From Deltaproteobacteria bacterium (GTDB lineage Bacteria; Myxococcota; Kuafuiibacteriia; Kuafuiibacteriales; Kuafuiibacteriaceae), in the NCBI GenBank assembly GCA_040218735.1, contig JAVJQW010000011.1, positions 64,001 to 128,000 on the forward strand: a DNA stretch of 64,000 nt. Reading direction: 5' to 3'. This document shows positions 1 to 64,000 of the stretch, piece after piece. Below the pieces are notes generated by a model. It was given only the letters and a program-made list of their open reading frames with translations. It had not been told where the DNA came from and did not search any database. The position numbers and the translations under genes are program-made. Within the stretch, counting starts at the first letter, position 1. Each line of letters begins with the position of its first letter.

Positions 1-171
1 TTGTTGCTGTCCGACCCCCAGCTCGCTCGCGTCACGGGCGCGTCCAACGCCGAGATCCGCTTCGCGCTGCAGCCCGCCGGCGGTCTCGGCCGCGGGGAGG
101 ACGCGCCGACGGTGCTGGTCGAGCGCTTCGAGGTCGTGGTGCAGTATCGACTACCGACGGAGAATCGATGA
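1..171 (+). CDS. 3' end of a gene truncated by the window edge; likely paralog of the downstream kelch-like lipoprotein
   Basis: Frame +1 is open from base 1 (LLLSDPQLARVTGASNAEIRFALQPAGGLGRGEDAPTVLVERFEVVVQYRLPTENR*). Its TGA overlaps the next ATG (ATGA), and it resembles the C-terminus of 168..4046 (...GLGAGPAGPRVNADHLTLVVTYRLP). Confidence 0.7.
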   Translation: MLLSDPQLARVTGASNAEIRFALQPAGGLGRGEDAPTVLVERFEVVVQYRLPTENR

Positions 172-3100
172 GCCGACGCTTCACCACCATCGGCCTGCTG
201 TGCTTCGCGCTCGCCGCCTGTCGCTCCGAGGGGCGGGTCGCGCTGCGCTTCTCGATCGAGAACCTCCCGACGGATCTCACCGGGCTCTTCCTCCACGTCC
301 AGGTCGTCGACGCCGACGACGACGTCCTCAGCGGCAGCATCGTCCCCGCCGCGCGCGACGCACAGCTCGCGCTGTCGGTGCCGCACGGCGACGACCGCTC
401 CGCCGTGGTCGAGCTTCGTGACAGCGCATCACCCGCGACCTCCAACGTGATCGCGTACGGCGTATCGAACCCGTTCTCGCTACACCCGGGCGACGACACG
501 GTCGTGGAAGCGGTCGTCGTCATGCGACCGGTCCCCGCGATCGTGGACCTCGACGTGCCCGACGTCGTCCGCGACCCCAACGTCGTCGTCTCGGTCACGG
601 CCGACCGTGAAGACATCGCCCAGATCGTCCTCGCGCAGGACCCGAGCATGACGTTCGGTCGCCAGGTCTTCGACGCCGCGAGTGGTCTCTCGGTGGTCTA
701 CGACATCGACGCCCCGTGCCGCGACGGCGGCGGCTGCGCCGACGGACGACGCAACGTCTTCGCGCGGCTCGTCGACGACGCCGGCTACAGCTCCACCGCG
801 ACCTCCACGCCGCTCGTCGTCGACACGAAGTCACCGGGGGTGTTGCCGGGATCCGGCACCGTGCAGTTCGTCGAACCGGCCGAGCTGCTCACGCCCACCT
901 CGGCGAGCACCGGCATCACCGTCCGCCTGACGTTTGTCTTCGACGAGCCGGTCACCAGCACGCCGACGGTTACGCTCGCCGACTCGGGCCTGACGTTCGA
1001 CCTCGTGCGCATCGAGCTCGGCGCGTACGTCTTCGAGCGCGTCGTCACTTCGCTGGACCCCGAGGGCGTGCAGCGACCGCTCGTCCAGGCGCGCGACCGC
1101 GCGGGCAACGAAGCCCCCGCGCCCGCCCCCGACCTCGAGTACCTCGTCGACCACGTCCCGCCCGCGGCGCCCGCCGTGGACGCCGAAGAAACGATCGTCT
1201 ACCGCCGCAGCCCCTACCGCGAAGCCACCGAGGGCGGCCCTTCGTTCACCGTCGTCGGCGCGGCCGGCGCGATCGAGGGTGGCGCCCGCGTCGTCGTATA
1301 CGACCGCGCGGAGGCGTTCGTGGACGGGGTCGAGGTCGCCAACCGCGCGGGCGCCGCCGACGCCGCCGCCGACGGCAGCTTCGTGGTGCAGCTCGCACCG
1401 GTCGATCTCCCGGAGGTCTACGTGCTGGTGCTCGACCGCGCCGGCAACCCGCACGGCGCCGAGGCCACGCGTGTCCGCGACATCGTGTGGACGCTGCCGG
1501 CGGGGGTGTCGGGCGGGACACCACCGCCGGTCGACGTCTTCACGGTCGACCGCCTCCCCACCACCGCGCGCTTCGACGGCGCGGGGGTGGTCGACGTCGA
1601 CGACCTCGCTCCGCTCGCGCGCGCGGACGGCGCAGGCATCGAGTCCCGCTACGACCTGCGTTGGACGGAGTGGCTCCCCGCGACCACCGCGATGCCCGAG
1701 GACATTCGCTTCGCCGCGACCGCCGAGGATCCGGAGCGCGGCCGACTCGTCGTCTTCGGCGGACGCACCGCCAACGACCTGGTCCGGACCACGACGTGGG
1801 AGTGGGACGGCCAGCGCTGGCGGAGCTTCTCGCCGACGGGCGCCGAGCCGGTCTGCGACGACGGCTCGGTCGACGGCAGTGATCCCTTCGGCGCGATGAC
1901 CTACCACGGCGCGCTCGGACTCACCCTGGCCGTGTGCCGCCACCTCGATCCGCTGCAGGCCCCGCCGCTCCCGATGGGCGGCGTCGACGTGATGGAGGCG
2001 TTCGGTTGGGACGGCGCGCGGTGGCGAAGTGTGCCGATCGAAGGGGGCACCGAACCCGTCGGGCGCACCGGCGCCGCCGTCGCCTACGATCGCGCGCGCG
2101 GGCGCACCGTGATGTTCGGCGGCAACACGTCGTCGCTGCTCCTCCCCGGCGCGGGCGCCGCGGCGCTCGGAGACACCTGGGAGCTGGAGGCCATCCCCAC
2201 CGAGCGCGTCGGCGTGCAAGCTAGCTTGCGTTGGACCGAACACGCCGCCGCGGGCCCGCCGGCGCGCGACCGCCACGCGATGGTCTACGCGCCGAGCCTC
2301 GGCGGCGTCGTCCTGTTCGGCGGCTTCTCCGCAGCGCCGGATCGCCACCCGCTCGACGACCTGTGGATCTGGGACGGGGCGACGTGGACGGAGGTCGAAA
2401 AGAGCGGCGCGTGGCCACCCGCGCGCGCACTGCACACCCTCGTCTACGATCCGCGGAGCGGCAACGTCGGCGTGCTCGGCGGCGTCGACGCGGAGCCGGC
2501 GTCCACGAGCGTCGACCTCGTCGGCGAGGGCCTCGCCGACGCGTGGTGGTTCGACGGGACGACGTGGACCGAGACGCCGACGACCGCCGACGCCCCGCGT
2601 GGACCGGGCATCGCAGCCGGTTCCCTCGAACACAGAGGCGACGTCTTCGCGCTGACGGGCGTCGTCCCCGAGGCGGAGCCGCGCGCTTCGCAGACGTTCG
2701 TCGTGGATGCCGCGCGCTGGTCCGACCGCACGCCGTCGGGCGCGATACCGCCGCAGACCGGGCGGCAGTCGCTGCTCTACGACTCGGGCCGCGACCTCTT
2801 CTGGCTGCTGACATCGAGCGGATCGTATCCGGACTTCATCGGGGAGTTGTGGTTCTGGTCGGACGCCGGCTGGCGATTTGTCTCCGACGAGCTGCCATTC
2901 AGAGAGACGAGGTCCGCCGTGTTCGACGACCGCCTCGGCCAGGCGCTGCTGCTCGGAACCGTCGACTTGCTCCCGAGCGAGTTGGAGTTCTCGCACCGGG
3001 TCTTCGTTGGCGACGGCGCGGATTGGCTCCAGGCTTCGACCGTCGTCGACGGCCAACCGCTTGGCTTCTTCAACGGCGCCGGGTTCATCTACGCGGTGTT

Positions 3101-4046
3101 CCAGCTCTTCCTCTACGATCGCGCGCTCGACCGCCCCGTCGTCCTCGCGCTCGGCGGATTCGATCCCGTGCAGGCGACGTTCACGGGATTCGAGCTCTTC
3201 GACTGGACGAACCCGACCTGGCGATCGCTCGGCCTGCACCCGGCCTTCACCGAGAGACCGTCCATCCACATCGCCTACGACGACCGGAGCGGCCGGTACC
3301 TCGCGCAGACCTCGGACCTCGCCGGCCGCGCCACGTACGCATACGACGGCCAGAGCTGGTCCTCGATCGGCGGCACCGAGGGCGACTGGAACTCCGTCCG
3401 CGGGATGGTTTCGGACGTCGCGCGTCGACGCGTCCTCACCGTCGGCAGCTCGGCCGGGCGCGCGCGCACGTGGGCGTGGGACGGCGCCGGATACCGCGCC
3501 GTGACGACGGTCGGCTCCGCACCCGCGAGGACCATCGGTCGCGGCATCGCGTACGATGGTCGGCGCCACCGCGTCCTGGTCCTGGAGTCACGCGAAGCGG
3601 GCATCCCGTTCGACGCACCCGCGGGCGCGGTCTACGCGCTCGACGCCGAGCCCAACTCCACGCCCGCGCTCGCGTTCCGCGCGCGCCTCGCCGCGGGGGG
3701 CGTCGCGCCGGGGCTCGTCCGCTCCGTGGGGATCGAAGCGGACGCCGGCGGCACCGGCTACACCGCGACGGCCACCGTGAGCACCGGCGGGGTCGTCCTC
3801 GCGGCGTACGATCGAAGCGCGGCCGCGTGGGTCCCGCTCGCCGCCAGCACGGCCGACGCCAGCACCCCCGCGCGCCTCGGCCACGCGCTCACCCCGAGTG
3901 AGCTCTCGCGTGTGTTGCGCGCCGACGACGCGGAGCTGCTCGTCGCGCTCCGCACCTCCGAAGGGCTCGGCGCAGGGCCGGCGGGTCCGCGCGTGAACGC
4001 GGACCACCTGACCCTCGTCGTGACCTATCGTCTCCCCGATCAGTAG
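168..4046 (+). CDS. Large lipoprotein with Ig-like N-terminal domains and kelch/beta-propeller repeats
   Basis: Lipobox ALAAC; VDTxxP and ARDRAGN Ig-like motifs; repeated YD...VxFGG...TWEWDGxxW units. Confidence 0.75.
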   Translation: MSRRFTTIGLLCFALAACRSEGRVALRFSIENLPTDLTGLFLHVQVVDADDDVLSGSIVPAARDAQLALSVPHGDDRSAVVELRDSASPATSNVIAYGVSNPFSLHPGDDTVVEAVVVMRPVPAIVDLDVPDVVRDPNVVVSVTADREDIAQIVLAQDPSMTFGRQVFDAASGLSVVYDIDAPCRDGGGCADGRRNVFARLVDDAGYSSTATSTPLVVDTKSPGVLPGSGTVQFVEPAELLTPTSASTGITVRLTFVFDEPVTSTPTVTLADSGLTFDLVRIELGAYVFERVVTSLDPEGVQRPLVQARDRAGNEAPAPAPDLEYLVDHVPPAAPAVDAEETIVYRRSPYREATEGGPSFTVVGAAGAIEGGARVVVYDRAEAFVDGVEVANRAGAADAAADGSFVVQLAPVDLPEVYVLVLDRAGNPHGAEATRVRDIVWTLPAGVSGGTPPPVDVFTVDRLPTTARFDGAGVVDVDDLAPLARADGAGIESRYDLRWTEWLPATTAMPEDIRFAATAEDPERGRLVVFGGRTANDLVRTTTWEWDGQRWRSFSPTGAEPVCDDGSVDGSDPFGAMTYHGALGLTLAVCRHLDPLQAPPLPMGGVDVMEAFGWDGARWRSVPIEGGTEPVGRTGAAVAYDRARGRTVMFGGNTSSLLLPGAGAAALGDTWELEAIPTERVGVQASLRWTEHAAAGPPARDRHAMVYAPSLGGVVLFGGFSAAPDRHPLDDLWIWDGATWTEVEKSGAWPPARALHTLVYDPRSGNVGVLGGVDAEPASTSVDLVGEGLADAWWFDGTTWTETPTTADAPRGPGIAAGSLEHRGDVFALTGVVPEAEPRASQTFVVDAARWSDRTPSGAIPPQTGRQSLLYDSGRDLFWLLTSSGSYPDFIGELWFWSDAGWRFVSDELPFRETRSAVFDDRLGQALLLGTVDLLPSELEFSHRVFVGDGADWLQASTVVDGQPLGFFNGAGFIYAVFQLFLYDRALDRPVVLALGGFDPVQATFTGFELFDWTNPTWRSLGLHPAFTERPSIHIAYDDRSGRYLAQTSDLAGRATYAYDGQSWSSIGGTEGDWNSVRGMVSDVARRRVLTVGSSAGRARTWAWDGAGYRAVTTVGSAPARTIGRGIAYDGRRHRVLVLESREAGIPFDAPAGAVYALDAEPNSTPALAFRARLAAGGVAPGLVRSVGIEADAGGTGYTATATVSTGGVVLAAYDRSAAAWVPLAASTADASTPARLGHALTPSELSRVLRADDAELLVALRTSEGLGAGPAGPRVNADHLTLVVTYRLPDQ

Positions 4047-5473
4047 GCGACGACGGCTGCGGACGCGCCGACCGACGACGTGAACACCGCGACGACCGCG
4101 TTCAGATCCACGATCTCGTGCGCACCGTTGCCGCTCTGGACGTCGGTCGTGGTCGCGGTCGTGACGTACTGAATCCCGCCGGTCGTCGTGCTCGTCGGCG
4201 CATAGTCGAGGACGCCGAGGGCGCCGTCCGAGATGCCGTTCATGTTCAGGCGGCGCACGACGACGTAGCCCGAACCATCGGTCGAGGCCGCGACGCCAAA
4301 CCCGAAGGGATGCGGCGCGCTATGACCGGCAGGGACGATCAGCGGCTCCGCAGTGCCCGCCTGCACGTCGATGCGCGCGGTGCACGTCGAGTTTCCGAAA
4401 GTCGACGCACACGAGTAGTACGCGGTGGACGGCGGGCTGAACGCGATATCACCGCCCAGCGACAGCCCCGAGATCATGTGCTCGAGCGCAAACGTCTGCC
4501 CGAGGTCGGTGCTCCGGTGGATCTCGAAGCGCAGCGGCGCGTCGATGAAGGCGATCAGGTCCCCGGTCGCCGGGTCGACGTGGATCGCGCCGCCCGCGGC
4601 GGTCGCGCTGGTGATCGACGCGAGCTCGAACGTCGTCTCTCCGAAGTCGGAGTTGCGCCAGACGCGGACCTCGGAACCCGCGCTGTCCTTCACCGCCAGG
4701 AAGACGTGGTTGCGCCACGACGCGATGTGCGGGCCGTAGTCGAGCAAGCCGCTCGCCACGGGGCCGGCGTCGACCACCCGGGGCGCCGACCACGTCGCGC
4801 CGCCGTCCGTCGACTTCGCGAACACCAGCGCGCCGCCCGTCGTGTTCGCCGCGGCGTACAGGACGTCGGGGGCGTGGGCGTGGATCGCGAAGCGCTCCAC
4901 GGTGGGGATCGCGATCGGCGTCGGGTCCGCGTAGCTCACGCCGAGGTCGGCGCTCCGCGCGACGTACGGCGCGCCGGCGCAGTCCATCGCGACGAAGATA
5001 CGGCCCGAGGGGTCGACCGTGACCTTGTCGATCTGCGCGGAGGGAATCGTACACCCCGGGCCGACGACCTGCTCGGGCACCGTAGCTGCGAGCGTCGGCG
5101 CCGGCGGTCCACACACACCCGAGAGGCAGACGTCTCCGCCCGCGCAAGCTGCGTTGCAAGCACCGCAGTGCCCATCGTCGGCGAACAGGTCGGCGCATAC
5201 GCCGTCGCAGTTCGTGAGCGGGTCCATACACATGCCGGCGTCACGCGGACCACCGTCGCGCGCGCCGCCGTCGCGCGGCGTCCCCGAGTCTGGCGTACCG
5301 CCGTCGGGTACGTCGACGCCGCCGTCGCGGAACCCGGCGTCCCGTACGACTTCGGTTCCGCTGTCGCGGGTCCCGCCGTCGCGCGGGTCGATCATCTCGT
5401 CGTCGTCATCACCGCCGCTGCAGCTCGCGAGCACCAGCGCAAACGTCAAACCCACTAGGCGTCGCACCATCAT
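4040..5473 (-). CDS. Lipoprotein with RDGG linker, myxobacterial Cys-rich module and BNR/Asp-box (sialidase-like) propeller
   Basis: Lipobox VLASC; repeated RDGG/PDGG; CxDLxxDxxHCGACxxxC motif; Asp-boxes SADLGVSY, STDGGATW, STDLGQTF. Start could be 5506. Confidence 0.7.
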   Translation of the reverse strand: MMVRRLVGLTFALVLASCSGGDDDDEMIDPRDGGTRDSGTEVVRDAGFRDGGVDVPDGGTPDSGTPRDGGARDGGPRDAGMCMDPLTNCDGVCADLFADDGHCGACNAACAGGDVCLSGVCGPPAPTLAATVPEQVVGPGCTIPSAQIDKVTVDPSGRIFVAMDCAGAPYVARSADLGVSYADPTPIAIPTVERFAIHAHAPDVLYAAANTTGGALVFAKSTDGGATWSAPRVVDAGPVASGLLDYGPHIASWRNHVFLAVKDSAGSEVRVWRNSDFGETTFELASITSATAAGGAIHVDPATGDLIAFIDAPLRFEIHRSTDLGQTFALEHMISGLSLGGDIAFSPPSTAYYSCASTFGNSTCTARIDVQAGTAEPLIVPAGHSAPHPFGFGVAASTDGSGYVVVRRLNMNGISDGALGVLDYAPTSTTTGGIQYVTTATTTDVQSGNGAHEIVDLNAVVAVFTSSVGASAAVVAY

Positions 5474-5725
5474 GAAGCGTCGAGGATACACAGATCTGGT
5501 TTTCATGGGCTCCCCTTCCGCAAGCCGCGTGCCGATTGCGGCGCGTCGCGAGTCGCCATCGTGTCACGACGGATCGCCACGTCACCGTGCCATGGTTCGA
5601 GACCCCACCGCGCGACCATCGCAGCCTGAGATTCACCCCGAGACGGATCGCGTCGGGTCGCGCGGCACGGGGCCGACATGAATTCGCACTACGCATCCCT
5701 AGCGTAAACGTCGAGGCTCCGGCTC

Positions 5726-5777
5726 GCGTCACCCCCCTCGCGCCTGACACACGTCGACGCACGACCGGCTGTGACAC
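5726..5777. promoter_or_regulatory. Putative activator-binding site: GCGTCAC-N11-CTGACAC plus an extra GTGACAC half-site
   Basis: Imperfect inverted repeat at 5726-5750 and half-site at 5771-5777; the same motif and spacing occur at 14786-14810. Confidence 0.5.
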
Positions 5778-5804
5778 GACGAGGGCCGTGCAACCTAACC
5801 GCCT

Positions 5805-5820
5805 TGGCACGACCGCTGCT
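5805..5820 (+). promoter_or_regulatory. Putative sigma54 (-24/-12) promoter of the export operon
   Basis: TGGCACGACCGCTGCT versus consensus TGGCACG-N4-TTGCW, with exact GG-N10-GC spacing; ends 17 nt before the ATG at 5838. Confidence 0.65.
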
Positions 5821-5837
5821 ATCGTCCCCCGTCGACC

Positions 5838-6794
5838 ATGCAGATCGTCGAGCTCCTCCTCGCTTACGCCGGACCCACGATCGTCGGCCTCGTCTTCGTC
5901 GTGACCGGCTTCCTCAAGCTCGCCGAGCCGATGCCGTTCGGGATGCACCTGCAGAAGCTCGAGCTCGTGCCGCCGAAGTACTTCGCGCGCGTCCTGACGT
6001 TCGCGATCGTCCAGGAGCTCGTGCTCGGCGTCGCGCTCCTCATCGGTTGCGCACCGATGCTCGTCATCCCCCTCGCCATCCTCACCATCGCGACCTTCAC
6101 GATCATCACCCTGCGCGCCGGCGCCGCCGGTCGCATCACCGACTGCGGCTGTTACCAAGGGCTGATCGAGCTGACCCCGAAGCAGAGCGCGCTCGTCAAC
6201 CTCGGCTACATGCTCGCCCTCGCCGCGGCCCTCCCCTTCCGCCTGCACCTCGGCCACTGGGTCACCGGCCTGATCGTCGCCGCCGCCGCCATCGCAGCAA
6301 CGCTCCTCGCGCGCGAGTCGCTGAAGCGCAGCGCACAGATGCGCGACCCCCTCATCGATCTCAACGGCGTCAAGGCCGGCAAACGCTTCGATCCTCGCTG
6401 GACCCCCGGCTGCCCCGTCGACCTCGGCGAAGGCGAACGCCTCGTCGTCTTCCTCGGCCTCGGCTGCTCCGCCTGCAAGCCATGGCTCCCCGTCCTGCGC
6501 GCGCTGAACGCGTCGAACCAGGGGATGCCGGTCATCGGCGTGCTCGCCGGCGACGCTTCGGCGGTCATCGCGTTCGTCGCCGAATACCAAGTGGACCTCC
6601 CGCTCGTCGTCATCCCGCACGGACGATTCAACCGCCTCGTCCGCGGCACGCCGATCGCGGCGCACCTCGTCGATGGACGCATCGAACACCGCTACGTCGG
6701 GGTCCTCCCTCGCGACGTCGCGCTGCGCGCGCGCAATCGTCCAAAGCCGAGCGTCTCAGTGGAATCCACTGAAGCGATCGGGGTCGCCGGATGA
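5838..6794 (+). CDS. MauE/DoxX-family membrane protein fused to a thioredoxin-like (MauD-like) domain
   Basis: About five hydrophobic helices with GxxK and DCGCY (MauE CGC motif); C-terminal GCSAC CxxC and RGTP cis-Pro loop. Confidence 0.8.
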   Translation: MQIVELLLAYAGPTIVGLVFVVTGFLKLAEPMPFGMHLQKLELVPPKYFARVLTFAIVQELVLGVALLIGCAPMLVIPLAILTIATFTIITLRAGAAGRITDCGCYQGLIELTPKQSALVNLGYMLALAAALPFRLHLGHWVTGLIVAAAAIAATLLARESLKRSAQMRDPLIDLNGVKAGKRFDPRWTPGCPVDLGEGERLVVFLGLGCSACKPWLPVLRALNASNQGMPVIGVLAGDASAVIAFVAEYQVDLPLVVIPHGRFNRLVRGTPIAAHLVDGRIEHRYVGVLPRDVALRARNRPKPSVSVESTEAIGVAG

Positions 6795-8323
6795 GGAACC
6801 GCTCCTTCGTCATCACGCTGGCGCTCCTGGCGCCGGCGAGCGCGAGCGCCGAGGGGACACTCCGCCTCGACGACGCGGTGCGCTCCGCGCTCACGGAGCA
6901 CCCCGATCTCCTCGCCGCGCAGCAGCGGGTCGAGGCGGCGCGGGGGCAGCTCTCCTCGGTGCGCGGCACCTTCGACGAATACCTGGACGCCAGTGTGGAC
7001 TACCAACGAACCGAGGAAGCGATCACGCAGGAGCAGCGTCCCTTCGTCGGCGCGGACAGCCTCACGTCCGACGTCTTCACCGCCCGCCTCGGGCTCTCGA
7101 AGACCTTCCGCTGGGGGATGCGCGTCAACCCGTCCGTCGCCGTAACGCGAAGCGAGCGCGACGTCGGTGCCAACGCCCCCGAGACCGACGCTCTCAACCG
7201 TGCGCAAGCTCGATTGCAGGTCACGCAACCCATCTTGCGCAACGTCGGCGCCTCGTCCGCCGTGCTCCAAGAGCGCACGTCCGAGATCGCGTTCGAGGCC
7301 GCCGAACGCGACCTCGAAGGCACCGCCCAACGGCTCACGCGCGACGTCGTGAATGCGTATTGGACCTACGCCGCATCCGTCCGCCGCCTGGCGCTCCTCG
7401 AGATCTCCGAAGCGCTCGCCAAGAAGACCGCCGAGGACACCCGCGCGCTGATCGCCGCCGACGAACGCCCCGCCGCGGACGCCCTCCAGCTCGAAGCCAC
7501 CGAAGCCGACCGGCGACGGCAACGCCTCCAGGCCGAGTCCTCGGTGTTCGCGGATCGCCGCCGCCTCGGCCTCGCGATGGGGCTCGACGACGCCCGCGCG
7601 ATGGCGCTCCCGCCCCCCGCGCGCTCGCTGCCGACCGCGCCCCTGCTGGCGGCGATCGCGCCGACGGAGCCCGAGCTCGCCGCCGCGGTCGAACGACGCC
7701 CGGACGTCATCGCGGCGCGGCTCCGACTCGCCGCCAACGGCCTCTCCGTCGACGCGGCCGACTGGAACACCCTCCCGGAGCTCGACGCGAGCTTCGGCGT
7801 CGGTTACAGCGGCCGCCTCGACCGCGACGCGCCGTCCGGGCTCTTCGGCGCGCTCACCGCGAACGTGGGTCCGTCCGTCGGCGGGGGCCTCACGCTGCGC
7901 CTCCCGGTGCGCAACGCCCAGCAACGCGGCGCCCTCCTCAACCAGCTCGCAGCGCGCCGGCAAGCCGAGTTGCAGCTCTTCGATCTCGAACGCAACGTCC
8001 GCGCGAACCTCGCGATCGCACACAACCAACTCCTGCGCGCGGCCGAAGCGGTGACCGCCGCGCAGCGCGCGCTCGAGCTCTTCGAGGGGGCGCTCGACGC
8101 CGAGACCGAAAAACTCGCGGCGCAGCTCGGGACCGTGCTCGACGTGGTGCTCTCGCAGGAGCGCCTGCTCAACGCGCAGATCTCTTCGGTCGACGCCCGC
8201 GCGCAGAACGCACGCGCGCACGTCGATCTCGAGTACCAACGCGGCGTCCTCCCCAACGGCGCCGAAGACCAAGACGCCCTCGCGCGGCTCCTCGCCGCGT
8301 TCGCCGAGGAGGCCACCCCATGA
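6791..8323 (+). CDS. TolC-family outer membrane efflux protein
   Basis: Signal peptide; LRLDDAVRSALxxHPDL start; two OEP-like repeats (RRPDV, LPELD, GTVLDV); ATGA overlaps on both sides. Confidence 0.9.
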   Translation: MRNRSFVITLALLAPASASAEGTLRLDDAVRSALTEHPDLLAAQQRVEAARGQLSSVRGTFDEYLDASVDYQRTEEAITQEQRPFVGADSLTSDVFTARLGLSKTFRWGMRVNPSVAVTRSERDVGANAPETDALNRAQARLQVTQPILRNVGASSAVLQERTSEIAFEAAERDLEGTAQRLTRDVVNAYWTYAASVRRLALLEISEALAKKTAEDTRALIAADERPAADALQLEATEADRRRQRLQAESSVFADRRRLGLAMGLDDARAMALPPPARSLPTAPLLAAIAPTEPELAAAVERRPDVIAARLRLAANGLSVDAADWNTLPELDASFGVGYSGRLDRDAPSGLFGALTANVGPSVGGGLTLRLPVRNAQQRGALLNQLAARRQAELQLFDLERNVRANLAIAHNQLLRAAEAVTAAQRALELFEGALDAETEKLAAQLGTVLDVVLSQERLLNAQISSVDARAQNARAHVDLEYQRGVLPNGAEDQDALARLLAAFAEEATP

Positions 8324-9585
8324 GCTCACCGTTCCGTGAAGCCGCGCTCGAACGCCTGTCGTCGCCGGAGCAGCTCGACAGCCTGATGCAGGTCACCACC
8401 GCCAAGGGTTGGATCGCGCTCCTGACCTCCGGCGTCCTGGTCGCCGGCTTGACGGTGTGGAGCGTCGTCGGGCGCCTCCCGACCAACATCACCGGCTCGG
8501 GGGTGCTCCTCTACCGCGGCGGCGTGACCGAAGTGACCGCGCTCGGCTCGGGGCAGGTCACGGCGCTGCACGTCGCCGAGAACGACGTCGTGAAGGTGGG
8601 TCAGACGATCGCCGAGGTCGCGCAGCCGGATCTCGTCGACCAGATCACCGACGCCGAGGCTGCCGTCGAGCAGGCCCGCGCGGACCTCGAGACGCTGCAG
8701 CGCTTCGGCACCGAGGACCAGCGGCTGCAGGCCGTCAGCCTCCGCGCGAACGAGCGCGACAAAGCCGCCGCCTTGACCTCCGCGCGCGACAAACTCGCCT
8801 ACCTCGAAGAGCGCCACGCTGCGCAGCTCAAGCTCCACGACCGGGGCCTCATCACCGGCTCCACGTTGCAGCAGACGAAACAATCGATCGACGGCGCCCA
8901 GGCCGAGATCGCGCAGCTCACCCAGAGCGTCCGCGAGCTCCGCCTGTCGACGCTGCGCAACGAGAAGCAGTCCGAGTCGGAGCTGAGGAACGCCGAGGTG
9001 CGCCTCGCGGAGGCCGAGCGAAGGGTCGAGACGCTGAAGGAGCGCCTCGCGACCAGCTCGAAGGTCGCCAGCCCCTACGCGGGCCGCGTCGTCGAGGTCC
9101 GCGCGCGGCGCGGCGCGCAGGTCAACACCGGGGGCCCGGTCATCGCGCTGGAGCTCACGAGCCCCGACGACGTCGAAGAACTGGAAGCCGTCGTGTACCT
9201 CCCCCTCGCGGAGGGCAAGCGCGTGCAACCTGGCATGCGCGTCCGAGTCTCGCCTGCGACGGTGAAGGAGGAAGAGTTCGGGATGATCCACGGCGAGGTC
9301 CGCGCCGTGGACGGGTTCGTCTCCAGCCGTCAGGGCATGGCGCGCCTTCTCGAGAACGAGGACCTCGTCTCCAGCCTGATGCAGAGCGCGGGGGGAACGG
9401 CGCTCGGCGTGCGCGTGACCCTCGACCGTGACGAAGCCGCGAAGAGCGGCTTTTCGTGGACCTCGGGCGAAGGCCCCCCGCTACAGGTCGAGAGCGGCAC
9501 GCCCTGCTCCGCCACGATCACCCTCGAGACCGAGCGCCCGATCGCCCAGCTACTGCCGTCCGTCGCGAGGTGGTTGGGGCCGTGA
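8320..9585 (+). CDS. NHLP bacteriocin-system secretion protein (HlyD-like membrane fusion protein)
   Basis: N-terminus FREAALERLSSPEQLD, one TM helix, coiled coil, SPYAGRV and C-terminal SGFSWTSGEGP...RPI. Real start is ATG 8320, not 6673. Confidence 0.9.
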   Translation: MSSPFREAALERLSSPEQLDSLMQVTTAKGWIALLTSGVLVAGLTVWSVVGRLPTNITGSGVLLYRGGVTEVTALGSGQVTALHVAENDVVKVGQTIAEVAQPDLVDQITDAEAAVEQARADLETLQRFGTEDQRLQAVSLRANERDKAAALTSARDKLAYLEERHAAQLKLHDRGLITGSTLQQTKQSIDGAQAEIAQLTQSVRELRLSTLRNEKQSESELRNAEVRLAEAERRVETLKERLATSSKVASPYAGRVVEVRARRGAQVNTGGPVIALELTSPDDVEELEAVVYLPLAEGKRVQPGMRVRVSPATVKEEEFGMIHGEVRAVDGFVSSRQGMARLLENEDLVSSLMQSAGGTALGVRVTLDRDEAAKSGFSWTSGEGPPLQVESGTPCSATITLETERPIAQLLPSVARWLGP

Positions 9586-11711
9586 AACGCAAGAAGGTCG
9601 AGACCGTCCTCCAGATGGAGGCCGTAGAGTGCGGCGCCGCGTCACTCGCGATGATCCTCGGCTACTACGGCGCGCACGTCCCGCTCGAAGAGCTCCGCTA
9701 CGAGTGCGGCGTGTCGCGCGACGGCACCAAGGCCGGCAACATCCTCCGCGCCGCGCGCACCTACGGCCTCACCGCGAAGGGCTTCAAGAAGGAGCCGTCG
9801 CAGCTCGCCGAGATGCCGCTCCCCGCGGTGCTGCACTGGAACTTTCAGCACTTCCTCGTGCTCGAAGGCATCGACGACGAAAAGGCGTGGCTCAACGATC
9901 CCGCGCTCGGTCAACGGACCGTCACCCTCGAACAGCTCGACGAGGCCTTCACGGGCGTCGTCCTCACCTTCGAACCCAACGACGCGTTCAAAAAGCGCGG
10001 CGCGCCGATGCGAGTGTGGCCGAAGCTCCTGGAACGCATCCAGGGTTCGAAGTCCGCGCTCGTCTTCGCCGTCGTCGCCGGGCTCCTCCTCGCGGTGCCG
10101 GGGATCGTGATCCCCCTCCTCGCGCGGATCTTCGTCGACGAGATCCTCGTGGGCGGAAAGACGAGCTGGCTCCTCCCGCTCCTCGCCTTCGCCGCGCTCC
10201 TCCTCGTCCTGCAGTCCGGGCTCGGCCGACTGCGCGCGAAGAACCTCCTCGACTTCCGCACCAAGCTCTCCGTCCTGGGCTCGGCGCGCTTCATCTGGCA
10301 CACGCTGCGGATCGAGCCGCGGTTCTTCGAAGCGCGCTTGCCGGGCGACGTCGCGATGCGCGCCGGCCTCGAGTCTTCGCTCGCGGGGACCCTCGCCGGG
10401 CAGCTCGCGAGCACCTTCATCGATCTGCTGCTCGTCGTCTTCTACCTGATCGTGATGCTGTCGTTCGACGTCCCGCTCACGCTCGCCGCCGTGACCGCCG
10501 CCGCGATCAACATCGTCGCGCTCCGGATGATCCAGTCCCACCGCGCGACCCTGAGCAACCGCGCGTCGCGCGCCGAGTCGAACCTCAACGGCGTGCAGTC
10601 GGCGGGGCTCATGCAGATCGAGACGCTCAAGTCGACGGGATCCGAGAGCCAGTTCTTCGAACGCTGGGCCGGGAACTACGCCCACGTCGTGAACACCAAG
10701 CAGGAGTCGACCGACAGCAACCTGCGCCTCGGCCTCGTGCCCGCGCTCCTCGGTGGGATCTCCACCGCGGTCATCCTCTGCTGGGGCGCGACCCGCGTGC
10801 TCGACGGCGCGATGACGATGGGGACGCTCGTCGCGTTCCAAGCGCTCACCGCCTCGTTCCTCGGCCCGGTCCAGCGCGTCCTCGGGCTGTGGTCGACGGT
10901 CCAGATGCTCCCCGGCAACCTGGTCCGCCTCGACGACGTCCTGAAACAACGCGTCGACGACCCGTTCGGCGAAGGCAACGATCGGACGCCGCTCGTCGGG
11001 CGCGTCGAGCTGGAGGGCGTGACGTTTGGCTACAGCCCGCGCGAGCCGCCGCTGCTCGACGACTTCTCGCTCACCGTCGAACCGGGGCAACGCGTCGCGC
11101 TCGTCGGGAGCTCCGGGAGCGGCAAGAGCACCATCGCGAAGCTCATCGCCGGCGTGTATCCGCCGTGGGCCGGCACGGTCCTCTTCGACGGGCGACCGCC
11201 GAACACGATCGACCGCCGCGCGTTCCTGGACGCGTTCAGCGTGGTGAACCAGGAGATCATCCTCTTCGAAGGCACTGTCCGCGAGAACCTCACGTTCTGG
11301 GACGACTCGATCCCGCAGGAGGACGTCGTGCGCGCGGCGAAGGACGCGTGCATCCACGAACACATCGTCGGCCTCCCGAACGGCTACGACACAAAGCTCG
11401 AAGAGGCCGGCCGGAACCTGAGCGGCGGGCAGCGGCAGCGCCTCGAGCTCGCGCGCGCGCTCGTCAAGAACCCGGCGCTCCTCGTGCTCGACGAAGCGAC
11501 GAGCGCGCTCGACTCGACGGTCGAGCAGCAGATCGATCGCAACCTGAGGCGCCGTGGGTGCACCTGCCTGATCGTCGCGCACCGCCTGAGCACCGTGCGC
11601 GACGCGGATCAGATCGTCGTCCTCGAACGCGGCAAGGTCGTGGAGCGCGGGACCCACGACGACCTGTACGCGTCCGACGGCACCTACAAACGACTGGTGG
11701 CGTCGGCATGA
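9582..11711 (+). CDS. NHLP-family ABC transporter with C39 peptidase, permease and ATPase domains
   Basis: LQMEAVECGAASL (catalytic Cys), CGVSRDG, HWNFQHF (His), NDPA; Walker A GSSGSGKS; LSGGQRQR; LDEATSALD. GTG start overlaps the upstream TGA. Confidence 0.93.
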   Translation: MKRKKVETVLQMEAVECGAASLAMILGYYGAHVPLEELRYECGVSRDGTKAGNILRAARTYGLTAKGFKKEPSQLAEMPLPAVLHWNFQHFLVLEGIDDEKAWLNDPALGQRTVTLEQLDEAFTGVVLTFEPNDAFKKRGAPMRVWPKLLERIQGSKSALVFAVVAGLLLAVPGIVIPLLARIFVDEILVGGKTSWLLPLLAFAALLLVLQSGLGRLRAKNLLDFRTKLSVLGSARFIWHTLRIEPRFFEARLPGDVAMRAGLESSLAGTLAGQLASTFIDLLLVVFYLIVMLSFDVPLTLAAVTAAAINIVALRMIQSHRATLSNRASRAESNLNGVQSAGLMQIETLKSTGSESQFFERWAGNYAHVVNTKQESTDSNLRLGLVPALLGGISTAVILCWGATRVLDGAMTMGTLVAFQALTASFLGPVQRVLGLWSTVQMLPGNLVRLDDVLKQRVDDPFGEGNDRTPLVGRVELEGVTFGYSPREPPLLDDFSLTVEPGQRVALVGSSGSGKSTIAKLIAGVYPPWAGTVLFDGRPPNTIDRRAFLDAFSVVNQEIILFEGTVRENLTFWDDSIPQEDVVRAAKDACIHEHIVGLPNGYDTKLEEAGRNLSGGQRQRLELARALVKNPALLVLDEATSALDSTVEQQIDRNLRRRGCTCLIVAHRLSTVRDADQIVVLERGKVVERGTHDDLYASDGTYKRLVASA

Positions 11712-14269
11712 CCAGCGCGACGTACGACAGCCGAACGACCCGCTCCATCGAGGGCAACGCCCCGCTGTGGCTCGTCGGCGACGGCGCGTGGCGGGTCGTC
11801 GGCGGCGAGGTCGATCTGTTCGTGGTGCAGCGGCGAGACGGCCGCGCCGTCGGGCGGCGCCGCTACCTCGGACAGATCGGCGCGAACGCCCTCCTCCTGG
11901 AGCTCGAGTGCGACGCCGAGCATCAGCTCCTCGCCGTCGGGGTGCTCGGCACGACGGTCGAGCGTGTCGAAGACCCGTCCCCGAGCGACCCCGCGCTCGG
12001 CCCCTGGCGCAAGATCTTCGGCGGCGAGGATCCCCGCGTCGCCGCCCAGACCTTCCTGGCCGACGAGGCCCCCCGCGAATTGAACGCCCGTGCGGCGATC
12101 CGCGATCGGGTGGAGGCCGGCGTCGAGCGCAACCGCGACCTCTTCGACGCCGCCCTGCGAGGCCTCGGCGATCTCCGCCTCCGCGGCGCCGCGAAGTGGT
12201 CGCCGCCCGACGAACCGTTGGCCTTCGCGATCGCCCACGTCGCGCGCGCCGAGGGCATGACGCCGCCCGCGAGCGCGTTCGAGGACCTCGGCGAAGGTGA
12301 CGCCAAGACGCGCCTCGAACGCTTCGGCCGCCGCGCTCGCGCGCGGAGCCGGCGCGTGTTGCTGCGCGGGGACTGGTTCAGAACCGACGCCGGCTCCCTC
12401 GTCGCGTTCGAGGACCGCGGCGTCGACAAGCCTTACCCCGTCGCGTTGGTCCGCACCGCGGCGGGTTACGTGCTGCACGCCGCACAGGAGGCGCCCGTCG
12501 CCGTCGACCGCGAGGTCTCGGACCGGCTGACCGGCGAGGCGTTCCAGCTCTACCCGGGCTTCGACAAGGACCGCATCACACCCGTCGATCTCGTTCGCTT
12601 CGCGATGCGCGGCCGACGCACCGACGCGATCGTGATGGCCGCGATCGGGATCGCGGGTGCGGTCGTGGGGTCCGCCGTCCCGCTCGCGACGAAGGAGATC
12701 TTCGGCACCGTCATTCCGAACGCCGCGCACTCGATGCTGTGGTTGGTGTTCGCGGCGCTCATCGGGCTCACCGTCGCGCAGGCGGTGTTCCAGCTGTCGA
12801 TGGGGCTCGCGCAGCTGCGGCTCGAGTCGCGCACCACCGCCGCGTCGCAGGCGGCGGTCCTGGATCGTGTGCTCAGCCTGCCGATGGGATTCTTCCGGCG
12901 GTTCGGCACGGGGGATCTGTCGCAGCGCGCGATGGGCATCGAACAGATCCGCTCGATGCTCTCGGGGACGGTCTTTGCGTCGTTGATGTCGTTTGTCTTC
13001 TCGCTGTCGAGCTTCGCGCTCTTGTTCTACTTCAGCCTCCAGCTCGCGCTCGCGGGGCTCGTGCTCGTCCTGATCGCCGGGGGCGTCGCGGTGTTCAGCG
13101 CGTGGATCGACGTGCGACTGATGCGGCGCATGGAGGAAGCGCGCGGCGCGACTTCGAACTACCTCCTCGAAAACCTCGCGGGGATCGCCAAGATCAAATC
13201 GGCGGGCGCCGAGGCCCACGTGTTCGCGGAGTGGTCGAAGCGCTTCGGGCGACAGTGGTCACTCACGTATCGCTCGACGGACATCCAGAACGACGTGCAG
13301 ACCTTCACCACCGCGTTCCCGCTGTTCTGTTCGATGGTGCTGTTCTTCATCGTCGGCAACTCGGGCGGCGACATCGGTACCGCCGACTACGTCGCGTTCT
13401 CCGCCGCGTTCACCGCGTTCAACGGGGCCGCGCTCGGCCTGATCAACGCCGGGCTGATGGCCCTCAGGATCGTCCCGCTCTACGAGCGCGCGCGGCCGAT
13501 CCTCGAGACAACGCCCGAGGTCCCGACCGAACGCCTCGCCGACGTGGACCTGAACGGGAAGATCGAGGTCAGCCACGTGAGCTTCGGCTACGACCCGGAG
13601 GCGCCGGTGCTCGAGGACGTCAGCTTCGAGGTCCCCGCCGGCCAGATGGTCGCGCTGGTCGGTCCCTCCGGCTCCGGGAAGTCGACGCTGGTGCGGCTCC
13701 TCCTCGGGTTCGAGACACCGACGTCCGGCGCGGTGTACTTCGACGACCAAGACCTGTCCGAGATGAACGCCGAGGCCGTGCGCCGGAACATGGGCGTCGT
13801 GACCCAGACCGGCGAGGTCCTCGGCGGAACGATCCTCGAGAACATCCGCGGCGGGACCGACGCGACGATGGAGCAGGTCTGGACCGCCGCGGAGCGCGCG
13901 GCGTTCGCCGACGAGATCCGCGCGATGCCGATGGGGATGCACACCGTCCTCCAGCCGCGCGGCGGGACACTCTCCGGCGGCCAGCGGCAGCGCCTGCGGA
14001 TCTCGCGGGCGCTGGTCGAAGAGCCGAAGATCCTCGTCCTCGACGAAGCGACGAGCGCGCTCGACAACCGGACGCAGGCGGTCGTCACGGACAGCCTGCA
14101 GGCGCTCGGCGTGACGCGGCTGGTGATCGCGCACCGGCTCAGCACGATCGAGCGCGCGGACCTGATCGTCTACCTCGAGGACGGGCGCGTGGTGGAGCGC
14201 GGCACGTTCGAGGAGCTCATGGCGCTCGACGGCGCCTTCGCGAAGCTGGCGCGCCGGCAGCAGGCGTGA
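11708..14269 (+). CDS. NHLP bacteriocin-system second ABC transporter (permease/ATPase, no peptidase)
   Basis: N-terminal WxVxxGEVDLF cNMP-like segment, RRVLLRGDWFRTDAGSLV motif, TM bundle, GPSGSGKS, LSGGQRQR. ATG 11708 overlaps the upstream TGA. Confidence 0.9.
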   Translation: MTSATYDSRTTRSIEGNAPLWLVGDGAWRVVGGEVDLFVVQRRDGRAVGRRRYLGQIGANALLLELECDAEHQLLAVGVLGTTVERVEDPSPSDPALGPWRKIFGGEDPRVAAQTFLADEAPRELNARAAIRDRVEAGVERNRDLFDAALRGLGDLRLRGAAKWSPPDEPLAFAIAHVARAEGMTPPASAFEDLGEGDAKTRLERFGRRARARSRRVLLRGDWFRTDAGSLVAFEDRGVDKPYPVALVRTAAGYVLHAAQEAPVAVDREVSDRLTGEAFQLYPGFDKDRITPVDLVRFAMRGRRTDAIVMAAIGIAGAVVGSAVPLATKEIFGTVIPNAAHSMLWLVFAALIGLTVAQAVFQLSMGLAQLRLESRTTAASQAAVLDRVLSLPMGFFRRFGTGDLSQRAMGIEQIRSMLSGTVFASLMSFVFSLSSFALLFYFSLQLALAGLVLVLIAGGVAVFSAWIDVRLMRRMEEARGATSNYLLENLAGIAKIKSAGAEAHVFAEWSKRFGRQWSLTYRSTDIQNDVQTFTTAFPLFCSMVLFFIVGNSGGDIGTADYVAFSAAFTAFNGAALGLINAGLMALRIVPLYERARPILETTPEVPTERLADVDLNGKIEVSHVSFGYDPEAPVLEDVSFEVPAGQMVALVGPSGSGKSTLVRLLLGFETPTSGAVYFDDQDLSEMNAEAVRRNMGVVTQTGEVLGGTILENIRGGTDATMEQVWTAAERAAFADEIRAMPMGMHTVLQPRGGTLSGGQRQRLRISRALVEEPKILVLDEATSALDNRTQAVVTDSLQALGVTRLVIAHRLSTIERADLIVYLEDGRVVERGTFEELMALDGAFAKLARRQQA

Positions 14270-14279
14270 GGAGGAACCG

Positions 14280-14777
14280 ATGCGACAGGCTTTGTACATC
14301 CTAGGGCAACTCACGGACGACGACGTGGAGTGGATGATCCAAAACGGTCGTCGCCACGCCGCGCGCACCGGCGACGTCCTGATCCGCGAGGGTGAGCCGG
14401 TGCGGTCGCTGTTCGTGCTGCTCGACGGCCTCGTCGCGATCGAGCGTGGCGGCAAGCGGATCAACACGTCGCAACCGGGTGAGTTCTTGGGAGAGCTGTC
14501 CTTCGTGGACTCGCGGCCGCCGAGCGCGACGGTCAAGGCGGCCCGCGACTCATCGCTCCTCGAATTGCCGCGTGACGTGCTGGTGCGCCACCTCGGTGAA
14601 GACCTCGGGTTCGCGAGCCGCTTCTACCGCGCGGTGGCGGTGTTCCTCGCCGACCGCGTGCGCGCGGAGATCGGCGGAGGTCACGATCCGGACGAGCTCG
14701 ATCCGGACGTGCTCGACGAGGTGAGTCGGGCGGGCGAGCGGTTCACGCGGATCCTTCAGAGGTTTCAGCGAGCGTGA
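14280..14777 (+). CDS. Cyclic nucleotide-binding domain protein of the bacteriocin-transport-associated type
   Basis: LYILGQLTDDDVEWM start, VLIREGE, GEFLGELSFVDSRPPSATVKA, GFASRFYRAVA, DELD. GAGGAG RBS upstream. Confidence 0.85.
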   Translation: MRQALYILGQLTDDDVEWMIQNGRRHAARTGDVLIREGEPVRSLFVLLDGLVAIERGGKRINTSQPGEFLGELSFVDSRPPSATVKAARDSSLLELPRDVLVRHLGEDLGFASRFYRAVAVFLADRVRAEIGGGHDPDELDPDVLDEVSRAGERFTRILQRFQRA

Positions 14778-14785
14778 GCGGTGAC

Positions 14786-14810
14786 GTGTCACAAGCGCGG
14801 GCGGTGACAC
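14786..14810. promoter_or_regulatory. Perfect inverted repeat GTGTCAC-N11-GTGACAC, putative activator site
   Basis: Read directly from the sequence; overlaps a GCGGTGAC direct repeat (14778 and 14801). Confidence 0.55.
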
Positions 14811-14838
14811 AGAGGACACGATCGAGGCGCGGCCGCGG

Positions 14839-14854
14839 TGGCCCGCTTGGTGCA
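14839..14854 (+). promoter_or_regulatory. Putative sigma54 (-24/-12) promoter of the precursor gene
   Basis: TGGCCCGCTTGGTGCA with GG-N10-GC spacing, 50 nt upstream of ATG 14905; GGAGGA upstream of the start. Confidence 0.55.
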
Positions 14855-14904
14855 TTTCGAAAACGTAGGCGCGACACGATAGGCGCGCGGAGGAATGAAG
14901 AGAG

Positions 14905-15585
14905 ATGAAGAGCATCACCATCAACGGAAAGACGTACTACCCGGGCGACGAGGTCGAAGTGGAGATCGATGGGCAAAAGCATCGACTCCCGTTCCCCAAG
15001 GACCCGGGCGTGTCCGAATCGGGCGAGCTCAGCGACGATGCGCTGGACGCCGTCACCGGGGGCGCCGGAAGCTACCCGGTGTGTCCCGGATCCGAGGGTA
15101 CCGGCGGCACGCCCATCTGTGACGTGGCTTCGCTGTACATCGGCGCCCTCTGCTTCGAGACGGGGTCGACGCTCCAATGTTTCTGCTCGAGGAGCAACGG
15201 CTACGCCATCGACTCGTACACGAACTGCCAGGGGCTCGGTCCGGACACCACGGTGTCCGACGCTCGCGTGAAGCAGGACGTCCAGCCCCTCGAAGGCGCG
15301 CTCGACACCCTCCTCGCGCTCCGCGGCGTCACGTTCGCCTACGACGCCGAAAAGGCGCCCGGCACGCGGCCCGGTGAGCACGTCGGGTTCGTCGCGCAGG
15401 AGGTCGAAGAGGTCCTCCCCACCTGGGTGCACGAGGCCGGAGGCATCAAGCGCCTGAAGGCCGAGGGGCTCTCCTTCGAAGCGCTCGCCGTCGAGGCGCT
15501 CCGGGAGCTGAAGAAGCAGAACGAACGCCTCGCCGAAGACAACGCCGAGCTGCGCAAGCGGCTGGATCGAATCGAGTCCGCCTGA
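14905..15585 (+). CDS. Tripartite precursor: double-glycine NHLP-like leader, 6-Cys core, Peptidase_S74 intramolecular chaperone/autocleavage domain
   Basis: Leader ends ELSDDALDAVTGG (aa 41-53); Cys at 60, 72, 83, 92, 94, 108; SDARVK (S118/K123), LRGVTFAY, GFVAQEVEEVLP and a terminal coiled coil. Confidence 0.85.
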   Translation: MKSITINGKTYYPGDEVEVEIDGQKHRLPFPKDPGVSESGELSDDALDAVTGGAGSYPVCPGSEGTGGTPICDVASLYIGALCFETGSTLQCFCSRSNGYAIDSYTNCQGLGPDTTVSDARVKQDVQPLEGALDTLLALRGVTFAYDAEKAPGTRPGEHVGFVAQEVEEVLPTWVHEAGGIKRLKAEGLSFEALAVEALRELKKQNERLAEDNAELRKRLDRIESA

Positions 15586-15619
15586 TCCGCTTCTGCCCCG
15601 ACCTGCTACGCTGCGCGCG

Positions 15620-17686
15620 ATGTCGGACGTCGACCTCGCGCGCGTGCTCAACGAACGGTTCGGGCTCTCATCGTTCCGCCCCGGGCAGGAAGAAGCCATC
15701 CGCGCGCTCCTCGCCGACGGGCGCCTCCTCTGCATCCAGCCCACTGGCCACGGCAAGTCCCTGCTCTACCAGCTCCCGGCGACGCTCCTGCCGGGCATCA
15801 CGCTCGTCATCTCGCCGCTGCTCGCGCTCGTGCGCGATCAGGTGCAGCAGCTCGGCGAGCGCTTCTCGATCCACGCCGTCGCGATCAACTCCGACCAGGA
15901 GGACGACGAAAACGAGGCCGCGATGCGCGACGCCGCGAGCGGCGCTGCGAAGATCCTGTTCGTGTCCCCGGAGCGCCTCGACAACGTGGAGGCGTGGCAG
16001 TTCCTCCTGAGCCTCGCGGTCGACCTCGTCGTCGTCGACGAAGCGCACTGCATCTCGACGTGGGGGCACGACTTCCGCCCGTCGTACCGGCGCATCGTCG
16101 ACGCGGTGCAGAGCCTCTCCGGGCAGCGCGAAGGTGTGCGCGTCCTCGGCCTCACTGCGACGGCGTCGGCGCGCACCGAAGCGGACATCGCGCGGCAGCT
16201 CGCGCCGGATGCGGATCACCCGCTCACCGTGATGCGGGCGTCGATGGACCGCGCGAACCTCTCCCTCGCGACCCGGAGCGTGTCCGGCCCGGCGGAGAAG
16301 CTCGGCTGGCTCGACGCGTTCCTCGCGGACGCGGAGGGCACCGGCATCCTCTACTGCGCGACGCGCGATCAGACGGAGGTCGTCGCGGCGTTCCTCTCCG
16401 CGCGCGGGCACGACGTCGTCGCCTACCACGCGGGGCTCGCGCCCGAGGACAAGCGTCGGCTGCAGCAAGCGTTCACGCGCGGGGACCACAAGGCGATCGC
16501 CGCGACGAATGCGTTGGGGATGGGGATCGACAAGGCGGACCTGCGCTTCATCGTTCACGTCGACGTCCCGGGCTCGATCACCGCGTACTACCAGGAGGTC
16601 GGCCGCGCGGGACGCGACGGGGAGCCGGCCCGTGGCGTGCTGCTCTTCGACCCCGCCGACCGACGCATCCAGGCGCACTTCATCCGCTCCGCGCAGCCGA
16701 CCGCCGAGGACTTCGACCAAGTGCTCTCGGTGCTGCGTCCGGGGGGCGACGATGAGTGGCCGAACCTCACTCAGGTGAAGATGCGCTCCGGCCTCCACCC
16801 GACGCGCGTCACTGTCGTGCTCGCCGAGCTGCGCGAGCAGGGCCGCGTCGAGAAGGTCCTCGACCGCCGTCGCCAGGTCTACCGAACGATCGAGGGCGAC
16901 CACCCGCCGCTGGATCTGACGCGTTATATTCGACAGAACGAGGTCCGGACGAACGAGCTCGAGGCGATGATGCGCTACGCCGCGGCCGAGGTGCCGTGCG
17001 CGATGCAGGCGCTCCGCGTCGCGCTCGGTGACGACGGCGCCGAACGTTGCGGGCGCTGCGATCGGTGCGCACCCGATGCGTGGTCACTCCCGGCGCCGGG
17101 CGTTGGCGCCGAGGTCGCGGGGCGCTGGCTCTCGGATCGCGTCGTCCCGATCCCCGCGATGCGGACGAACAAGGTGTCCGAGGGCGTCGCGCTGATGACG
17201 AGCGAGGAGCGCAGCCCGCCGTTCCTGCACTTCATGAAGGCGCGCACGAACGCCACGTCGCTCGACGCGGTCGTGCTCGAGAACCTCGATGCACGCGCGG
17301 CCGAGCTCGCCGAGCTACATCGGTTCTCCGCGGTGGTCGCGGTGCCCTCTCGGACGTGGGCGCAGCGGACGGCCACCGGCGAGCGGCTCGCCGCGGCCGT
17401 CGGCGCGACGTTCGTCGAGGCCCTGCGTTGGCGCGAGCCGCCCGAGGCTCGCCAGGGCGAGCTGCTCAACAACGACCAGCGACGCGACAACGTGAAGGGC
17501 CGCCTCGACGCGGCGCTCGACGACGACGGCGGCGCGGTGCTCCTCGTCGACGACTACACCGGGAGCGGGTCGACCCTCGCGGAGGCCGCGCGTGCGCTCC
17601 GCAAGGATGCGGGTTGGTCCGGGGCGATCGTCCCGTTTGTCATCGCGAAGGTGCGCTGGCGGCTCGGCGCCCGCGGGATCGTCTGA
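15620..17686 (+). CDS. RecQ-family ATP-dependent DNA helicase with C-terminal PRTase-like domain
   Basis: PTGHGKS, DEAHCISTWGHDFRP, TATA, YYQEVGRAGRDG, Zn site CGRCDRC; C-terminal VLLVDDYTGSGSTL. Confidence 0.9.
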   Translation: MSDVDLARVLNERFGLSSFRPGQEEAIRALLADGRLLCIQPTGHGKSLLYQLPATLLPGITLVISPLLALVRDQVQQLGERFSIHAVAINSDQEDDENEAAMRDAASGAAKILFVSPERLDNVEAWQFLLSLAVDLVVVDEAHCISTWGHDFRPSYRRIVDAVQSLSGQREGVRVLGLTATASARTEADIARQLAPDADHPLTVMRASMDRANLSLATRSVSGPAEKLGWLDAFLADAEGTGILYCATRDQTEVVAAFLSARGHDVVAYHAGLAPEDKRRLQQAFTRGDHKAIAATNALGMGIDKADLRFIVHVDVPGSITAYYQEVGRAGRDGEPARGVLLFDPADRRIQAHFIRSAQPTAEDFDQVLSVLRPGGDDEWPNLTQVKMRSGLHPTRVTVVLAELREQGRVEKVLDRRRQVYRTIEGDHPPLDLTRYIRQNEVRTNELEAMMRYAAAEVPCAMQALRVALGDDGAERCGRCDRCAPDAWSLPAPGVGAEVAGRWLSDRVVPIPAMRTNKVSEGVALMTSEERSPPFLHFMKARTNATSLDAVVLENLDARAAELAELHRFSAVVAVPSRTWAQRTATGERLAAAVGATFVEALRWREPPEARQGELLNNDQRRDNVKGRLDAALDDDGGAVLLVDDYTGSGSTLAEAARALRKDAGWSGAIVPFVIAKVRWRLGARGIV

Positions 17687-17718
17687 CGGCGCGTCTTGGC
17701 GTACGCTCGGAGCAACGG

Positions 17719-19041
17719 ATGTCACGCGACGACAAGACCGTGAAGAAGAAGTCGCTGGCGCGCCCGAAGCCGCGCCGCCGCGTCGTGCGCATCGTCTTCG
17801 CGCCCGATCCCGCGGCCCGCGGCCGGGTGGTCGAGCTCGACGGGCGCGAGAAGACCTTCGGCCGCGCCGCCGAAGGGGATGGCCTCGTCGAGGACGACAC
17901 GATGTCGCGGCAACACTTCGCGCTCAGGCCCGAGGCCGGCGCGCAGTACCGCATCGAGGACCTCGGGACCTCGAACGGCACCTTCGTCGACGGGCGTCAG
18001 CTCGGCGGCCCTGCGCCCGTCGAACCGCAGCAGGTGGTCGCCGCGGGGGAGACGCTGTTCACGATCGACGTCGAGCCGAAGAAGGACACCCTCCCCGCCA
18101 CGGACGTCGACGCGGATGCCGTGACCGAGGTCGTCGGTGTGTCCCTCGCGACCGAGCGCTTGCGCCGATCGCTCGCGACCGTCGCGCGCGCGCCCGGCGC
18201 CGTGCTGCTCCTCGGCGCGACGGGGGCCGGCAAGGAGGTTGCCGCGAACGCTATCCACCGACTGAGCGAGCGCCCCGGCGCCCTGGTCGCGGTGAACTGC
18301 GCCGCGATCCCAAAGGACATGGCCGAAGCCGAGCTGTTCGGCCACGTACGCGGCGCGTACACCGGCGCCGAGACGGACCGCGCCGGCTACATCGAACGCG
18401 CCGACGGCGGCACGCTGTTCCTCGACGAAATCGGCGACCTCCCGGAGGCGCTGCAAGCCAAGTTGCTCCGCGTCCTCGAGACGGGTGAAGTCGCGCGCCT
18501 CGGTGCGGAGGGGATGAAGAAGGTCGACGTCCGCTTCATCGGCGCGACGCACAAGGACCTCGAAGGCGGCGCGTTCCGCAAGGACCTCTTCGCGCGCCTG
18601 TCGGACTGGGTGCTCCGCCTCCCGCCGCTGAAGGACCGCAAGGCCGACGTCCTCCCGCTGTTCGATCACTTCCTCGGCGACGCCGAGTCCTACGGACCGG
18701 AGGTCGCCGAGGCGCTCCTCCTCCACGACTGGCCGATGAACGTGCGCGAGCTGCGCAAACTCGCGCAGCGGCTCCGCACCCTCGCGGACTCCGGCGTCGT
18801 CGCGCTCGACGATCTCCCATCGACGCTCACGGAGCGCCTCGCGCATCGGTTCGAAGAGGAGGTCGAGGACCCGGACGACCCCAACATCGCCGCGCCCCCG
18901 CGCGAGGAGCTCGAGGCCGCGCTGCGCGCCTGCAAGGGCAACGTGAAGGACACCGCCACCGCGAACGGCTGGCACCGGACACAGCTCTACCGCTGGCTCA
19001 AGCGACGCGCGATCGATCCGAAAGCCTTCCGGGATGGCTGA
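17719..19041 (+). CDS. FHA-domain sigma54-dependent enhancer-binding protein
   Basis: FHA motifs GR, SRQH, SNGT; GATGAGKE; ELFGHVRGAYTGA (GAFTGA variant); LFLDEIG; WPMNVREL; C-terminal HTH. Start at ATG 17719. Confidence 0.9.
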   Translation: MSRDDKTVKKKSLARPKPRRRVVRIVFAPDPAARGRVVELDGREKTFGRAAEGDGLVEDDTMSRQHFALRPEAGAQYRIEDLGTSNGTFVDGRQLGGPAPVEPQQVVAAGETLFTIDVEPKKDTLPATDVDADAVTEVVGVSLATERLRRSLATVARAPGAVLLLGATGAGKEVAANAIHRLSERPGALVAVNCAAIPKDMAEAELFGHVRGAYTGAETDRAGYIERADGGTLFLDEIGDLPEALQAKLLRVLETGEVARLGAEGMKKVDVRFIGATHKDLEGGAFRKDLFARLSDWVLRLPPLKDRKADVLPLFDHFLGDAESYGPEVAEALLLHDWPMNVRELRKLAQRLRTLADSGVVALDDLPSTLTERLAHRFEEEVEDPDDPNIAAPPREELEAALRACKGNVKDTATANGWHRTQLYRWLKRRAIDPKAFRDG

Positions 19042-20725
19042 CCTCGGCGAGCTCCGCCGACGCCTCGGGATCCCGCGGGACGGCGAAGCGCGCTACGCCC
19101 TGGGCGACGAGCTCGGCCGCGGCGCCTTCGGACGCGTCGTCTCCGCCGAAGACCGCGACCTCGATCGCGCCGTCGCGATCAAGGCCCTCTCCGCCGACCC
19201 CGGCGCGTCCCCGGACGACGCCGAAGCGTTCCTCGCGGAGGCGATGATCACCGGGCGCCTCGAACACCCCAACATCGTCCCCGCGTACGACGTCGGCGTG
19301 CACGACGAGCTCGGCCTCTACTACACGATGAAGCGCCACGGGGGTCGCTCGCTGCGCGGTGCGATCGACGACCTGGAGCTCGGACCGGCGCTCGACGTGT
19401 TCGTCCAGATCTGTCGCGCCGTCGCGCACGCGCATCGCCACGGCGTGGTGCACGCGGACCTCAAACCGGAGAACGTGCTGCTCGGCGAGCGCGGCGAGGT
19501 GCAGGTCGGCGACTGGGGCGTCGCGTTCCGTGTCGACGACGACGGCCGCCCCGTCGGTGGCCCCCGCCCCGGCGAGGGATCGCTTCGGTACATGGCGCCC
19601 GAACAGATCACGGAGGCGTTCGAAGCGCTCGACCACCGCATCGACGTCTGGTCGCTCGGCGTCATGCTCTACGAGCTGCTCACGAAGACGGTCCCGTTCG
19701 ACGGCGCCGACGAAGAGGACGTCCTGGAGTCGATCCTCACCGACCGCGTCGAGCCGCCCTCGCGAATCGATCCCGCGATCCCCGAGGCGATCGACAACAT
19801 CTGCCTCGGCGCGCTGACGAAGTCGCGCTCCGACCGCTACTCGACGGTCGATGTGATGCTCGACGACCTCGAAGCCGAGCTCGCGGGGCGCCGCGAAGAA
19901 CAGCGCAGGCGACAGATCGCCGAGCGTGCCGTCCGCGTGGTGGACGCGTTGCTCGAAGACGCCGACCTCGACGCCTACGCACTCGCCGCCGATCACCTCG
20001 TAGCGGGCCTGTCGCTGGTCCCCGACCACGCCGAGCTCCTCGCGCGCGCCGGGACGATCTACTGGCGCGTCTTCGAGGACATCTACCCCGGCGGCACGAC
20101 CGACGACCCGCAGCGCGCGCTCGCGTTGCTCGCGAGGCTCACCGAGCACGCGCTCGGCGGCGTCGTGCGCGCGAAGCCGGACCAGCTCAGCACCGGCGAC
20201 CTCGAAGACCCGTGGCTGTCGCTCGTACGGCGCCTCACCGCGGGGGAGCGCGTCCAGGCTTCGGAGGCGCCCCCGGCGCTGCTCCGCCTCGTGCGGAGGA
20301 TCGAGTTGCTCGACGCGGCGCCGATCTTCGCGTCCCTCCCCTCGCACCGCCTCCTGACGATCGCCGAGGCCTGCGACGACGTGGCACTCGCCGCGAACGA
20401 GACGCTCTTCGAGACCGGCGACGAGAGCCGCACGCTCTACATCGTCATCGACGGCACCCTGCGCGCCGAGCGCGCCGGACAGGTCCTCTCCACGATGGGC
20501 GCAGGCGAAGTGTTCGGCGAGATCGCGCTGTTCGGTGGGCATCGCCGAACCGCCACCGTCGTCGCCGAGACGGACGCGTCGTGCCTCGCGCTCGACGGCG
20601 CGAAGTTCTCCGAACTCGTCGAGAACAACGGCGACATCGCGCTCGCAGCGCTGAAGGTGTTGAGCGCCCGCCTCGAAGCCGCGACGCGGCGCGAAGCCGC
20701 GCGGCGTCACGCGCCCGGTTCGTGA
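19034..20725 (+). CDS. Ser/Thr protein kinase with C-terminal cyclic nucleotide-binding domain
   Basis: GRGAFG, VAIK, HADLKPEN, DWG, YMAPE, DVWSLG; C-terminal GEVFGEIALF...RTATV. Confidence 0.88.
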   Translation: MADLGELRRRLGIPRDGEARYALGDELGRGAFGRVVSAEDRDLDRAVAIKALSADPGASPDDAEAFLAEAMITGRLEHPNIVPAYDVGVHDELGLYYTMKRHGGRSLRGAIDDLELGPALDVFVQICRAVAHAHRHGVVHADLKPENVLLGERGEVQVGDWGVAFRVDDDGRPVGGPRPGEGSLRYMAPEQITEAFEALDHRIDVWSLGVMLYELLTKTVPFDGADEEDVLESILTDRVEPPSRIDPAIPEAIDNICLGALTKSRSDRYSTVDVMLDDLEAELAGRREEQRRRQIAERAVRVVDALLEDADLDAYALAADHLVAGLSLVPDHAELLARAGTIYWRVFEDIYPGGTTDDPQRALALLARLTEHALGGVVRAKPDQLSTGDLEDPWLSLVRRLTAGERVQASEAPPALLRLVRRIELLDAAPIFASLPSHRLLTIAEACDDVALAANETLFETGDESRTLYIVIDGTLRAERAGQVLSTMGAGEVFGEIALFGGHRRTATVVAETDASCLALDGAKFSELVENNGDIALAALKVLSARLEAATRREAARRHAPGS

Positions 20726-22683
20726 GTGAGCGAGATCCCGATCGTCGGCGCCTCGCGTCCGTACTGCCGCGCGTCGAGCTTCGCCGCCGCGACCGCGAGC
20801 GCGCGGAGGATCGCGCGGCTCGTTCGGTAGAAGTCGAGGTCGTGCAGCTCGTGGCACATGTGCGCGAGCTCGTGCGCGAGCACCGGCATCAACGCGCGCG
20901 CCGCGAGGCGAGGGTCCGGGTTCTTCGACAGGCGGCGCACCGAGCGGTGCGCGGTATTGAAACGAATCTCGCCCATCCGGTACGCGGCCACCGGCCCGAA
21001 TGCGTTCCGCGACACCCCGAACCCCAACCGCGGCAGCGGGCCGGGGAGCAGGCGCGCGAGGGCCTCGCTGACCTCCTCCGTCGCCAGGAACTCCTGCAGC
21101 GCCTCCACGATGCGCTTCGTCCCCGCGTTCACGGAGTTGTCGTTCACCGGCCGCTGGAACAGCGAGTACTCCGCGCGCGGCCCGGACATGAAGCGGTCGC
21201 GCATCCGCGACCACAGCGAGGGACGCGCGATGTCCTCGGCGCGCGCCGCCGCCGGCATCTCGCGGAGCCCGGAGAGCTTCCGGAAGATGTCGCGCTCGAT
21301 GGAGTCGTCGGCGCGTAGGATCGGACCGTCGTCGCGGTCGCGCCACGCGGGGCGGTACGAGAGCGCGCGGAAGCGGTCGGCCTCCTTCAGCTCGGTCAGC
21401 TCTTCGAACGAGTAACGACGCTTCGTCCCCCACGCGTTGAACAGCGGGGAGCGAACCACCGCGCTACTGAATAGATCCTCTGACTCCGCCAGCAGCGACT
21501 CCGGGGTCGTGCTGCGCAAGCCGCGCCGGATGGCGTCGAGCAAGACGATGCGCGCGTAGGCGTCGTGGTTCGACTCGAAGTGCCGCACGACGCGGTACGC
21601 CGCTTCGTACGCGAGCCGACGCAGCTCGTCCTGAAAGCGTGTGAACCGATCGTTTTCGACGAACGCGTTGCGGCTCGCGACGAGCTCGAGCCCCTCCGCG
21701 TGCACCGCGCCGAACACCCCGCGCGGCCACGGCTTGCCCTGCACGCGCGTCAGCGGGATCTCGCAGACGAACAGGCCGCGCTGGTACGCGCGGAACTTCG
21801 ACTCGGAGCGCGCGGGATCGATCGCCGCGACCCCCACCGGGCCGCGCACCGCCGTCGCCGACACCAACGCGCGCTCGACGTTGCTCCAGTCACCGTCCTT
21901 GATCTCCTGCTTGATGTAGTCCGCGAGGTCCTTGCCGAGCAGGCGCCCGTTGAGCTCCGTCTCGACGCCCGAGTACGCCGCGTGGGTCTCGAACACCTCG
22001 ACGGCCTTCGCGACGCGATCCTCGGGCGCACGCGCCGGGTCGAAGTAGACCTCGACACGCGAGCCGCCGGTCTTCGGCCGAGGCGCGTCACTCACTTCGA
22101 TGGACACGCCGCCGCTCACGTCGGGCACGAAGCGAACGATGATGCCGTCGTCGCGCCCGTAACGCGCCGCGCGGAACTCCACGCGCCCCACGCCGAGCTG
22201 CGGGTCGAAGATCGACGCGAACCCGATGCCGAAGCGGCCGATCGCGTCGTTCCCGCGACGCGTCGACGAACCGAGCGTCGTGAGCGCCTCGATGCCCGGC
22301 TCGTCGAGGCCGGTGCCGTTGTCCTCCATCACCACGCGGTCCGACTGCACGCGGATCGTCACCTGCGGATCGCGCCGGTTGCGGACGGCGTCGAGCGCGT
22401 TGGCGTACAGCTCGCGGAACGCGAGGAACGGATCTTCGAACTGGTTCGCCGACAGGACCCGCAGCACGCGGTCCGGATCGGCGCGGTAGAGCGGCCGACG
22501 GGTGCTCGGCGGTTCGGCGCGCGGCGGTGGTTGTTCGACGGCGAGCCGCTCGAAGTGATCGGAGGGCGGGTCCTCCACGTCGTGCGGGCGCCCGAGCACG
22601 GGGAGCTCGTCGCGACTCGAGCGATCGACCGAGCGCCCCTCGTCGGTCGTCGAGTCGTTCATGCTGTCGTAGCGACCGCTCAT
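20707..22683 (-). CDS. HSP90-like GHKL ATPase with C-terminal HExxH metallopeptidase-like motif
   Basis: RELYANALDA, EDNGTG, GRFGIGFAS, GSRV; C-terminal AHELAHMCHELHDLDFY. ATG overlaps the upstream TGA. Confidence 0.75.
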   Translation of the reverse strand: MSGRYDSMNDSTTDEGRSVDRSSRDELPVLGRPHDVEDPPSDHFERLAVEQPPPRAEPPSTRRPLYRADPDRVLRVLSANQFEDPFLAFRELYANALDAVRNRRDPQVTIRVQSDRVVMEDNGTGLDEPGIEALTTLGSSTRRGNDAIGRFGIGFASIFDPQLGVGRVEFRAARYGRDDGIIVRFVPDVSGGVSIEVSDAPRPKTGGSRVEVYFDPARAPEDRVAKAVEVFETHAAYSGVETELNGRLLGKDLADYIKQEIKDGDWSNVERALVSATAVRGPVGVAAIDPARSESKFRAYQRGLFVCEIPLTRVQGKPWPRGVFGAVHAEGLELVASRNAFVENDRFTRFQDELRRLAYEAAYRVVRHFESNHDAYARIVLLDAIRRGLRSTTPESLLAESEDLFSSAVVRSPLFNAWGTKRRYSFEELTELKEADRFRALSYRPAWRDRDDGPILRADDSIERDIFRKLSGLREMPAAARAEDIARPSLWSRMRDRFMSGPRAEYSLFQRPVNDNSVNAGTKRIVEALQEFLATEEVSEALARLLPGPLPRLGFGVSRNAFGPVAAYRMGEIRFNTAHRSVRRLSKNPDPRLAARALMPVLAHELAHMCHELHDLDFYRTSRAILRALAVAAAKLDARQYGREAPTIGISLTHEPGA

Positions 22684-24797
22684 CGCTTCCTCTTCAGCGC
22701 CTGGTCGGCGCGGCCCAGCAGGTCCCACTCGACCTGTCGCGGGTCCGTGCCCTTGCCGAGGTCCGGGTCGGTCGCGAGCAACACGTCGAGGATGAGCCGC
22801 GCGCGCACGGCGTCGACCTCGGCGACGGTGATGAGGTCGCGCACCGTCGGGTGGTTGCGGTTGAGCAGCACGCGGTCCTGACGGCGCAGCAGGATCCGAC
22901 CGTCGTGCGGGTCACCGCTCTGCGACATCAGATCGACGAAGCCGATCTTCACGCGGTCGAGATCCAGACGAACCCCCGACCGAATCGGCAGCTCCGGCGC
23001 GAACTCACGGTAGCCCTTGATCCCCGCCGACGCCGACACCGTCAGCGGCCGCGCGCCCGACGCACGCACCGACCAGCCGCGCGCGACGAAGAAGTCGATC
23101 GGGTGCAGCAGCGCCCGCGACAGCACGTTGAAGCGCCGTTTGCGCGACTCCCCCAAGGTCAACGGCGCACCGGCCTCCGCGCGCAACCAGGACGCGGCCT
23201 TCGCCGACTTCGAGGTCAGCGTCAGGTAGATCATCGCGAACCCCGCCGCCGCCGACAGCGCGGCGACGATGCCCGCGATGGTGACCAGCAAGGTGTTCTT
23301 CCGGCGCGCCGGCGGGAGGCTCACGATGTCGGCGCGCCCGACCTCGTCCGCCGGCTCCAACATCGGGGCCGCCGGCGAAGCGTCCACGGCGTGCGTCGCC
23401 GCGACCGGCGCCGGTGACTGCATCCGCGGCGCGACGTAGAACACCGCGCCCGCCACCGCCGCGGCGACGACCGTCGCACCGATCCACGCGCCCGGCGAGC
23501 GCCACGGCGCACGCACTGCGACCGGCGGGCGGTCGGCGAGCGCGAGCTCCCCGGCCGACCAATCCAACTCGGCGATCTCCACGCCGTCGTCCAGGCCGTC
23601 GACCTCGACGGTCTCGATCGACTGCCGCTCCAGGAAGTCCTCGAGGTCCCGGTACAACAGCAGCACCGGCACGCCGCGGTCCGCATAGGCGCTGATCTCG
23701 TCGCGCGTACGCGGCACCCGCGAGATGGGCACCCGCCCCTCGCGGCGGATCACGTCGATCAGCTCGTTGGCCGACACCAACCCGCCGTCCGCCGTCTCGA
23801 GCACGGGCGCGTCGCGGACCACGGAGTCCGGCGCCTCGTCTTCCGGCTGCAACAACAGCGAGCGCAGCCACTCCAGCGCGGCGCGATCGTTGGCGTCGAG
23901 CCCACGTTCGACCGGCGTTCCGTCCTGCCTCAGGCGTGTCGTTCGCACGCGGAGCTGTCGCGCGACGTGCGCGGTGAACGCCGGCATCTGTGCACGCGCC
24001 GCGCGGAGGAGCGCATCGAACGCCTGGTCCCGGCGCACCGCGTTGCGCGACAGCGTCGGCGCGAGGCGCGGTGAGTCGAGGATGTACGAGACCTCCGCGC
24101 CGAGGAGCGGCGCGTTCTGCTCGAGGACGATGCCCCCGCCCATCAGCGCGTGCTGCGCGTCCGAGACGATGCCGAGGACGCCCTTGCCCGCCTTCGTCGA
24201 GAACGTCAGCGCGTAGATCGTGGGGAGCGCGATGTCGCGGTTGACCGGGGTGCCGTTGACGAACAGCGGGATGGAGATCGATCCGCACGTCTCCTGCACC
24301 AGCTTGAACGCGCGCTCGGCGAGCGCCTCTGCCTCCTCGCGGCCGCAGTCCTTGTAGACACGCACCACCGTCCCGCGCGGCCGTGTCTCGAGGCGCGCGA
24401 TGGTCCCGGAGCCGTCACGGTTGAAGGTGATGCGGTGGGTGTGCTGGCCGGCGCAGGTCTCGACGACCATGCGCGTGATGCCCAGCGCGTACGGCGACAG
24501 CTTCCCGACCCCGAAGCGCCCGCGGTGTTTGCTCGGGTCCTTCTCCGAGAACCCGATCGTCAGGTAACCCTCGACCTCCTCGTCGTTCATCCCGCGTCCG
24601 TCGTCGCGGACCGAGAGGCGGAGGAGGCGCCGGGCGGCGTCGTAGGCGACGTCGGCTTCGATACGGCGGGCCCCCGCATCCGCTGCGTTCTGGACGAGCT
24701 CGCGGACGCAGAGGAGCGGCTCCGGAAACTGCTCGGTCAGCGCTTCGAGGAGGCCCTGGATGTCGACGGAGAATGACTGCCGTTTGGCGCCCGCCAC
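22680..24797 (-). CDS. HSP90-like GHKL ATPase with two predicted TM segments
   Basis: RELVQNAADA, RDDGRGM, GRFGVGKLS, GTVV; hydrophobic stretches WIGATVVAAAVAGAVFYV and LLVTIAGIVAALSAAAGFAMIYL; LNRNHP near the end. Start GTG 24797 is inferred. Confidence 0.75.
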   Translation of the reverse strand: MAGAKRQSFSVDIQGLLEALTEQFPEPLLCVRELVQNAADAGARRIEADVAYDAARRLLRLSVRDDGRGMNDEEVEGYLTIGFSEKDPSKHRGRFGVGKLSPYALGITRMVVETCAGQHTHRITFNRDGSGTIARLETRPRGTVVRVYKDCGREEAEALAERAFKLVQETCGSISIPLFVNGTPVNRDIALPTIYALTFSTKAGKGVLGIVSDAQHALMGGGIVLEQNAPLLGAEVSYILDSPRLAPTLSRNAVRRDQAFDALLRAARAQMPAFTAHVARQLRVRTTRLRQDGTPVERGLDANDRAALEWLRSLLLQPEDEAPDSVVRDAPVLETADGGLVSANELIDVIRREGRVPISRVPRTRDEISAYADRGVPVLLLYRDLEDFLERQSIETVEVDGLDDGVEIAELDWSAGELALADRPPVAVRAPWRSPGAWIGATVVAAAVAGAVFYVAPRMQSPAPVAATHAVDASPAAPMLEPADEVGRADIVSLPPARRKNTLLVTIAGIVAALSAAAGFAMIYLTLTSKSAKAASWLRAEAGAPLTLGESRKRRFNVLSRALLHPIDFFVARGWSVRASGARPLTVSASAGIKGYREFAPELPIRSGVRLDLDRVKIGFVDLMSQSGDPHDGRILLRRQDRVLLNRNHPTVRDLITVAEVDAVRARLILDVLLATDPDLGKGTDPRQVEWDLLGRADQALKRKR

Positions 24798-24807
24798 GGC
24801 CGTCAGT

Positions 24808-26025
24808 CTACCTGAAAAGCGATAACACCACCCAAACGGCGACCGCGGACACCGCCAGGACCGCCGGCCAGAACCACATCGGCCTACCGGGCAGGGCTTC
24901 CAGCGACAGATCCTCGGTGCCGGACATCGCCAGCACCGCGTCACGACGGGGCGGGAGCGGGGGGATCGTGAGCACACCGTGGTCATCGACGGTGGGATCG
25001 AACGCGCTGACCTCGTCGGTGGAGAGGTTGCCCCCGGCGGTCCACATCACCACCTCCTCCTCCGGCTCACGACGCGCCAGATCCACGACCGGCGCGGACA
25101 GCTCCTCGTCGAGGGTGACGTCCAGCGACCGGACCCACTCCACGACCGACTGCCGCCCGCCGTCCACGAGCGCGGCGTAGTCGGTGCACGCGCGGAGCGC
25201 GTCGGCCATCGCGGCGGCGTCGGCGAACCGATCTTGGGGCGCACACGCGAGGCCCTTCAGGAGGACCGCGCGGATGTCCTCGGGGAGCCGCTCCACCGCC
25301 GACGCCGGAAACACCGGCGGGTCGAAGGAGGTCCTCAGCAGCTCCTTGATCGAGTCCAGCGGCGGCCACGGGTGGGTGCCCGTCAGCAGCTCGAAGAGGA
25401 TCACACTCACCGAGAAGACGTCGGCGCGCGTGTCGATGTACTCGGCCATCCGGTGCTCGGGCGCCATGTAACGCGCCGTCCCGATCACCCGGCCCGGCAG
25501 CGTGATCGCCGGGCCCAGGACGTCCTTGGTGATCCCGAAGTCGATGATCACGGGCACCCCGTCGCGCGAGATGATCACGTTCGCGGGGGTGACGTCGCGG
25601 TGGAGCATCGGCCGCGGCTCTCCGTTTTCGTCGGTCACCGCGTGCATCGCGGCGAGGCCGTCGAGGAGCCCCGTCCCGATCGACAGCCCGGCCGCGACTG
25701 GCGGCGCGCGGTCGTCGGCGAACACCGGATCGAGGAGCCGGTTGAGGCTGTGGCCGGTGACCATGTCCATCGCGATGTAGTGACAGCGACCGACGCGCCC
25801 GAACTCGTGGAAACGCACGAGGTTGTCGTGGCCGAGCCGCGAGGCGACCTGCGCTTCGAGGATGAAGCGCCGCAGGTATTCGGCGTCGTCCGCGAGGTCG
25901 GCCCGGATGCGCTTGAGGACGAGGCGCGGCCCCGCCGCCCCTCGACGCTGCGCGATGAACGCCTCCGCCATGCCGCCGCGGCCCAGGAGACGCTCGAGGA
26001 TGAATGGCCCGAAACGTTCGGACAC
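24808..26025 (-). CDS. Membrane-anchored Ser/Thr protein kinase
   Basis: GRGGMA, VLK, HRDVTPAN, DFG, YMAPE, DVFS; C-terminal TM helix. Start is approximate. Confidence 0.88.
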   Translation of the reverse strand: MSERFGPFILERLLGRGGMAEAFIAQRRGAAGPRLVLKRIRADLADDAEYLRRFILEAQVASRLGHDNLVRFHEFGRVGRCHYIAMDMVTGHSLNRLLDPVFADDRAPPVAAGLSIGTGLLDGLAAMHAVTDENGEPRPMLHRDVTPANVIISRDGVPVIIDFGITKDVLGPAITLPGRVIGTARYMAPEHRMAEYIDTRADVFSVSVILFELLTGTHPWPPLDSIKELLRTSFDPPVFPASAVERLPEDIRAVLLKGLACAPQDRFADAAAMADALRACTDYAALVDGGRQSVVEWVRSLDVTLDEELSAPVVDLARREPEEEVVMWTAGGNLSTDEVSAFDPTVDDHGVLTIPPLPPRRDAVLAMSGTEDLSLEALPGRPMWFWPAVLAVSAVAVWVVLSLFR

Positions 26026-26075
26026 GGGCGGGACGATACCCACCGCCCCGCACACCTGGAAACTCGAAAATGGGC

Positions 26076-26462
26076 CTATTCGATGCGCGAGAGCGCGAGG
26101 GTCTGGAAAGGGGTTTCCAGGTCTGCGTACGTGAAGCGCCGACAGGCGAACTGAATGGGGGTCCCGGCGTCGTCCTCGGTGTGCACGATGGCGTCGATCG
26201 CCTCGAGGTCGAGCGCGTCGAACCCGATCTCGCGGGGCGTGTCGTCGTCGCGGGTCCAGCGCTCCGATCGAACGCCTTCCACCGTCTGCACGTTGTCGAG
26301 ATCGACGGCCGGACAGCGTGGATCACCGGTGCCATCGGCGAGGGTGAGGACGAGCGTCGCCGCCAGGCCCGACAGCCCCTCGATGCGCAGCTCCATTGGG
26401 CGGCGCGCGATCGACCCGCACCCGAGGGTGCCGAGCAGGAGCGCCACCGCCAAGACCCGCAT
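26076..26462 (-). CDS. Small hypothetical lipoprotein
   Basis: MRVLAVALLLGTLGC lipobox; two further Cys. Confidence 0.6.
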   Translation of the reverse strand: MRVLAVALLLGTLGCGSIARRPMELRIEGLSGLAATLVLTLADGTGDPRCPAVDLDNVQTVEGVRSERWTRDDDTPREIGFDALDLEAIDAIVHTEDDAGTPIQFACRRFTYADLETPFQTLALSRIE

Positions 26463-26510
26463 GCCTGGGAGCGTAGCCTGGCGCGAGGTCCGCTGCTAGC
26501 GTGTCGGCCG

Positions 26511-28001
26511 GTGCTCGGCTCGCTCCTCGCGCTCTCGGTGGCCTCCGTCCCCGGGCAACTCACGATCGTCGGGCCGGCCGACCCGGTGGAGATCGAGGTC
26601 GGACAGACCGTGCTCGTCGAGGTGAAGGCGCGGGTGGCGCGCCCGGACGTCGTGGCGATCCCCCCGGTGCGTGCGGTGATCGTACGACCGACCGGGGTTC
26701 GCAGCGGGCGCAACGCGAAGGTCCTCCCCTGGATCGAGGTCGTGAAGGTCTCGCGCCGCTTCGTGACGGCGCGCGTGCCCGTCACCGGGCTCGCGCAGGG
26801 CCAGACCACGGTGGCGTTCGGGCTCGAGATCCACGAGCGCGGCGCGGTCGACCCCGTCGGTGTGAAACCCGTCTCGCTCGCCGTGAAGGTCGTCGCCCCG
26901 ACCACGTCCGCGGCGGAGATCGAACCATGGGTCGAGGCCTTCACCCGCGCCGACGGCGCCGCGAAGGACGCCCACCGAAAGATCTCGAAGGCGCTACGCC
27001 GAAAGATACCGATCGACCGCGTCTCCCCCTACCCGCGCGAAGGGGTCGAAGACCGCGACCTCGCGCCGCTCGCGCGCTTCTACGGGCAACGCCTTCGCGC
27101 GCTCGCCGCGCAACGTGCCTTGCGCGCCGCGGCCGACGCCGACGACACAGCGCTCGCGCAAAAGGCCACCCTCGCGATCGGCAGCATCACGCCGCCGGTC
27201 GGTGAGGACTACGACACAACCGCGTTGCAGCGCCTGACGAACGCGAAGGCCATCGCCGCGATCACCCGCGCGATCGACGACCTGCGCGTGCAGCGCGCGC
27301 ACGCGTTCGCGGACGCGCTCCTCGCGTCGGGCCGACTGGACCTCTCGGAGCTCGCGGAGGTGCTCGCGCTCCGTGGGTTCGTGATGCTGGTCCGCGGCGA
27401 GGCCAACCGCGCGGAGCGTGAGCTCGGGCGCGCGTACTGCGTGCGCGCGGACCTGGAGCCCGCGGTGAAGCGCCCGTGGTTCGTCGAGGCGGCCCGCGCC
27501 GCGAAGACCGCAAACGCATGCTCGCGCCCCCTCGCGGTCGACCGCGTCGTCGCCACGCACGTGGTGAAGGACGACACCCCGGCGCTGGAGGTCATCGCGA
27601 CGTTCGGGCCCGACCCGCACCACCTCGTCGCGAAGGCGAACATCCAGCTTTGGGGTTACGACGGCGCGCTCGACACCTCGCTCACCGTGCCCGCGCTCCA
27701 CGCGAAGATCCCGCGCGCGGAGGCGCGGCTGACGGGCTCCGTCCCCACCGGCGACGGCTACGCGCTCATCAAGGTCTTCCTCCTCGACGCCAACGGCACC
27801 GAGCTCGTGGCGACCGGCGATCCGGATCCGCTCGCGGTCCCGGTGGTCGCGGGTGAAGGCAGCGGCGGCCCCCTCCCCTGGTGGGTGTGGGCGATCGCCG
27901 GCGGCGTCGTCGTGGCCGGCGCGGCCACCGCTGGCGTCGTCGCGCTGTCACGCGGCGGCGACGTCGAGCGGGTCATCGGCCCGGTGGACGTGAGGTTCTG
28001 A
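26511..28001 (+). CDS. Hypothetical exported protein with TPR-like helical middle and C-terminal membrane anchor
   Basis: Signal-like start; PWWVWAIAGGVVVAGAATAG C-terminal segment typical of myxobacterial proteins. Start is uncertain. Confidence 0.6.
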   Translation: MLGSLLALSVASVPGQLTIVGPADPVEIEVGQTVLVEVKARVARPDVVAIPPVRAVIVRPTGVRSGRNAKVLPWIEVVKVSRRFVTARVPVTGLAQGQTTVAFGLEIHERGAVDPVGVKPVSLAVKVVAPTTSAAEIEPWVEAFTRADGAAKDAHRKISKALRRKIPIDRVSPYPREGVEDRDLAPLARFYGQRLRALAAQRALRAAADADDTALAQKATLAIGSITPPVGEDYDTTALQRLTNAKAIAAITRAIDDLRVQRAHAFADALLASGRLDLSELAEVLALRGFVMLVRGEANRAERELGRAYCVRADLEPAVKRPWFVEAARAAKTANACSRPLAVDRVVATHVVKDDTPALEVIATFGPDPHHLVAKANIQLWGYDGALDTSLTVPALHAKIPRAEARLTGSVPTGDGYALIKVFLLDANGTELVATGDPDPLAVPVVAGEGSGGPLPWWVWAIAGGVVVAGAATAGVVALSRGGDVERVIGPVDVRF

Positions 28002-28004
28002 GCG

Positions 28005-28553
28005 TCAGATCCCGACGGCCTTCTTGAACTTGTCGATCGCGCCCTCGGCGAAGCCGGAGCTGAGCCATCGGACCTGCCCGTCCGGCGAGATGATCACCGT
28101 CATGGGCAGCTCGTTCGCGTGGTAGCGACGGGCGAGCACGCCGAAGCGATCCGACAGCACCGGGTACTCGAGCGCGAGCTGATCCACGGTGAGCTTCTTC
28201 ATCGCCGCGATCCCCTCCGGGTCGGTGTCGATGACGACCACCGCGAGTTCCACGTTGGCGCCGTCGAGCGAGCCCTTCAGCTTCTTCAGCTCGGCGAGCT
28301 CCTTCTTGCACGGCACGCAGTACGACGCGGCGAAGCTGAGGACGACGGCGCGTTTCTTCGTCTTGGTGTCGTTACCGACGTAGTCGCGCAGCGCAAAGCG
28401 TTTCTTCTTCGACAGCTCGGGGTTCATCGTCTTGAGCGTGAACGACGGCGCCGTCTCGCCGACCTTCAGCTTCTCGTTCTCGGCGGCATCGCCGCTTTCG
28501 GCGCCGGCGAGGACGAGGCCGACGAGCGCGAGGGTGAGGATCGTTCGCTTCAC
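28005..28553 (-). CDS. TlpA/redoxin-family thiol-disulfide oxidoreductase
   Basis: Signal peptide, GETAPSFTL, FAASYCVPCKKE, LPMTVIISPDG. Confidence 0.85.
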   Translation of the reverse strand: MKRTILTLALVGLVLAGAESGDAAENEKLKVGETAPSFTLKTMNPELSKKKRFALRDYVGNDTKTKKRAVVLSFAASYCVPCKKELAELKKLKGSLDGANVELAVVVIDTDPEGIAAMKKLTVDQLALEYPVLSDRFGVLARRYHANELPMTVIISPDGQVRWLSSGFAEGAIDKFKKAVGI

Positions 28554-31500
28554 GACGCGGAGTCTACCGACGCCGGTGGCGCCTCGTCGAGGAGCGCTCG
28601 CACCTCGCGCAGCAAGTGTTTCGGTTCGTACGGCTTCGGGAGGAAGCGCTCCTGGGGACGGAGGTCGTCGATCGCGGCCTGCGTGTATCCCGAGACGTAC
28701 AGCACCCGGTCCACCGCCCCCGCTGCACGCAGCGCCTCGAACAGCTCGCGGCCGTTCATCTTGGGCATCACCACGTCCGTGACCAAGAGCGCCACCGACG
28801 ACGTCTTCGCCACCGCGATCGCCGCGGTCGGGGAGTCCACCTCGACGACCTCGTAGCCCCCTTGCTCCAGGATGCGCGCGGTCGCGGCGCGGGCGCCGTC
28901 GTCGTCGTCGCAGTAGAGGAGTCGTTCGCCACGGCCGGGCTCGACGGGTGCGTCGTCCGCGGCCATGTCGACGCTCGGATCCACGCTGTCGGACGCCGGG
29001 AACAACACGTCGAAGCGCGTCCCCACGCCGACCCGGCTCTGCACGACCACCTGCCCCCCCGCCTGCGACACGATGCCGTGTACGACGGACAGACCCAGTC
29101 CACTATTCTCCTGCGATTCCTTCGTCGAGTAGAACGGCTCGAAGACCCGGTCGAGGACCTCCTCCGTCATCCCGATGCCGTCGTCGACCACGCTGAGGCG
29201 AACGTGCGGCCCGACCAGCCCGCGGCCCGCGTACCGCTCCGCCAGATCGCTCTCGTCGAGCTGCTTGATCCCCAGCGCGATCGTCCCGCCCTTCGGCATG
29301 GCCTGACTCGCGTTGATCACGAGGTTCACCAAGACCTGTTCGAGGTGCGCCGGATCCGCGTAGACCGCACCGACCTGCCCTTCGACCTCGAGCGCGATGT
29401 CGATGTCGTCGCGCAGCAGCCGCGAGAGCATCGGGAGCATCGCGCGGACGATCCGATCCAGCGCGACGTAGCGCGGCTGCACCGACTCGCGGCGGCCGAA
29501 CGCGAGGAGCTTCTTCGTGAGCGTCGTCGTGCGCTCCACGCCCGAACCGATCTCCAGGAGGTCGGCACGCGCCGCGCCGCCGTCACCCGACTCGACCGAC
29601 ATCAGCGCGAGGTCCGCGTAACACTTCACGGCGGTCAGCATGTTGTTGATGTCGTGCGCGATGCCGCCGGCGAGCCGACCCATCGCATCGACGCGCTGAC
29701 TCCGAAGGAGCTGCTCGCGGAGGCGGCGCTCCTCGGCGTGCGCGGCGACGAGCGGACTGAGGTCGACCACGCTGACCAACGTTCGAGTCGTGCCGCCGAA
29801 CACGTAGGACGCGACCTGCACGCGCGCCTCGAACGACGTGCCGTCCTTGCGCCGACACGCCTGCACCGACGCCTCGTTGTCGCTCTCGTTCACGTACACG
29901 ATCGACGACAGCGGTTGGTCGAGCAGCTCGTCCGGTGCGTAGCCGAACATGGTGCACGCGGCCGGGTTCGCGTCGAGGACGACACGATCGACCCCGACCA
30001 CGAAGAACCCGTTCTCGGAGGAGCGGAAGACGCTGCGGTAGTGCATCTCGCGATCGCGGAGCGCGGCCTCGGCGACCAGCCGGCTGTCGATCTCCCTCGA
30101 CAACTCTCGGTTCTGACGGTCGATGCGCCGTGTCCGCCACGCCGACCACGCGTAGACGAGCCCGAGGAAGAGGACGACGAGCCCGCCGCGGAACGGGAGG
30201 GTCTCGGTCACGTGCGGCGGCAGGTCGAAGCTGAACGCGGCGGTCGGGCCGACCACCCGATCCTCGTTGATCGCGCGGACCTCGAAGCGATACGTCCCCG
30301 GCGCGAGGCCATCGAAGATCGCCTGCTCCCGCCGCCCCGGGACGCGGAGCCAAGCGTCGGAGAGGCCGAGCAGCCGATACTCGAACGTGCGCAGGCCCGG
30401 CTCGCGAAGCATGGCGGCTCGAAACTGCACCGAGAGCGCGCCACGACCCGGCGGAAGGTCCGTGGCTTCGCCGGCGGTCAGCGGGCGACCGTCGACCGAC
30501 GCCTCCGTGATGACCACGACCGGCGCGACGGGGTTGCCTTCCACCGCGTCGAGGCGAACGACACACACACCCTCCACGGTCGGCACCCACAGCTTCGCGC
30601 CGTCGAAGAACCCGGGCGGTGATGCGTAGCCTTCGGTTTCGAAGAGTCGGATCGGCTGGCCTCGGAGTACCGCCCGTGCTCCGGAGCCGACGGCGTCGTA
30701 CTCCGCGAGCGTCGCGCCGAACACCCCGAGGTTGCCGGTGACCCACACGCCATCGTTCGCGTCGATCGCGATGTACGAGACGAAGTCGTCGAGGAGCCCC
30801 TCCGCGGTCGTGAAGTGTTGTGTGCCCCCGGACGTGAACCGGACGAGCCCGCCGCCGTAGGTGCCGATGAAGACATCGCCGTCGTGGAAACGGATCGCAC
30901 GCACTTCGCCGGGCGGGATACCGTCCGCCTCGGTGCGAACCGTCGGAGCTTCGTCGACGACGACGACACGCCCTTCCCCGCCGACCCACAACGCACCGTC
31001 GGGGGCACGGGCGAGCGTCGCGACGGGGCCCTTCACCGGCGCGTCGATCGGCTCCAGGTGATCTTCGTCGAATCGGTAGAGCTTGCCGAGCCGCGTGCCG
31101 AGGACGACGCGCCCGGCCTCGACCAAGAGCGACGTACACACGTCGCCTTGCTCCGGCAGCTCGAACACCTCGCGCTCCGTGCCGTGTCGCTCCAACGCGG
31201 ACTCCGTGCAGATCCACAGCGCCCCCGAGCTCTCGTCGTGGGCCATCGCCTCGATGCAGTCCTGCACCGGCACGGCGCGCTGCGTTCCGTCGGGCGACAT
31301 CCGCGTGTACGCGTAACACTGGTTGCCGAAGACCATGTCCTCGCCGGCGGCGACGATCCCCGTCACCGAGCGCGCGGCGGTGTGCCGCGGCGGGTAGTGA
31401 TCGACCGGGACGGGCTTGAGGCGCCACAGCCCGTTACCGGACACGCCGACCCACAGGTTGCGCTCACGGTCGGCGTAGAGCGCCCGGATGACCGTCGACC

Positions 31501-32350
31501 ACCGAACGACGTGAGGCGCGGAGACCGGACCTCCCTCGGCTTCGCGGTGCGCCCACTCCAGCGACGGCACGAAGTGGAGGGCCCCGTCGATCGAGAACCA
31601 CGCGTGCCCGTCGAGATCGACGATCGGACCGCGGGCCCATCGGGCGCCGTCGCCGTTCGACGCGACGAGGTGCTGCGCCCGTCCGTCGACGACGCGGTAC
31701 AGGCCGTCCTCCGTCACGAAGTAGATCGCGCCGTCGAGCACGCTCACGCTGAGGATTTGATCGCGGACCTCGACGATCGGTTCGCGCGCTCCGCCGACCA
31801 GCCGCTCGAGTCGTCCGCCGAGCGTGAAGACGACGCCCGCATCATCGACGGGCGCGGCGCGATAGACGTGGTCGACCACGGTCGTCCACACGCCATCGAC
31901 CCACTTCATGAGGCGCTGTTCGTTCACCGCCCACAGCGTCTCGTCCGCCCAGAACAACAGCTCCACCGCGCCGGTCGACATCGCCGCAGCTTCAGGGCGT
32001 GCCTCGACGCGCCCGGCGTGGATGTGCTGCAGGCCGCGCCCTTCGAGGCCGACCCAGAGATCGTCGTTCGTCCCGACCGCGAGCCCCAGGGTTCGGGGCG
32101 ACCTCAACCCGTTGGCGTAGCCGACGACGTCGAACGTCGTGCCGTCGAATCGCGCGACCCCACCGAAGGTGGAGACCCAGAGGAAGCCGTCCTGGTCTTG
32201 AGCGAGGTCGGTGACCGTGTTCTGCGGGAGACCGTGCTGGTCGTGCCAGGTGTCCGGGCGGAAGCCGGGGACGAAGCCGGTCGGGTTGGCCTCGGCGGTC
32301 GGACTCGCAAGGAAAGTCGCGAGGAGGAGTAGTCGGGGCGCCGCGCGCAT
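28550..32350 (-). CDS. Hybrid sensor histidine kinase (periplasmic beta-propeller/Y_Y_Y, PAS, HisKA, HATPase, receiver)
   Basis: GLPQNTV...QDQDGFLW; FEYRLLG...LAPGTYRFEVRA; GIAHDINN; NLVINA; FEPFYSTK; GLGL; LLVTDVVMP...PKP. Confidence 0.92.
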   Translation of the reverse strand: MRAAPRLLLLATFLASPTAEANPTGFVPGFRPDTWHDQHGLPQNTVTDLAQDQDGFLWVSTFGGVARFDGTTFDVVGYANGLRSPRTLGLAVGTNDDLWVGLEGRGLQHIHAGRVEARPEAAAMSTGAVELLFWADETLWAVNEQRLMKWVDGVWTTVVDHVYRAAPVDDAGVVFTLGGRLERLVGGAREPIVEVRDQILSVSVLDGAIYFVTEDGLYRVVDGRAQHLVASNGDGARWARGPIVDLDGHAWFSIDGALHFVPSLEWAHREAEGGPVSAPHVVRWSTVIRALYADRERNLWVGVSGNGLWRLKPVPVDHYPPRHTAARSVTGIVAAGEDMVFGNQCYAYTRMSPDGTQRAVPVQDCIEAMAHDESSGALWICTESALERHGTEREVFELPEQGDVCTSLLVEAGRVVLGTRLGKLYRFDEDHLEPIDAPVKGPVATLARAPDGALWVGGEGRVVVVDEAPTVRTEADGIPPGEVRAIRFHDGDVFIGTYGGGLVRFTSGGTQHFTTAEGLLDDFVSYIAIDANDGVWVTGNLGVFGATLAEYDAVGSGARAVLRGQPIRLFETEGYASPPGFFDGAKLWVPTVEGVCVVRLDAVEGNPVAPVVVITEASVDGRPLTAGEATDLPPGRGALSVQFRAAMLREPGLRTFEYRLLGLSDAWLRVPGRREQAIFDGLAPGTYRFEVRAINEDRVVGPTAAFSFDLPPHVTETLPFRGGLVVLFLGLVYAWSAWRTRRIDRQNRELSREIDSRLVAEAALRDREMHYRSVFRSSENGFFVVGVDRVVLDANPAACTMFGYAPDELLDQPLSSIVYVNESDNEASVQACRRKDGTSFEARVQVASYVFGGTTRTLVSVVDLSPLVAAHAEERRLREQLLRSQRVDAMGRLAGGIAHDINNMLTAVKCYADLALMSVESGDGGAARADLLEIGSGVERTTTLTKKLLAFGRRESVQPRYVALDRIVRAMLPMLSRLLRDDIDIALEVEGQVGAVYADPAHLEQVLVNLVINASQAMPKGGTIALGIKQLDESDLAERYAGRGLVGPHVRLSVVDDGIGMTEEVLDRVFEPFYSTKESQENSGLGLSVVHGIVSQAGGQVVVQSRVGVGTRFDVLFPASDSVDPSVDMAADDAPVEPGRGERLLYCDDDDGARAATARILEQGGYEVVEVDSPTAAIAVAKTSSVALLVTDVVMPKMNGRELFEALRAAGAVDRVLYVSGYTQAAIDDLRPQERFLPKPYEPKHLLREVRALLDEAPPASVDSAS

Positions 32351-32399
32351 CCAGTGCGCAGTATACGCGCGGCGGCCCGGGGGATCAGAAGGGTTGGAC

Positions 32400-35300
32400 T
32401 CAGAATTCGGTCATCTCGTCGAAGTCGAAGTCGTCGTGACCGGCCGAGACGTAGGCCTCGGCGGCCGGCGACGACGCCGCGGGCTTCTTGACGCGCGGCG
32501 TGGCGGCCACGGCCTGCCGGGGCGCGCTCTGCTCGCTGTCGTCCACGCGGAAGAAGGAGACGAGCTGCTGCAGGTTGTCGGCCTGCTCGTCCATCGAAGA
32601 GCTCGCCGCGGCGGCCTCTTCGACGAGCGCCGCGTTCTGCTGCGTCATCTCGTCCATCTGCGTCACGGCCTTGTTGACCTGCTCGATACCCTGCGCCTGC
32701 TCGTCCGAGGCGGCGGCGATCTCGGCGATGATGTCGCTGACCTTCTTCACGCCGGCGACGATCTCCTCGAGCGTGGCACCCGACTGATCGACCAGCCGCG
32801 AACCGTCCTCGACCTTGGCGACGCTGTCCTTGATGAGCGCCTTGATCTCCTTCGCCGCTCCGGCGCTCCGCTGCGCGAGGTTACGAACCTCGGCCGCGAC
32901 CACCGCGAACCCACGCCCCTGCTCACCGGCACGTGCGGCTTCGACCGCAGCGTTCAGCGCGAGGAGGTTGGTCTGGAAGGCAATCTCGTCGATGACGCCG
33001 ATGATGTCCGAGATCTTCTTCGAGGAAGAGTTGATCTCGCTCATCGCGGAGACGGCCTGGCCGACGACCTGACCGCCCTTCTCGGCGACGGCACGCGCCT
33101 CGGCGGCGAGCTGGTTCGCCTGCGCCGCGTTGTCCGCGTTCTGCTTCACGGTGCCGGTCATCTGCTCGATGGTCGCCGCCGTCTCCTCGAGCGCGGCCGC
33201 CTGCTGCTGGGTGCGGGAGCTGAGGTTGCTGTTGCCCTCGTTCAGCTCACCCGCGCCCTGCGCGATGCGACCCGCACCCTCGCGGATCTGGCCGACCATG
33301 CCGCGGAGGTTGCCGAGCGACGAGTTGAGCGCGTCGGACAGCTCCTTGAACGCCCCCTCGTACTCGCCGTCAGACTCCTGCGTGAGGTCACCCTTCGAGA
33401 GCGCGCCGACCACGCTGGTCGTCTCGCGCATCGGCGCGACGAAGGCGTCGAGCATCGTGTTGACGCCCTCGCCGACCACCTGCAGGAAGCCGGTCCAGCC
33501 CTGCGCCTCGAGGCGTTTGTCCAGGTTGCCGGCGGCGGCTTCGCGGATCAGCGCGTCGATCTGGTGCTCGGCGTCTTCCTGCGCCGTGATGTCCTGCCAC
33601 TCGAGCGTGTTGCCGAGGTAGGTGCCGTCGGTGCCGTTGATCGCCGTGACGTTGAGCGAGAAGCGCAGCGGCCCCACGCGAATCTTCGTCTTGTACGGGA
33701 GCCGCGACGGGTCGGCGAGGAGGTTGCGCTGGTGCGACGGGCTCTTGTGGAACACGTCGATGCAGGCGCCCACGATCTTCGACGCCGAGAAACCCGGGTA
33801 GACCTCACGCATCGTGCTCTCGTGCTTGGAGAGCAGCTGGAGGGTCGCGTCGTTCGCGTAGGTGATGACGAAGTCGCGGTCGATCATCATCAGCGGCGTC
33901 GAAGCGTTGGTGACCGCCTGTCGGAGGATCTCGGCCTTGTTCTCGGCCTCCTCCTGCGCGGTGATCTCCTGCCAATCGAGCATGTTCCCGACGTACTCAC
34001 CCTTCGCGTTGGTGATCGCGGTGACGTTCAGCGAGAACCGAAGCGGTCCGACGGTGATCTTCGTCTTGTAGGGGAGCCGCGACGGGTCGTCGAGGAGCCG
34101 CCGCTGGTGCGACGGGTTCTTGTGGAACACGTCGATGCACGCGCCGACGACGTTCTTGGCCGAGAAGCCGGGGTAGATCGAACGAAGCGTCTCCTCGTGA
34201 CGCGACAACAGCTCGATGGTCGCGTTGTTCGCGTACGTGATGACGAAGTCACGGTCGATCATCATCAGCGGAGCCGACGAGTTGGTCACGGCCTGCTGGA
34301 GCGTGTCGGCGCTCTCCTGCGCGACCCGCTGGCGCTCGACTTCGGCGAGGCGCTCCATCGACTGGGAGACGAGCCGACCGACGTTGCGCAACGCTTCCAA
34401 GCGGCCCTCGCTGGGGCTCAGCTCTTCGAGCGCGAAGAAGTCCATCGTCCCGACCACTTCGCCGCCGACGACGATCGGGAAACACACGCCGGACTTCACG
34501 CCCGCGCGCACCGCCGACTCACGGCGGCAGCAGTCCGTCATCTCTCCGAGGTCCTTGACGAAGTAGAGATCGCGACGCTGCCAGGTGCGGCCCGACAGCC
34601 CGACGCCCTCGGCGAAGGAAGCCGTCGCGGTGACGCGGTGGAACTCGTCCGTGACGCGACCGGAGTCGACCGCGAACTCGAGCGCGTGACTCTCCGGGTT
34701 CACCTTCCAGTAGGAGCCATACGCCCAACCGAACGCCTCCTTGACCGTTTCGAGCGCGCGCTTCGCGGCACCTTCCACGGACTCCGCGTCCGACAGCGCG
34801 GACAGCACGCGGTTGACCGCTTCGACGTCCCGGGCGGCCTCGCGCTGCTCTTCGATCGCGGCGATCTGCCCGAACGCCTGCGACACGAGACGGCCGACTT
34901 CGCGGAGCGCCTCGAGGCGCTCCTCGCTCGGCTGCAGAACCTCGAGCGCGAAGAAGTCCATCGTGCCGACGACTTCACCGGCCTGGACGATCGGGAAACA
35001 CACGCCGGACTTCACGCCCGCGCGCATCGCCGACTCGCGGCGGCAGCAGTCGTGCATCTCGCCGAGGTCCTCGACGAAGTACAGGTCGCGCTTCTGCCAG
35101 GTGCGGCCGGAGAGGCCGACGCCGTACGCGAAGCTCGCCGACTCCGTCACCTCGTGGAACTCGGGCGTGACCCGCCCGGAGTCCACGACGAACTTCAGCG
35201 CCTTCGCGTCCTGGTCGACCTGCCAATACGAGCCGTAGGCCCAACCGAATGCGTCCTTGACGGCGTCGAGCGCGGCCTTCGCCGCCTCGCGGGTCGAAGC

Positions 35301-35405
35301 GGCGCCCTGGACGGCCTTGACGACCTTCGTCACGGCCTGAGCGTCCGCCAGCTGCTCGGACAGCACGTTGATCTTCTGTGCGGAACTGGTCCTCTTCGTT
35401 GCCAC
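32400..35405 (-). CDS. Soluble methyl-accepting chemotaxis protein (2 GAF, 2 Aer2-like PAS, signalling domain)
   Basis: No TM; two GAF repeats; two PAS with IDVFHK(N/S)PSHQR; [30 protein letters not shown]; ends DEMTEF. Confidence 0.92.
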
Positions 35406-35432
35406 TATTCTACTTCCTTCTCGACACTACAT

Positions 35433-35951
35433 TCAGTGGATCACATTCGAGCGAACGTGCTCGTACGTGCGGTTGCCATCCAAGAGCTCATCGATCTCGA
35501 GAACGATGATCATCTTGTCGTCCATGGTTGCGAGGCCCTTCACGAAGGCCGTGGTCGCGCTCGCGCCAAAATCAGGTGGCGGCTTCATCGCGTCCGGCGG
35601 TACGTCGTAGACCTCCGAAACGGCGTCCACGACCATGCCCACCGGGCGCGGTCCCTTCTCGGACTGCACGAGGACGAGAATGACGACCGTCGTCGGCCCG
35701 TACTCGACCTCCGCAAGCCCGAAGCGCGCGCGCAAGTCGACGACGGGGACGATCAAGCCACGAAGGTTGATCACCCCGCGCACGTAATGCGGCGTGTTCG
35801 GAATCTCACTCGCCCGCTCCCAACCCCGAATCTCCTGCACCCGCAGGATGTCCACGCCGTACTCTTCACCGGCGAGGAGGAAGGTGAGGAACTGACGGGT
35901 CTCGGACGTGACCTGCTCGTCTTGGTGCTCTAGCGCGTGTCCTTGAACCAA
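35433..35951 (-). CDS. cheW: Chemotaxis coupling protein CheW
   Basis: FLTFLLAGEEYGVDILRVQEIRG...GVINLRGLIVPVVDLR...VDAVSEV. Start is uncertain (TTG 35951 used). Confidence 0.9.
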   Translation of the reverse strand: MVQGHALEHQDEQVTSETRQFLTFLLAGEEYGVDILRVQEIRGWERASEIPNTPHYVRGVINLRGLIVPVVDLRARFGLAEVEYGPTTVVILVLVQSEKGPRPVGMVVDAVSEVYDVPPDAMKPPPDFGASATTAFVKGLATMDDKMIIVLEIDELLDGNRTYEHVRSNVIH

Positions 35952-36127
35952 GCTCGAAACCCCCTGAGCACGGGTGGCAGAAAACGCACCCGGGCTACGG
36001 GAAAGAGGGATCGGACGGTTCGACCGAGATTCGAGCCTGAGCAGGGTGAATACACTCGAAAAGTGTCGGGGCCGATTCGGAGGCCTCGCGCTCATACCGG
36101 GCTGAAGACGTCCGATGGATCGAAGTC

Positions 36128-36412
36128 ATGGCCGACTCCGCGCACCGTATCGCCCTCCCGAACCGGCTCGGCATCGCCAACGTCACCGCGTTCAAGGAAG
36201 TGCTCACGGGCTGCTTCGAACAGTCCGGTCCGATCCACGTCGAGGCCGACGCGGTCGAGCGCATCGACGCCGCGGGACTGCAGCTGATGTTCGCCTTCGT
36301 CACGGCGGCGCACGAGCGTGGGCAGCCGGTCGAGTGGAAGGCGCCGTCCGAGGTCGTTCTGAAGACGGCGACGATGCTCGGTCTCGCCGAAGCCCTCGGC
36401 CTCGGCGGATGA
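36128..36412 (+). CDS. STAS-domain (anti-anti-sigma-like) protein
   Basis: 94 aa, VERIDAAGLQLM motif; divergent from cheW. Confidence 0.8.
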   Translation: MADSAHRIALPNRLGIANVTAFKEVLTGCFEQSGPIHVEADAVERIDAAGLQLMFAFVTAAHERGQPVEWKAPSEVVLKTATMLGLAEALGLGG

Positions 36413-36420
36413 CGGCTCGG

Positions 36421-38562
36421 TTAGGCCGCGAGCTCTCGTGACACGGCGCGGGCGAGCTCGCGGAGCGACTTCGACACCGCGCGCGTCGACGCGCTCTCGC
36501 TGAACTCGAGGCTCGTGAACGGCTTGACCGCCGCCCTCAGCGCGCGCACCTCGCCGCGCTGCACACCTGTGAGCACAGCGACGGCGGCGGCGATGACGTC
36601 ACGGCGCGGACGGCGCTGCGGCGCGAGCTTCAATCGCAGCTGTTCGAGGAGCGCGACGGCGACCTCGATCACCCGCGGGTCGTCGGGAGCGAGCGGGAGG
36701 ATCCCGGCGAGCATACACGCGAGGTCCTTCACGTACTCGAAGCCGTCCTCCTCGTCGTCGGTGCTCTCCCAGTCGGCGACGCGCGCCTCCATCTGCGCGC
36801 GCAGGAACGCGAGGCCGTCCTCCCCCGCCGCCGAGGCGTACGCCTCCACGACCGAAGCGCGACCGCCGTCGTCGATGCGCCCGAGCCTCCGCGCCACGGC
36901 GCGCTCCAGCCCGGGTAGCGCGAGCTTGCTCTTCAGCTCGCCCGCGGCGACGGCGGCCCGCACGCACATGTCCCAGTTCGCGGGCGAAAAGCTCGCGTGA
37001 CCGAGGAGCTGCGCGAGCACCTCGTGTGTCTGGAGGGTGTCGCGTTTCATCAGCTGGATCAGCGGCTCGTCGGAGGCCATGCGAATCCAGTCGTCCATCT
37101 CGCGGAGCCACGCGCGCGCGCCCTCCGTGAGCACCTGCGTCGCGCGCGGCTCCTCGAAGTGGCCGTACGCACGGAAGAGCTCGGTGAGGCGCCGCGGCCC
37201 GAAGTTCTCGGTGCCGATGCGCGACAGCTCCGCCTCGAACGTCGCGACGTCCTCGGCGAGGTGGGCCCACGCGAGGATCAACCCCCACGAGGCGCCTTCG
37301 TGGGTGTCCCCCACCCGCGCCGCACGCTCGAGGCGCGCGAGGACCAGCGGACGAAAGCGCTGATCGACGACCTCCGCGAGGCGGTCCATCGCACGATCGG
37401 CGTCGAGTCCTCCGTGCAGCGGCGCGGGCCCCGGGGCGATCGCCCCGCCGCGCGAGAGGTGCTCCAGCAACAGCAGCGCTTCCCGCGCGAGCGCGTCGTC
37501 GTCGGACGTCGCTTCGATCTCGGCGAGCGCGGCGTGCGCCTCCCGGTGCTCGATCTCCTCGTCCGCGAGCCGCTCGTGGAGGCGGCTGCGCGCGCCAGCG
37601 CCGAGGACCTCGTTCGGCGCCGCCCGGATCGCGACGTCCCGCAGAGCGTTCAGCTGCGCGGTGTCCCGGTCCGCCATCTTCATGCGCGTCCCATCGCGGA
37701 GCCGCTGGATGCACTGGCGCGACTCGATGACGACCTGCGAGGCGAAGTGCCCGGTGAGCTCGAGGGCCTCGCTGAGCGCGTGGCGGTTGTCGAAGAAGTG
37801 GTGCGACCACAGCCAGTAGGTCGCGACGTGCGGCCAACGCTTGGCGGCGTCCTTCTCGTCCTCCCACCGCGCGAGCGGTGCCGCCCGCTGCACCGCGGAG
37901 CCGAAGTCGCGCCCGATGCCGAGGAGCGCGTGCACCAACCACTCCGCGCGAGCGAACAGCTTCGCCGGGTCGAGGTGCGGCGGCAGCGGCTCCACCGAGG
38001 CCACCGCCTCGAACAGCTTCAGCGCCGAAGACAGGTGCTGACCCTCGCTCGACGAGAACCGGACGTCGTCGAACTCTTCGCGCTCCTCCTCCTCCACCAG
38101 TCGGAACAGGCGGGCCGCGATCGACTGGTCCGTCGGCCACAGGCCCCAGTCCTGGGGGTGGAAGTAGTAGACCCGCGCGGAGCCCGAGGGCGTCGACGCC
38201 CAGGACGCGAGGAAGCTCATCTCGTCCTGCTGGACGATGACGGACGCGGCGCAGAGGAACCCGAGCAGGTCCGCGATCCAGGACGGCCCGCGGCGGTCGA
38301 TGAAGTCGAACAGGGTCAGCTTCGTGCCGGGCGCGCGAAGCTCCGCGTACGCGGGGTCGGCGACCTCCATCTCGTAGCGCTCGAAGATCTCGATCCAGCG
38401 CGCGAGCTCCCCTTCGAAGGCGTGCCCCTGCGTCGCGGCGAGCGGCGCGAGGATCTTGATCGGGCGCTCCCGCGGCGTCGCGAAGCGTTCGACGATCGCC
38501 TCGAGCCGCTCGGCGCTCCCCCCGAAGAGCGCACGGGCCTCCGCCTCCGAAACCAGAGCCAT
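36421..38562 (-). CDS. Hypothetical protein with alpha-helical repeat C-terminus
   Basis: 713-aa ORF with normal composition that fills the gap; no family recognised with confidence. Confidence 0.6.
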   Translation of the reverse strand: MALVSEAEARALFGGSAERLEAIVERFATPRERPIKILAPLAATQGHAFEGELARWIEIFERYEMEVADPAYAELRAPGTKLTLFDFIDRRGPSWIADLLGFLCAASVIVQQDEMSFLASWASTPSGSARVYYFHPQDWGLWPTDQSIAARLFRLVEEEEREEFDDVRFSSSEGQHLSSALKLFEAVASVEPLPPHLDPAKLFARAEWLVHALLGIGRDFGSAVQRAAPLARWEDEKDAAKRWPHVATYWLWSHHFFDNRHALSEALELTGHFASQVVIESRQCIQRLRDGTRMKMADRDTAQLNALRDVAIRAAPNEVLGAGARSRLHERLADEEIEHREAHAALAEIEATSDDDALAREALLLLEHLSRGGAIAPGPAPLHGGLDADRAMDRLAEVVDQRFRPLVLARLERAARVGDTHEGASWGLILAWAHLAEDVATFEAELSRIGTENFGPRRLTELFRAYGHFEEPRATQVLTEGARAWLREMDDWIRMASDEPLIQLMKRDTLQTHEVLAQLLGHASFSPANWDMCVRAAVAAGELKSKLALPGLERAVARRLGRIDDGGRASVVEAYASAAGEDGLAFLRAQMEARVADWESTDDEEDGFEYVKDLACMLAGILPLAPDDPRVIEVAVALLEQLRLKLAPQRRPRRDVIAAAVAVLTGVQRGEVRALRAAVKPFTSLEFSESASTRAVSKSLRELARAVSRELAA

Positions 38563-38680
38563 CGGGGGACGCTAGCACGGTGCAGATCGGTCCGGCGAAA
38601 ACTCGGACGCCGGATCGGTGATCCGATCCTCGGGATCGCGCCGATCCCCTGCCCCTCTCGATGGCGTGGTTCGTGATCCG

Positions 38681-39337
38681 TCAGCGACGCCGGTCCGCAC
38701 CGCGCGGTCGGGAGAGGAAACGATCCACCACGACGCCGTCGAGCGGGTCCTCGCCGTCGAGGTTCAACGCGACGTACTCGAGGCTGTCGTTCCCCCAGAA
38801 CAACTCGTCGCCGACCACGAACGTCGGCACGCCGAAGACCCCCGCTTCGATCGCCTCGGCCGTCAGGTCCTTCAGACGAGCCTTCGACTCCGGCGCCTTC
38901 GCCGCTTCGACGAGCGCCGCACCGTCGTGCCCGCGCTCGGTGAGCGCCGCGGCGATCACGTCGTCGTCACCGCCGTCGATCCCGCCCGTGCCCCAGATCG
39001 CGTCGAACAGATCGTCGACGCGGCGGTGCTGGGTCTCGGGGTCCGCCGGCAGCGCGGCGATACGCAGCGCGGTGAGCGTGCGGAACGGGTGCGTCGCGGG
39101 CCCGACGAGCGGGATGCCGCGGCGCATCGCGTAGCGGACGATGTGTTTGAACGTCCACACGCGCTTCGCCGGGATCTCCGCCGGGCCCAGCTGACCGTGG
39201 TGGTCGAGGAGCGCCGCGAACACAACCGGGCGGACGTCGAGCGCCAGGTCGCGCTCCTTCGCGAGGGTGCGGACGTTGCGCCAGCCGAAGTAGGCGTAGG
39301 GCGAGATGAAGTCGAGGTAGACGCGGACGGTGGCCAC
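38681..39337 (-). CDS. 2-hydroxychromene-2-carboxylate isomerase / DsbA-family (GST-kappa-like) protein
   Basis: YLDFISPYAY, HPF, GVFGVPTFVVGDELFWGND. Confidence 0.88.
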   Translation of the reverse strand: MATVRVYLDFISPYAYFGWRNVRTLAKERDLALDVRPVVFAALLDHHGQLGPAEIPAKRVWTFKHIVRYAMRRGIPLVGPATHPFRTLTALRIAALPADPETQHRRVDDLFDAIWGTGGIDGGDDDVIAAALTERGHDGAALVEAAKAPESKARLKDLTAEAIEAGVFGVPTFVVGDELFWGNDSLEYVALNLDGEDPLDGVVVDRFLSRPRGADRRR

Positions 39338-39374
39338 GCCCGTACGGATGCCACGAACGTAAGCCGATGCGAAA

Positions 39375-42300
39375 TCAGCGCTTCACCCGCGCGGAGGTGA
39401 CACGGCCGATCCACGCCTCCAGCTCGTCGGGCTGGGGCGGGCGCTGCAGGCCCCACAGACGGACGCGAGTGTCGGCGCTGCCCGAGACGATGCGGGCGCC
39501 GTCGGAGGAGATCGTGACGTCGAAAACCGGCGCGCGGTGACCGCGGAGCACCCGGGACTCGCCGGTCTCGACGTCCCAGATGCGCACGGTGTGGTCGCCG
39601 CTCCCGGTCACGAGCGCGCGCGATGCCGGGTCGAACTCCAGGTCCCAGACGATCGATCGGTGACCGACCATCGCGTCGCAGAAGTCGTAGGCGCGACGGC
39701 ACAGATACAGCGACTCGTTGAACGTCGAGACCGCGAGGAAGCGACCGTCCGGCGAGTAACGAACGAGGCGCGCGCCGTCGAGCCCTTCGTGTTTGCGAAC
39801 GATCGTCCCCGACGCCGGGTCGATCACGTAGACGACCCCCGTCGAGCTCGCCGCCGCGACGCGGCGACCGTTGGGTGCGAACGACACGCCCCAAGCTTCA
39901 CCGGCGTCGAGGCGGACGGTCTGCTCCGGCTCACCCGACGCCGACCACAGGCGCAGCGTCCCGTCGCGGCTCGACGAAGCGATGCGGCCCGACACCGGAT
40001 CGAACGCGACGAAGGTCACCGCATCCTCGTGGCCCTCCAGCGCGCGACCCTCGTGCGTCGCGAGGTCCCACAGCCAGATGACGTGATCCTCACCCGCCGT
40101 CGCGAGCCGCTTGCCGTCGGGGGAGAACGCCAGCTCCTCGACGTCCTGCCCGTGCCCGCGGAGCACGATGGGCTCGCCACCTTCGCTCGGCCACAGGCGC
40201 GCCGTGCGGTCGTCACTCGTGCTCGCGACGTAGGCGTCGTCCGGGGAGAACAACACGCGGAAGATGTGGTCCTCGTGGCCCGCGAAGGTCCGGTGGGAGC
40301 CGTCGACGAGATCCCAGATGCGCACCTCGTTGTCATGCCCACCGGAGGCGACACGGGTGCCGTCCGACGAGAAGTCGACGCCGTGCACGCCGATCTTGTG
40401 CCCGATGAGGACGCGCCGGTAGCCCGGGTCCACCTGCCAGTAACGCACCGTTTGATCCCACGCGCCCGAGGCCACCGCGCGTCCGTCGTTCGACACGGCG
40501 ACGGACGAGACCACGTCGCCGTGACCGAGCAGAACCAGCGCCTCGTTGGCCTCGAGATCCCAGACCCGCACGGTGCGATCCCAACCCGCACTCACGACGC
40601 GCTTCGCGTCGGGCGTGAACGCCACCATCGACACACGCTCCGAGTGGCCGTGGAGCGTGCGGACCTTCCCCGTGCGGACGTCGATCAGGCGGACGGTGTG
40701 GTCGAGCCCCGCCGAGGCCACCGTCAACCCGTCTTGCGAGAACGTGACGTGGTTGGAGACGTCGTCGTGGGCCTGCACGATGCGATGGGTGTCGTCGTCG
40801 AGGTTGACGATCAGCACCGAGCCGTCCGCGGCCGCCGCCGCGAGGCGTCGACCGTCGAAGGAGATCGCGACGTGGCGTACCGGCGCCGCCTGCTCGGCAA
40901 ACCTCCGCGACTCGCCGGTGGCGACCTCGAAGACGAACACCGCGTTGCCGTGACCGCCGGTGACGACGTAACGACCGTCGCGCGTGAAGGCGACCGTCAC
41001 CTCCCGATTCACGGTCGGGAGGCGGTGCACGACGGGTTTGTCACCGCCCGGCGACGACAGGCGCAGCGTGCGGTCCTCGCCGACCGAGGCGACCATCTTG
41101 CCATCGGTGGAGATCGCGACGGCCTTCACCGCGGCCTCGTGGCGAACCAACACGCGCGACCCGCGCGAAGCGAGATCCCAAAGACGCACGTCGAGGTCGT
41201 AGCTCCCGCTCACCAACGACGTGCCGGAGGACGCAAACGCGATCGAGGACACGCGGTCCTTGTGCCCGGAGAGCACCTGCGCGCGGCCCGACTCGACGTT
41301 CCACAGGCGAATGGTCTTGTCGGTGCTCGCGGACGCGATCGTCTGTCCGTCGGGGGAGAACGCCACCGCGTTGACCACGTCGTCGTGCCCGGTCAGCACG
41401 TGGCGCGCGACGCCCCGGGACTCGGCTTCGGCCGCGACGGAGGCGGCGCCCGGGAGGGTCTCGTCCAGCTCCATCAGCCAGGCGAGCGCCCGCGTCGGAT
41501 CCGTGTCGAGGAGGGAGCGCGCCTTCTCCAGCGTCAACGCGTCCACCCGCTTCGAGGCGAGCTCCGCGTTGTGCTCCGCGACGTTGCGCTCGTGAGTGAT
41601 GCGCGCGAAGGACCACGCCGCGAAGCCGAGCAGCACCACCGCCGCGAGCGTCGCGACGAAGAAGGCCGCGCGCTGCCGCCGGGCGTAGTGCCCGAGGATC
41701 TGCATCGGGGAGTAGTCGTAGAACCGGACGAGCTGCCCCGCCGTGAAACGCCGCAGCTCGGCCGCCAGCTCTGTCGCCGACTCGAAGCGCTGCAGCGGAT
41801 CGCGCGCCATCGCCTTCGAGACGATCGCCGACAGCGCGGGCGGAACGTCGGGCGCGTACACGTCGAGCGAGATCGGCGGACGCGAAGCGACGGCCTGGAG
41901 GATCTCCGTCGTCGGCACCTCCTGGTACGGGCGGCGCCCCGTGAGAACCTGGTACAACATCGCGCCCAGCGCGTAGACATCGCTCCGCTGGTCGAGCGGC
42001 TTCGCGAGCGCCTGCTCGGGCGGCATGTACGGCGGCGTCCCGACCACGATGCCGTCGGAGGTGTAGAACGCGTCCGGGGTGCTCTCGGGATCGAACGTGA
42101 GTTTGTCGTCCTCGCTCCCGATCTCCTTGGCGAGCCCCCAGTCGAGCAGCACCGTCTCGCCGAACGGCCCGACCATCACGTTCGCTGGCTTGATGTCGCG
42201 GTGCAGGATGCCTTGCGAGTGGGCGTAGGCGACGGCGTCGCAGACGTCGATCACCGCGGGCAACAGCGCCAGCCGCTGGTCCACCGTCTCGGCCTCGTCG

Positions 42301-42716
42301 AGCTTGGTCGACAGGGTGTCGCCCTCCACCAACGTCATGGCGTAGAAGCGCTCGCCGTTCGGCCAGCGCCCCGCCTCGTGGACCGTCACGATGTTCGGGT
42401 GTTCGAGCCGCGCGGTGATGAGCGCCTCGCGGATGAAGCGACCTTCGGCGCGTTTGTCGCGCGGGATCAGCTCTTTGAGCGCGACGCGACGGTTGAGCCG
42501 GGTGTCGTAGGCCTCGACGATGCGTCCGAGGCCGCCGCGCGCGATCTCCTTGCCGAGGATGTACAGCGCGGTGTCGATCTCGACGAAGTCGATCGGCGCC
42601 GACGGCTGCCGACGCGCGCCGGGGAGCGTGTCCTCGACTTCGGTGTCGACGTCCACGCCCTCGAGGGAATGGGTGCGCGCCGGCCGCTCCGGCTTCGTGC
42701 CCCCGCTCCGGCTCAC
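39375..42716 (-). CDS. Ser/Thr protein kinase with WD40 repeats
   Basis: [31 protein letters not shown]; TM; about 14 GH...FSPDG...D.TVR.W repeats. Confidence 0.93.
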
Positions 42717-42753
42717 GCCCCTGGATTACACACGCGCCGCCGCTCGTACAAGC

Positions 42754-43803
42754 TCACGTCACGCGGGCCATCACGGTCGTCCCCTCCGTCACCCCCTTCG
42801 ACGCCACGACCTCGAACCCGAAGTGCCCGTAGAACCGCTGCTGGTCCCGGGTCCCGAGCCACACCTTCTTCACGTCGCGGACCGCGGGGTGGTCGAGCAC
42901 GAGCCCCAGGACCGTCCGACCGACCCCCGTGCGTCGCCAGTCCGGGTCGACCGCGACGTCGTAGATCCACGCGTGTTTCGCGCCGTCCGTGACGGCGCGC
43001 GCCGTACCGATCAGTCGCCCCGCCGTGTCCCGTGCGCCGACCCAGACCGGGGAGCCGAGGTGAGATCGATCGATCTGCTCGGGGGTCACGCCGACGTTCC
43101 AGTAGGTGTCGAGGAGCAGCGCGCGGGCGCGCGAAAGATCACTCGGGCGCCCGCGGAGGAACAGCGACACCCCGTCGGGCGCGGCGAGGAACGCGGGGCA
43201 CGGCGCCTCGGGGTTCGCAGCGAGGATGCGTTCGATCGCCTCGAGATCCCGCGGCGCACCGCGACGCCAGAGCCCCTCGACGATCGCCCGCAGCTCGTGC
43301 GGCTTCTTGTGCTGCCCGAGCTTCACCTTCGCCACCGCGTCCGCGAGCGAGATGCGCCACAGCGCGAGGTTCTTCACCGCGTTCCTGTAGAGCGGATCGT
43401 CCGGCGTGATCGGGCGGTACCCCCCCTCCGGCTGATAACGCTCCATCAGCGCCTGGAGCGCCCTGGCCTTCTCGTCGTGGTCCTCGATCACCTCGATCGG
43501 CCCGGCCGCCTGCGCGCTCTCGTAGTACGTCGTCGCAGGGCACGCGCGCTCCGGGTCCACGAAGTGGCTCGGCACGTTCGCGACGATCCGCTCGCAGCTC
43601 ACCACGCCCGGCTGCCCCGCGAGCTCCGTCTTCTCCCCCTTCGGCGCGCCGTGCCACGCGAGCGCGCCGTCGACGACGACGCCGTGCACCGTGCGCAGGA
43701 CGGGCCGCCCGGCGGGGGTGACCGAGGCGAGGTGCACGACCTCGGCGCTTCGAAACAACTCCGCCGCCACCTCGGTGCCGGCGCGAAACAAGGCGCGACG
43801 CAT
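42754..43803 (-). CDS. Pyridoxamine 5'-phosphate oxidase-like (FMN split barrel) domain fused to a GNAT acetyltransferase
   Basis: WHGAPKGEK, TTYYESA, KVKLGQ; C-terminal IGTARAVTDG...IYDVAVDPDWRRTGVG...FYGHFGF. Confidence 0.8.
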   Translation of the reverse strand: MRRALFRAGTEVAAELFRSAEVVHLASVTPAGRPVLRTVHGVVVDGALAWHGAPKGEKTELAGQPGVVSCERIVANVPSHFVDPERACPATTYYESAQAAGPIEVIEDHDEKARALQALMERYQPEGGYRPITPDDPLYRNAVKNLALWRISLADAVAKVKLGQHKKPHELRAIVEGLWRRGAPRDLEAIERILAANPEAPCPAFLAAPDGVSLFLRGRPSDLSRARALLLDTYWNVGVTPEQIDRSHLGSPVWVGARDTAGRLIGTARAVTDGAKHAWIYDVAVDPDWRRTGVGRTVLGLVLDHPAVRDVKKVWLGTRDQQRFYGHFGFEVVASKGVTEGTTVMARVT

Positions 43804-43820
43804 GGGTGATTCATCGCCGA

Positions 43821-43875
43821 TCCAGTGGACTACTCAGAAGGTCCAGATTGGATAAATCGACTAGTCCAGATGTGG
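43821..43875. promoter_or_regulatory. Putative MocR-family operator in the divergent promoter
   Basis: GTCCAGAT direct repeats at 43841 and 43864 plus inverted TGGAC at 43826, in a relatively AT-rich gap. Confidence 0.6.
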
Positions 43876-43897
43876 CCGCTCCTATACCCTCCACGAA

Positions 43898-45340
43898 GTG
43901 AGCGCCTGGACGTTCGGCCTCGACCTCGACGAATCGCTCGACACGCCCGTGTTTCTCCAGATCGCCCGGCAGATCCTGGAGGCCATCCAGGCGCGCCGTC
44001 TGAAACCCGAGGAGCGCCTCCCCGGCACGCGAACCCTCGCCGAGACGCTCGGCGTCCACCGCAACACCGTCGTCGCCGCGTACGACGAGCTGGTCGCCGA
44101 GGGCTGGGTGGAGTCTTCACCCGCCAAGGGCACGTTCGTCGCGCGCGACCTCCCGCTCCACCGCGCTCGCCCCCCCGCCGAGCACCTCGCGCGCCGACCC
44201 GGCTTCGACCTCGGCCCCGCGCCCGCCTACCGCACCACCTACGAGCCGCCGAAGGATCGCGACGTCATCACCCTCGCGGGCGGCGCGCCGGATCTCGACC
44301 GCGTCCCCAAGGCCGCCCTCGCGCGCGCGTACCGGCGCGCGCTCCTCGGCCGCGCGCCGCTCCTCGACTACGGCGACCCGCGCGGCGACCCCGCGCTCCG
44401 CGAGCAGCTCGCGGCGATGCTCGCGCAGGAGCGTGGCGTCGTCGCGACGCCGGACGAGGTGCTCGTCGTACGCGGCTCGCAGATGGGCCTGCGCCTCGTC
44501 GCGGAGGCGTTCGTCGGCCCGAAGGACCGCGTGGCGGTGGAGGCGATCGGCTATCCGCCCGCGTGGGTCGCGCTCGGCCGCGGTCGACTCCACCCCGTGC
44601 CAGTCGACGCCGACGGCCTCGACGTCGACGCCCTCGCCCGCCTCGCTGCGAAGCGCCCCCTGCGCGCGGTCTACGTGACCCCGCACCACCAGTACCCGAC
44701 GCTCGTGGTGCTCTCCGCGGCCCGCCGCCTCGCGCTCCTCGACCTCGCGCGCCGGCACCGCTTCGTCATCATCGAGGACGACTACGACAACGAGGTCCAC
44801 TACCGCGGCCGCCCCGTCCTCCCCCTCGCGAGCGCGGACCGGTACGGCGTGGTCGTCTACGTCGGGACCCTCTCCAAGGTCCTCGCCCCGGGGCTCCGGC
44901 TCGGCTACGTCGTCGCCCCCGAACCCGTGATCCAGCGCCTCGCGGAGCACCGGCGCTTCCTGGACCGGCAGGGCGATCGCGTCGTCGAGCGGGCCGTCGC
45001 GGAGCTGATGGAGGACGGGGAGGTCCAGCGCCACGCGCGCCGAATGCGACGGCTGTACGGGCAACGCCGGGAGGCGGCCCTCGAGCAGCTCGACCGTCAC
45101 CTCGGCGATGTCCTGCGGGTCGAGTCCCACGACGGCGGGATGGCGCTGTGGGCTCACGCGCCGGGTGTGGACGTGGACAAATGGGCCAGATCCGCCGAGG
45201 CAAACGGCGTGTGGTTCGCGACGGCGCGCCGGTTCACCTTCGACGGGCGCCCGCGGCCCTATCTGAGGCTGGGATTCGCATCCTTGGACGAGCGCGCCTT
45301 CGCGCGGGCCGTCCGACGAATGACCGAAGCACTTCCCTGA
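43898..45340 (+). CDS. MocR/GabR-family PLP-dependent transcriptional regulator
   Basis: GntR wHTH (RLPGTRTLAETLGVHRNTVVAAYDELVAEG); YVTPHHQYP, IIEDDYD, GTLSKVLAPGLRLGY. Confidence 0.92.
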   Translation: MSAWTFGLDLDESLDTPVFLQIARQILEAIQARRLKPEERLPGTRTLAETLGVHRNTVVAAYDELVAEGWVESSPAKGTFVARDLPLHRARPPAEHLARRPGFDLGPAPAYRTTYEPPKDRDVITLAGGAPDLDRVPKAALARAYRRALLGRAPLLDYGDPRGDPALREQLAAMLAQERGVVATPDEVLVVRGSQMGLRLVAEAFVGPKDRVAVEAIGYPPAWVALGRGRLHPVPVDADGLDVDALARLAAKRPLRAVYVTPHHQYPTLVVLSAARRLALLDLARRHRFVIIEDDYDNEVHYRGRPVLPLASADRYGVVVYVGTLSKVLAPGLRLGYVVAPEPVIQRLAEHRRFLDRQGDRVVERAVAELMEDGEVQRHARRMRRLYGQRREAALEQLDRHLGDVLRVESHDGGMALWAHAPGVDVDKWARSAEANGVWFATARRFTFDGRPRPYLRLGFASLDERAFARAVRRMTEALP

Positions 45341-45384
45341 ATCGCGCGGGCGACCGATGGCCGGATCGTGCCCTCCTCCTGACA

Positions 45385-47766
45385 ATGCCCGACGTGACGC
45401 ACGCCCGGCTCGTCCGAACGCTGGCCCTCGCCGGCCTCCTCCTCTCTTGTTACGCGTGCACCAGCGGCTCGACCGACGGCACTTGCGCCGTCAGCCTCGA
45501 CTGCGGCGAAGGCGGCGTCTGCGTCGCCGGTCAGTGCATCGTCGCGAACACCCCCGAGTGCACGACGAACGAAGAGTGCGCGCTCGGCGAAGTGTGCCTC
45601 CCGGACACGAACACCTGCGGCGAGCCGCCGCTCGTGAGCTGCGCGACCGACACCGAGTGCCCCGACCATCAGCGCTGCAACCAGGCGACCGGCGTCTGCG
45701 TCGACGGCGTGCGTCCCTGCACCGGCGCGGACCCGAACGAGTGCCCCGGCCGCTACTGCGACACGGGCCGTCAGGTCTGCGTGGACTGCCTCGCGCCCGA
45801 GCACTGCAGCTCGCCGGAGATCTGCGTCGAGAACAGCTGCATCGATCCGATGAACCCGGGCCCCGGCCCGATGAACGAGTGCGTCGACGACGCGAGCTGC
45901 AACCCGCCGATGACGATCTGCGAGGGCAACATGTGCGTGCTCGGCTGCGGCAACCCCGGCGGTGTGCAGTGCATGAACGGCGACATCTGCGACACGAACA
46001 CCGGTCGCTGTGTGTCGCTGCAGGGCCCCTGCACGATGGACTCCGAGTGTTCGCCGCCGATGACGGTGTGTGAGACGGGCCAATGCATCCCGGGTTGTCA
46101 CCGCGTCGGTGGGCTTCAGTGCCCGGGCGGCGAAGTTTGCAACCCCAGCACCGGGCGGTGCCGTGGGGGCGGACCGATCTGCACGTCGGACCTCGACTGC
46201 AACGCGCCGATGACGGTGTGCAACCTCTTCTCCGGCGCGTGTGAGCCGGGCTGCGGCACGGCGGGGTGCACGGCGCCCGAGATGTGCAACACCGCGACGG
46301 GGCACTGCGAGGGCGGCCAGGCGTGCAGCCCCGACCGCTACGAGCCGAACGATACGCGCGCCGCTGCGGCGATGATCAACGGCGGTCTGCAGAGCGGGCT
46401 CACGTTGTGCCCCGGCGACGAGGACTTCTTCCAGGTCGCGCTCGGCACGAACGACTCCGTCGACATCACGGTCGACTTCGTCCACGGCGAGGGCAACATC
46501 GACATCCAGCTCCTCGATCCGAACGGCACCGTCGTGCAGAGCTCTGCGACGCAGACCGGCCAGGAGACGATCTCGCTGATGGCGACGACGGCCGGCGTCT
46601 ACACGGTGCGTGTCTACCTGACGCAAGACCTCGGGCCGAACCCAGGAAACTCGTACACGATGAACATCTCGGCGAACGTCGCCGCGTGCCCGCAGGACCA
46701 GTTCGAGGACAACGACGAGGACTTCGGCGCGCCGCTCATCTTCCCCGGGAGCCACACGCTCAACGTGTGCGTGGGCGACGAGGACTACTTCGACGTCATC
46801 CTCACGGAGGGTGAGACGCTCGAGGTGGAGGCCGTCTTCTCACACGCGGAGGGGGACATCGACATCCAGATCCTCGGGCTGCTCGGCATCCCGCTCGCGT
46901 CGAGCGCGTCGTCGACGGACAACGAGCAGGTCTCGTACACGGCGAACAACGTCGGCTTCTTCACCATCCGCGTCGCGCTGTTCTCCGACACTGGTACGAT
47001 GCCCGGGAACCCGTACCAGCTGAACATCAACGTGACGTCCGCGCCGCCGATGATGTGCACGGCGGACGCGCAGGAACCGAACGACACCGCGGCGGCCGCG
47101 TCGTCGCTCGGCATCGGCAACCACGCGAACCTGCACTCGTGCACGGACGACGACTTCTACGCGTTCTCGTTCTCGCAGGGTGACGACGTGTCGGTCGCGG
47201 TGAGCTTCTCGGACGCCGAGGGGGACATCGACATCGAGCTGCTGAACCCGTCCGGCACCGTGGTGGCGAGCGGGACGACGAACACCGACGACGAAAACAT
47301 CAGCTACACCGTCGCGACCGCGGGCACGCATCGCTTGCGGGTGTTCTTGTACGGCGACGCGGGGTCGGTCGTCGGCAACCCGTACACGTTGAACGTGGGC
47401 GTGGCGGGCGCGGCGACGTGCTCGGCCGACACCTACGAGCCGAACAACACCCAGGCGCTCGGGGCGTCGTTGACGTCCGGGACGTACGCCAACCTCACGT
47501 CCTGCGTGATGGACGACGACTTCTACACGGTGCCGATCACCAACGGGGCGCCGTTCGTCGCCAACCTCACGTTCGTGGACGCGGAGGGCGACATCGACGT
47601 GGAGCTGCTCGATCCGAGCGGTACGATCGCCGCCAGCTCGGCGTCCGCGACCGACAACGAGCAGATCAACTACACGCCCACCGTGAGCGGGAACTTCTCG
47701 CTGCGCGTGTACCTGTACGGGGACGCAGGCTCCGTGCCGGGGAACACGTACACCCTCACGTTCTAG
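45385..47766 (+). CDS. Exported Cys-rich repeat protein with four PPC (pre-peptidase C-terminal-like) domains
   Basis: Signal/lipobox; many CxxDxxC repeats; 4x D..E.N...D.D(F/Y)...EGDID..L...GNxY. Confidence 0.8.
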   Translation: MPDVTHARLVRTLALAGLLLSCYACTSGSTDGTCAVSLDCGEGGVCVAGQCIVANTPECTTNEECALGEVCLPDTNTCGEPPLVSCATDTECPDHQRCNQATGVCVDGVRPCTGADPNECPGRYCDTGRQVCVDCLAPEHCSSPEICVENSCIDPMNPGPGPMNECVDDASCNPPMTICEGNMCVLGCGNPGGVQCMNGDICDTNTGRCVSLQGPCTMDSECSPPMTVCETGQCIPGCHRVGGLQCPGGEVCNPSTGRCRGGGPICTSDLDCNAPMTVCNLFSGACEPGCGTAGCTAPEMCNTATGHCEGGQACSPDRYEPNDTRAAAAMINGGLQSGLTLCPGDEDFFQVALGTNDSVDITVDFVHGEGNIDIQLLDPNGTVVQSSATQTGQETISLMATTAGVYTVRVYLTQDLGPNPGNSYTMNISANVAACPQDQFEDNDEDFGAPLIFPGSHTLNVCVGDEDYFDVILTEGETLEVEAVFSHAEGDIDIQILGLLGIPLASSASSTDNEQVSYTANNVGFFTIRVALFSDTGTMPGNPYQLNINVTSAPPMMCTADAQEPNDTAAAASSLGIGNHANLHSCTDDDFYAFSFSQGDDVSVAVSFSDAEGDIDIELLNPSGTVVASGTTNTDDENISYTVATAGTHRLRVFLYGDAGSVVGNPYTLNVGVAGAATCSADTYEPNNTQALGASLTSGTYANLTSCVMDDDFYTVPITNGAPFVANLTFVDAEGDIDVELLDPSGTIAASSASATDNEQINYTPTVSGNFSLRVYLYGDAGSVPGNTYTLTF

Positions 47767-47920
47767 GCCATAACGCCGCTCCGCTTCGCGGACCGCCTTG
47801 GCCAGTCTTCGGACCGGCCGAATTCGCGGCCGGCCTCAGCCTAGAGGGCGTGAGCGGCTCGGACCCGCGCTCGACTTTCGGTACGATTCCCGCCGGTTCG
47901 CCTCGGGCGGCTCGGCACTC

Positions 47921-50554
47921 ATGACCTCGACCGTGATCGGCAACGGGCGCTACGCGATCCTCGACGAGATCGCGCGCGGCGCTTTCAAGACGGTGTGGCG
48001 CGCGAAAGATCTCGCGCTGTGCACCGACGTCGCCCTCGCGGTGCTCCACCCGCAGGACGACGAGGCGGAGTCTCGTACCGCATTCTGGCGCGAGACCCGT
48101 GCCATCGCGATGCTCAAGCAGGACCTGCCGGAGCACGTGCGGCCCTTTGGCTCGCGCGTGGTGACGATGACGGACTTCGGGGAGCTGGAGGACAAGCTCC
48201 CCTACCGCGGGTTGTACATCGCGACGGAGATGGTCGCGGGCCGAACGCTGCGCGAGCTGCGCGACGAGATGCCGATGGACTGGCGGCGCGCGTGCCGACT
48301 GTGCGCGGGGGTGTTGGAGGCGCTCGAGCTGAGCCACACGCCGACGCCGCACCGCGGGCCGATCATCCACCGCGACATCAAACCGGCCAATGTGATCGTC
48401 GGCGAGGACGACGCGATCACGGTGATCGACTTCGGCGTCGCGAAGGTCACGGAGTCGACGGCGACGGCTTTGAGTCAGGTCGTCGGGACACCGCAGTACA
48501 TGGCGCCGGAGCAGCTCGATCCTGGGCGGCCGATCACGCCGAGCGTCGACCTGTTCGCGACGGGCGTGATGCTGCACGAGATGCTGACCGGACGGGTGCC
48601 GTGGTCGCGCTCGAACCTCGCGGAGGTCTTTGCGTTCTACCGCGCGACGCAGGAGGGGCAGGTGCCGGCGCTGCGGCTCTTGGACGGGCTCGACCTCCCC
48701 GCCGCGGTCGACATGGTCCTGCGCTCCTCACTCGCCGCGGACGCCGTCGCGCGCCCGGAGAGCGCGCTTGCGATGCGCGACGTGCTGCTCGGCGCCGCGG
48801 GGCGTCCGGACGAGGACGCGGTCCCGCTGCTGGAGCTGCCGTCACTCGATGAGCTGTCGGAGCGGACGCTGTTGGATCGCCCCACCGACGACACCGACCG
48901 CGAGCCGCTGGGGCCGGAGGCGTTGGCGGCACACTTCGGCATCACGGCGGAGACGGCGCCGGCCGACGACGTGGACATCGACGTCACCGACGAGACGACA
49001 CCGTACGCAAACTTCCCGGTCACGGCGGAGGTCTCACCGATCGAGGAGCTCCCGGTCACCGCGGAGGTGCCCCCGATCGAGGAGCTCCCGACGGCCGAGA
49101 TGCCGGCCGTCGTAGAGCGCGCGCCCCCACCGGCCGTCGCCGAGGTCGGCGCGGGCGTCGCCGATACGATCCGGCCCGCGCCGACGCACCGACGCACCCC
49201 GGTGCCGCAGCTGTCCGCCGCGCCGGTCGAGGGTGTGCGCGGGGAGAAGAGGAAGACGAAGGCGAAGAAAGACTCGGGCGAGGTGACGATCTCGGGCGTG
49301 TGGATCGCCGCGGCCGTCGCGGCGTTTGCGTTGCTCGCGTTCGCGGTGACTTGGGTCGTGCGCTTCGGGCCGACGGAGCGGACGGTGGTGACCGTCGCGC
49401 CCAAACCCGGTCCGGGTCCCGGTACCGGTCCGGGTCCCGGGACGTATGCGGTGCGCGCGGGGGCGGACGTTGGGGCGGGCCGTCGAACGGGGTCGGAGTC
49501 GGGATCGGACTCGGAGGCGGGATCGGGATCGGACTCGGGATCGGACTCGGACTCGGGATCGGACTCGGACTCGGGATCGCACTCGGGATCGGACTCGGGA
49601 TCGGACTCGGGATCGGACTCGGGATCGGACTCGGAGTCGGGGTCAGGTTCGGGAGCCGGATCCGGGTCGGGAGCCGGGTCCGCGTCCGGATCCGAGTCCG
49701 GATCCGAGTCCGTGTCCGAGTCCGCGTCCGGATCCGCGTCCGGATCCGCGTCCGGATCCGAGTCCGGATCCGAGTCCGTGTCCGGATCCGAGTCCGTGTC
49801 CGGATCCGAGTCCGAGTCCGGATCCGAGTCCGTGTCCGGATCCGAGTCCGCGTCGAAGTCCGGTTCCCCGTCCAAGCCAGGTTCCCAGACCGGCGCCTCC
49901 GCCGCTTCCGGGACCCGGCCCGGGACCGGTACCGGGACCGGGGTTGTGGTTAAGATACCGGCCGACGACTTCCTCGCCGCCGCCGAGAAGGCGCTCCTCA
50001 CCGACCGCCTCGCCGACGCCGACGAGGCGCTCGCGCGTTGCCTGCAGATCGAGCCGACGCACAAGCGGTGCCGTCAGACCTACGGGATCCTCGCGGCGCG
50101 GGGATACCGGCGCAGAGGTGCCGACGCGAAGGCGAAGCCGATCGACGACGCGGCGCGGGTGATGAAGGCCTGGGACGCGCCGAGCGACGCGCCGACGATC
50201 GCGTCGCCCGCGGGCGACGACGGCGACGTGCTGCCGCCGCCGACGTCGTGGATCAGACTGGAGTCGCCAAAGGAGGACATCGACCTGCTGCAGATCTCCG
50301 CGGAGCGGGAGCTGTCGATCACCGGGTGCATCCGAAGCCACCCCGAGGAGCGGCGCGGACGGCCCGACGCGATGCGCGTGCACCTGCTCGTGCGGCACGA
50401 CGGGTTCCCGGCGCGGGTGCGCGTGGGGCCGTCGAAGTGGTCGGCTTCGCGCGCGGCGATTTGCTTGGAGAACCTGGTGATGAACTGGCGCTTCCCGTCG
50501 ATCGCGGGTGAGGCGCGCCCGGCGTTCTTCGACGTGGTGATGAGCCCGGAGTAG
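47921..50554 (+). CDS. Ser/Thr kinase with TM, Ser/Gly/Asp/Glu-rich linker, TPR-like segment and C-terminal AgmX/PglI (TonB_C-like) domain
   Basis: [20 protein letters not shown]; TM WIAAAVAAFALLAFAVTWV; C-terminal C...CLENLVMNWRFP. Start at ATG 47921. Confidence 0.85.
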   Translation: MTSTVIGNGRYAILDEIARGAFKTVWRAKDLALCTDVALAVLHPQDDEAESRTAFWRETRAIAMLKQDLPEHVRPFGSRVVTMTDFGELEDKLPYRGLYIATEMVAGRTLRELRDEMPMDWRRACRLCAGVLEALELSHTPTPHRGPIIHRDIKPANVIVGEDDAITVIDFGVAKVTESTATALSQVVGTPQYMAPEQLDPGRPITPSVDLFATGVMLHEMLTGRVPWSRSNLAEVFAFYRATQEGQVPALRLLDGLDLPAAVDMVLRSSLAADAVARPESALAMRDVLLGAAGRPDEDAVPLLELPSLDELSERTLLDRPTDDTDREPLGPEALAAHFGITAETAPADDVDIDVTDETTPYANFPVTAEVSPIEELPVTAEVPPIEELPTAEMPAVVERAPPPAVAEVGAGVADTIRPAPTHRRTPVPQLSAAPVEGVRGEKRKTKAKKDSGEVTISGVWIAAAVAAFALLAFAVTWVVRFGPTERTVVTVAPKPGPGPGTGPGPGTYAVRAGADVGAGRRTGSESGSDSEAGSGSDSGSDSDSGSDSDSGSHSGSDSGSDSGSDSGSDSESGSGSGAGSGSGAGSASGSESGSESVSESASGSASGSASGSESGSESVSGSESVSGSESESGSESVSGSESASKSGSPSKPGSQTGASAASGTRPGTGTGTGVVVKIPADDFLAAAEKALLTDRLADADEALARCLQIEPTHKRCRQTYGILAARGYRRRGADAKAKPIDDAARVMKAWDAPSDAPTIASPAGDDGDVLPPPTSWIRLESPKEDIDLLQISAERELSITGCIRSHPEERRGRPDAMRVHLLVRHDGFPARVRVGPSKWSASRAAICLENLVMNWRFPSIAGEARPAFFDVVMSPE
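49490..49855 (+). repeat. Intragenic low-complexity tandem repeats (6/12-nt units) encoding SGSD/SGSE
   Basis: Block 1 units TCGGGATCGGAC; block 2 units TCCGGATCCGAG. Confidence 0.9.
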
Positions 50555-50592
50555 GTTGCCTCCGCGTCCCGAAGATGGTCTCGATCCCCGCG

Positions 50593-52449
50593 ATGCGAAG
50601 AATTCGGACCGTTGCCCCGCTCCTCCTGATCACCGCCTGTGCGTCGCAGGACGCCGCCCCGCCGCCGCCCGCTGCGGCGCCGGCGACCGCCGCCAAGAAA
50701 GCCGAGGCGCCCAAGGCGCTGACCGCCGCGGACGCCGACGCGTTCGTCGCCGACGCCGAGAAGCAGCTCTTCGCGAGCTGGGAGTACGGCGCGCGCGTCG
50801 CGTGGATCAACTACACGTACATCAACGAGGACAGCGACTGGCTCTCCGCGAAGGCCGACGCCGAGTACACGAAGCTCGCCGTGAACCTCGCCAAGGAGGC
50901 CGCGAAGTTCAACGACGTGAAGACGTCGCCCGAGACCGCGCGCAAGCTGAAGATGCTCAAGCTCGCGCTCACCCTCCCCGCCCCCAGCCGCGACGGCGCG
51001 GCGGACGAGCTCGCGGAGATCACCACGCGCCTGAAGTCGACGTACGGCAAGGGCAAGGGGACCTTCAAGGGCAAAGTCACGCCCGGCAGCGAGCTCGAGG
51101 CGTTGATGCGCAGCCAGCGCGATCCGAAGCAGCTCCAGGAGATGTGGACGTCGTGGCGCAAGATCTCCCAGCCGATGCGCAAGGACTACGTCCGCATGGT
51201 CGAGATCGCGAACGAGGGTGCGAAGGAGCTCGGCTTCGACAACGTCGGCGCGATGTGGCGCTCGGGTTACGACATGTCGCCCGACGAGTTCTCGGCGCTC
51301 CTCGAGAAGCTCTGGACCCAGGTCAAACCGCTCTACGACGCCCTGCACTGCTACACCCGCGCGAAGCTCAACAAGAAGTACGGCGCGAAGGTCGTCCCGC
51401 TCGACAAACCCATCCGCGCGGATCTGCTCGGCAACATGTGGGCGCAGGAGTGGGGCAGCATCTACGACGACGTCGCGCCGAAGGGCGCCGGTGACATCGG
51501 CTTCGACCTCACCGCGCTCCTGAAGAAGAAGAAGTACGACCACCTGAAGATGGTGAAGACCGGCGAGGCGTTCTTCTCGTCGCTCGGCATGCCCGAGCTG
51601 CCCGAGACGTTCTGGAAGCGCTCGATGTTCCTCAAGCCGGCCGACCGCGAGGTCGTCTGTCACGCGTCCGCGTGGGACGTCGACAACAAGGACGACCTCC
51701 GCATCAAGATGTGCATCAAGGTCGACGCGTCCGACTTCCAGACCATCCACCACGAGCTCGGCCACAACTACTACCAGCGCGCGTACAACGAGCAGTCGCC
51801 GCTCTACCTCACCGGCGCGAACGACGGTTTCCACGAGGCCATCGGTGACATGATCGCGCTGTCGATCACGCCCGACTACCTCGTGAAGATCGGCCTCCTC
51901 GACAAGAAGAAGATCCCGCCCGCGAGCAAGGACATCGGCCTGCTCCTCCGCGAAGGCATGGACAAGGTCGCGTTCCTCCCGTTCGGCCTCATCGTCGACA
52001 AGTGGCGCTGGCGCGTGTTCTCCGGCGAGGTCGCCCCGGACAACTACAACGCCGCGTGGTGGGAGCTGCGCACGAAGTACCAGGGCATCCGCCCGCCGGT
52101 GGAGCGCAACGAGACCGACTTCGACCCGGGCGCGAAGTACCACATCCCCGGCAACACGCCGTACACGCGTTACTTCCTCGCGCGCATCCTCCAGTTCCAG
52201 TTCCACCAGGCCGCCTGCAAGATGGCCGGCTGGAAGGGCCCGCTGCACCGCTGCTCGATCTACGGGAACAAGGAGGTCGGCAAGAAGTTCGAAGCGATGA
52301 TGGCGATGGGCGCGAGCAAGCCCTGGCCGGACGCCCTCGAAGCCTTCACCGGCACCCGCGAGATGGACGGCACCGCGATGATCGCCTACTTCGAACCGCT
52401 CATGGGCTGGCTCGCCGAGCAGAACAAGGGCCAGCAGTGCGGCTGGTGA
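50593..52449 (+). CDS. M2-family (ACE-like peptidyl-dipeptidase) metallopeptidase lipoprotein
   Basis: Lipobox LITAC; LLGNMWAQEW, CHASAWD, HHELGH, GANDGFHEAIGD, DFDPGAKYHIP, PYTRYF. Confidence 0.95.
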   Translation: MRRIRTVAPLLLITACASQDAAPPPPAAAPATAAKKAEAPKALTAADADAFVADAEKQLFASWEYGARVAWINYTYINEDSDWLSAKADAEYTKLAVNLAKEAAKFNDVKTSPETARKLKMLKLALTLPAPSRDGAADELAEITTRLKSTYGKGKGTFKGKVTPGSELEALMRSQRDPKQLQEMWTSWRKISQPMRKDYVRMVEIANEGAKELGFDNVGAMWRSGYDMSPDEFSALLEKLWTQVKPLYDALHCYTRAKLNKKYGAKVVPLDKPIRADLLGNMWAQEWGSIYDDVAPKGAGDIGFDLTALLKKKKYDHLKMVKTGEAFFSSLGMPELPETFWKRSMFLKPADREVVCHASAWDVDNKDDLRIKMCIKVDASDFQTIHHELGHNYYQRAYNEQSPLYLTGANDGFHEAIGDMIALSITPDYLVKIGLLDKKKIPPASKDIGLLLREGMDKVAFLPFGLIVDKWRWRVFSGEVAPDNYNAAWWELRTKYQGIRPPVERNETDFDPGAKYHIPGNTPYTRYFLARILQFQFHQAACKMAGWKGPLHRCSIYGNKEVGKKFEAMMAMGASKPWPDALEAFTGTREMDGTAMIAYFEPLMGWLAEQNKGQQCGW

Positions 52450-52450
52450 G

Positions 52451-53971
52451 TTAGTACGAAGGCCTTCCGTCGATCGCGACCTCGACGAGGCCTCGCTCCA
52501 CCAGCGCCGAGAGCGCGAGCATGAGGCCTCGGCCGAGGTTCCGGTTCGGCCCCTGCATCGTGTCGGCGGCGTAGCCGTCGAAGACCTCCGACATCGTCCG
52601 ACCGTCGAGCTGCGCGAACAGCTTCGTCGGATCCAGCGCGGCCGGGATGTCCACGCGCTGCCCCGACGGCCCCACCAGCGCCGGGCGCTCCACCACGAAC
52701 ACCCCCTCCGCGGACGGGAGCGTCTTCAGCTTCAGCGTGTCGTTCTTCGTCAGGGACACACGCTGCCCGCCTTTGTGCTCCACGTCGTCGCGGAAACGGT
52801 CGCGTCGCTCGATCCCCGTCGCGGTGACGAGGTCGTCGATCTCCGCGGACAGCGCCATCTCCGTCCGCGTGCGCGCCGCCCAGAACGGCTCCGAGACGTA
52901 CGGCGACGTCCGGTAGAACGTCAGCGCGACGCTCGTGTAGTTCAGCACCGAACGCGACTGCATGTTGTCGTAGTAGTCGATCGCGATCGGCGTCGACTCC
53001 GGGCGCCTCAGGATCGTGTTCACCACCGCGCTCGCCGTGATGCCGGACTGGAGCGCCTTGAACACGCCGTGCGCCGTGAGCGGATCGATGAACGCCCCGG
53101 CGTCCCCCGCGAGCAGGAAGCGCTCCCCGACGTAACGCGCCGCGCGTGACCACGTCGCGTCGTGCGCCGAGAGCGCGCCGTCGAACTCGACCCCGTCGAC
53201 CAACGCGCCCACCAGCCGCGAGCCGCGGACCCGATCGAGGTACAGCTCCACCGGCAACGCGTCCTCGGACTTCACGGTGTTCGCGTCGACACCGAGCGTG
53301 ATGTTGCGGCGCCCGTCGGCGAGCCGCACCGACCACAGCCACCCCTCCGGCATAATCTCGAAGAGCGTGTCCTCGTCGTCGAACGCCTCGGGCGCCTTCG
53401 TACCGCGCCAGTACCCGGTGAGCGCGACCGTGCGCACCGTGTCGCGCTGCCTGAGGCCGAGCGCCTTCGCGACGACCGCCGCCGTGCCCGACGCATCGAC
53501 GACGAAGCGCGTCGTGATCGTCCCACGCTCCTCGCCGCGCCGGTAGGTCACGACGGTTCCGTCCTCGGACAGCGCTTCGAACGAAACCCCTTCGAAGACC
53601 TGCGCGCCCACCGCCTTCGACTGTTCGAGGAGCCGCCGATCGAAGTCGGCGCGGTCGACTTGGTACCCCATCATCCCTTGGGTCGGGTCGAACGGGTGCG
53701 TGAGGATCTCGTCCCCCGCGAACACCGTCGTCGCGCCCATCCGCGTGTAGCCGGCGCCGTCGATCGCGTCGCGCACGCCGAGGATGGAGAACAGCGGCGC
53801 GATCTTCGGCGGGAACGACTCCCCGATGTGCGGTCGCGGAAACGTCGCGCGGTCGAGGACCACGACGCGGTGCAGGAGACGCGCGAGCGCCGTCGCGACG
53901 CTGGAGCCGGCCGGCCCGCCGCCGATGACGACGACGTCCGCTTCTTCGGGGATGCTCACTGGACCCGACAC
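52451..53971 (-). CDS. FAD-dependent oxidoreductase of the halogenase/geranylgeranyl-reductase family with C-terminal winged-helix-like extension
   Basis: DVVVIGGGPAG, FPRPHIGES, YQVDRADFD, VVDASG, GWLWSV, AGDAGAFIDPL. Confidence 0.8.
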   Translation of the reverse strand: MSGPVSIPEEADVVVIGGGPAGSSVATALARLLHRVVVLDRATFPRPHIGESFPPKIAPLFSILGVRDAIDGAGYTRMGATTVFAGDEILTHPFDPTQGMMGYQVDRADFDRRLLEQSKAVGAQVFEGVSFEALSEDGTVVTYRRGEERGTITTRFVVDASGTAAVVAKALGLRQRDTVRTVALTGYWRGTKAPEAFDDEDTLFEIMPEGWLWSVRLADGRRNITLGVDANTVKSEDALPVELYLDRVRGSRLVGALVDGVEFDGALSAHDATWSRAARYVGERFLLAGDAGAFIDPLTAHGVFKALQSGITASAVVNTILRRPESTPIAIDYYDNMQSRSVLNYTSVALTFYRTSPYVSEPFWAARTRTEMALSAEIDDLVTATGIERRDRFRDDVEHKGGQRVSLTKNDTLKLKTLPSAEGVFVVERPALVGPSGQRVDIPAALDPTKLFAQLDGRTMSEVFDGYAADTMQGPNRNLGRGLMLALSALVERGLVEVAIDGRPSY

Positions 53972-54014
53972 ATCGCACGAAACGACGGCCGGAGTCCCGC
54001 GTGATGGGTGGGGG

Positions 54015-55679
54015 TCAGCTTCGTCGCCGCCGGACGAGGCGTCGACCGAGGAGGAACAGGCCGAGCGCGACCGCGGTTCCGAGCCCGCGGCGGTGGCGGT
54101 AACGCACGTGTGTGCAGCCGCCCGCGCCGCTGTCGTCGGAGCTCGCGACGAGCGCCTGGTTGTCCGTGACGATCCGCGGCGCGCCCTCCTGCCCGAGGAC
54201 TTCGACGCGCACCGCGAACGGGACGCCTTCGCGCTCGGCGACGGAGAACGTGAAGGTGTCCGGGTCCGAGAGGTAGACGCGACCGTCGTTCAGGATGAGC
54301 TCGTTCTCGGCGCCGTTGCAGTGGTTGATCTGCGTGGCGGTGTGAAGGTTCGCGACGTCGGGCAGGTCCGGGTTGAACGAAAATGCCGGGTCCTTCGTCA
54401 TCTCCTCCGGGTCGAGGAACGTGAGCATCCGCGTCACGTACGGGAAGTCGCCGAGGAAGCCGATCGACTCCTGCGTCGGCAGCACGATGCGCGTCCAGAT
54501 CTGCTCGGCGAGCTCGACGCTGTCGAACGCCACCGACACCCCACGGCGCGCCGCGAACTCCGCGTAGACCTGCCAGTACTGCTCCTCGAGCGTCGGCCCG
54601 AAGAACGCGCCTTGGTCGGTGAGCGGGTCGAGCTCGCTGTCGGGGATCCGCAAGAGCGGCTGCAGGATCCCGCGCAGCGCGAGCGCGGGGAAGCGGTTGA
54701 ACCGCATGTGGTCGACGAACGAGACGATGTCGGTCTGCTCCGCGAGCTGGTCCTGCGTACCGAAGCGCGACGCCAACCCGATCTGCGCCTGCGCCGGCTG
54801 GCTCGTCCCGGCGTACTCCGTCACGAACGCGTGGTGCCCGTCGGCCTCGTCGATCGCGCGGCTCACGACCTCGGCGTAGTTCGCCGCCTGGTTGCTCCAG
54901 TCGATGTACTCCTCGTTGATCTGCACGTGCTGATAGTTGTGTGGGATCGCGCGCGCGCTCCCGAGCACCCAGACCAGGACGCCCATGTCGGGCACCGCGC
55001 CCATCGAGGTCAGGACGATCGGGACCATCGGGAAGTCCGAGTCGTACTCGACGACGATCGGCTGCAGGTCACCGGTGGTGGCGTCGGCCTTCAGCTTCAG
55101 CGCGAGGAAGAACGCGTTCGGTCGAATATAAGGGTCGAAGGAGGCGTCGCTCGCGGACGGCACGAAGTAGCCGTTCTCGCGGAGCCAGTCGAACATCGGC
55201 TCCTTCGCGTCGGCGCGCACGACCGCGTACTCGTACGGGCCGGCGCTGGACTGCACGACGGCGACGCTCGACTGGCTTCCTCCGTTGCGCTCATCCGCCA
55301 CCGCGAAGGCCGCGTCCGCTCCGCCGCACCCGAAGCCACCGCCGGTGTCGCAGCCTTCACCGGCCTGGGGCTGGAGCAAGAACTGCGGCGCGGTCGTCGC
55401 TTCGAGGGCATCGAAGAGCGCCTCGCTCCCGAGCCGAAACTCGGGCACCGCAGGCATCGGGAGCATCCACGCGAAGTCGGACGCGTCCCCCTGATACTGA
55501 ATCTGGATATGGGCCGTGACCGTGCCGTCTTCGTATCCGAAGACGATCCGTTCACCGGCCTGCACGACCGGCTGCGCCGGCGTCGGTGCCGCGAAGCATC
55601 CGCAGGCCTCGGCGACCTGCGGCGTGAGCGCCGCGAACCCCAAGAGTGTCGTTCCCAACAGGCAGTGAGTCTTCCGCAT
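54015..55679 (-). CDS. DUF2330-domain protein with MYXO-CTERM-like C-terminal sorting signal
   Basis: AEACGCF, QAGERI, IQYQG..DFAW..P, WLRENGY, FVTEYAG; C-terminus GGC...hydrophobic...RRRR. Start at ATG 55679. Confidence 0.8.
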   Translation of the reverse strand: MRKTHCLLGTTLLGFAALTPQVAEACGCFAAPTPAQPVVQAGERIVFGYEDGTVTAHIQIQYQGDASDFAWMLPMPAVPEFRLGSEALFDALEATTAPQFLLQPQAGEGCDTGGGFGCGGADAAFAVADERNGGSQSSVAVVQSSAGPYEYAVVRADAKEPMFDWLRENGYFVPSASDASFDPYIRPNAFFLALKLKADATTGDLQPIVVEYDSDFPMVPIVLTSMGAVPDMGVLVWVLGSARAIPHNYQHVQINEEYIDWSNQAANYAEVVSRAIDEADGHHAFVTEYAGTSQPAQAQIGLASRFGTQDQLAEQTDIVSFVDHMRFNRFPALALRGILQPLLRIPDSELDPLTDQGAFFGPTLEEQYWQVYAEFAARRGVSVAFDSVELAEQIWTRIVLPTQESIGFLGDFPYVTRMLTFLDPEEMTKDPAFSFNPDLPDVANLHTATQINHCNGAENELILNDGRVYLSDPDTFTFSVAEREGVPFAVRVEVLGQEGAPRIVTDNQALVASSDDSGAGGCTHVRYRHRRGLGTAVALGLFLLGRRLVRRRRS

Positions 55680-55806
55680 GGTGCCGGTCCCCTTTCCAAG
55701 AACGATGCCGTAAGGCAGCGCACACGTTCCAGACCACGTCGCGCCCCGCGTGTCAGGGGTATGATCGAAATGTCGCCGAAGTCCGAGGCGCTGTAGACTC
55801 CCGGCC

Positions 55807-57042
55807 GTGCTGGCCCTCGCCGCCGCGCTCCTCCTCGTGGGCGCCCCCGACGATCCCACGCACCTGATCGCGGTGCAGGAGCGCGTCCCCTTCGCGTTCC
55901 TGCTCAACACCCCCACCGGCGGGACGGCGCGGACCAGCAGCTCGGAGATCATCCGGTTCGTGACTGACACGCTGCGTCGCGACACGTCGTTCGCGGTGCA
56001 GCTCGTCGACGGCGAGGTCGTGAAGACCTGTCAGGGCGAGCTGACCTGCCTCGTCCTCGCCTCGCGCCGCGACTACGAGCGGTCGGCGCTGCTGCGGCCC
56101 GACGGGAGCCCCCTCCCCTACCGCGAGCACGTGCGACGCCTCGCCGAACGGGAGGCGGACTACGCGCGCTACCTGTTGGTGCTCTCCAACGTCACGGTGC
56201 CGGATCGGCCGGACCGCGTGAGCGCGTCGCTGATCGACACCGACCTCGCGCTCGCCGTCTACCACGAGGCCGACCACAGCCGCCCCGAGTGGAAGGAGCG
56301 CGTCGAGACGCGGATCAGCACGGCGGCGATGCCCAAAGGCACGCTACGCGCCGAGGTCGACGGGAACGCCGACGCCGCGCAGTTCGTCGAGCGCCTCGTA
56401 CGGCAGGACTTCGCTTCGCTCTTCGAGGCGAGCGGGCACTGGCAGCCTTACGGCTCCGTTGATCTCGTCACGAACGCCGAAGGGCTGGAGATCCTCCTCG
56501 ACGGGCGCTCGGTCGGCTCGACCCAGGGGGCGCGCACGCGCCTGACGAAGCTCCTCCCCGGGACGCGCGCCATCTCGGTGCGTCACCCCGACTACACCAC
56601 CCTCGACACCTCCGTCACGGTACGCCGCGGCGAGAACGCGACGGTGCAGGTCGACCCCATCCCGATCCTCAGCGAAGCCGACGCGACGATTCGGCCGGTC
56701 GTCTTCTACTCCGGGATCGCCGTGGCTGCGGCCGGCGCCGGCCTGCTGGTGTTCGCCGCAGTTCGGCAGGACCGCTCCGTGCGCACGGTGTGCTTCGACG
56801 GCGAGTGCCAGTCCGGGCGGTTCCAGACGCTCGGCTACGACCCGAACGTCTCCATCGCGGACGCGGAGTCCGTGAACCCGAACGGCCTCTTGGTCGCGCC
56901 GCTCGGAGCGGCGCTCCTCACCGGGGGCGCGGCGTTCACGCTCGGCACGGGTCTCGTGGAGCGGGCATCGCCCTGGTGGAGCGTTCTCGTCGGCGTGGTG
57001 ACGGGCGGCGTCGTCTACGGGCTCGGCGCGCTGTTCCACTGA
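55807..57042 (+). CDS. PEGA-domain protein
   Basis: Signal peptide; EILLDGRSVG...LLPGTRAISVRHPDY; C-terminal hydrophobic segments. Confidence 0.7.
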   Translation: MLALAAALLLVGAPDDPTHLIAVQERVPFAFLLNTPTGGTARTSSSEIIRFVTDTLRRDTSFAVQLVDGEVVKTCQGELTCLVLASRRDYERSALLRPDGSPLPYREHVRRLAEREADYARYLLVLSNVTVPDRPDRVSASLIDTDLALAVYHEADHSRPEWKERVETRISTAAMPKGTLRAEVDGNADAAQFVERLVRQDFASLFEASGHWQPYGSVDLVTNAEGLEILLDGRSVGSTQGARTRLTKLLPGTRAISVRHPDYTTLDTSVTVRRGENATVQVDPIPILSEADATIRPVVFYSGIAVAAAGAGLLVFAAVRQDRSVRTVCFDGECQSGRFQTLGYDPNVSIADAESVNPNGLLVAPLGAALLTGGAAFTLGTGLVERASPWWSVLVGVVTGGVVYGLGALFH

Positions 57043-57059
57043 GTGGAATCGCGGCCGAT

Positions 57060-57218
57060 TCAGGCGGTCGCGAAGCGGTAGCCGCAGTGCACGCACACAT
57101 CGTCGTCGACGTCGCAGTACGCTCCGCACTCCGGGCACTGCTTCTTCGGGCGCTTGGATCGACGCCACGCGTACAGGCCCCCGAGGGCGACGGCGGCGAA
57201 CAGCACGGCGAGCTCCAC
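57060..57218 (-). CDS. Small membrane-anchored zinc-ribbon protein (52 aa, absent from the ORF track)
   Basis: Manual translation: MELAVLFAAVALGGLYAWRRSKRPKKQCPECGAYCDVDDDVCVHCGYRFATA*; TM helix then CxxC-x10-CxxC; fills the gap between two genes. Confidence 0.7.
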   Translation of the reverse strand: MELAVLFAAVALGGLYAWRRSKRPKKQCPECGAYCDVDDDVCVHCGYRFATA

Positions 57219-57294
57219 GGCTCAGCTGTGTAGAGCATCACACGCCGGTTTGTCACGGTGCTCCGAGGCCCAGAAGGTGGCATGGTGCCGCGCG

Positions 57295-58419
57295 ATGAGG
57301 TGGACGACCACGGCCGCACTGCTCTTCGCGGCGACGTTCCCGACCACGGCCCACGCGGCGAAGTTCACGACCGGGGATCTCGACCTCGTGCTCGGCGGCC
57401 ACGCGGAGGCGTTCTACAGCTACGTCTTCGCGAACCCGGCGAACGGCGTGAACAACGCGCGGATCTTCGACACCCGCCACAACACGTTTGCGCTGTCGTC
57501 CGCCGGGCTGTCCCTCGACGCCGACACCGAGTACGCGATGCTTCGCCTCGCGCTGTGGTTCGGGACGACGTCGGAGGCGATCTATTCGTCCGAGCCCCCC
57601 GCCACCACGCCGGGCACGGCGGGTGCGGGCGGCAAACAGCTGTGGCGGTTCATCCAGGAGGCGTACGCGCGCGGGAAGATCCCGGTCGGCTACGGCAACG
57701 TCCACATCGACGGCGGCATCTTCGTCTCGCCGATCGGACTCGAGAACGTGCTCGCGAAGGACAACTGGAACTACTCGAGCTCCAACCTGAACTTCATGCT
57801 GCCGTTCTATCACACGGGCCTGCGCGTGACGGTGCCCGTCGCCCGCACCTGGACGGTGACCGCGGGGATCTACAACGGCTGGTCGAACGTCATCGACAAC
57901 AACGCGGACAAGTCCTTCGCGCTGTCCTCCGCCGGGACGTTGGGGCGCCTCGACTGGGGCGCGACGTACTGGCTCGGCAACGAGCGCGCGGCCGGTAGCC
58001 CCGAGGGGAGCCCGTGGCTTCAGCACTTCGACGCGTGGGGCAAGGCGCGCCTGTTCGACTGGTTCTGGGCGGGGGTGCAGGCGGACTTCGGCTTCGAGTC
58101 GAACCGCATCGACAGCAGCGTCTGGTACGGCGGCGCGCTCTACGGCCGCTTCCGCATCGGGCCGCCGCTTCACCTCACCCTTCGCGTCGACTACTTCTCG
58201 GACCGCCCCGGCGACGGCGTGAGCCCGCTGTTCTTCGCCGCGACCTGGGTGAGCTCGCAGACCGCGACGCTCGAGCTGTCCCCGAACGAGTTCTTCGCGA
58301 TCCGCCTGGAGTACCGCCACGACGAAGCCGGCGGCCCGCTGTACTTCGACGCGGACCCCACCGCGGTGACCGCGGACCACCAGAACGTCTTCACCATCGC
58401 GCTCCTCGCGCAGATGTGA
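57295..58419 (+). CDS. Putative outer-membrane beta-barrel porin (OmpL-like porin-2 / DUF1597-like)
   Basis: Signal peptide; QEAY, G.F.SPIG.E...KDNWNYS, PFYHTGLR, NGWS...DNN.DKS, RLEYRHD. Confidence 0.8.
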   Translation: MRWTTTAALLFAATFPTTAHAAKFTTGDLDLVLGGHAEAFYSYVFANPANGVNNARIFDTRHNTFALSSAGLSLDADTEYAMLRLALWFGTTSEAIYSSEPPATTPGTAGAGGKQLWRFIQEAYARGKIPVGYGNVHIDGGIFVSPIGLENVLAKDNWNYSSSNLNFMLPFYHTGLRVTVPVARTWTVTAGIYNGWSNVIDNNADKSFALSSAGTLGRLDWGATYWLGNERAAGSPEGSPWLQHFDAWGKARLFDWFWAGVQADFGFESNRIDSSVWYGGALYGRFRIGPPLHLTLRVDYFSDRPGDGVSPLFFAATWVSSQTATLELSPNEFFAIRLEYRHDEAGGPLYFDADPTAVTADHQNVFTIALLAQM

Positions 58420-58420
58420 T

Positions 58421-59035
58421 TCAGCCGTCGACCTCGTCGTCGTAGTCGGCCATCGCGGCTTGGATGACGCGAAACGCGTGTTGGCGATCGTAGGCTTTGG
58501 CGATCACCGCGGGGGCGTCGTGCCCCGGCACCATCTTGTAGGTCGAGAAGTAGTGCATCAGCCGTTCGACGAGCTTTGGAGGGAGCTGATCGAGGTCCTC
58601 GACCTGACCCCAGAAGAGATCGTTTTCGAGCACCGCGACGATCTTGTCGTCGGCCTCGCCGCCGTCAATCATCTGCAACCCTCCGACGACCCGTGCATTC
58701 AGTAGAATGTCGGCGCGGGTGATCGGACGCTCGCTCACGACGCAGATGTCGAGCGGGTCGTGGTCGCCGCGCTCCGCGTGCGGCTGTGCGATCTCGGCGA
58801 CGCGCCGGCCGCAGTACGTCCGCGGGATGAAGCCGTAGAGTGTGGGTGGCTGCGCCGAGCTGCGCTGCGGTCGGTCGACGCGGATGTACCCGGTGACCTT
58901 GTCGATCTCGTACTTCACGGCGTCGAGCGGCGTGATCTCGATGTAGGCCGTCACGACGTCGGGCGGCTTCGGGCCGACCTCGAGGCCGTGCCAAGGATGG
59001 GGGCGCCAGCGATAGGACGGAGGAGGGAAGCTCAC
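58421..59035 (-). CDS. ppa: Inorganic pyrophosphatase (family I)
   Basis: [45 protein letters not shown]. Start GTG 59035 is inferred. Confidence 0.92.
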
Positions 59036-59076
59036 GACGACATCCTCGCCGCGAGGCCCCTTCCACCGCAACGCCC

Positions 59077-61875
59077 TTACTCGAAGACGATGTACGCGAC
59101 CTGCTCGGTCGTGTGCCTTCGTTCGCTGCCGCCGATCGTGTCTTCGTCGAACGCGAGATCGATCCCCGTCGGCGACAGCGGGTTGGGACCGTAGAGCAGC
59201 GGCCAGCCGCCGTCGTTTCCGTCCATGCCCGCCGCCGACACGACCGCCACCGAAGCCGACGCGAGCCCGCTCAGCGCGTAGCCGTAAGGCGGGTTGTTGC
59301 CGAAGCCCTGAACCTGGTCCGCACCGACGTCCGCGACGTAGCCGTGTCCCTCGATCGCCCCCGCGCCCGCCTCGAGGACCACGTAGCCGACCGTCTCCAT
59401 CGCGCGCGACGTGAGGCTGTCCTCGGCGACGTGTTTGCCCACGAAGAGCGCGCTCGACAAAGGCGGCGAGCTGCGGTTGCTCCCGCGCGCCCAGAACACC
59501 GACCACAGGTTGTCGTTCGTGGTCATGACCTGCCCGAGCACGACGGGGTTCGCGTAGGCGTTCGACGTCGAGCGCGCTTCGCCGTTCCAGCTCCCGCGCG
59601 AGTCCGTCACCGTGGAGTCGTACCGCACCGCCTCCATCGTCACGCCGTCCTGCGCGGCGGTGTACACGCCCTCCTCCACCACGAAACACGCGATGCCGAC
59701 GCCCGACACCGGCGCGTCAGTGCCCGCCGCGTCGATCGCGGCGACTTCGAAGCTCGAGCCCGACGCGTTGCGGACACGCACGACGTTGGGGACCGTCGCG
59801 CCTTCGTAGCTCGGCGCGCACACCACGACCATCGACGTGTAGCTGGTGCCCAACGCAACCGTCGACCAGCCCGCGCCGCTCGTGAGCGACACCGTCGAGA
59901 GGTTCGGTCCCGCGGCGCAGATGTTCGCGCCCGAGCAGCTCCCCGCGCCGTCGCAGGTGTCGGGGGACGTGCAGCTGTCGCCGTCGTCGCACGAAGTGCC
60001 GGCGGCGAGCGGGCTCGCGACGCACTGCGCGCTCGGTTCGTCACAGATCCCCGCGTTGCACTGATCGTCGAGCCCGCTGCAGTCGACGGCGCTCCCCGCG
60101 ACGCACACACCGGCGTCGCAGATCTCCACGCCGTTGCAGAACAGGCCGTCGTCGCACTCGCCGTTCGTCGTGCACCCGCTCGTGCACGCATCGAACGTCT
60201 GGTTGGTGTTCGGCGCGCCGCGTGTCTCGGGCGCCGGTCCCTCCCACGTGAACGCCGCGGAGTCGCCGCCGGTGCCCGCGCGTTGGAGGGAGTCACCGAT
60301 CGGCGTGGTCGTGGGCTCGCTGACGCCGATGTCCACCGACGTCATGCCGTTCGCCGGCCCGGAGGTCGCGACGAGCGTCCCCTCGTAGCTAATGAAGTCG
60401 AGCACGGTGCCCTGCGCATCGACCAGCGCGAGCCCGTCCGGTGAGCCGTTCTGCATGGAGCCGAAGTCGAAGTCGAGCGTCCCGATGCAGCCGCCTTGGT
60501 CCACGACCGTCCCCGAGAGGCTCACCGTCGCGTAGGGCGCGCCGTTGCTGCCGTTGTAACCGACGACCGACCACCCAGTGAGGTCCGTCCCCGCCGCCGC
60601 GGCGACTTCGACGAACTCGCCGACATCGCCGCTCGCGTTGTCGTAGTGGAGCTCGTTGATCCACGCGCTCGCCCCCTGGCTCGCACCCGGCGTCGCGCTG
60701 ACGATGGTCCCCTGCGCCGACTCGTTCCCCGCGAGGTCGACCGCGGTCACGACGTACTCGTACGTCGTCCCGTTGCTCACGCCTCCGTCCGCGAACAGTG
60801 AGGTCGTGACAATCGATCCATTCAAACGAACGAACGCCCCACCGCCCGTACGACGGTACACGAAGTACCCGATGAGGCCGGGGTCCACGTGGTCGTTCCA
60901 ATCGAGCTCCACGAGCCCGTTCCCCGGCGCCGCCGCGAGGCCGCTGACGGTCGCGGGCGCCGTGGTGTCCCCGCACGTGTCGCTGAACGCGCAGGCGACC
61001 CACTCCGGGTGGTCGACGAACGGGTTGCGGTTGCCCTGGAAGCTGAACACCACGTCGTTGCGCGCGATCTCGCCGGCGTCCACCGGGTCCTCGATATGCC
61101 AGCGCAGCAGCTCCGAGCGAATGCCCATGTACGCGACGGACGCGTTGCTCCCGGTGATCGACGCGGAGATGAGCGCCTGGTCGTCGGTGAGGATCAGGTC
61201 CGGCTCGCTGTGTCCGGTCCCCCCGTGCGTCCCGCCTTCGTACCGAACGTCGAGGTACAGCACGGCCCGCGCGACGTCGCCGCGGCGCCCGATCCACGTC
61301 TCCCAGGTCCCGGTGTCGTTCGACCCCGAGCGCCAGTTGGAGTCCCCGGGATAGCCGCCCCCAACGCCGCCCCGCCCGTCGTTCGCGACGGTCACCTCTT
61401 CGGTGCACGTGGCGTCGCAGTACCGGTACGGCCGGTTGGCCCGCGCGCTGTTGTACGAGTCGTTCGAGAGGAACAACGCGTGGGTGTCCGAGTACGGATA
61501 GTTCGACTGGTTGTCGTTCGGGAACCCGAACGAAGACGGCCACGTGTGCTCCCGGTTGTAGTCGGAGTTCCCGCCCCCCGCCTTCGCGTAGGAGTCGTTC
61601 CGATACACGTCGAGGATCCGGTTCGCGTCGTTCGGATCCTCGTCCGCGAGCTCCAGGATGTCCCACGTATCGAGCGCCGTGCTCGTGAACGGGAACCGCT
61701 GATGGTCATCGATCGCGTCGTGCAGCGTCGCCCGCAACGCCGACGGCGACGAATCATCGACGAGGTCGTAATAGTTCGGCGTAATCGACGCGACCTCCTC
61801 CGCGGTCATCCGCTGCGGCCCAGGCGTGCAGGCGATCAGGAGGAGCGGCAGGGCGAACCCAAAGCGGTGCGGCAT
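59077..61875 (-). CDS. Extracellular endonuclease I/Bsn-type nuclease lipoprotein with Fn3, lamin-tail-like and Cys-rich modules
   Basis: Lipobox LLIAC; [41 protein letters not shown]; YEYVVTAVD (Fn3); WINELHYDN (LTD); CDDGLFCNG. Confidence 0.88.
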
Positions 61876-62117
61876 CGCAGAGTACTACGCAAGAATTCGA
61901 AGAGCCTTCCTGGGCGAGGGGCGCGAGGGGCGAGGCGAAGCCGAGCCACGAGCCTACAAAGCCACCCAGAGCCAAGGACGAGCAAACGACCCCCTCGAAG
62001 AGGGGCTCGTTTGCGAGGCCAAGGCAGTCCGCTCATGCGGGACTCGACCGGAAGGTGAGCCAAAGGCGAACCGAACGTCCGAGCCCCCCTTTAGTAGTGG
62101 AGGGCGAAGCCCGGAGC

Positions 62118-62201
62118 TGCGAAAGGGGGGACTCGAACCCCCACGTCCATACAGACACAGAAACCTGAATCCTGCGCGTCTACCAGTTCCGCCACTTTCG
62201 C
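62118..62201 (-). tRNA. tRNA-Leu(CAG)
   Basis: Reverse complement GCGAAAGTGGCGGAACTGGTAGACGCGCAGGATTCAGGTTTCTG...GGGGGTTCGAGTCCCCCCTTTCGCA; long variable arm; CCA not encoded. Confidence 0.95.
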
Positions 62202-62237
62202 GAGGCGGCAAACGGGTACGTGTTCACCGCACCGTTG

Positions 62238-63176
62238 TCAAGCACGCACGACGAAGGCCCAGAGTTCTTCGGCGAGGCGTGCGGCGTGGTGACCAAGCGG
62301 GACGTCGACGTGGCTGCCGCCCGGGATCTGAACCAGGCGGCGCGGTCCGGCCTGACCGGGTCCGAGCAGCGGCCGCACGCTCTTGGGCGGGGCGAAGACG
62401 TCGTGCGTGCCGACGACGAGCGCGACCGGGAGCGGCGAGCGGCGCACGCAGTCGACGAGGTCGAGCCCGAGCAGCTCGGGGCGGCGCCGCACGGCCATCC
62501 GGGCGAGCTGGCGGGCGACGCGCGGGGACTCCGGATCGGCCGACGCGAGCGCACCGCGGAGCGCCGCGCGTTCGCCCGCGGACGGCGTCACGAGCGAAGT
62601 GAAGCGCTGCAACCCGCGCAGCCCGGGCGGGGCGCGGTCCTTGGTGAGCGGCCGGCTCACGAGCCGCAGGAAGTGATGCATCGGCACCCGACGACCACGC
62701 GCGGCCACCGGCGCGAGCAGCGCGGCGGCGCGCACCGCGGTCCGCGTGGCCCCGAGGATCGCCGGGGCGCAGTAGGTGACGAGCGAGGCGAGCAGCACGT
62801 CGCGGGTCAGGAGCGCGTACCCGAGCATCCCGCCCATGGAGTGGCCGCCGAGGTGCACGGGGCCGCCGGTGCGTTCGGCGACGGCGCGGATCAACGCTGG
62901 GAGGTCTTCGTCGAGGTGGTCGGCGAGGTCCCAGGGGCGCTCCGGTCGCTGAGAGCGCCCGTGGCCGCGCAGCTCGCCGTAGAAGACCCGCGCCCCGCAG
63001 CGGACGAAGGCGTCGGGCAGCGCGCCGAGCGCGAAGGTGTGGCGGTTCTGGGCGAAGCCGTGGACGAGGAGGACGCCGGGGCCGTCGCCGCCGACTTCGT
63101 GCAGCGCGAGGCGGACGCCATCGCGGGTCTGAACCGTGTGCTCCCGGGGGTGAACCTCGTGGGATCTGCGGTTCAC
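62238..63176 (-). CDS. Alpha/beta-fold hydrolase
   Basis: VLLVHGFAQN, ELRGHGRS, GHSMGG nucleophile elbow, GTHD, SHVD. Confidence 0.85.
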   Translation of the reverse strand: MNRRSHEVHPREHTVQTRDGVRLALHEVGGDGPGVLLVHGFAQNRHTFALGALPDAFVRCGARVFYGELRGHGRSQRPERPWDLADHLDEDLPALIRAVAERTGGPVHLGGHSMGGMLGYALLTRDVLLASLVTYCAPAILGATRTAVRAAALLAPVAARGRRVPMHHFLRLVSRPLTKDRAPPGLRGLQRFTSLVTPSAGERAALRGALASADPESPRVARQLARMAVRRRPELLGLDLVDCVRRSPLPVALVVGTHDVFAPPKSVRPLLGPGQAGPRRLVQIPGGSHVDVPLGHHAARLAEELWAFVVRA

Positions 63177-63196
63177 GACTGCGGGATTCAGGGGGA

Positions 63197-63270
63197 TGGT
63201 GAGGGGCGGACTTGAACCGCCGACCTAGGGCTTATGAGACCCCCGCTCTAACCGACTGAGCTACCCCACC
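63197..63270 (-). tRNA. tRNA-Met(CAT), probably elongator (Ile2 not excluded)
   Basis: Reverse complement GGTGGGGTAGCTCAGTCGGTTAGAGCGGGGGTCTCATAAGCCCTAGGTCGGCGGTTCAAGTCCGCCCCTCACCA; paired G1-C72, so not the initiator. Confidence 0.9.
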
Positions 63271-63318
63271 AAACCGGGGTGTGCGGATAGCACCAAGGAC
63301 GCGCGCAGGAAAGACTTT

Positions 63319-63609
63319 TTACTTCTTGAACAGCGCTTCGAGGCTGTTGAGCGCGGCGTCGCGATCCTCCTCCATCTCCGACTCACCTTCGCGCGGGATG
63401 AAGTAGGTGCAGAAGTTCGCCTTCTCCTTGTCCGGCTCCCAGACCGTGGTCGATTCCCGGCACTGGTTGTGGACGTTCGGATCGAAGAACTTGCAGTTCT
63501 TACACGAGTGCAGGTCCGCCCCGCAGTGCTCGCAGGAGTCGGCGCGTTTGACCTTGTCGATCAGCTCCGTGGCGCCGTTGCACTTCCAGCAGTAGAGGAC
63601 GCTGTCCAT
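63319..63609 (-). CDS. Small Cys-rich (probably Zn-binding) hypothetical protein
   Basis: CWKC, CEHCGADLHSCKNCKFFD, QCRE, ANFCTYF, ends LEALFKK. Start at ATG 63609. Confidence 0.75.
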   Translation of the reverse strand: MDSVLYCWKCNGATELIDKVKRADSCEHCGADLHSCKNCKFFDPNVHNQCRESTTVWEPDKEKANFCTYFIPREGESEMEEDRDAALNSLEALFKK

Positions 63610-63715
63610 GACGGGCCGAGCCTGAGCGCGGTCGGCGGCCGAGGCAAGTGTTTTCATGCATCGGCAATCCGGTGGACTGCCGATTCGCAGCGAAACCTGA
63701 TTGATTGGGCACTGG

Positions 63716-64000
63716 ATGCGAACGTCGATACTCCCCTTCGCCATCGCCCTGCTCGCCTTCTCCTGTAGCGGCGACGACGACGGCGACGAACCCGCGCGCC
63801 CCGCGTGCAAGTACCACAGCGACTGCGGCACCGGCGTGTGCTTCCAGCTCGAGTGCCACCCGACCGGCACGTGCTTCGACCGCGGCAACTGCCGCACGAT
63901 CCCCGTCTGCGCCGACGAGCAGTGCATCTGCGACACCGACGCGAACCGCTGCCTCCCGGTCTGTGAGACGGACAACGACTGCTCCGCCGAAGCGCACTGC
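63716..64000 (+). CDS. Cys-rich lipoprotein, 5' part (runs off the window)
   Basis: MRTSILPFAIALLAFSC lipobox followed by CxxxxDC repeats; no stop before 64000. Confidence 0.7.
   Translation, partial: MRTSILPFAIALLAFSCSGDDDGDEPARPACKYHSDCGTGVCFQLECHPTGTCFDRGNCRTIPVCADEQCICDTDANRCLPVCETDNDCSAEAHC

Follow-up and report, generated by a model that had tools for sequence, protein, structure and literature searches.

Introduction

The NHLP/Nif11 export cassette described by Haft et al. (2010, PMC2887384) resembles the locus reported here in its three transporter proteins, which in our locus all score above the equivalog cut-offs, in a cNMP-binding protein of the 'bacteriocin-type transport-associated' kind, and in a peptidase that is closest to LahT150. 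The locus differs from the cassette as described there in that it has no NHLP or Nif11 leader, in that a 173-residue protein part takes the place of a short modified core, and in that the operon itself includes a TolC and a thiol oxidase. A cyclodehydratase, lanthionine synthetase or radical-SAM enzyme is also absent from the 36 ORFs scanned in the window (the whole 64 kb stretch of DNA that was analysed).

In the sublancin operon (sunA-sunT-bdbA-sunS-bdbB), a GG precursor, a PCAT and the BdbA/BdbB pair are found together (PMC6391423). Our locus is similar to sublancin and the glycocins, as presented in that source, in that a precursor with a GG leader, a C39 ABC exporter and a dedicated DsbA/DsbB-like oxidase are encoded in one operon, for a secreted peptide that is (here by prediction) disulfide-rich. 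However, it is of the Gram-negative type, with HlyD and TolC, and its oxidase is of the MauE type and fused to its putative thioredoxin partner. It has no glycosyltransferase. The precursor has a predicted autocleaving trimerisation domain at its C-terminus, which is not known from the sublancin, glycocin or pediocin-type systems. Pediocin-type systems carry a thioredoxin-like accessory protein.

S74 or ICA domains are found in phage tail spikes and fibres, in MyRF and in the MAT fibres of Bdellovibrio. In the accounts available, trimerisation of MyRF is needed for its cleavage, and the N-terminal ~130 aa of MAT fibres form a conserved domain (PMC8326128, PMC10769870). Our precursor shares with these proteins the fold, the SDxxxK dyad and a C-terminal helix of the kind that forms a triple helix, and the domain again lies at the extreme C-terminus of a (predicted) extracytoplasmic protein. 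The known cellular S74 proteins, as those papers present them, have Sec signal peptides and long fibre shafts, whereas a double-glycine leader is found on our precursor; what has to fold is a stretch of 64 residues with six cysteines, and shaft and anchor are both absent. With no signal peptide, no shaft and only these 64 residues between leader and S74, the precursor is not a MAT fibre.

[quoted passage not shown] The CXC between TM3 and TM4 is present in our locus, together with a CxxC partner whose thioredoxin fold is putative. Here, however, they form one fused chain, in a peptide-export operon and not in a mau cluster, and the CXC is followed by Y-Q-G and not by the usual F-G.

We consider it probable, if by no means assured, that this seven-gene operon, driven by a sigma-54-type promoter, is a dedicated line for the export, oxidation and self-trimerisation of the product of its last gene. 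To the original prediction, made from the sequence of the window, the present analysis adds the conservation in a congener, the hypervariable six-cysteine core, the scan for other cargo, the MauE CXC motif, and the putative sigma-54-type promoter in front of the operon.

Organisation of the operon

The operon consists of seven co-directional genes, at 5838-15585 of the window, from a Deltaproteobacteria bacterium (GCA_040218735.1). In order, these are the MauE-thioredoxin fusion, TolC, HlyD, ABC1 (with a C39 domain), ABC2, a cNMP-binding protein and the precursor, of 226 residues (Table 1). All seven have a coding-type GC3, of 0.84-0.94. The host is a large marine bacterium.

The original prediction placed the start at 5726, but this position is intergenic: the first gene begins at 5838, because an upstream stop codon closes the frame. 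It was correct in stating that five genes are joined by four 4-nt overlaps, which read ATGA at 6791-6794, 8320-8323 and 11708-11711, and GTGA at 9582-9585, and that the cNMP gene follows ABC2 by 10 nt, the stop codon being at 14269, the gap including GGAGGA, and the ATG being at 14280.

Across the 64 kb window, TGGCACN5YTGCW matches at the candidate promoter element alone, against an expectation of 0.02; matches occurred in 2 of 100 shuffles, and the promoter block is identical in the congener G011. As regards expression, short near-identical contigs are present in two metatranscriptome runs, for which DNA carry-over is possible.

Table 1 Features of the operon and its precursor, with positions in the window.
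Feature	Position	Strand	Evidence or remark
Sigma-54-type -24/-12 promoter element (TGGCAC-N5-CTGCT), putative	5805..5820	+	17 nt upstream of first start codon
MauE (DsbB-like) membrane oxidase + thioredoxin-like CxxC domain (P0002, 318 aa)	5838..6794	+	PF07291 57 bits, cut-off 27
TolC-family outer-membrane channel	6791..8323	+	PF02321 (OEP/TolC) 118 bits, cut-off 22
NHLP-type HlyD membrane-fusion protein	8320..9585	+	TIGR03794 314 bits, cut-off 156
ABC1: C39 peptidase/permease/ATPase (PCAT)	9582..11711	+	TIGR03796 990 bits, cut-off 853
ABC2: permease/ATPase without peptidase domain	11708..14269	+	TIGR03797 764 bits, cut-off 709, residues 168-851
Single-domain cNMP-binding protein, bacteriocin-transport-associated type (P0003)	14280..14777	+	PF00027 63 bits, cut-off 27.5
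Precursor leader, residues 1-53: small beta-rich N-terminal part, helix ending at GG	14905..15063	+	
Precursor core, residues 54-117, 64 residues	15064..15255	+	Six Cys: 60, 72, 83, 92, 94, 108
S74 intramolecular chaperone/autoprotease + C-terminal coiled-coil helix, residues 118-226 + stop	15256..15585	+	PF13884 62 bits, cut-off 22

A Pfam scan of 36 ORFs in the window turned up neither a YcaO nor a LanM/LanC nor a radical-SAM domain, in agreement with the earlier statement that no classical RiPP-modifying enzyme is present. Judged by these ORFs, the locus is not a RiPP cluster in the sense of a precursor linked to a leader-dependent modifying enzyme, and the only chemistry that the gene content implies for the product would be disulfide formation and proteolysis. 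There is no evident immunity gene in the operon, which weakens a reading of the product as a bacteriocin.

The export machinery

HlyD, ABC1 and ABC2 are consecutive and overlapping, and each is above its NCBIfam equivalog cut-off, which identifies the trio as an NHLP export system. The TolC gene scores 91.7 against TIGR01844, under the cut-off of 225. TolC has no cysteine and HlyD has one; among the exported proteins of the operon, therefore, the precursor alone is rich in cysteine.

The closest match to the peptidase domain of ABC1 is LahT150 (6MPZ, E=1e-46). Its Cys27/His101/Asp117 triad aligns with C17, H90 and D106 of ABC1, so that the catalytic Cys and His are indeed intact, as had been claimed. 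Residues 1-167 of ABC2 have no match in Pfam or NCBIfam, and resemble neither the C39 domain nor the operon's cNMP protein. The cNMP protein itself scores 122 bits against cyc_nuc_ocin (TIGR03896), below 161 and over model positions 139-317 only; with its single cNMP domain it is not a full-length, two-domain member of that family. It probably gates transport.

The precursor

The sequence of the precursor has no Sec-type hydrophobic N-terminus. The motif ELSDDALDAVTGG ends at residue 53, and V50 (-4), L47 (-7), L42 (-12) and G52-G53 are conserved in all four family members. A GG site, hydrophobic -4, -7 and -12 positions and the lack of a Sec signal together bear out the assignment of a double-glycine leader, for which cleavage is predicted, and these are the positions whose residues occupy the hydrophobic pockets of LahT. 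The AF2 model of the leader has strands at 4-29 (pLDDT 79-86) and a helix at 44-51. Against the NHLP model the leader scores 12.8 bits (cut-off 50.9), the match being to the GG end only, and it is neither an NHLP nor a Nif11 leader.

The core has six cysteines in all four complete family members, one of which is distant (P0068), and C72, C83, C92 and C108 are invariant. Compared with the congener, the core has 32% identity (dN 0.79), as against 75-78% identity (dN 0.15-0.16) for the leader and the S74 domain that flank it; in other words, the core is diverging five-fold faster. The AF2 model of the core is of low confidence (pLDDT 43-68), and a trimeric fold for it is a proposal only. It is worth adding that the combination of a bacteriocin-type GG leader and an S74 domain in one protein was found in five genes only, and that no description of it was found in the literature.

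The C-terminal part is an S74/ICA domain by its Pfam score, its Ser-Lys dyad within SDxxxK, and its C-terminal helix. The model of this part has a pLDDT of 83-98, with a long helix at 190-225, and Foldseek matches it to the ICA domain of MyRF (7DC3, E=5e-6) and also to 3GUD. The five-residue spacing of the Ser118/Lys123 dyad is the same as that of S911/K916 and S587/K592. The fold, the dyad spacing and the long helix support trimerisation and autocleavage, as far as can be judged from sequence and model.

It might be proposed that the S74 domain no longer cleaves, giving an intact coiled-coil trimer or a monomer in which the Cys-rich part and S74 are both functional, for example as an adhesin or lectin. 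The S74 domains of phage and MAT fibres follow long β-helical fibres, next to which a segment of 64 residues is remarkably short; no trimeric fold is predicted for it with confidence, and all of this would fit such a protein. However, none of the 10 aligned sequences and none of the 4 family members departs from S118, D119, R121 or K123, the neck residues G110 and G112, upstream of the predicted cleavage site, are conserved with ordinary S74 fibres, and the S74 part is under purifying selection (dN/dS 0.26). Loss of cleavage thus seems quite improbable, and an autocleaving S74 domain is the reading that we retain.

The MauE fusion and its putative thioredoxin domain

That the first gene encodes a MauE, as originally predicted, is confirmed by its Pfam score (Table 1) together with a CXC motif in the TM3-TM4 loop. 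All 4 aligned homologues keep the motif, C103-G-C105, which sits between predicted TM3 (74-96) and TM4 (~117-135, a weaker segment), the other hydrophobic segments being at ~8-30, 49-70 and 140-161. The last of these is a fifth hydrophobic helix past TM4, after which comes the CxxC domain, with C210-S-A-C213 kept in 3 of 3 orthologues. Thioredoxin matches to this C-terminal half are sub-threshold (AhpC-TSA, 17-19 bits against 26), as is the alignment of its GCSAC motif with the ResA active site (E=0.03); the neighbours of the protein in the ESM Atlas are fusions of MauE with AhpC-TSA or Thioredoxin_2. The topology given to the thioredoxin domain is based on hydropathy and on the 4-TM model of the MauE preprint.

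This is the sole MauE above cut-off in the genome, where there are also two VKOR homologues, which suggests a dedicated oxidase, additional to these. Its close orthologues number only two among 5.8 billion clusters, which is equal to the count of close precursor homologues.

The precursor could nevertheless be exported and cut at its GG site without the fusion being its maturase. The fusion could be a self-protection device, which reduces or scrambles re-entering product in the periplasm, or it could serve the envelope as a general oxidase and only happen to lie in this operon, with the disulfides arising spontaneously outside the cell. In ABC-HlyD-TolC systems the cargo normally crosses both membranes in a single step, and such export would bypass the periplasm. 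In addition, ResA/TlpA-type domains, the best structural matches, act as reductants in their known roles; a separate immunity gene is not seen in the operon; and MauE is present in relatives without the precursor. Against this, the gene is the first of the operon, is translationally coupled, and is kept with the operon in the congener, and its close orthologues are as few as those of the precursor. General oxidation is already served by the two VKOR homologues, and MauE is reported as an oxidase. A fusion that has no part in maturation is for these reasons unlikely, and we continue to regard it as the oxidase of the precursor.

Conservation and the search for other cargo

The original prediction made itself dependent on the linkage of MauE to the S74 precursor. 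This linkage is conserved in the only congener (G011), one independent relative, in which the whole operon is kept on two abutting contigs with 77% DNA identity; it is thus seen in two genomes of one genus. Two relatives from the same family have the TolC-trio cassette, with neither MauE-Trx nor an S74 precursor in the 15-20 kb around it. Within the order, MauE is above cut-off in 5 of 20 genomes, of which 3 are without the precursor.

These relatives, which carry the trio and no precursor, could mean that the precursor is a passenger, a phage-derived remnant that is not exported here, and that the cargo of the transporter is encoded elsewhere. NHLP-type trios are described as often serving precursors encoded elsewhere (Haft et al. 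2010, PMC2887384), and in the congener there is a second, orphan copy of the precursor, far from the transporter. The original prediction had itself raised the question of whether the transporter serves peptides encoded elsewhere. However, in the genome, which is 96.5% complete, the best NHLP leader scores 30.8 bits (cut-off 50.9) and the best Nif11 leader 17.2 bits (cut-off 32.3), so that no leader of the TIGR03793 or TIGR03798 type, as would mark NHLP-system cargo, is found on the precursor or genome-wide. Motif scans of the genome gave two plausible GG leaders only, each adjoining one of the two full-length C39 exporters: that of the precursor, and that of one other peptide beside the other exporter. 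No other candidate cargo is therefore seen in this genome. The precursor has a canonical GG leader and no Sec signal, G011 retains it along with the rest of the operon, and the orphan copy there has the same leader, which fits export in trans by the same pump. It is most unlikely that the precursor is a mere remnant, and we take it to be the cargo of the exporter.

Proposed mechanism

What the sequences show directly is the order of the genes, the catalytic and motif residues, and which parts are conserved or variable; every processing step, the order and location of the steps, and the biological role are what we infer. The original proposal was of type I secretion with proteolysis, disulfide formation and chaperoned trimerisation, and each of these elements has the sequence features that it would require.

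The precursor, 226 residues long and lacking a Sec signal, would first be synthesised. Its leader helix (L42, L47, V50) would be recognised by the C39 domain of ABC1, which would cut after G53, and the ABC1/ABC2 pair, with the HlyD adaptor and TolC, would export the chain. On the periplasmic side, MauE-Trx would combine a DsbB-like oxidase, linked to quinone, and a DsbA-like partner of its own, and would introduce three disulfides into the 64-residue core. The S74 domains of three chains may zip together by their long helices, templating the core trimer, and would then self-cleave at Ser118 through the Ser118/Lys123 dyad. The product released would be a ~20 kDa trimer of 64-residue disulfide-rich chains.

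For MauE-Trx to oxidise the core from the periplasmic side, the cysteines would have to be accessible there at one stage or another. TolC does not admit a folded trimer, and, taken together with the one-step route of such exporters and a periplasmic MauE-Trx, this makes any order of oxidation, export and trimerisation tentative. A precedent that would reconcile MauE-Trx with TolC is the enterotoxin STII, which is described as being oxidised by DsbA in the periplasm before it leaves by MacAB-TolC (PMC5985334). In that account Sec brings STII into the periplasm and its pump is of the MacB type, whereas here there is a PCAT pair, for which periplasmic release is hypothetical.

The hypervariable surface suggests interbacterial antagonism or target recognition, and it is one of these roles that we favour for the product. 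The same processing could alternatively yield a secreted, pheromone-like signal or a matrix or adhesion factor, and not an antagonist: PCATs export pheromones too, sigma-54 control and a cNMP-binding accessory suggest regulated, conditional release, and the lack of an evident immunity gene would also fit. We regard this as very unlikely, since the rapid divergence of the core and the formation of paralogs are more typical of arms-race molecules, and no cognate receptor gene is evident beside the operon, although diversifying pheromone systems do exist.

Quite possibly, though we put this forward tentatively, an antagonist or recognition protein made in this way would be the first of a class of secreted mini-proteins that depend on an exporter and assemble themselves. 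The GG leader would take an unfolded chain through the PCAT/TolC exporter, MauE-Trx would set three disulfides, and a phage-derived S74 follower would fold three hypervariable 64-residue warheads into a trimer beyond the cytoplasm and then remove itself. If this is true, it would represent a portable, ATP-independent device for assembly after export, which bacteria took over from phage tail fibres for use in recognition or in warfare with other bacteria.

Organisation of the operon

All seven genes proposed for the operon, and the families assigned to them, are real. The window has a G+C content of about 70%, which is why the raw ORF lists are crowded, and the seven genes are set apart by a third-position G+C of 0.84-0.94, which is of coding type. 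Each family score lies above its cut-off, these being MauE (57 bits against 27), OEP/TolC (118 against 22), NHLP-type HlyD (TIGR03794, 314 against 156), Peptidase-ABC (TIGR03796, ABC1, 990 against 853), the second ABC (TIGR03797, ABC2, 764 against 709), cNMP_binding (63 against 27.5) and Peptidase_S74 (62 against 22). The original prediction placed the start of the region at 5726, which is intergenic; the first gene starts at 5838. Its claim of coupling by 4-nt overlaps holds, the four junctions reading ATGA, ATGA, GTGA and ATGA in gene order, and the cNMP gene does follow ABC2 after 10 nt, with the spacer containing GGAGGA.

Location of features in and around the operon, at the second export locus of the genome and in the congener G011
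Feature	Location	Strand	Remarks
Divergent lipoprotein gene	4040-5506	-	Lipobox LASC; acidic low-complexity linker; Stig1-like Cys-rich motif
Sigma-54-type -24/-12 element	5805-5820	+	TGGCAC-N5-CTGCT; 17 nt before first ATG
ABC2 N-terminal extension	11708-12208	+	167 residues beyond the TIGR03797 model
FHA + sigma-54-activator + HTH_8 enhancer-binding protein	17047-19041	+	
Ser/Thr kinase with cNMP-binding domain	19034-20725	+	After the enhancer-binding protein; pair lies 2-5 kb downstream of the operon
AhpC/TSA-family protein	28005-28553	-	
DsbA-like thioredoxin protein	38681-39337	-	
Full-length Peptidase_M2	50575-52449	+	Angiotensin-converting-enzyme-like; 735 bits
Tryptophan-halogenase-like flavoenzyme	52451-53971	-	Adjoins the Peptidase_M2 gene
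Second peptide-export locus	L013 (G000:C56:104000-123999) 6159-14469	-	Includes cupin and JmjC-like genes
Full-length C39-ABC	L013 8617-10860	-	
Small GG-leader ORF	L013 12607-12921	-	15-residue Lys/Pro-rich tail
Only other S74 protein of the genome	L013 13048-14469	-	Sec signal and collagen repeat; directly upstream of the GG-leader ORF
Second precursor copy in G011	L016 (G011:C1141) 1501-1581 and L031 (G011:C233) 2-409		Orphan; same leader; split over two contig ends

The precursor

The precursor P0001 (226 residues) was modelled as a monomer with AlphaFold2, giving a mean pLDDT of 77. Its N-terminus has no hydrophobic Sec-type segment. The leader (residues 1-53) ends in ELSDDALDAVTGG, with V-4, L-7 and L-12 present, these being the positions (-4, -7 and -12) whose residues are described as entering hydrophobic pockets of the protease LahT (PMC6363468). 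In the model the leader forms a small four-stranded β-unit at 4-29 and a helix at 44-51. Assignment to the NHLP/Nif11 leader type was rejected (12.8 bits against a cut-off of 50.9, the match being at the GG end alone), as was a likeness of the N-terminus to DUF7210 (22 bits, under the cut-off of 27). Six Cys lie in the core (54-117), for which the model has low confidence (pLDDT 43-68).

The S74 domain (118-226) is modelled at pLDDT 83-98, with a terminal helix of 36 residues. Foldseek matches it to the ICA domain of MyRF (7DC3, E=5e-6) and also to the endosialidase chaperone 3GUD, and in sequence it matches the tip of a phage long tail fibre (6F45, E=1.3e-5). The five-residue spacing of S118 and K123 is that of the catalytic dyads reported for endoNF (S911/K916) and MyRF (S587/K592) (PMC8326128), and S118, D119, R121 and K123 are invariant in all 10 aligned S74 proteins. 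Cleavage of MyRF is described as requiring prior trimerisation via the C-terminal helix (PMC8326128).

With its double-glycine leader, P0001 differs from the cellular S74 proteins described from a predatory bacterium, which carry a Sec signal, a conserved N-terminal domain and a long shaft (PMC10769870). It is the second S74 protein of this genome that is of this Sec-dependent, fibre-like type, with a signal peptide and a collagen repeat.

The exporter and its candidate cargo

Over its N-terminal 150 residues ABC1 matches LahT150, a double-glycine protease of known crystal structure (E=1e-46). The C39 catalytic residues are intact, as had been predicted, with C17, H90 and D106 falling on Cys27, His101 and Asp117, the triad reported for LahT150 (PMC6363468). 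ABC2 has no peptidase domain, matching the published description of the second ABC protein of NHLP-type trios (PMC2887384). For its N-terminal extension no family match was found, and the extension resembles neither the C39 domain nor the cNMP protein. Relatives, too, have long ABC2 ORFs (about 980-1000 residues as listed).

ABC1 is the sole TIGR03796 match above cut-off in the 11.6 Mb, 96.5%-complete genome, which has one further full-length C39-ABC (contig C56, 621 bits). No leader in the genome exceeds the NHLP cut-off (best 30.8 bits against 50.9) or the Nif11 cut-off (best 17.2 against 32.3). A six-frame motif scan for further GG leaders, suggested in the original prediction, gave 4 matches with a strict motif and 14 with a looser one, the plausible ones being the same two in both: P0001, and a small ORF ending in ELSPEELEAVGGG plus 15 residues, beside the second C39-ABC. 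Each exporter therefore has its own adjacent candidate cargo, among leaders of the NHLP, Nif11 and GG types that these scans cover; leaders of an unforeseen type would be missed.

It is worth adding that each of the two S74 genes of the genome has one of the two C39 exporters no more than about 2 kb away. On contig C56 this proximity is treated as an unproven link, the fibre gene being kept in the congener G011 with no C39 neighbour.

The thiol module

P0002, the product of the first gene, contains a MauE domain and the motif C103-G-C105; it has some five hydrophobic helices, and GCSAC is found in its C-terminal domain. According to a recent preprint (10.64898/2026.03.05.709764), MauE proteins substitute for DsbB in E. 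coli, they have an essential CXC on the periplasmic side between TM3 and TM4, and thioredoxin-family fusions make up 8.2% of MauE entries. A fifth helix after a four-TM core with its C-terminus inside would put the CxxC domain of P0002 in the periplasm. This domain has only sub-threshold matches, to AhpC-TSA (17-19 bits against 26) and to ResA (E=0.03, with the active sites aligned), which are consistent with a putative thioredoxin; the ESM Atlas neighbours of P0002 include fusions of MauE to AhpC-TSA or Thioredoxin_2.

P0002 is the only MauE protein above cut-off in the genome, which also encodes two VKOR homologues and in which no DsbB was found. General disulfide formation is therefore probably VKOR-based, and P0002 looks like an extra, dedicated oxidase. 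Since TolC contains no Cys and HlyD one, no exported product of the operon other than the precursor is Cys-rich. Elsewhere in the window lie genes for a DsbA-like thioredoxin protein and for a member of the AhpC/TSA family.

Distribution and divergence of the family

A search with P0001 among 5.8 billion protein clusters found 60 proteins at E<=0.001. Apart from the query, the only full-length matches are P0004 and P0005 (63-67% identity), the rest covering the S74 half, and a leader together with six Cys before the cleavage site is found in 3 of the 60. Leader plus core, searched exhaustively with HMMER against 1.84 billion representatives, returned three proteins, namely P0005, P0067 and P0068. 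P0067 is a repeat protein that matches a low-complexity stretch only, and was rejected. P0068 (MEM7201331.1, 242 residues, encoded on a 59.7 kb contig of an NCBI MAG labelled Planctomycetota) has the same leader β-unit, GG motif, six-Cys core and S74 domain.

With the leader profile, the family was detected in 2 genomes out of 401 sampled across the phylum and in 2 of 20 in class and order; marginal partial matches in 6 of the 401 (17-20 bits) were taken as chance. On metagenome contigs the profile gave four loci (L041-L044) and no convincing member: three of them (L042-L044) are 18-residue matches, while L041, an 81-residue ORF on a low-GC contig, shares DGKTYYPGDE alone and was rejected for want of Pfam or PHROG support. 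No member was found on viral contigs, and the ESM Atlas gave no usable match for leader plus core. The family totals five genes in the collections searched. The second copy in G011 lies away from the transporter and adjoins a divergently transcribed 461-residue ORF.

The Cys at positions 72, 83, 92 and 108 are invariant in all four complete members. In P0001 and P0068 the remaining two are an upstream Cys and part of a CxC; in P0004 and P0005 both lie upstream. Such a joint shift, with the total of six kept in each member, is expected if three disulfides form. Comparison with the G011 orthologue gives 75% identity for the leader (dN 0.16, dN/dS 0.21), 78% for the S74 domain (dN 0.15, dN/dS 0.26) and 32% for the core (dN 0.79, dN/dS 0.54, with dS near saturation).

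The predicted linkage of MauE and S74 precursor is kept in G011, the only congener, which has the whole operon at 77% DNA identity. It lies there on two contigs that abut inside ABC1/ABC2; the shared stretch begins with the divergently oriented lipoprotein gene upstream, and synteny stops after the precursor. This lipoprotein gene, kept beside the operon at 72% DNA identity, has a weak, sub-threshold BNR match (20.9 bits against 27). Close orthologues of P0002 in the large collection number two, one from G011 and one from another assembly, which mirrors the number for the precursor, and a contig scan with P0002 returned the congener and one weak match. Of the 20 genomes of the order, 5 encode a MauE protein above cut-off. 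TolC-HlyD-ABC1-ABC2 cassettes are present in two other genera of the family (G012 and G002), where the 15-20 kb covered contained neither MauE-Trx nor a precursor of the S74 or GG type, so that both MauE-Trx and precursor seem to have been added to a mobile export cassette. In G012 a Cys-rich lipoprotein is likewise found upstream of the cassette.

Regulation and occurrence

The sigma-54-type element is the sole match in the 64 kb window, where 0.02 would be expected, and the block is identical in G011; as a promoter it implies an unusually short 5' untranslated region, which speaks for some caution. A scan for sigma-70 promoters and terminators found nothing useful. The window has six GTGTCAC heptamers, four of them in the two intergenic regions of the operon, upstream of MauE-Trx and of the precursor (at 5561, 5771, 14786 and 14804); one of the four forms the palindrome GTGACGTGTCAC. 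The intergenic regions of G011 contain similar motifs, and the heptamers may be regulator sites. The nearby FHA-type sigma-54 activator is not assigned as the regulator, since its arrangement is not syntenic in G011.

Near-identical copies of the operon (5700-15700) occur in metagenome contigs (X1-X17) from aquaculture, biofloc, sponge, seawater and biofilm, which points to a marine, surface-associated organism. In one sponge-metagenome run a single 16 kb contig spans the entire operon and shows 137 differences over 10 kb. Two metatranscriptome runs gave short, near-identical contigs that touch all seven genes; DNA carry-over is possible, and they are therefore not counted as proof of transcription.

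Proposed pathway and significance

We read the operon as a dedicated line for its own precursor. The C39 peptidase would first cut after G53, with export via ABC1/ABC2-HlyD-TolC; MauE-Trx would next set three disulfides; the S74 domain would then drive trimerisation; and self-cleavage at S118 would finally free a trimer of 64-residue chains. The weak point of this mechanism is geometry, since export coupled to TolC usually skips the periplasm, and TolC does not let a folded trimer through. A reconciling route would have the monomeric core oxidised in a periplasmic step, leaving through TolC and trimerising outside the cell. Enterotoxin STII is reported to be oxidised in the periplasm and then to exit via TolC (PMC5985334), and sublancin is described as having a GG-precursor/PCAT operon with a dedicated oxidase pair (PMC6391423).

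As to the product, the fast divergence of the core together with paralogy favours a role in antagonism or target recognition. No immunity gene is evident and the promoter is of a regulated type, which makes signalling or adhesion possible roles as well.

By title and abstract, the papers listed from the open-access literature and bioRxiv gave no description of an S74 or intramolecular chaperone in a double-glycine protein, and those sources listed nothing relevant on MauE with bacteriocin, thioredoxin or C39. Judged from sequence, the system is rated as a new combination of known modules, these being a GG leader with PCAT, a DsbB-like oxidase and an S74 chaperone. With a family of five genes, its importance is mechanistic and not ecological. 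Should the proposed pathway hold, these three familiar modules can be joined in one maturation line whose product, a small trimeric protein rich in disulfides, needs no classical modifying enzyme. S74 biology would then reach from long Sec-dependent fibres to short exporter-dependent cargo, and the newly proposed MauE oxidase would gain a natural dedicated client. The line would also offer a compact system to secrete and trimerise small designed domains. The hypervariable six-Cys core, flanked by conserved ends, is in addition a natural library of molecules with possible antibacterial or binding activity.

Follow-up and report, generated by a model that had tools for sequence, protein, structure and literature searches.

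A candidate exporter cargo that joins a double-glycine leader and a variable six-cysteine core to a Peptidase_S74 chaperone domain

What would a phage-type self-cleaving chaperone domain be doing at the end of a short protein whose gene adjoins a bacteriocin-type exporter, and what product would leave the cell? The question is raised by a 64,000-nucleotide stretch of a Myxococcota contig (here called the window; G+C 70%), for which an initial annotation, made from the letters alone, had proposed a bacteriocin-style precursor with a double-glycine leader and an S74 chaperone as follower. An open reading frame at 14905-15585 on the plus strand, with its stop codon at 15583-15585, encodes a protein of 226 aa. 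Its ATG at 14905 is the earliest start downstream of an in-frame stop and has the sequence GGAGGA 11 nt on its 5' side, and a G+C content of 0.81-0.88 at the third codon position in this frame indicates that it is coding. The protein consists of a 53-aa leader, a 64-aa core with six cysteines and a Peptidase_S74/intramolecular chaperone (ICA) domain with coiled coil, a combination that appears to be undescribed and very rare:

14905..15063, plus strand: leader, aa 1-53; small beta domain (aa 1-30), linker and amphipathic helix with terminal GG
15064..15255, plus strand: variable core, aa 54-117; 6 Cys, 6.5 kDa, pI 4.05, Gly/Ser/Thr-rich
15256..15429, plus strand: Peptidase_S74/intramolecular chaperone domain, aa 118-175, which holds S118 and K123
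15430..15585, plus strand: C-terminal coiled-coil helix of the ICA domain, aa 176-226 (predicted helix 190-225), and stop codon

The boundaries proposed at the outset (leader ending at 15063, core at 15064-15255, serine codon at 15256) were correct on recheck, and the motifs SDARVK (from S118), LRGVTFAY and GFVAQEVEEVLP were all found in the translation. A search of the whole genome returned no paralogue of leader plus core.

The assignment of the C-terminal part to Peptidase_S74, as judged from its sequence, is far above chance. Pfam PF13884 matches aa 118-175 with 62 bits against a cut-off of 22 (E 6.8e-17), covering positions 1-57 of a profile of 58 with S118 on position 1, and it also scores above its cut-off in three related proteins considered below (P0002, P0003, and P0062). 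The domain opens with S118-x4-K123, a Ser/Lys dyad that is kept by all members and aligns to SDRRIK of 6f45, so that the S74 domain and dyad named initially are both borne out. Among 58 aligned S74 proteins, the window protein (P0001) has all 5 invariant and 23 near-invariant residues, with S118, D119, R121, and K123 among those conserved. Foldseek ranks the ICA domain of MyRF first (7dc3; E 7e-6, probability 1.0), with the phage chaperones 3gud and 3gw6 next. An AlphaFold2 (AF2) monomer model built on the 58-row alignment is confident over the S74 domain and coiled coil (pLDDT 88-98), including the helix at 190-225 (pLDDT 95-98). When three copies of aa 54-226 were modeled together, ipSAE reached 0.93, against 0.00 for the best control, passing a mark that 20 of 30 solved pairs and 1 of 23 single chains attain; between runs, at least 62% of contacts agreed, with partner pLDDT of at least 68. 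This pass may be owed to the resemblance of the modeled domain to ICA trimers already solved. The confident interface comprises residues 114-224 only, with no confident contacts upstream of residue 114, and the model therefore gives no support to a trimeric core. The trimer proposed initially is thus supported by the model for the S74 and coiled-coil part and not for the core. In MyRF, S587 and K592, the equivalents of S911 and K916 of endoNF, are described as indispensable for cleavage, which occurs N-terminal to the serine and in the trimer only; in endoNF the upstream triple beta-helix also contributes a residue that cleavage requires (PMC8326128). Because that beta-helix is absent from the window protein, autocleavage could fail here.

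At the other end of the protein, aa 1-53 have the features of a double-glycine leader. The C39 domains of peptidase-containing ABC exporters (PCATs) are reported to bind a leader helix that is amphipathic and has hydrophobic positions -4, -7, and -12, and to cut after the GG (PMC10885120). The leader ends in LSDDALDAVTGG / ELSDDALDAVTGG, where G52-G53 are preceded by V50 (-4), L47 (-7), and L42 (-12), and a helix is predicted at aa 44-51 in the AF2 monomer. The GG and its three hydrophobic positions are kept in all four full-length members; taken by itself the motif is weak evidence, since a loose GG regular expression matches 6 times across the six frames of the window. The same model places strands at aa 4-6, 9-11, 16-21, and 24-29 (pLDDT 80-90), and the leaders of three of the four members show sub-threshold matches to DUF7210. 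The leader fold found nothing above thresholds among Atlas structures. Neither the NHLP (TIGR03793) nor the Nif11 (TIGR03798) leader model matches the 226-aa protein at E <= 1, and across its own genome these models reach other loci only, each below cut-off. Membership of the leader in either family was rejected on the strength of these scans, and the likeness of HRLPFPKDP to the tails of NHLP leaders, which had been remarked upon earlier, is not upheld.

The gene is the last in an operon-like same-strand row, in which it follows six genes with mostly overlapping stop and start codons (a possible promoter element is listed after them):

5838..6794, plus strand: MauE/DoxX-like membrane protein, first of the row (Pfam MauE E 3.3e-15; BT_3928 family below cut-off)
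6791..8323, plus strand: outer-membrane efflux protein, TolC family (Pfam OEP E 4.6e-34; TIGR01844 below cut-off)
about 8323..9585, plus strand: HlyD-type adaptor of the NHLP bacteriocin system (TIGR03794, 314 bits against a cut-off of 156)
about 9582..11711, plus strand: C39 peptidase-ABC exporter (PCAT, ABC1; TIGR03796, 990 bits against a cut-off of 853)
11708..14269, plus strand: second ABC subunit (ABC2), without peptidase (TIGR03797, 764 bits against a cut-off of 709)
14280..14777, plus strand: accessory protein with cyclic-nucleotide-binding domain (Pfam cNMP_binding E 2.2e-17)
14839..14854, plus strand: possible sigma-54 -24/-12 element TGGCCCGCTTGGTGCA, weak, with two mismatches to the consensus

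The stop codon of the MauE-like gene overlaps the TolC start and the ATG of ABC2 overlaps the ABC1 stop, while ABC1 itself has three candidate starts (GTG 9456, 9570, or 9582). The Peptidase_C39 domain of ABC1 (Pfam E 2.3e-37) contains the motifs ECGAAS, HFLVLEG, and NDP, which we take to hold the catalytic Cys, His, and Asp. The cyclic-nucleotide-binding protein scores 122 bits against TIGR03896, 'bacteriocin-type transport-associated protein', below the cut-off of 161. The adjoining pump is thus an NHLP-type C39 exporter above NCBIfam cut-offs, in keeping with the transporter link that the initial annotation had suggested looking for. Since a single TIGR03796 protein of the genome exceeds its cut-off and no NHLP or Nif11 leader does so, the 226-aa protein is the only recognizable exporter cargo of that genome. 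Any role of the MauE-like protein in disulfide formation is conjecture. Downstream of the S74 gene lie a RecQ helicase and a sigma-54 activator, and upstream beyond the row come a gene for a Kelch-repeat protein and a minus-strand one for a Stig1/BNR Cys-rich protein. Family scans of the neighbors found no phage-like genes in the neighborhood within the window, and no immunity gene was recognized. As for the possible promoter, a scan of the window with a sigma-54 -24/-12 consensus gave 5 matches where 6.0 were expected, which is not above chance, and a sigma-54 promoter was not retained. A similar sigma-54-like element is seen at the equivalent position in a second genome of the same genus (G001, L007 1427-1442). 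Elsewhere in the genome of the window a second S74 gene lies beside a second PCAT (C56); this adjacency is not kept in G001 and was set aside.

Relatives of the protein are few. Of 2428 candidates in a word-indexed protein search, 60 had E <= 0.001, and among these full query coverage was reached by P0002 (63% identity) and P0003 (67%) only, the other 57 matching the S74 half alone. An exhaustive phmmer search of 1,835,955,588 representative proteins with aa 1-117 returned P0003, P0062, and P0061 only, the last of which was dismissed as a spurious repeat protein. P0062 comes from a Planctomycetota metagenome-assembled genome (MAG) and has the same design, with a related N-terminal beta segment, ...ELTDEQLEAVSGG, a 54-aa core with six cysteines, SDRRLK and S74; its aa 1-126, used as a query in turn, found only itself among 28 candidates. 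In the genome collection, matches occurred in 3 of 61 relatives searched, namely the genome of the window itself, G001 (two matches) and G042 (marginal, E 0.0099). G001 carries P0002 in the same position as the window gene, and its second copy is split, with the leader at the end of one contig (L009) and the end of the core plus S74 at the start of another (L017). The architecture is therefore known in four full-length proteins and one split copy. Pattern matches in JGI metagenome contigs (597) and IMG/VR viral contigs (287) yielded zero confirmed relatives.

At all three loci with readable upstream DNA (the window, L007 of G001 and L011 of the Planctomycetota MAG), the exporter lies directly 5' of the gene. 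In L007 the order is the end of ABC2, the cyclic-nucleotide-binding protein and the gene, and in L011 it is HlyD (TIGR03794, 309 bits), ABC1 (TIGR03796, 1018 bits), ABC2 (TIGR03797, 884 bits) and the gene; no exporter was seen in the 1.4 kb that can be read upstream of the second G001 copy. The co-occurrence with such transporters that had been put forward as a check is thus seen again in another genome of the genus and in a MAG of the Planctomycetota, in a count that is small because five members are known.

Between leader and chaperone, the core diverges far more than its flanks, as the initial annotation had suggested that it might. Identity in the core is 31-36%, with many gaps, among the three close members and 25-29% to P0062, against 74-79% and 47-55% in the leader, 78-90% and 59-62% in the S74 domain and 69-78% and 49-53% in the C-terminal helix. 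Between P0001 and P0002, dN is 0.68 in the core and 0.15-0.16 elsewhere; the core dN/dS of 0.39 carries a saturated dS, so the core changes faster while positive selection is unproven. Among near-identical strains, with 10-20 differences in 1.3-1.4 kb, no excess of changes falls in the core. The cysteine spacing first read from the DNA, C-x11-C-x10-C-x8-C-x-C-x13-C, was confirmed on the translation. Exactly six cysteines occur in all four cores and none in the S74 part. Four columns are invariant (C72, C83, C92, and C108), and the remaining two cysteines co-vary: a core has one N-terminal Cys together with the second Cys of CxC, or else a pair of N-terminal Cys. Four fixed cysteines and two that move together suggest a pair of constant disulfides and a third that varies; in the window protein the constant pair would link C72, C83, C92, and C108, and the third would be C60-C94. 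The core has no match in Pfam, NCBIfam, PHROG, PDB, or the Atlas, and its pLDDT in the AF2 monomer is below 50, so that the model lends no support to a folded core either.

We read the gene, at a probability of roughly 0.6, as encoding the cargo of the adjoining NHLP-type type I/PCAT exporter, a microcin-like precursor that would be cut after the GG by the C39 domain and between V117 and S118 by its own S74 domain, to give an unmodified class-II-microcin-like mini-protein trimmed at both ends. From what is seen directly, namely the gene, its motifs, its synteny and the S74 fold, we infer the processing steps as follows. Once the 226-aa precursor is synthesized (its expression is hinted at below), the C39 domain of ABC1 would recognize the leader helix through L42, L47, and V50 and cut after G52-G53 during export by way of ABC1/ABC2-HlyD-TolC, as the motif and the conserved synteny suggest. 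The remaining 173 aa would exit the cell unfolded, since folded trimers do not go through the TolC conduit. Outside the cell, the S74/ICA domains are predicted to trimerize via the coiled coil, which may gather three cores while their six cysteines oxidize. In the trimer, the S118/K123 dyad would then cut between V117 and S118, a step for which dyad conservation and the MyRF and endoNF precedents argue, and the chaperone would depart, releasing a 64-aa anionic three-disulfide core that is possibly trimeric. The rapid divergence of the core suggests a role in target recognition, for example as a bacteriocin or signal. A more specific version of this pathway is held only tentatively. The phage-derived, self-excising trimerization chaperone might act as a traceless 'follower' that, after PCAT/type I export, locks three hypervariable Cys-rich cores into a disulfide-linked trimeric knob and then removes itself; just as tentatively, such a knob might in effect be a free-standing receptor-binding tip.

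The main rival places self-cleavage in the cytoplasm, before export. The S74 domain would trimerize and cut itself off there, and the 117-aa leader-core would be exported as an unfolded monomer and fold alone outside; we think this unlikely, and with it the corollary that S74 would act as a holdase, shield the C-terminus or guard against self-toxicity, and would be no assembly template. In expression hosts, ICA domains are able to fold and cleave on their own within the cytoplasm, as reported for a MyRF fragment (PMC8326128); this favors the rival, as do the lack of confident core-core contacts in the trimer model and the typically small size of PCAT cargos. A trimer of intertwined chains would, however, need dismantling before export, and the leader, being N-terminal, is synthesized earliest, which lets it engage the pump while the C-terminus is still unfolded. 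Moreover, because the six cysteines cannot oxidize in the cytoplasm, a chaperone working there would have nothing lasting to template.

Two further readings are weaker than this rival. It is very improbable that the gene is a stub left from a fibre gene of bacterial or phage origin that lies beside the exporter by chance, with its GG motif unused, even though NCBI names P0062 a 'tail fiber domain-containing protein', all 30 PHROG matches are to tail-fibre or related virion families and fibre proteins with S74 occur widely in the phylum, where 103 of 401 sampled genomes have S74 domains. Those PHROG matches span only about aa 86-224, mostly 114-220, never touching the leader or most of the core, and the leader is conserved as strongly as the S74 part. 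Membership among phage tail fibres was rejected on the grounds that the protein is without a fibre or beta-helix stalk, its neighbors are cellular rather than phage genes and the viral contigs hold no relative, and exporter synteny extends across two phyla. A control set of 20 small-ORF S74 loci (143-389 aa), taken from 150 matches listed for the phylum, also argues against chance: the HMM recovered the S74 ORF in 13 of the loci, one being the split family member, and none of the 12 non-family ORFs has a double-glycine leader (a single loose regex match lies within a hydrophobic N-terminus), nor is there a C39-ABC gene at any of the 20 loci within about 6 kb on each side, or less at contig ends. 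In the 54 nearest S74 proteins, five loose GG regex matches all fall in signal peptides or Gly-rich repeats. Also improbable is a true RiPP precursor, whose structured leader would recruit a tailoring enzyme for modification of the core prior to export. The small beta domain predicted with confidence in the leader recalls the structured NHLP/Nif11 leaders reported to bind tailoring enzymes (PMC12537861, bioRxiv 10.64898/2026.10.04.756588), and NHLP-type exporters mostly serve RiPPs. Yet known tailoring-enzyme families are absent from the scanned neighbors in both the window and L011 (the MauE-like membrane protein is seen in the window and not among the scanned genes of L011), and the leader, as noted, matches neither family model.

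Set beside known systems, the microcin-like precursor favored here shares parts with several. Class II microcins are unmodified, anionic, Gly/Ser-rich, disulfide-bearing products of about 60-90 aa, with leaders of about 15-20 aa. The 64-aa core with its six cysteines and pI of 4.05 fits those product traits in size and composition, and the C39-ABC, HlyD-type adaptor and TolC are encoded alongside, as they are for the microcins. A GG leader with hydrophobic -4, -7, and -12 positions, the pattern recognized by PCATs (PMC10885120), is likewise shared with the class II microcins and double-glycine bacteriocins such as colicin V. In contrast to these, the leader of the present family is much longer (53-72 aa) and has a predicted folded beta domain, a 109-aa C-terminal S74/ICA domain, putatively self-cleaving, is added, and the exporter has two ABC subunits and a cNMP-binding accessory. 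An adjacent immunity gene would be expected of a microcin and none is recognized here, and the hosts are a large genome of 70% G+C and a Planctomycetota MAG rather than Enterobacterales. With the NHLP/Nif11 systems (TIGR03793/TIGR03798 with TIGR03794/6/7) the locus shares the exporter cassette family, above cut-off, and the plan of a long conserved leader ending in GG before a variable core; it differs in a leader outside both models, the absence of a tailoring enzyme and the added S74 follower. With the ICA/Peptidase_S74 domains of phage endosialidase, tail fibres and MYRF it has the HMM, fold, S-x4-K motif, coiled coil and predicted trimer in common, whereas its cargo is a Cys-rich segment of 64 aa, where they have a long triple beta-helix, a fibre or a transcription factor, and it comes with an N-terminal export leader and an exporter operon instead of a virion module. 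The S74 domains closest to this one (40-57% identical along the domain) belong to bacterial secreted 'tail fiber domain-containing' or collagen-like fibre proteins, which are cellular rather than viral and frequently have Sec signals. These differ from the present family in their Sec signal peptides and long GIGT/collagen-like repeat stalks and in having no GG leader. The other S74 protein of the window's own genome is an example of this Sec-signal fibre type.

Double-glycine leaders with PCAT export and S74 chaperones are each well known separately. Full-text searches of the literature outside subscription journals and supplements returned no description of a GG leader combined with S74, and terms for S74/PF13884 and for bacteriocins, RiPPs or PCATs occurred together in phage papers only. 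The suggestion made from the DNA alone that no described class has this architecture thus agrees with the literature searched, to which the fusion of both modules around a short variable core is new, with only five copies in very large collections. All of the computational checks suggested with the initial annotation were carried out, and not one of the results that it had named as speaking against the proposal turned up.

Near-identical DNA was found in at least 21 sequencing runs from 11 studies, among them aquaculture, biofloc, sponge, seawater, and biofilm metagenomes. In five of these runs, half or more of the sampled words are present, and one of the five may be the source of the window DNA itself; the whole gene also lies on two long contigs from other samples, with the 10-20 differences over 1.3-1.4 kb mentioned above. 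In one metatranscriptome, 151-nt contigs at a depth of about 2 cover 14705-14856 and 14887-15037, a weak hint of gene expression that could be DNA carry-over and that indicates neither the strand nor the ends of a transcript.

Although the rarity of the family limits its ecological weight, the proposed maturation, if true, would mean that a device for assembling phage fibres has been taken over by bacteria to make a small secreted protein, and that a second, enzyme-free processing step joins maturation of the bacteriocin type. The same mechanism would provide a compact natural cassette of export leader, cargo and self-removing trimerizer for secreting and trimerizing designed mini-proteins. 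Should the tentative trimeric knob also prove real, an ICA domain would for the first time have been seen in use beyond virion fibres and MYRF, and no earlier bacteriocin-like product would have had its quaternary structure templated by the precursor from which it comes; this would amount to a new maturation logic for secreted ribosomal peptides.

Besides the precursor gene, only one S74 gene was found in the window's own genome (C56), encoding a 473-aa protein that combines a Sec signal and a collagen-like repeat with the S74 domain and weakly matches the N-domain of the Bdellovibrio 'mosaic adhesive trimer'. Next to come after this gene are an ORF of 104 aa, which closes with ...ELSPEELEAVGGG and a tail of 15 aa, and then a second full-length C39-ABC exporter. 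This adjacency of S74 gene and C39-ABC was not seen at the orthologue in the same-genus genome G001. The precursor family itself has a second copy in G001, with a leader reading MTTITINGKTYGPGDQVEVEVNG..., a differing core end ahead of S74 and no exporter visible beside it.

Further S74 loci in the two genomes
L034 (on C56) 6617-12469, minus strand: other S74 gene, small ORF and C39-ABC
L009 1476-1581 and L017 2-409: second G001 copy of the precursor family, split over two contig ends

At the N-terminus of the precursor leader (residues 2-19 of P0001), matches to Pfam DUF7210 fell below the cut-off of 27 bits; such sub-threshold matches occur in three of the four full-length family members (E 0.0004-0.006), and structure prediction confidently models this segment as a small beta unit.

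The exporter row is flanked by two genes for repeat-containing proteins, and sigma-54-like -24/-12 elements lie near the row and near the precursor gene. A sigma-54 activator gene is located at 17047-19041, two genes 3' of the precursor gene. Over the whole window the consensus was matched 5 times against 6.0 expected, that is, with no excess over chance. One biofloc metatranscriptome contains 151-nt contigs, about 98% alike, that lie over the intergenic region and over the leader-coding portion of the precursor gene (window 14705-15037). Their depth is about 2, and they cannot show transcription.

Flanking genes and sigma-54-like elements
3-4046, plus strand: Kelch-repeat protein, >1300 aa
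4040-5506, minus strand: 488-aa protein, Stig1-type Cys-rich segment and BNR repeats
5519-5534: further consensus match, just 5' of the minus-strand gene at 5506
5805-5820: further consensus match, just 5' of the MauE-like gene
14839-14854: element TGGC.CG....GTGCA, about 50 nt 5' of the precursor start
L007 (G001 locus) 1427-1442: element about 50 nt 5' of the precursor start, as in the window

Elsewhere in the phylum, the ORFs of two loci (L015, L016) seem to pass from a signal peptide straight into the S74 domain, with zero cargo. At three loci from family f9 genomes (L022, L029, L030), there is no double-glycine leader, the sole loose regular-expression match (L030) falling within a hydrophobic N-terminus, and no C39-ABC was found near the S74 genes. 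Directly 5' of the S74 domain these genes encode a dense Cys-rich region (15-16 Cys in 80 aa, ...CAPLCA|SD) that follows Gly-rich linkers, and their architecture is a different design joining Cys-rich cargo to S74.
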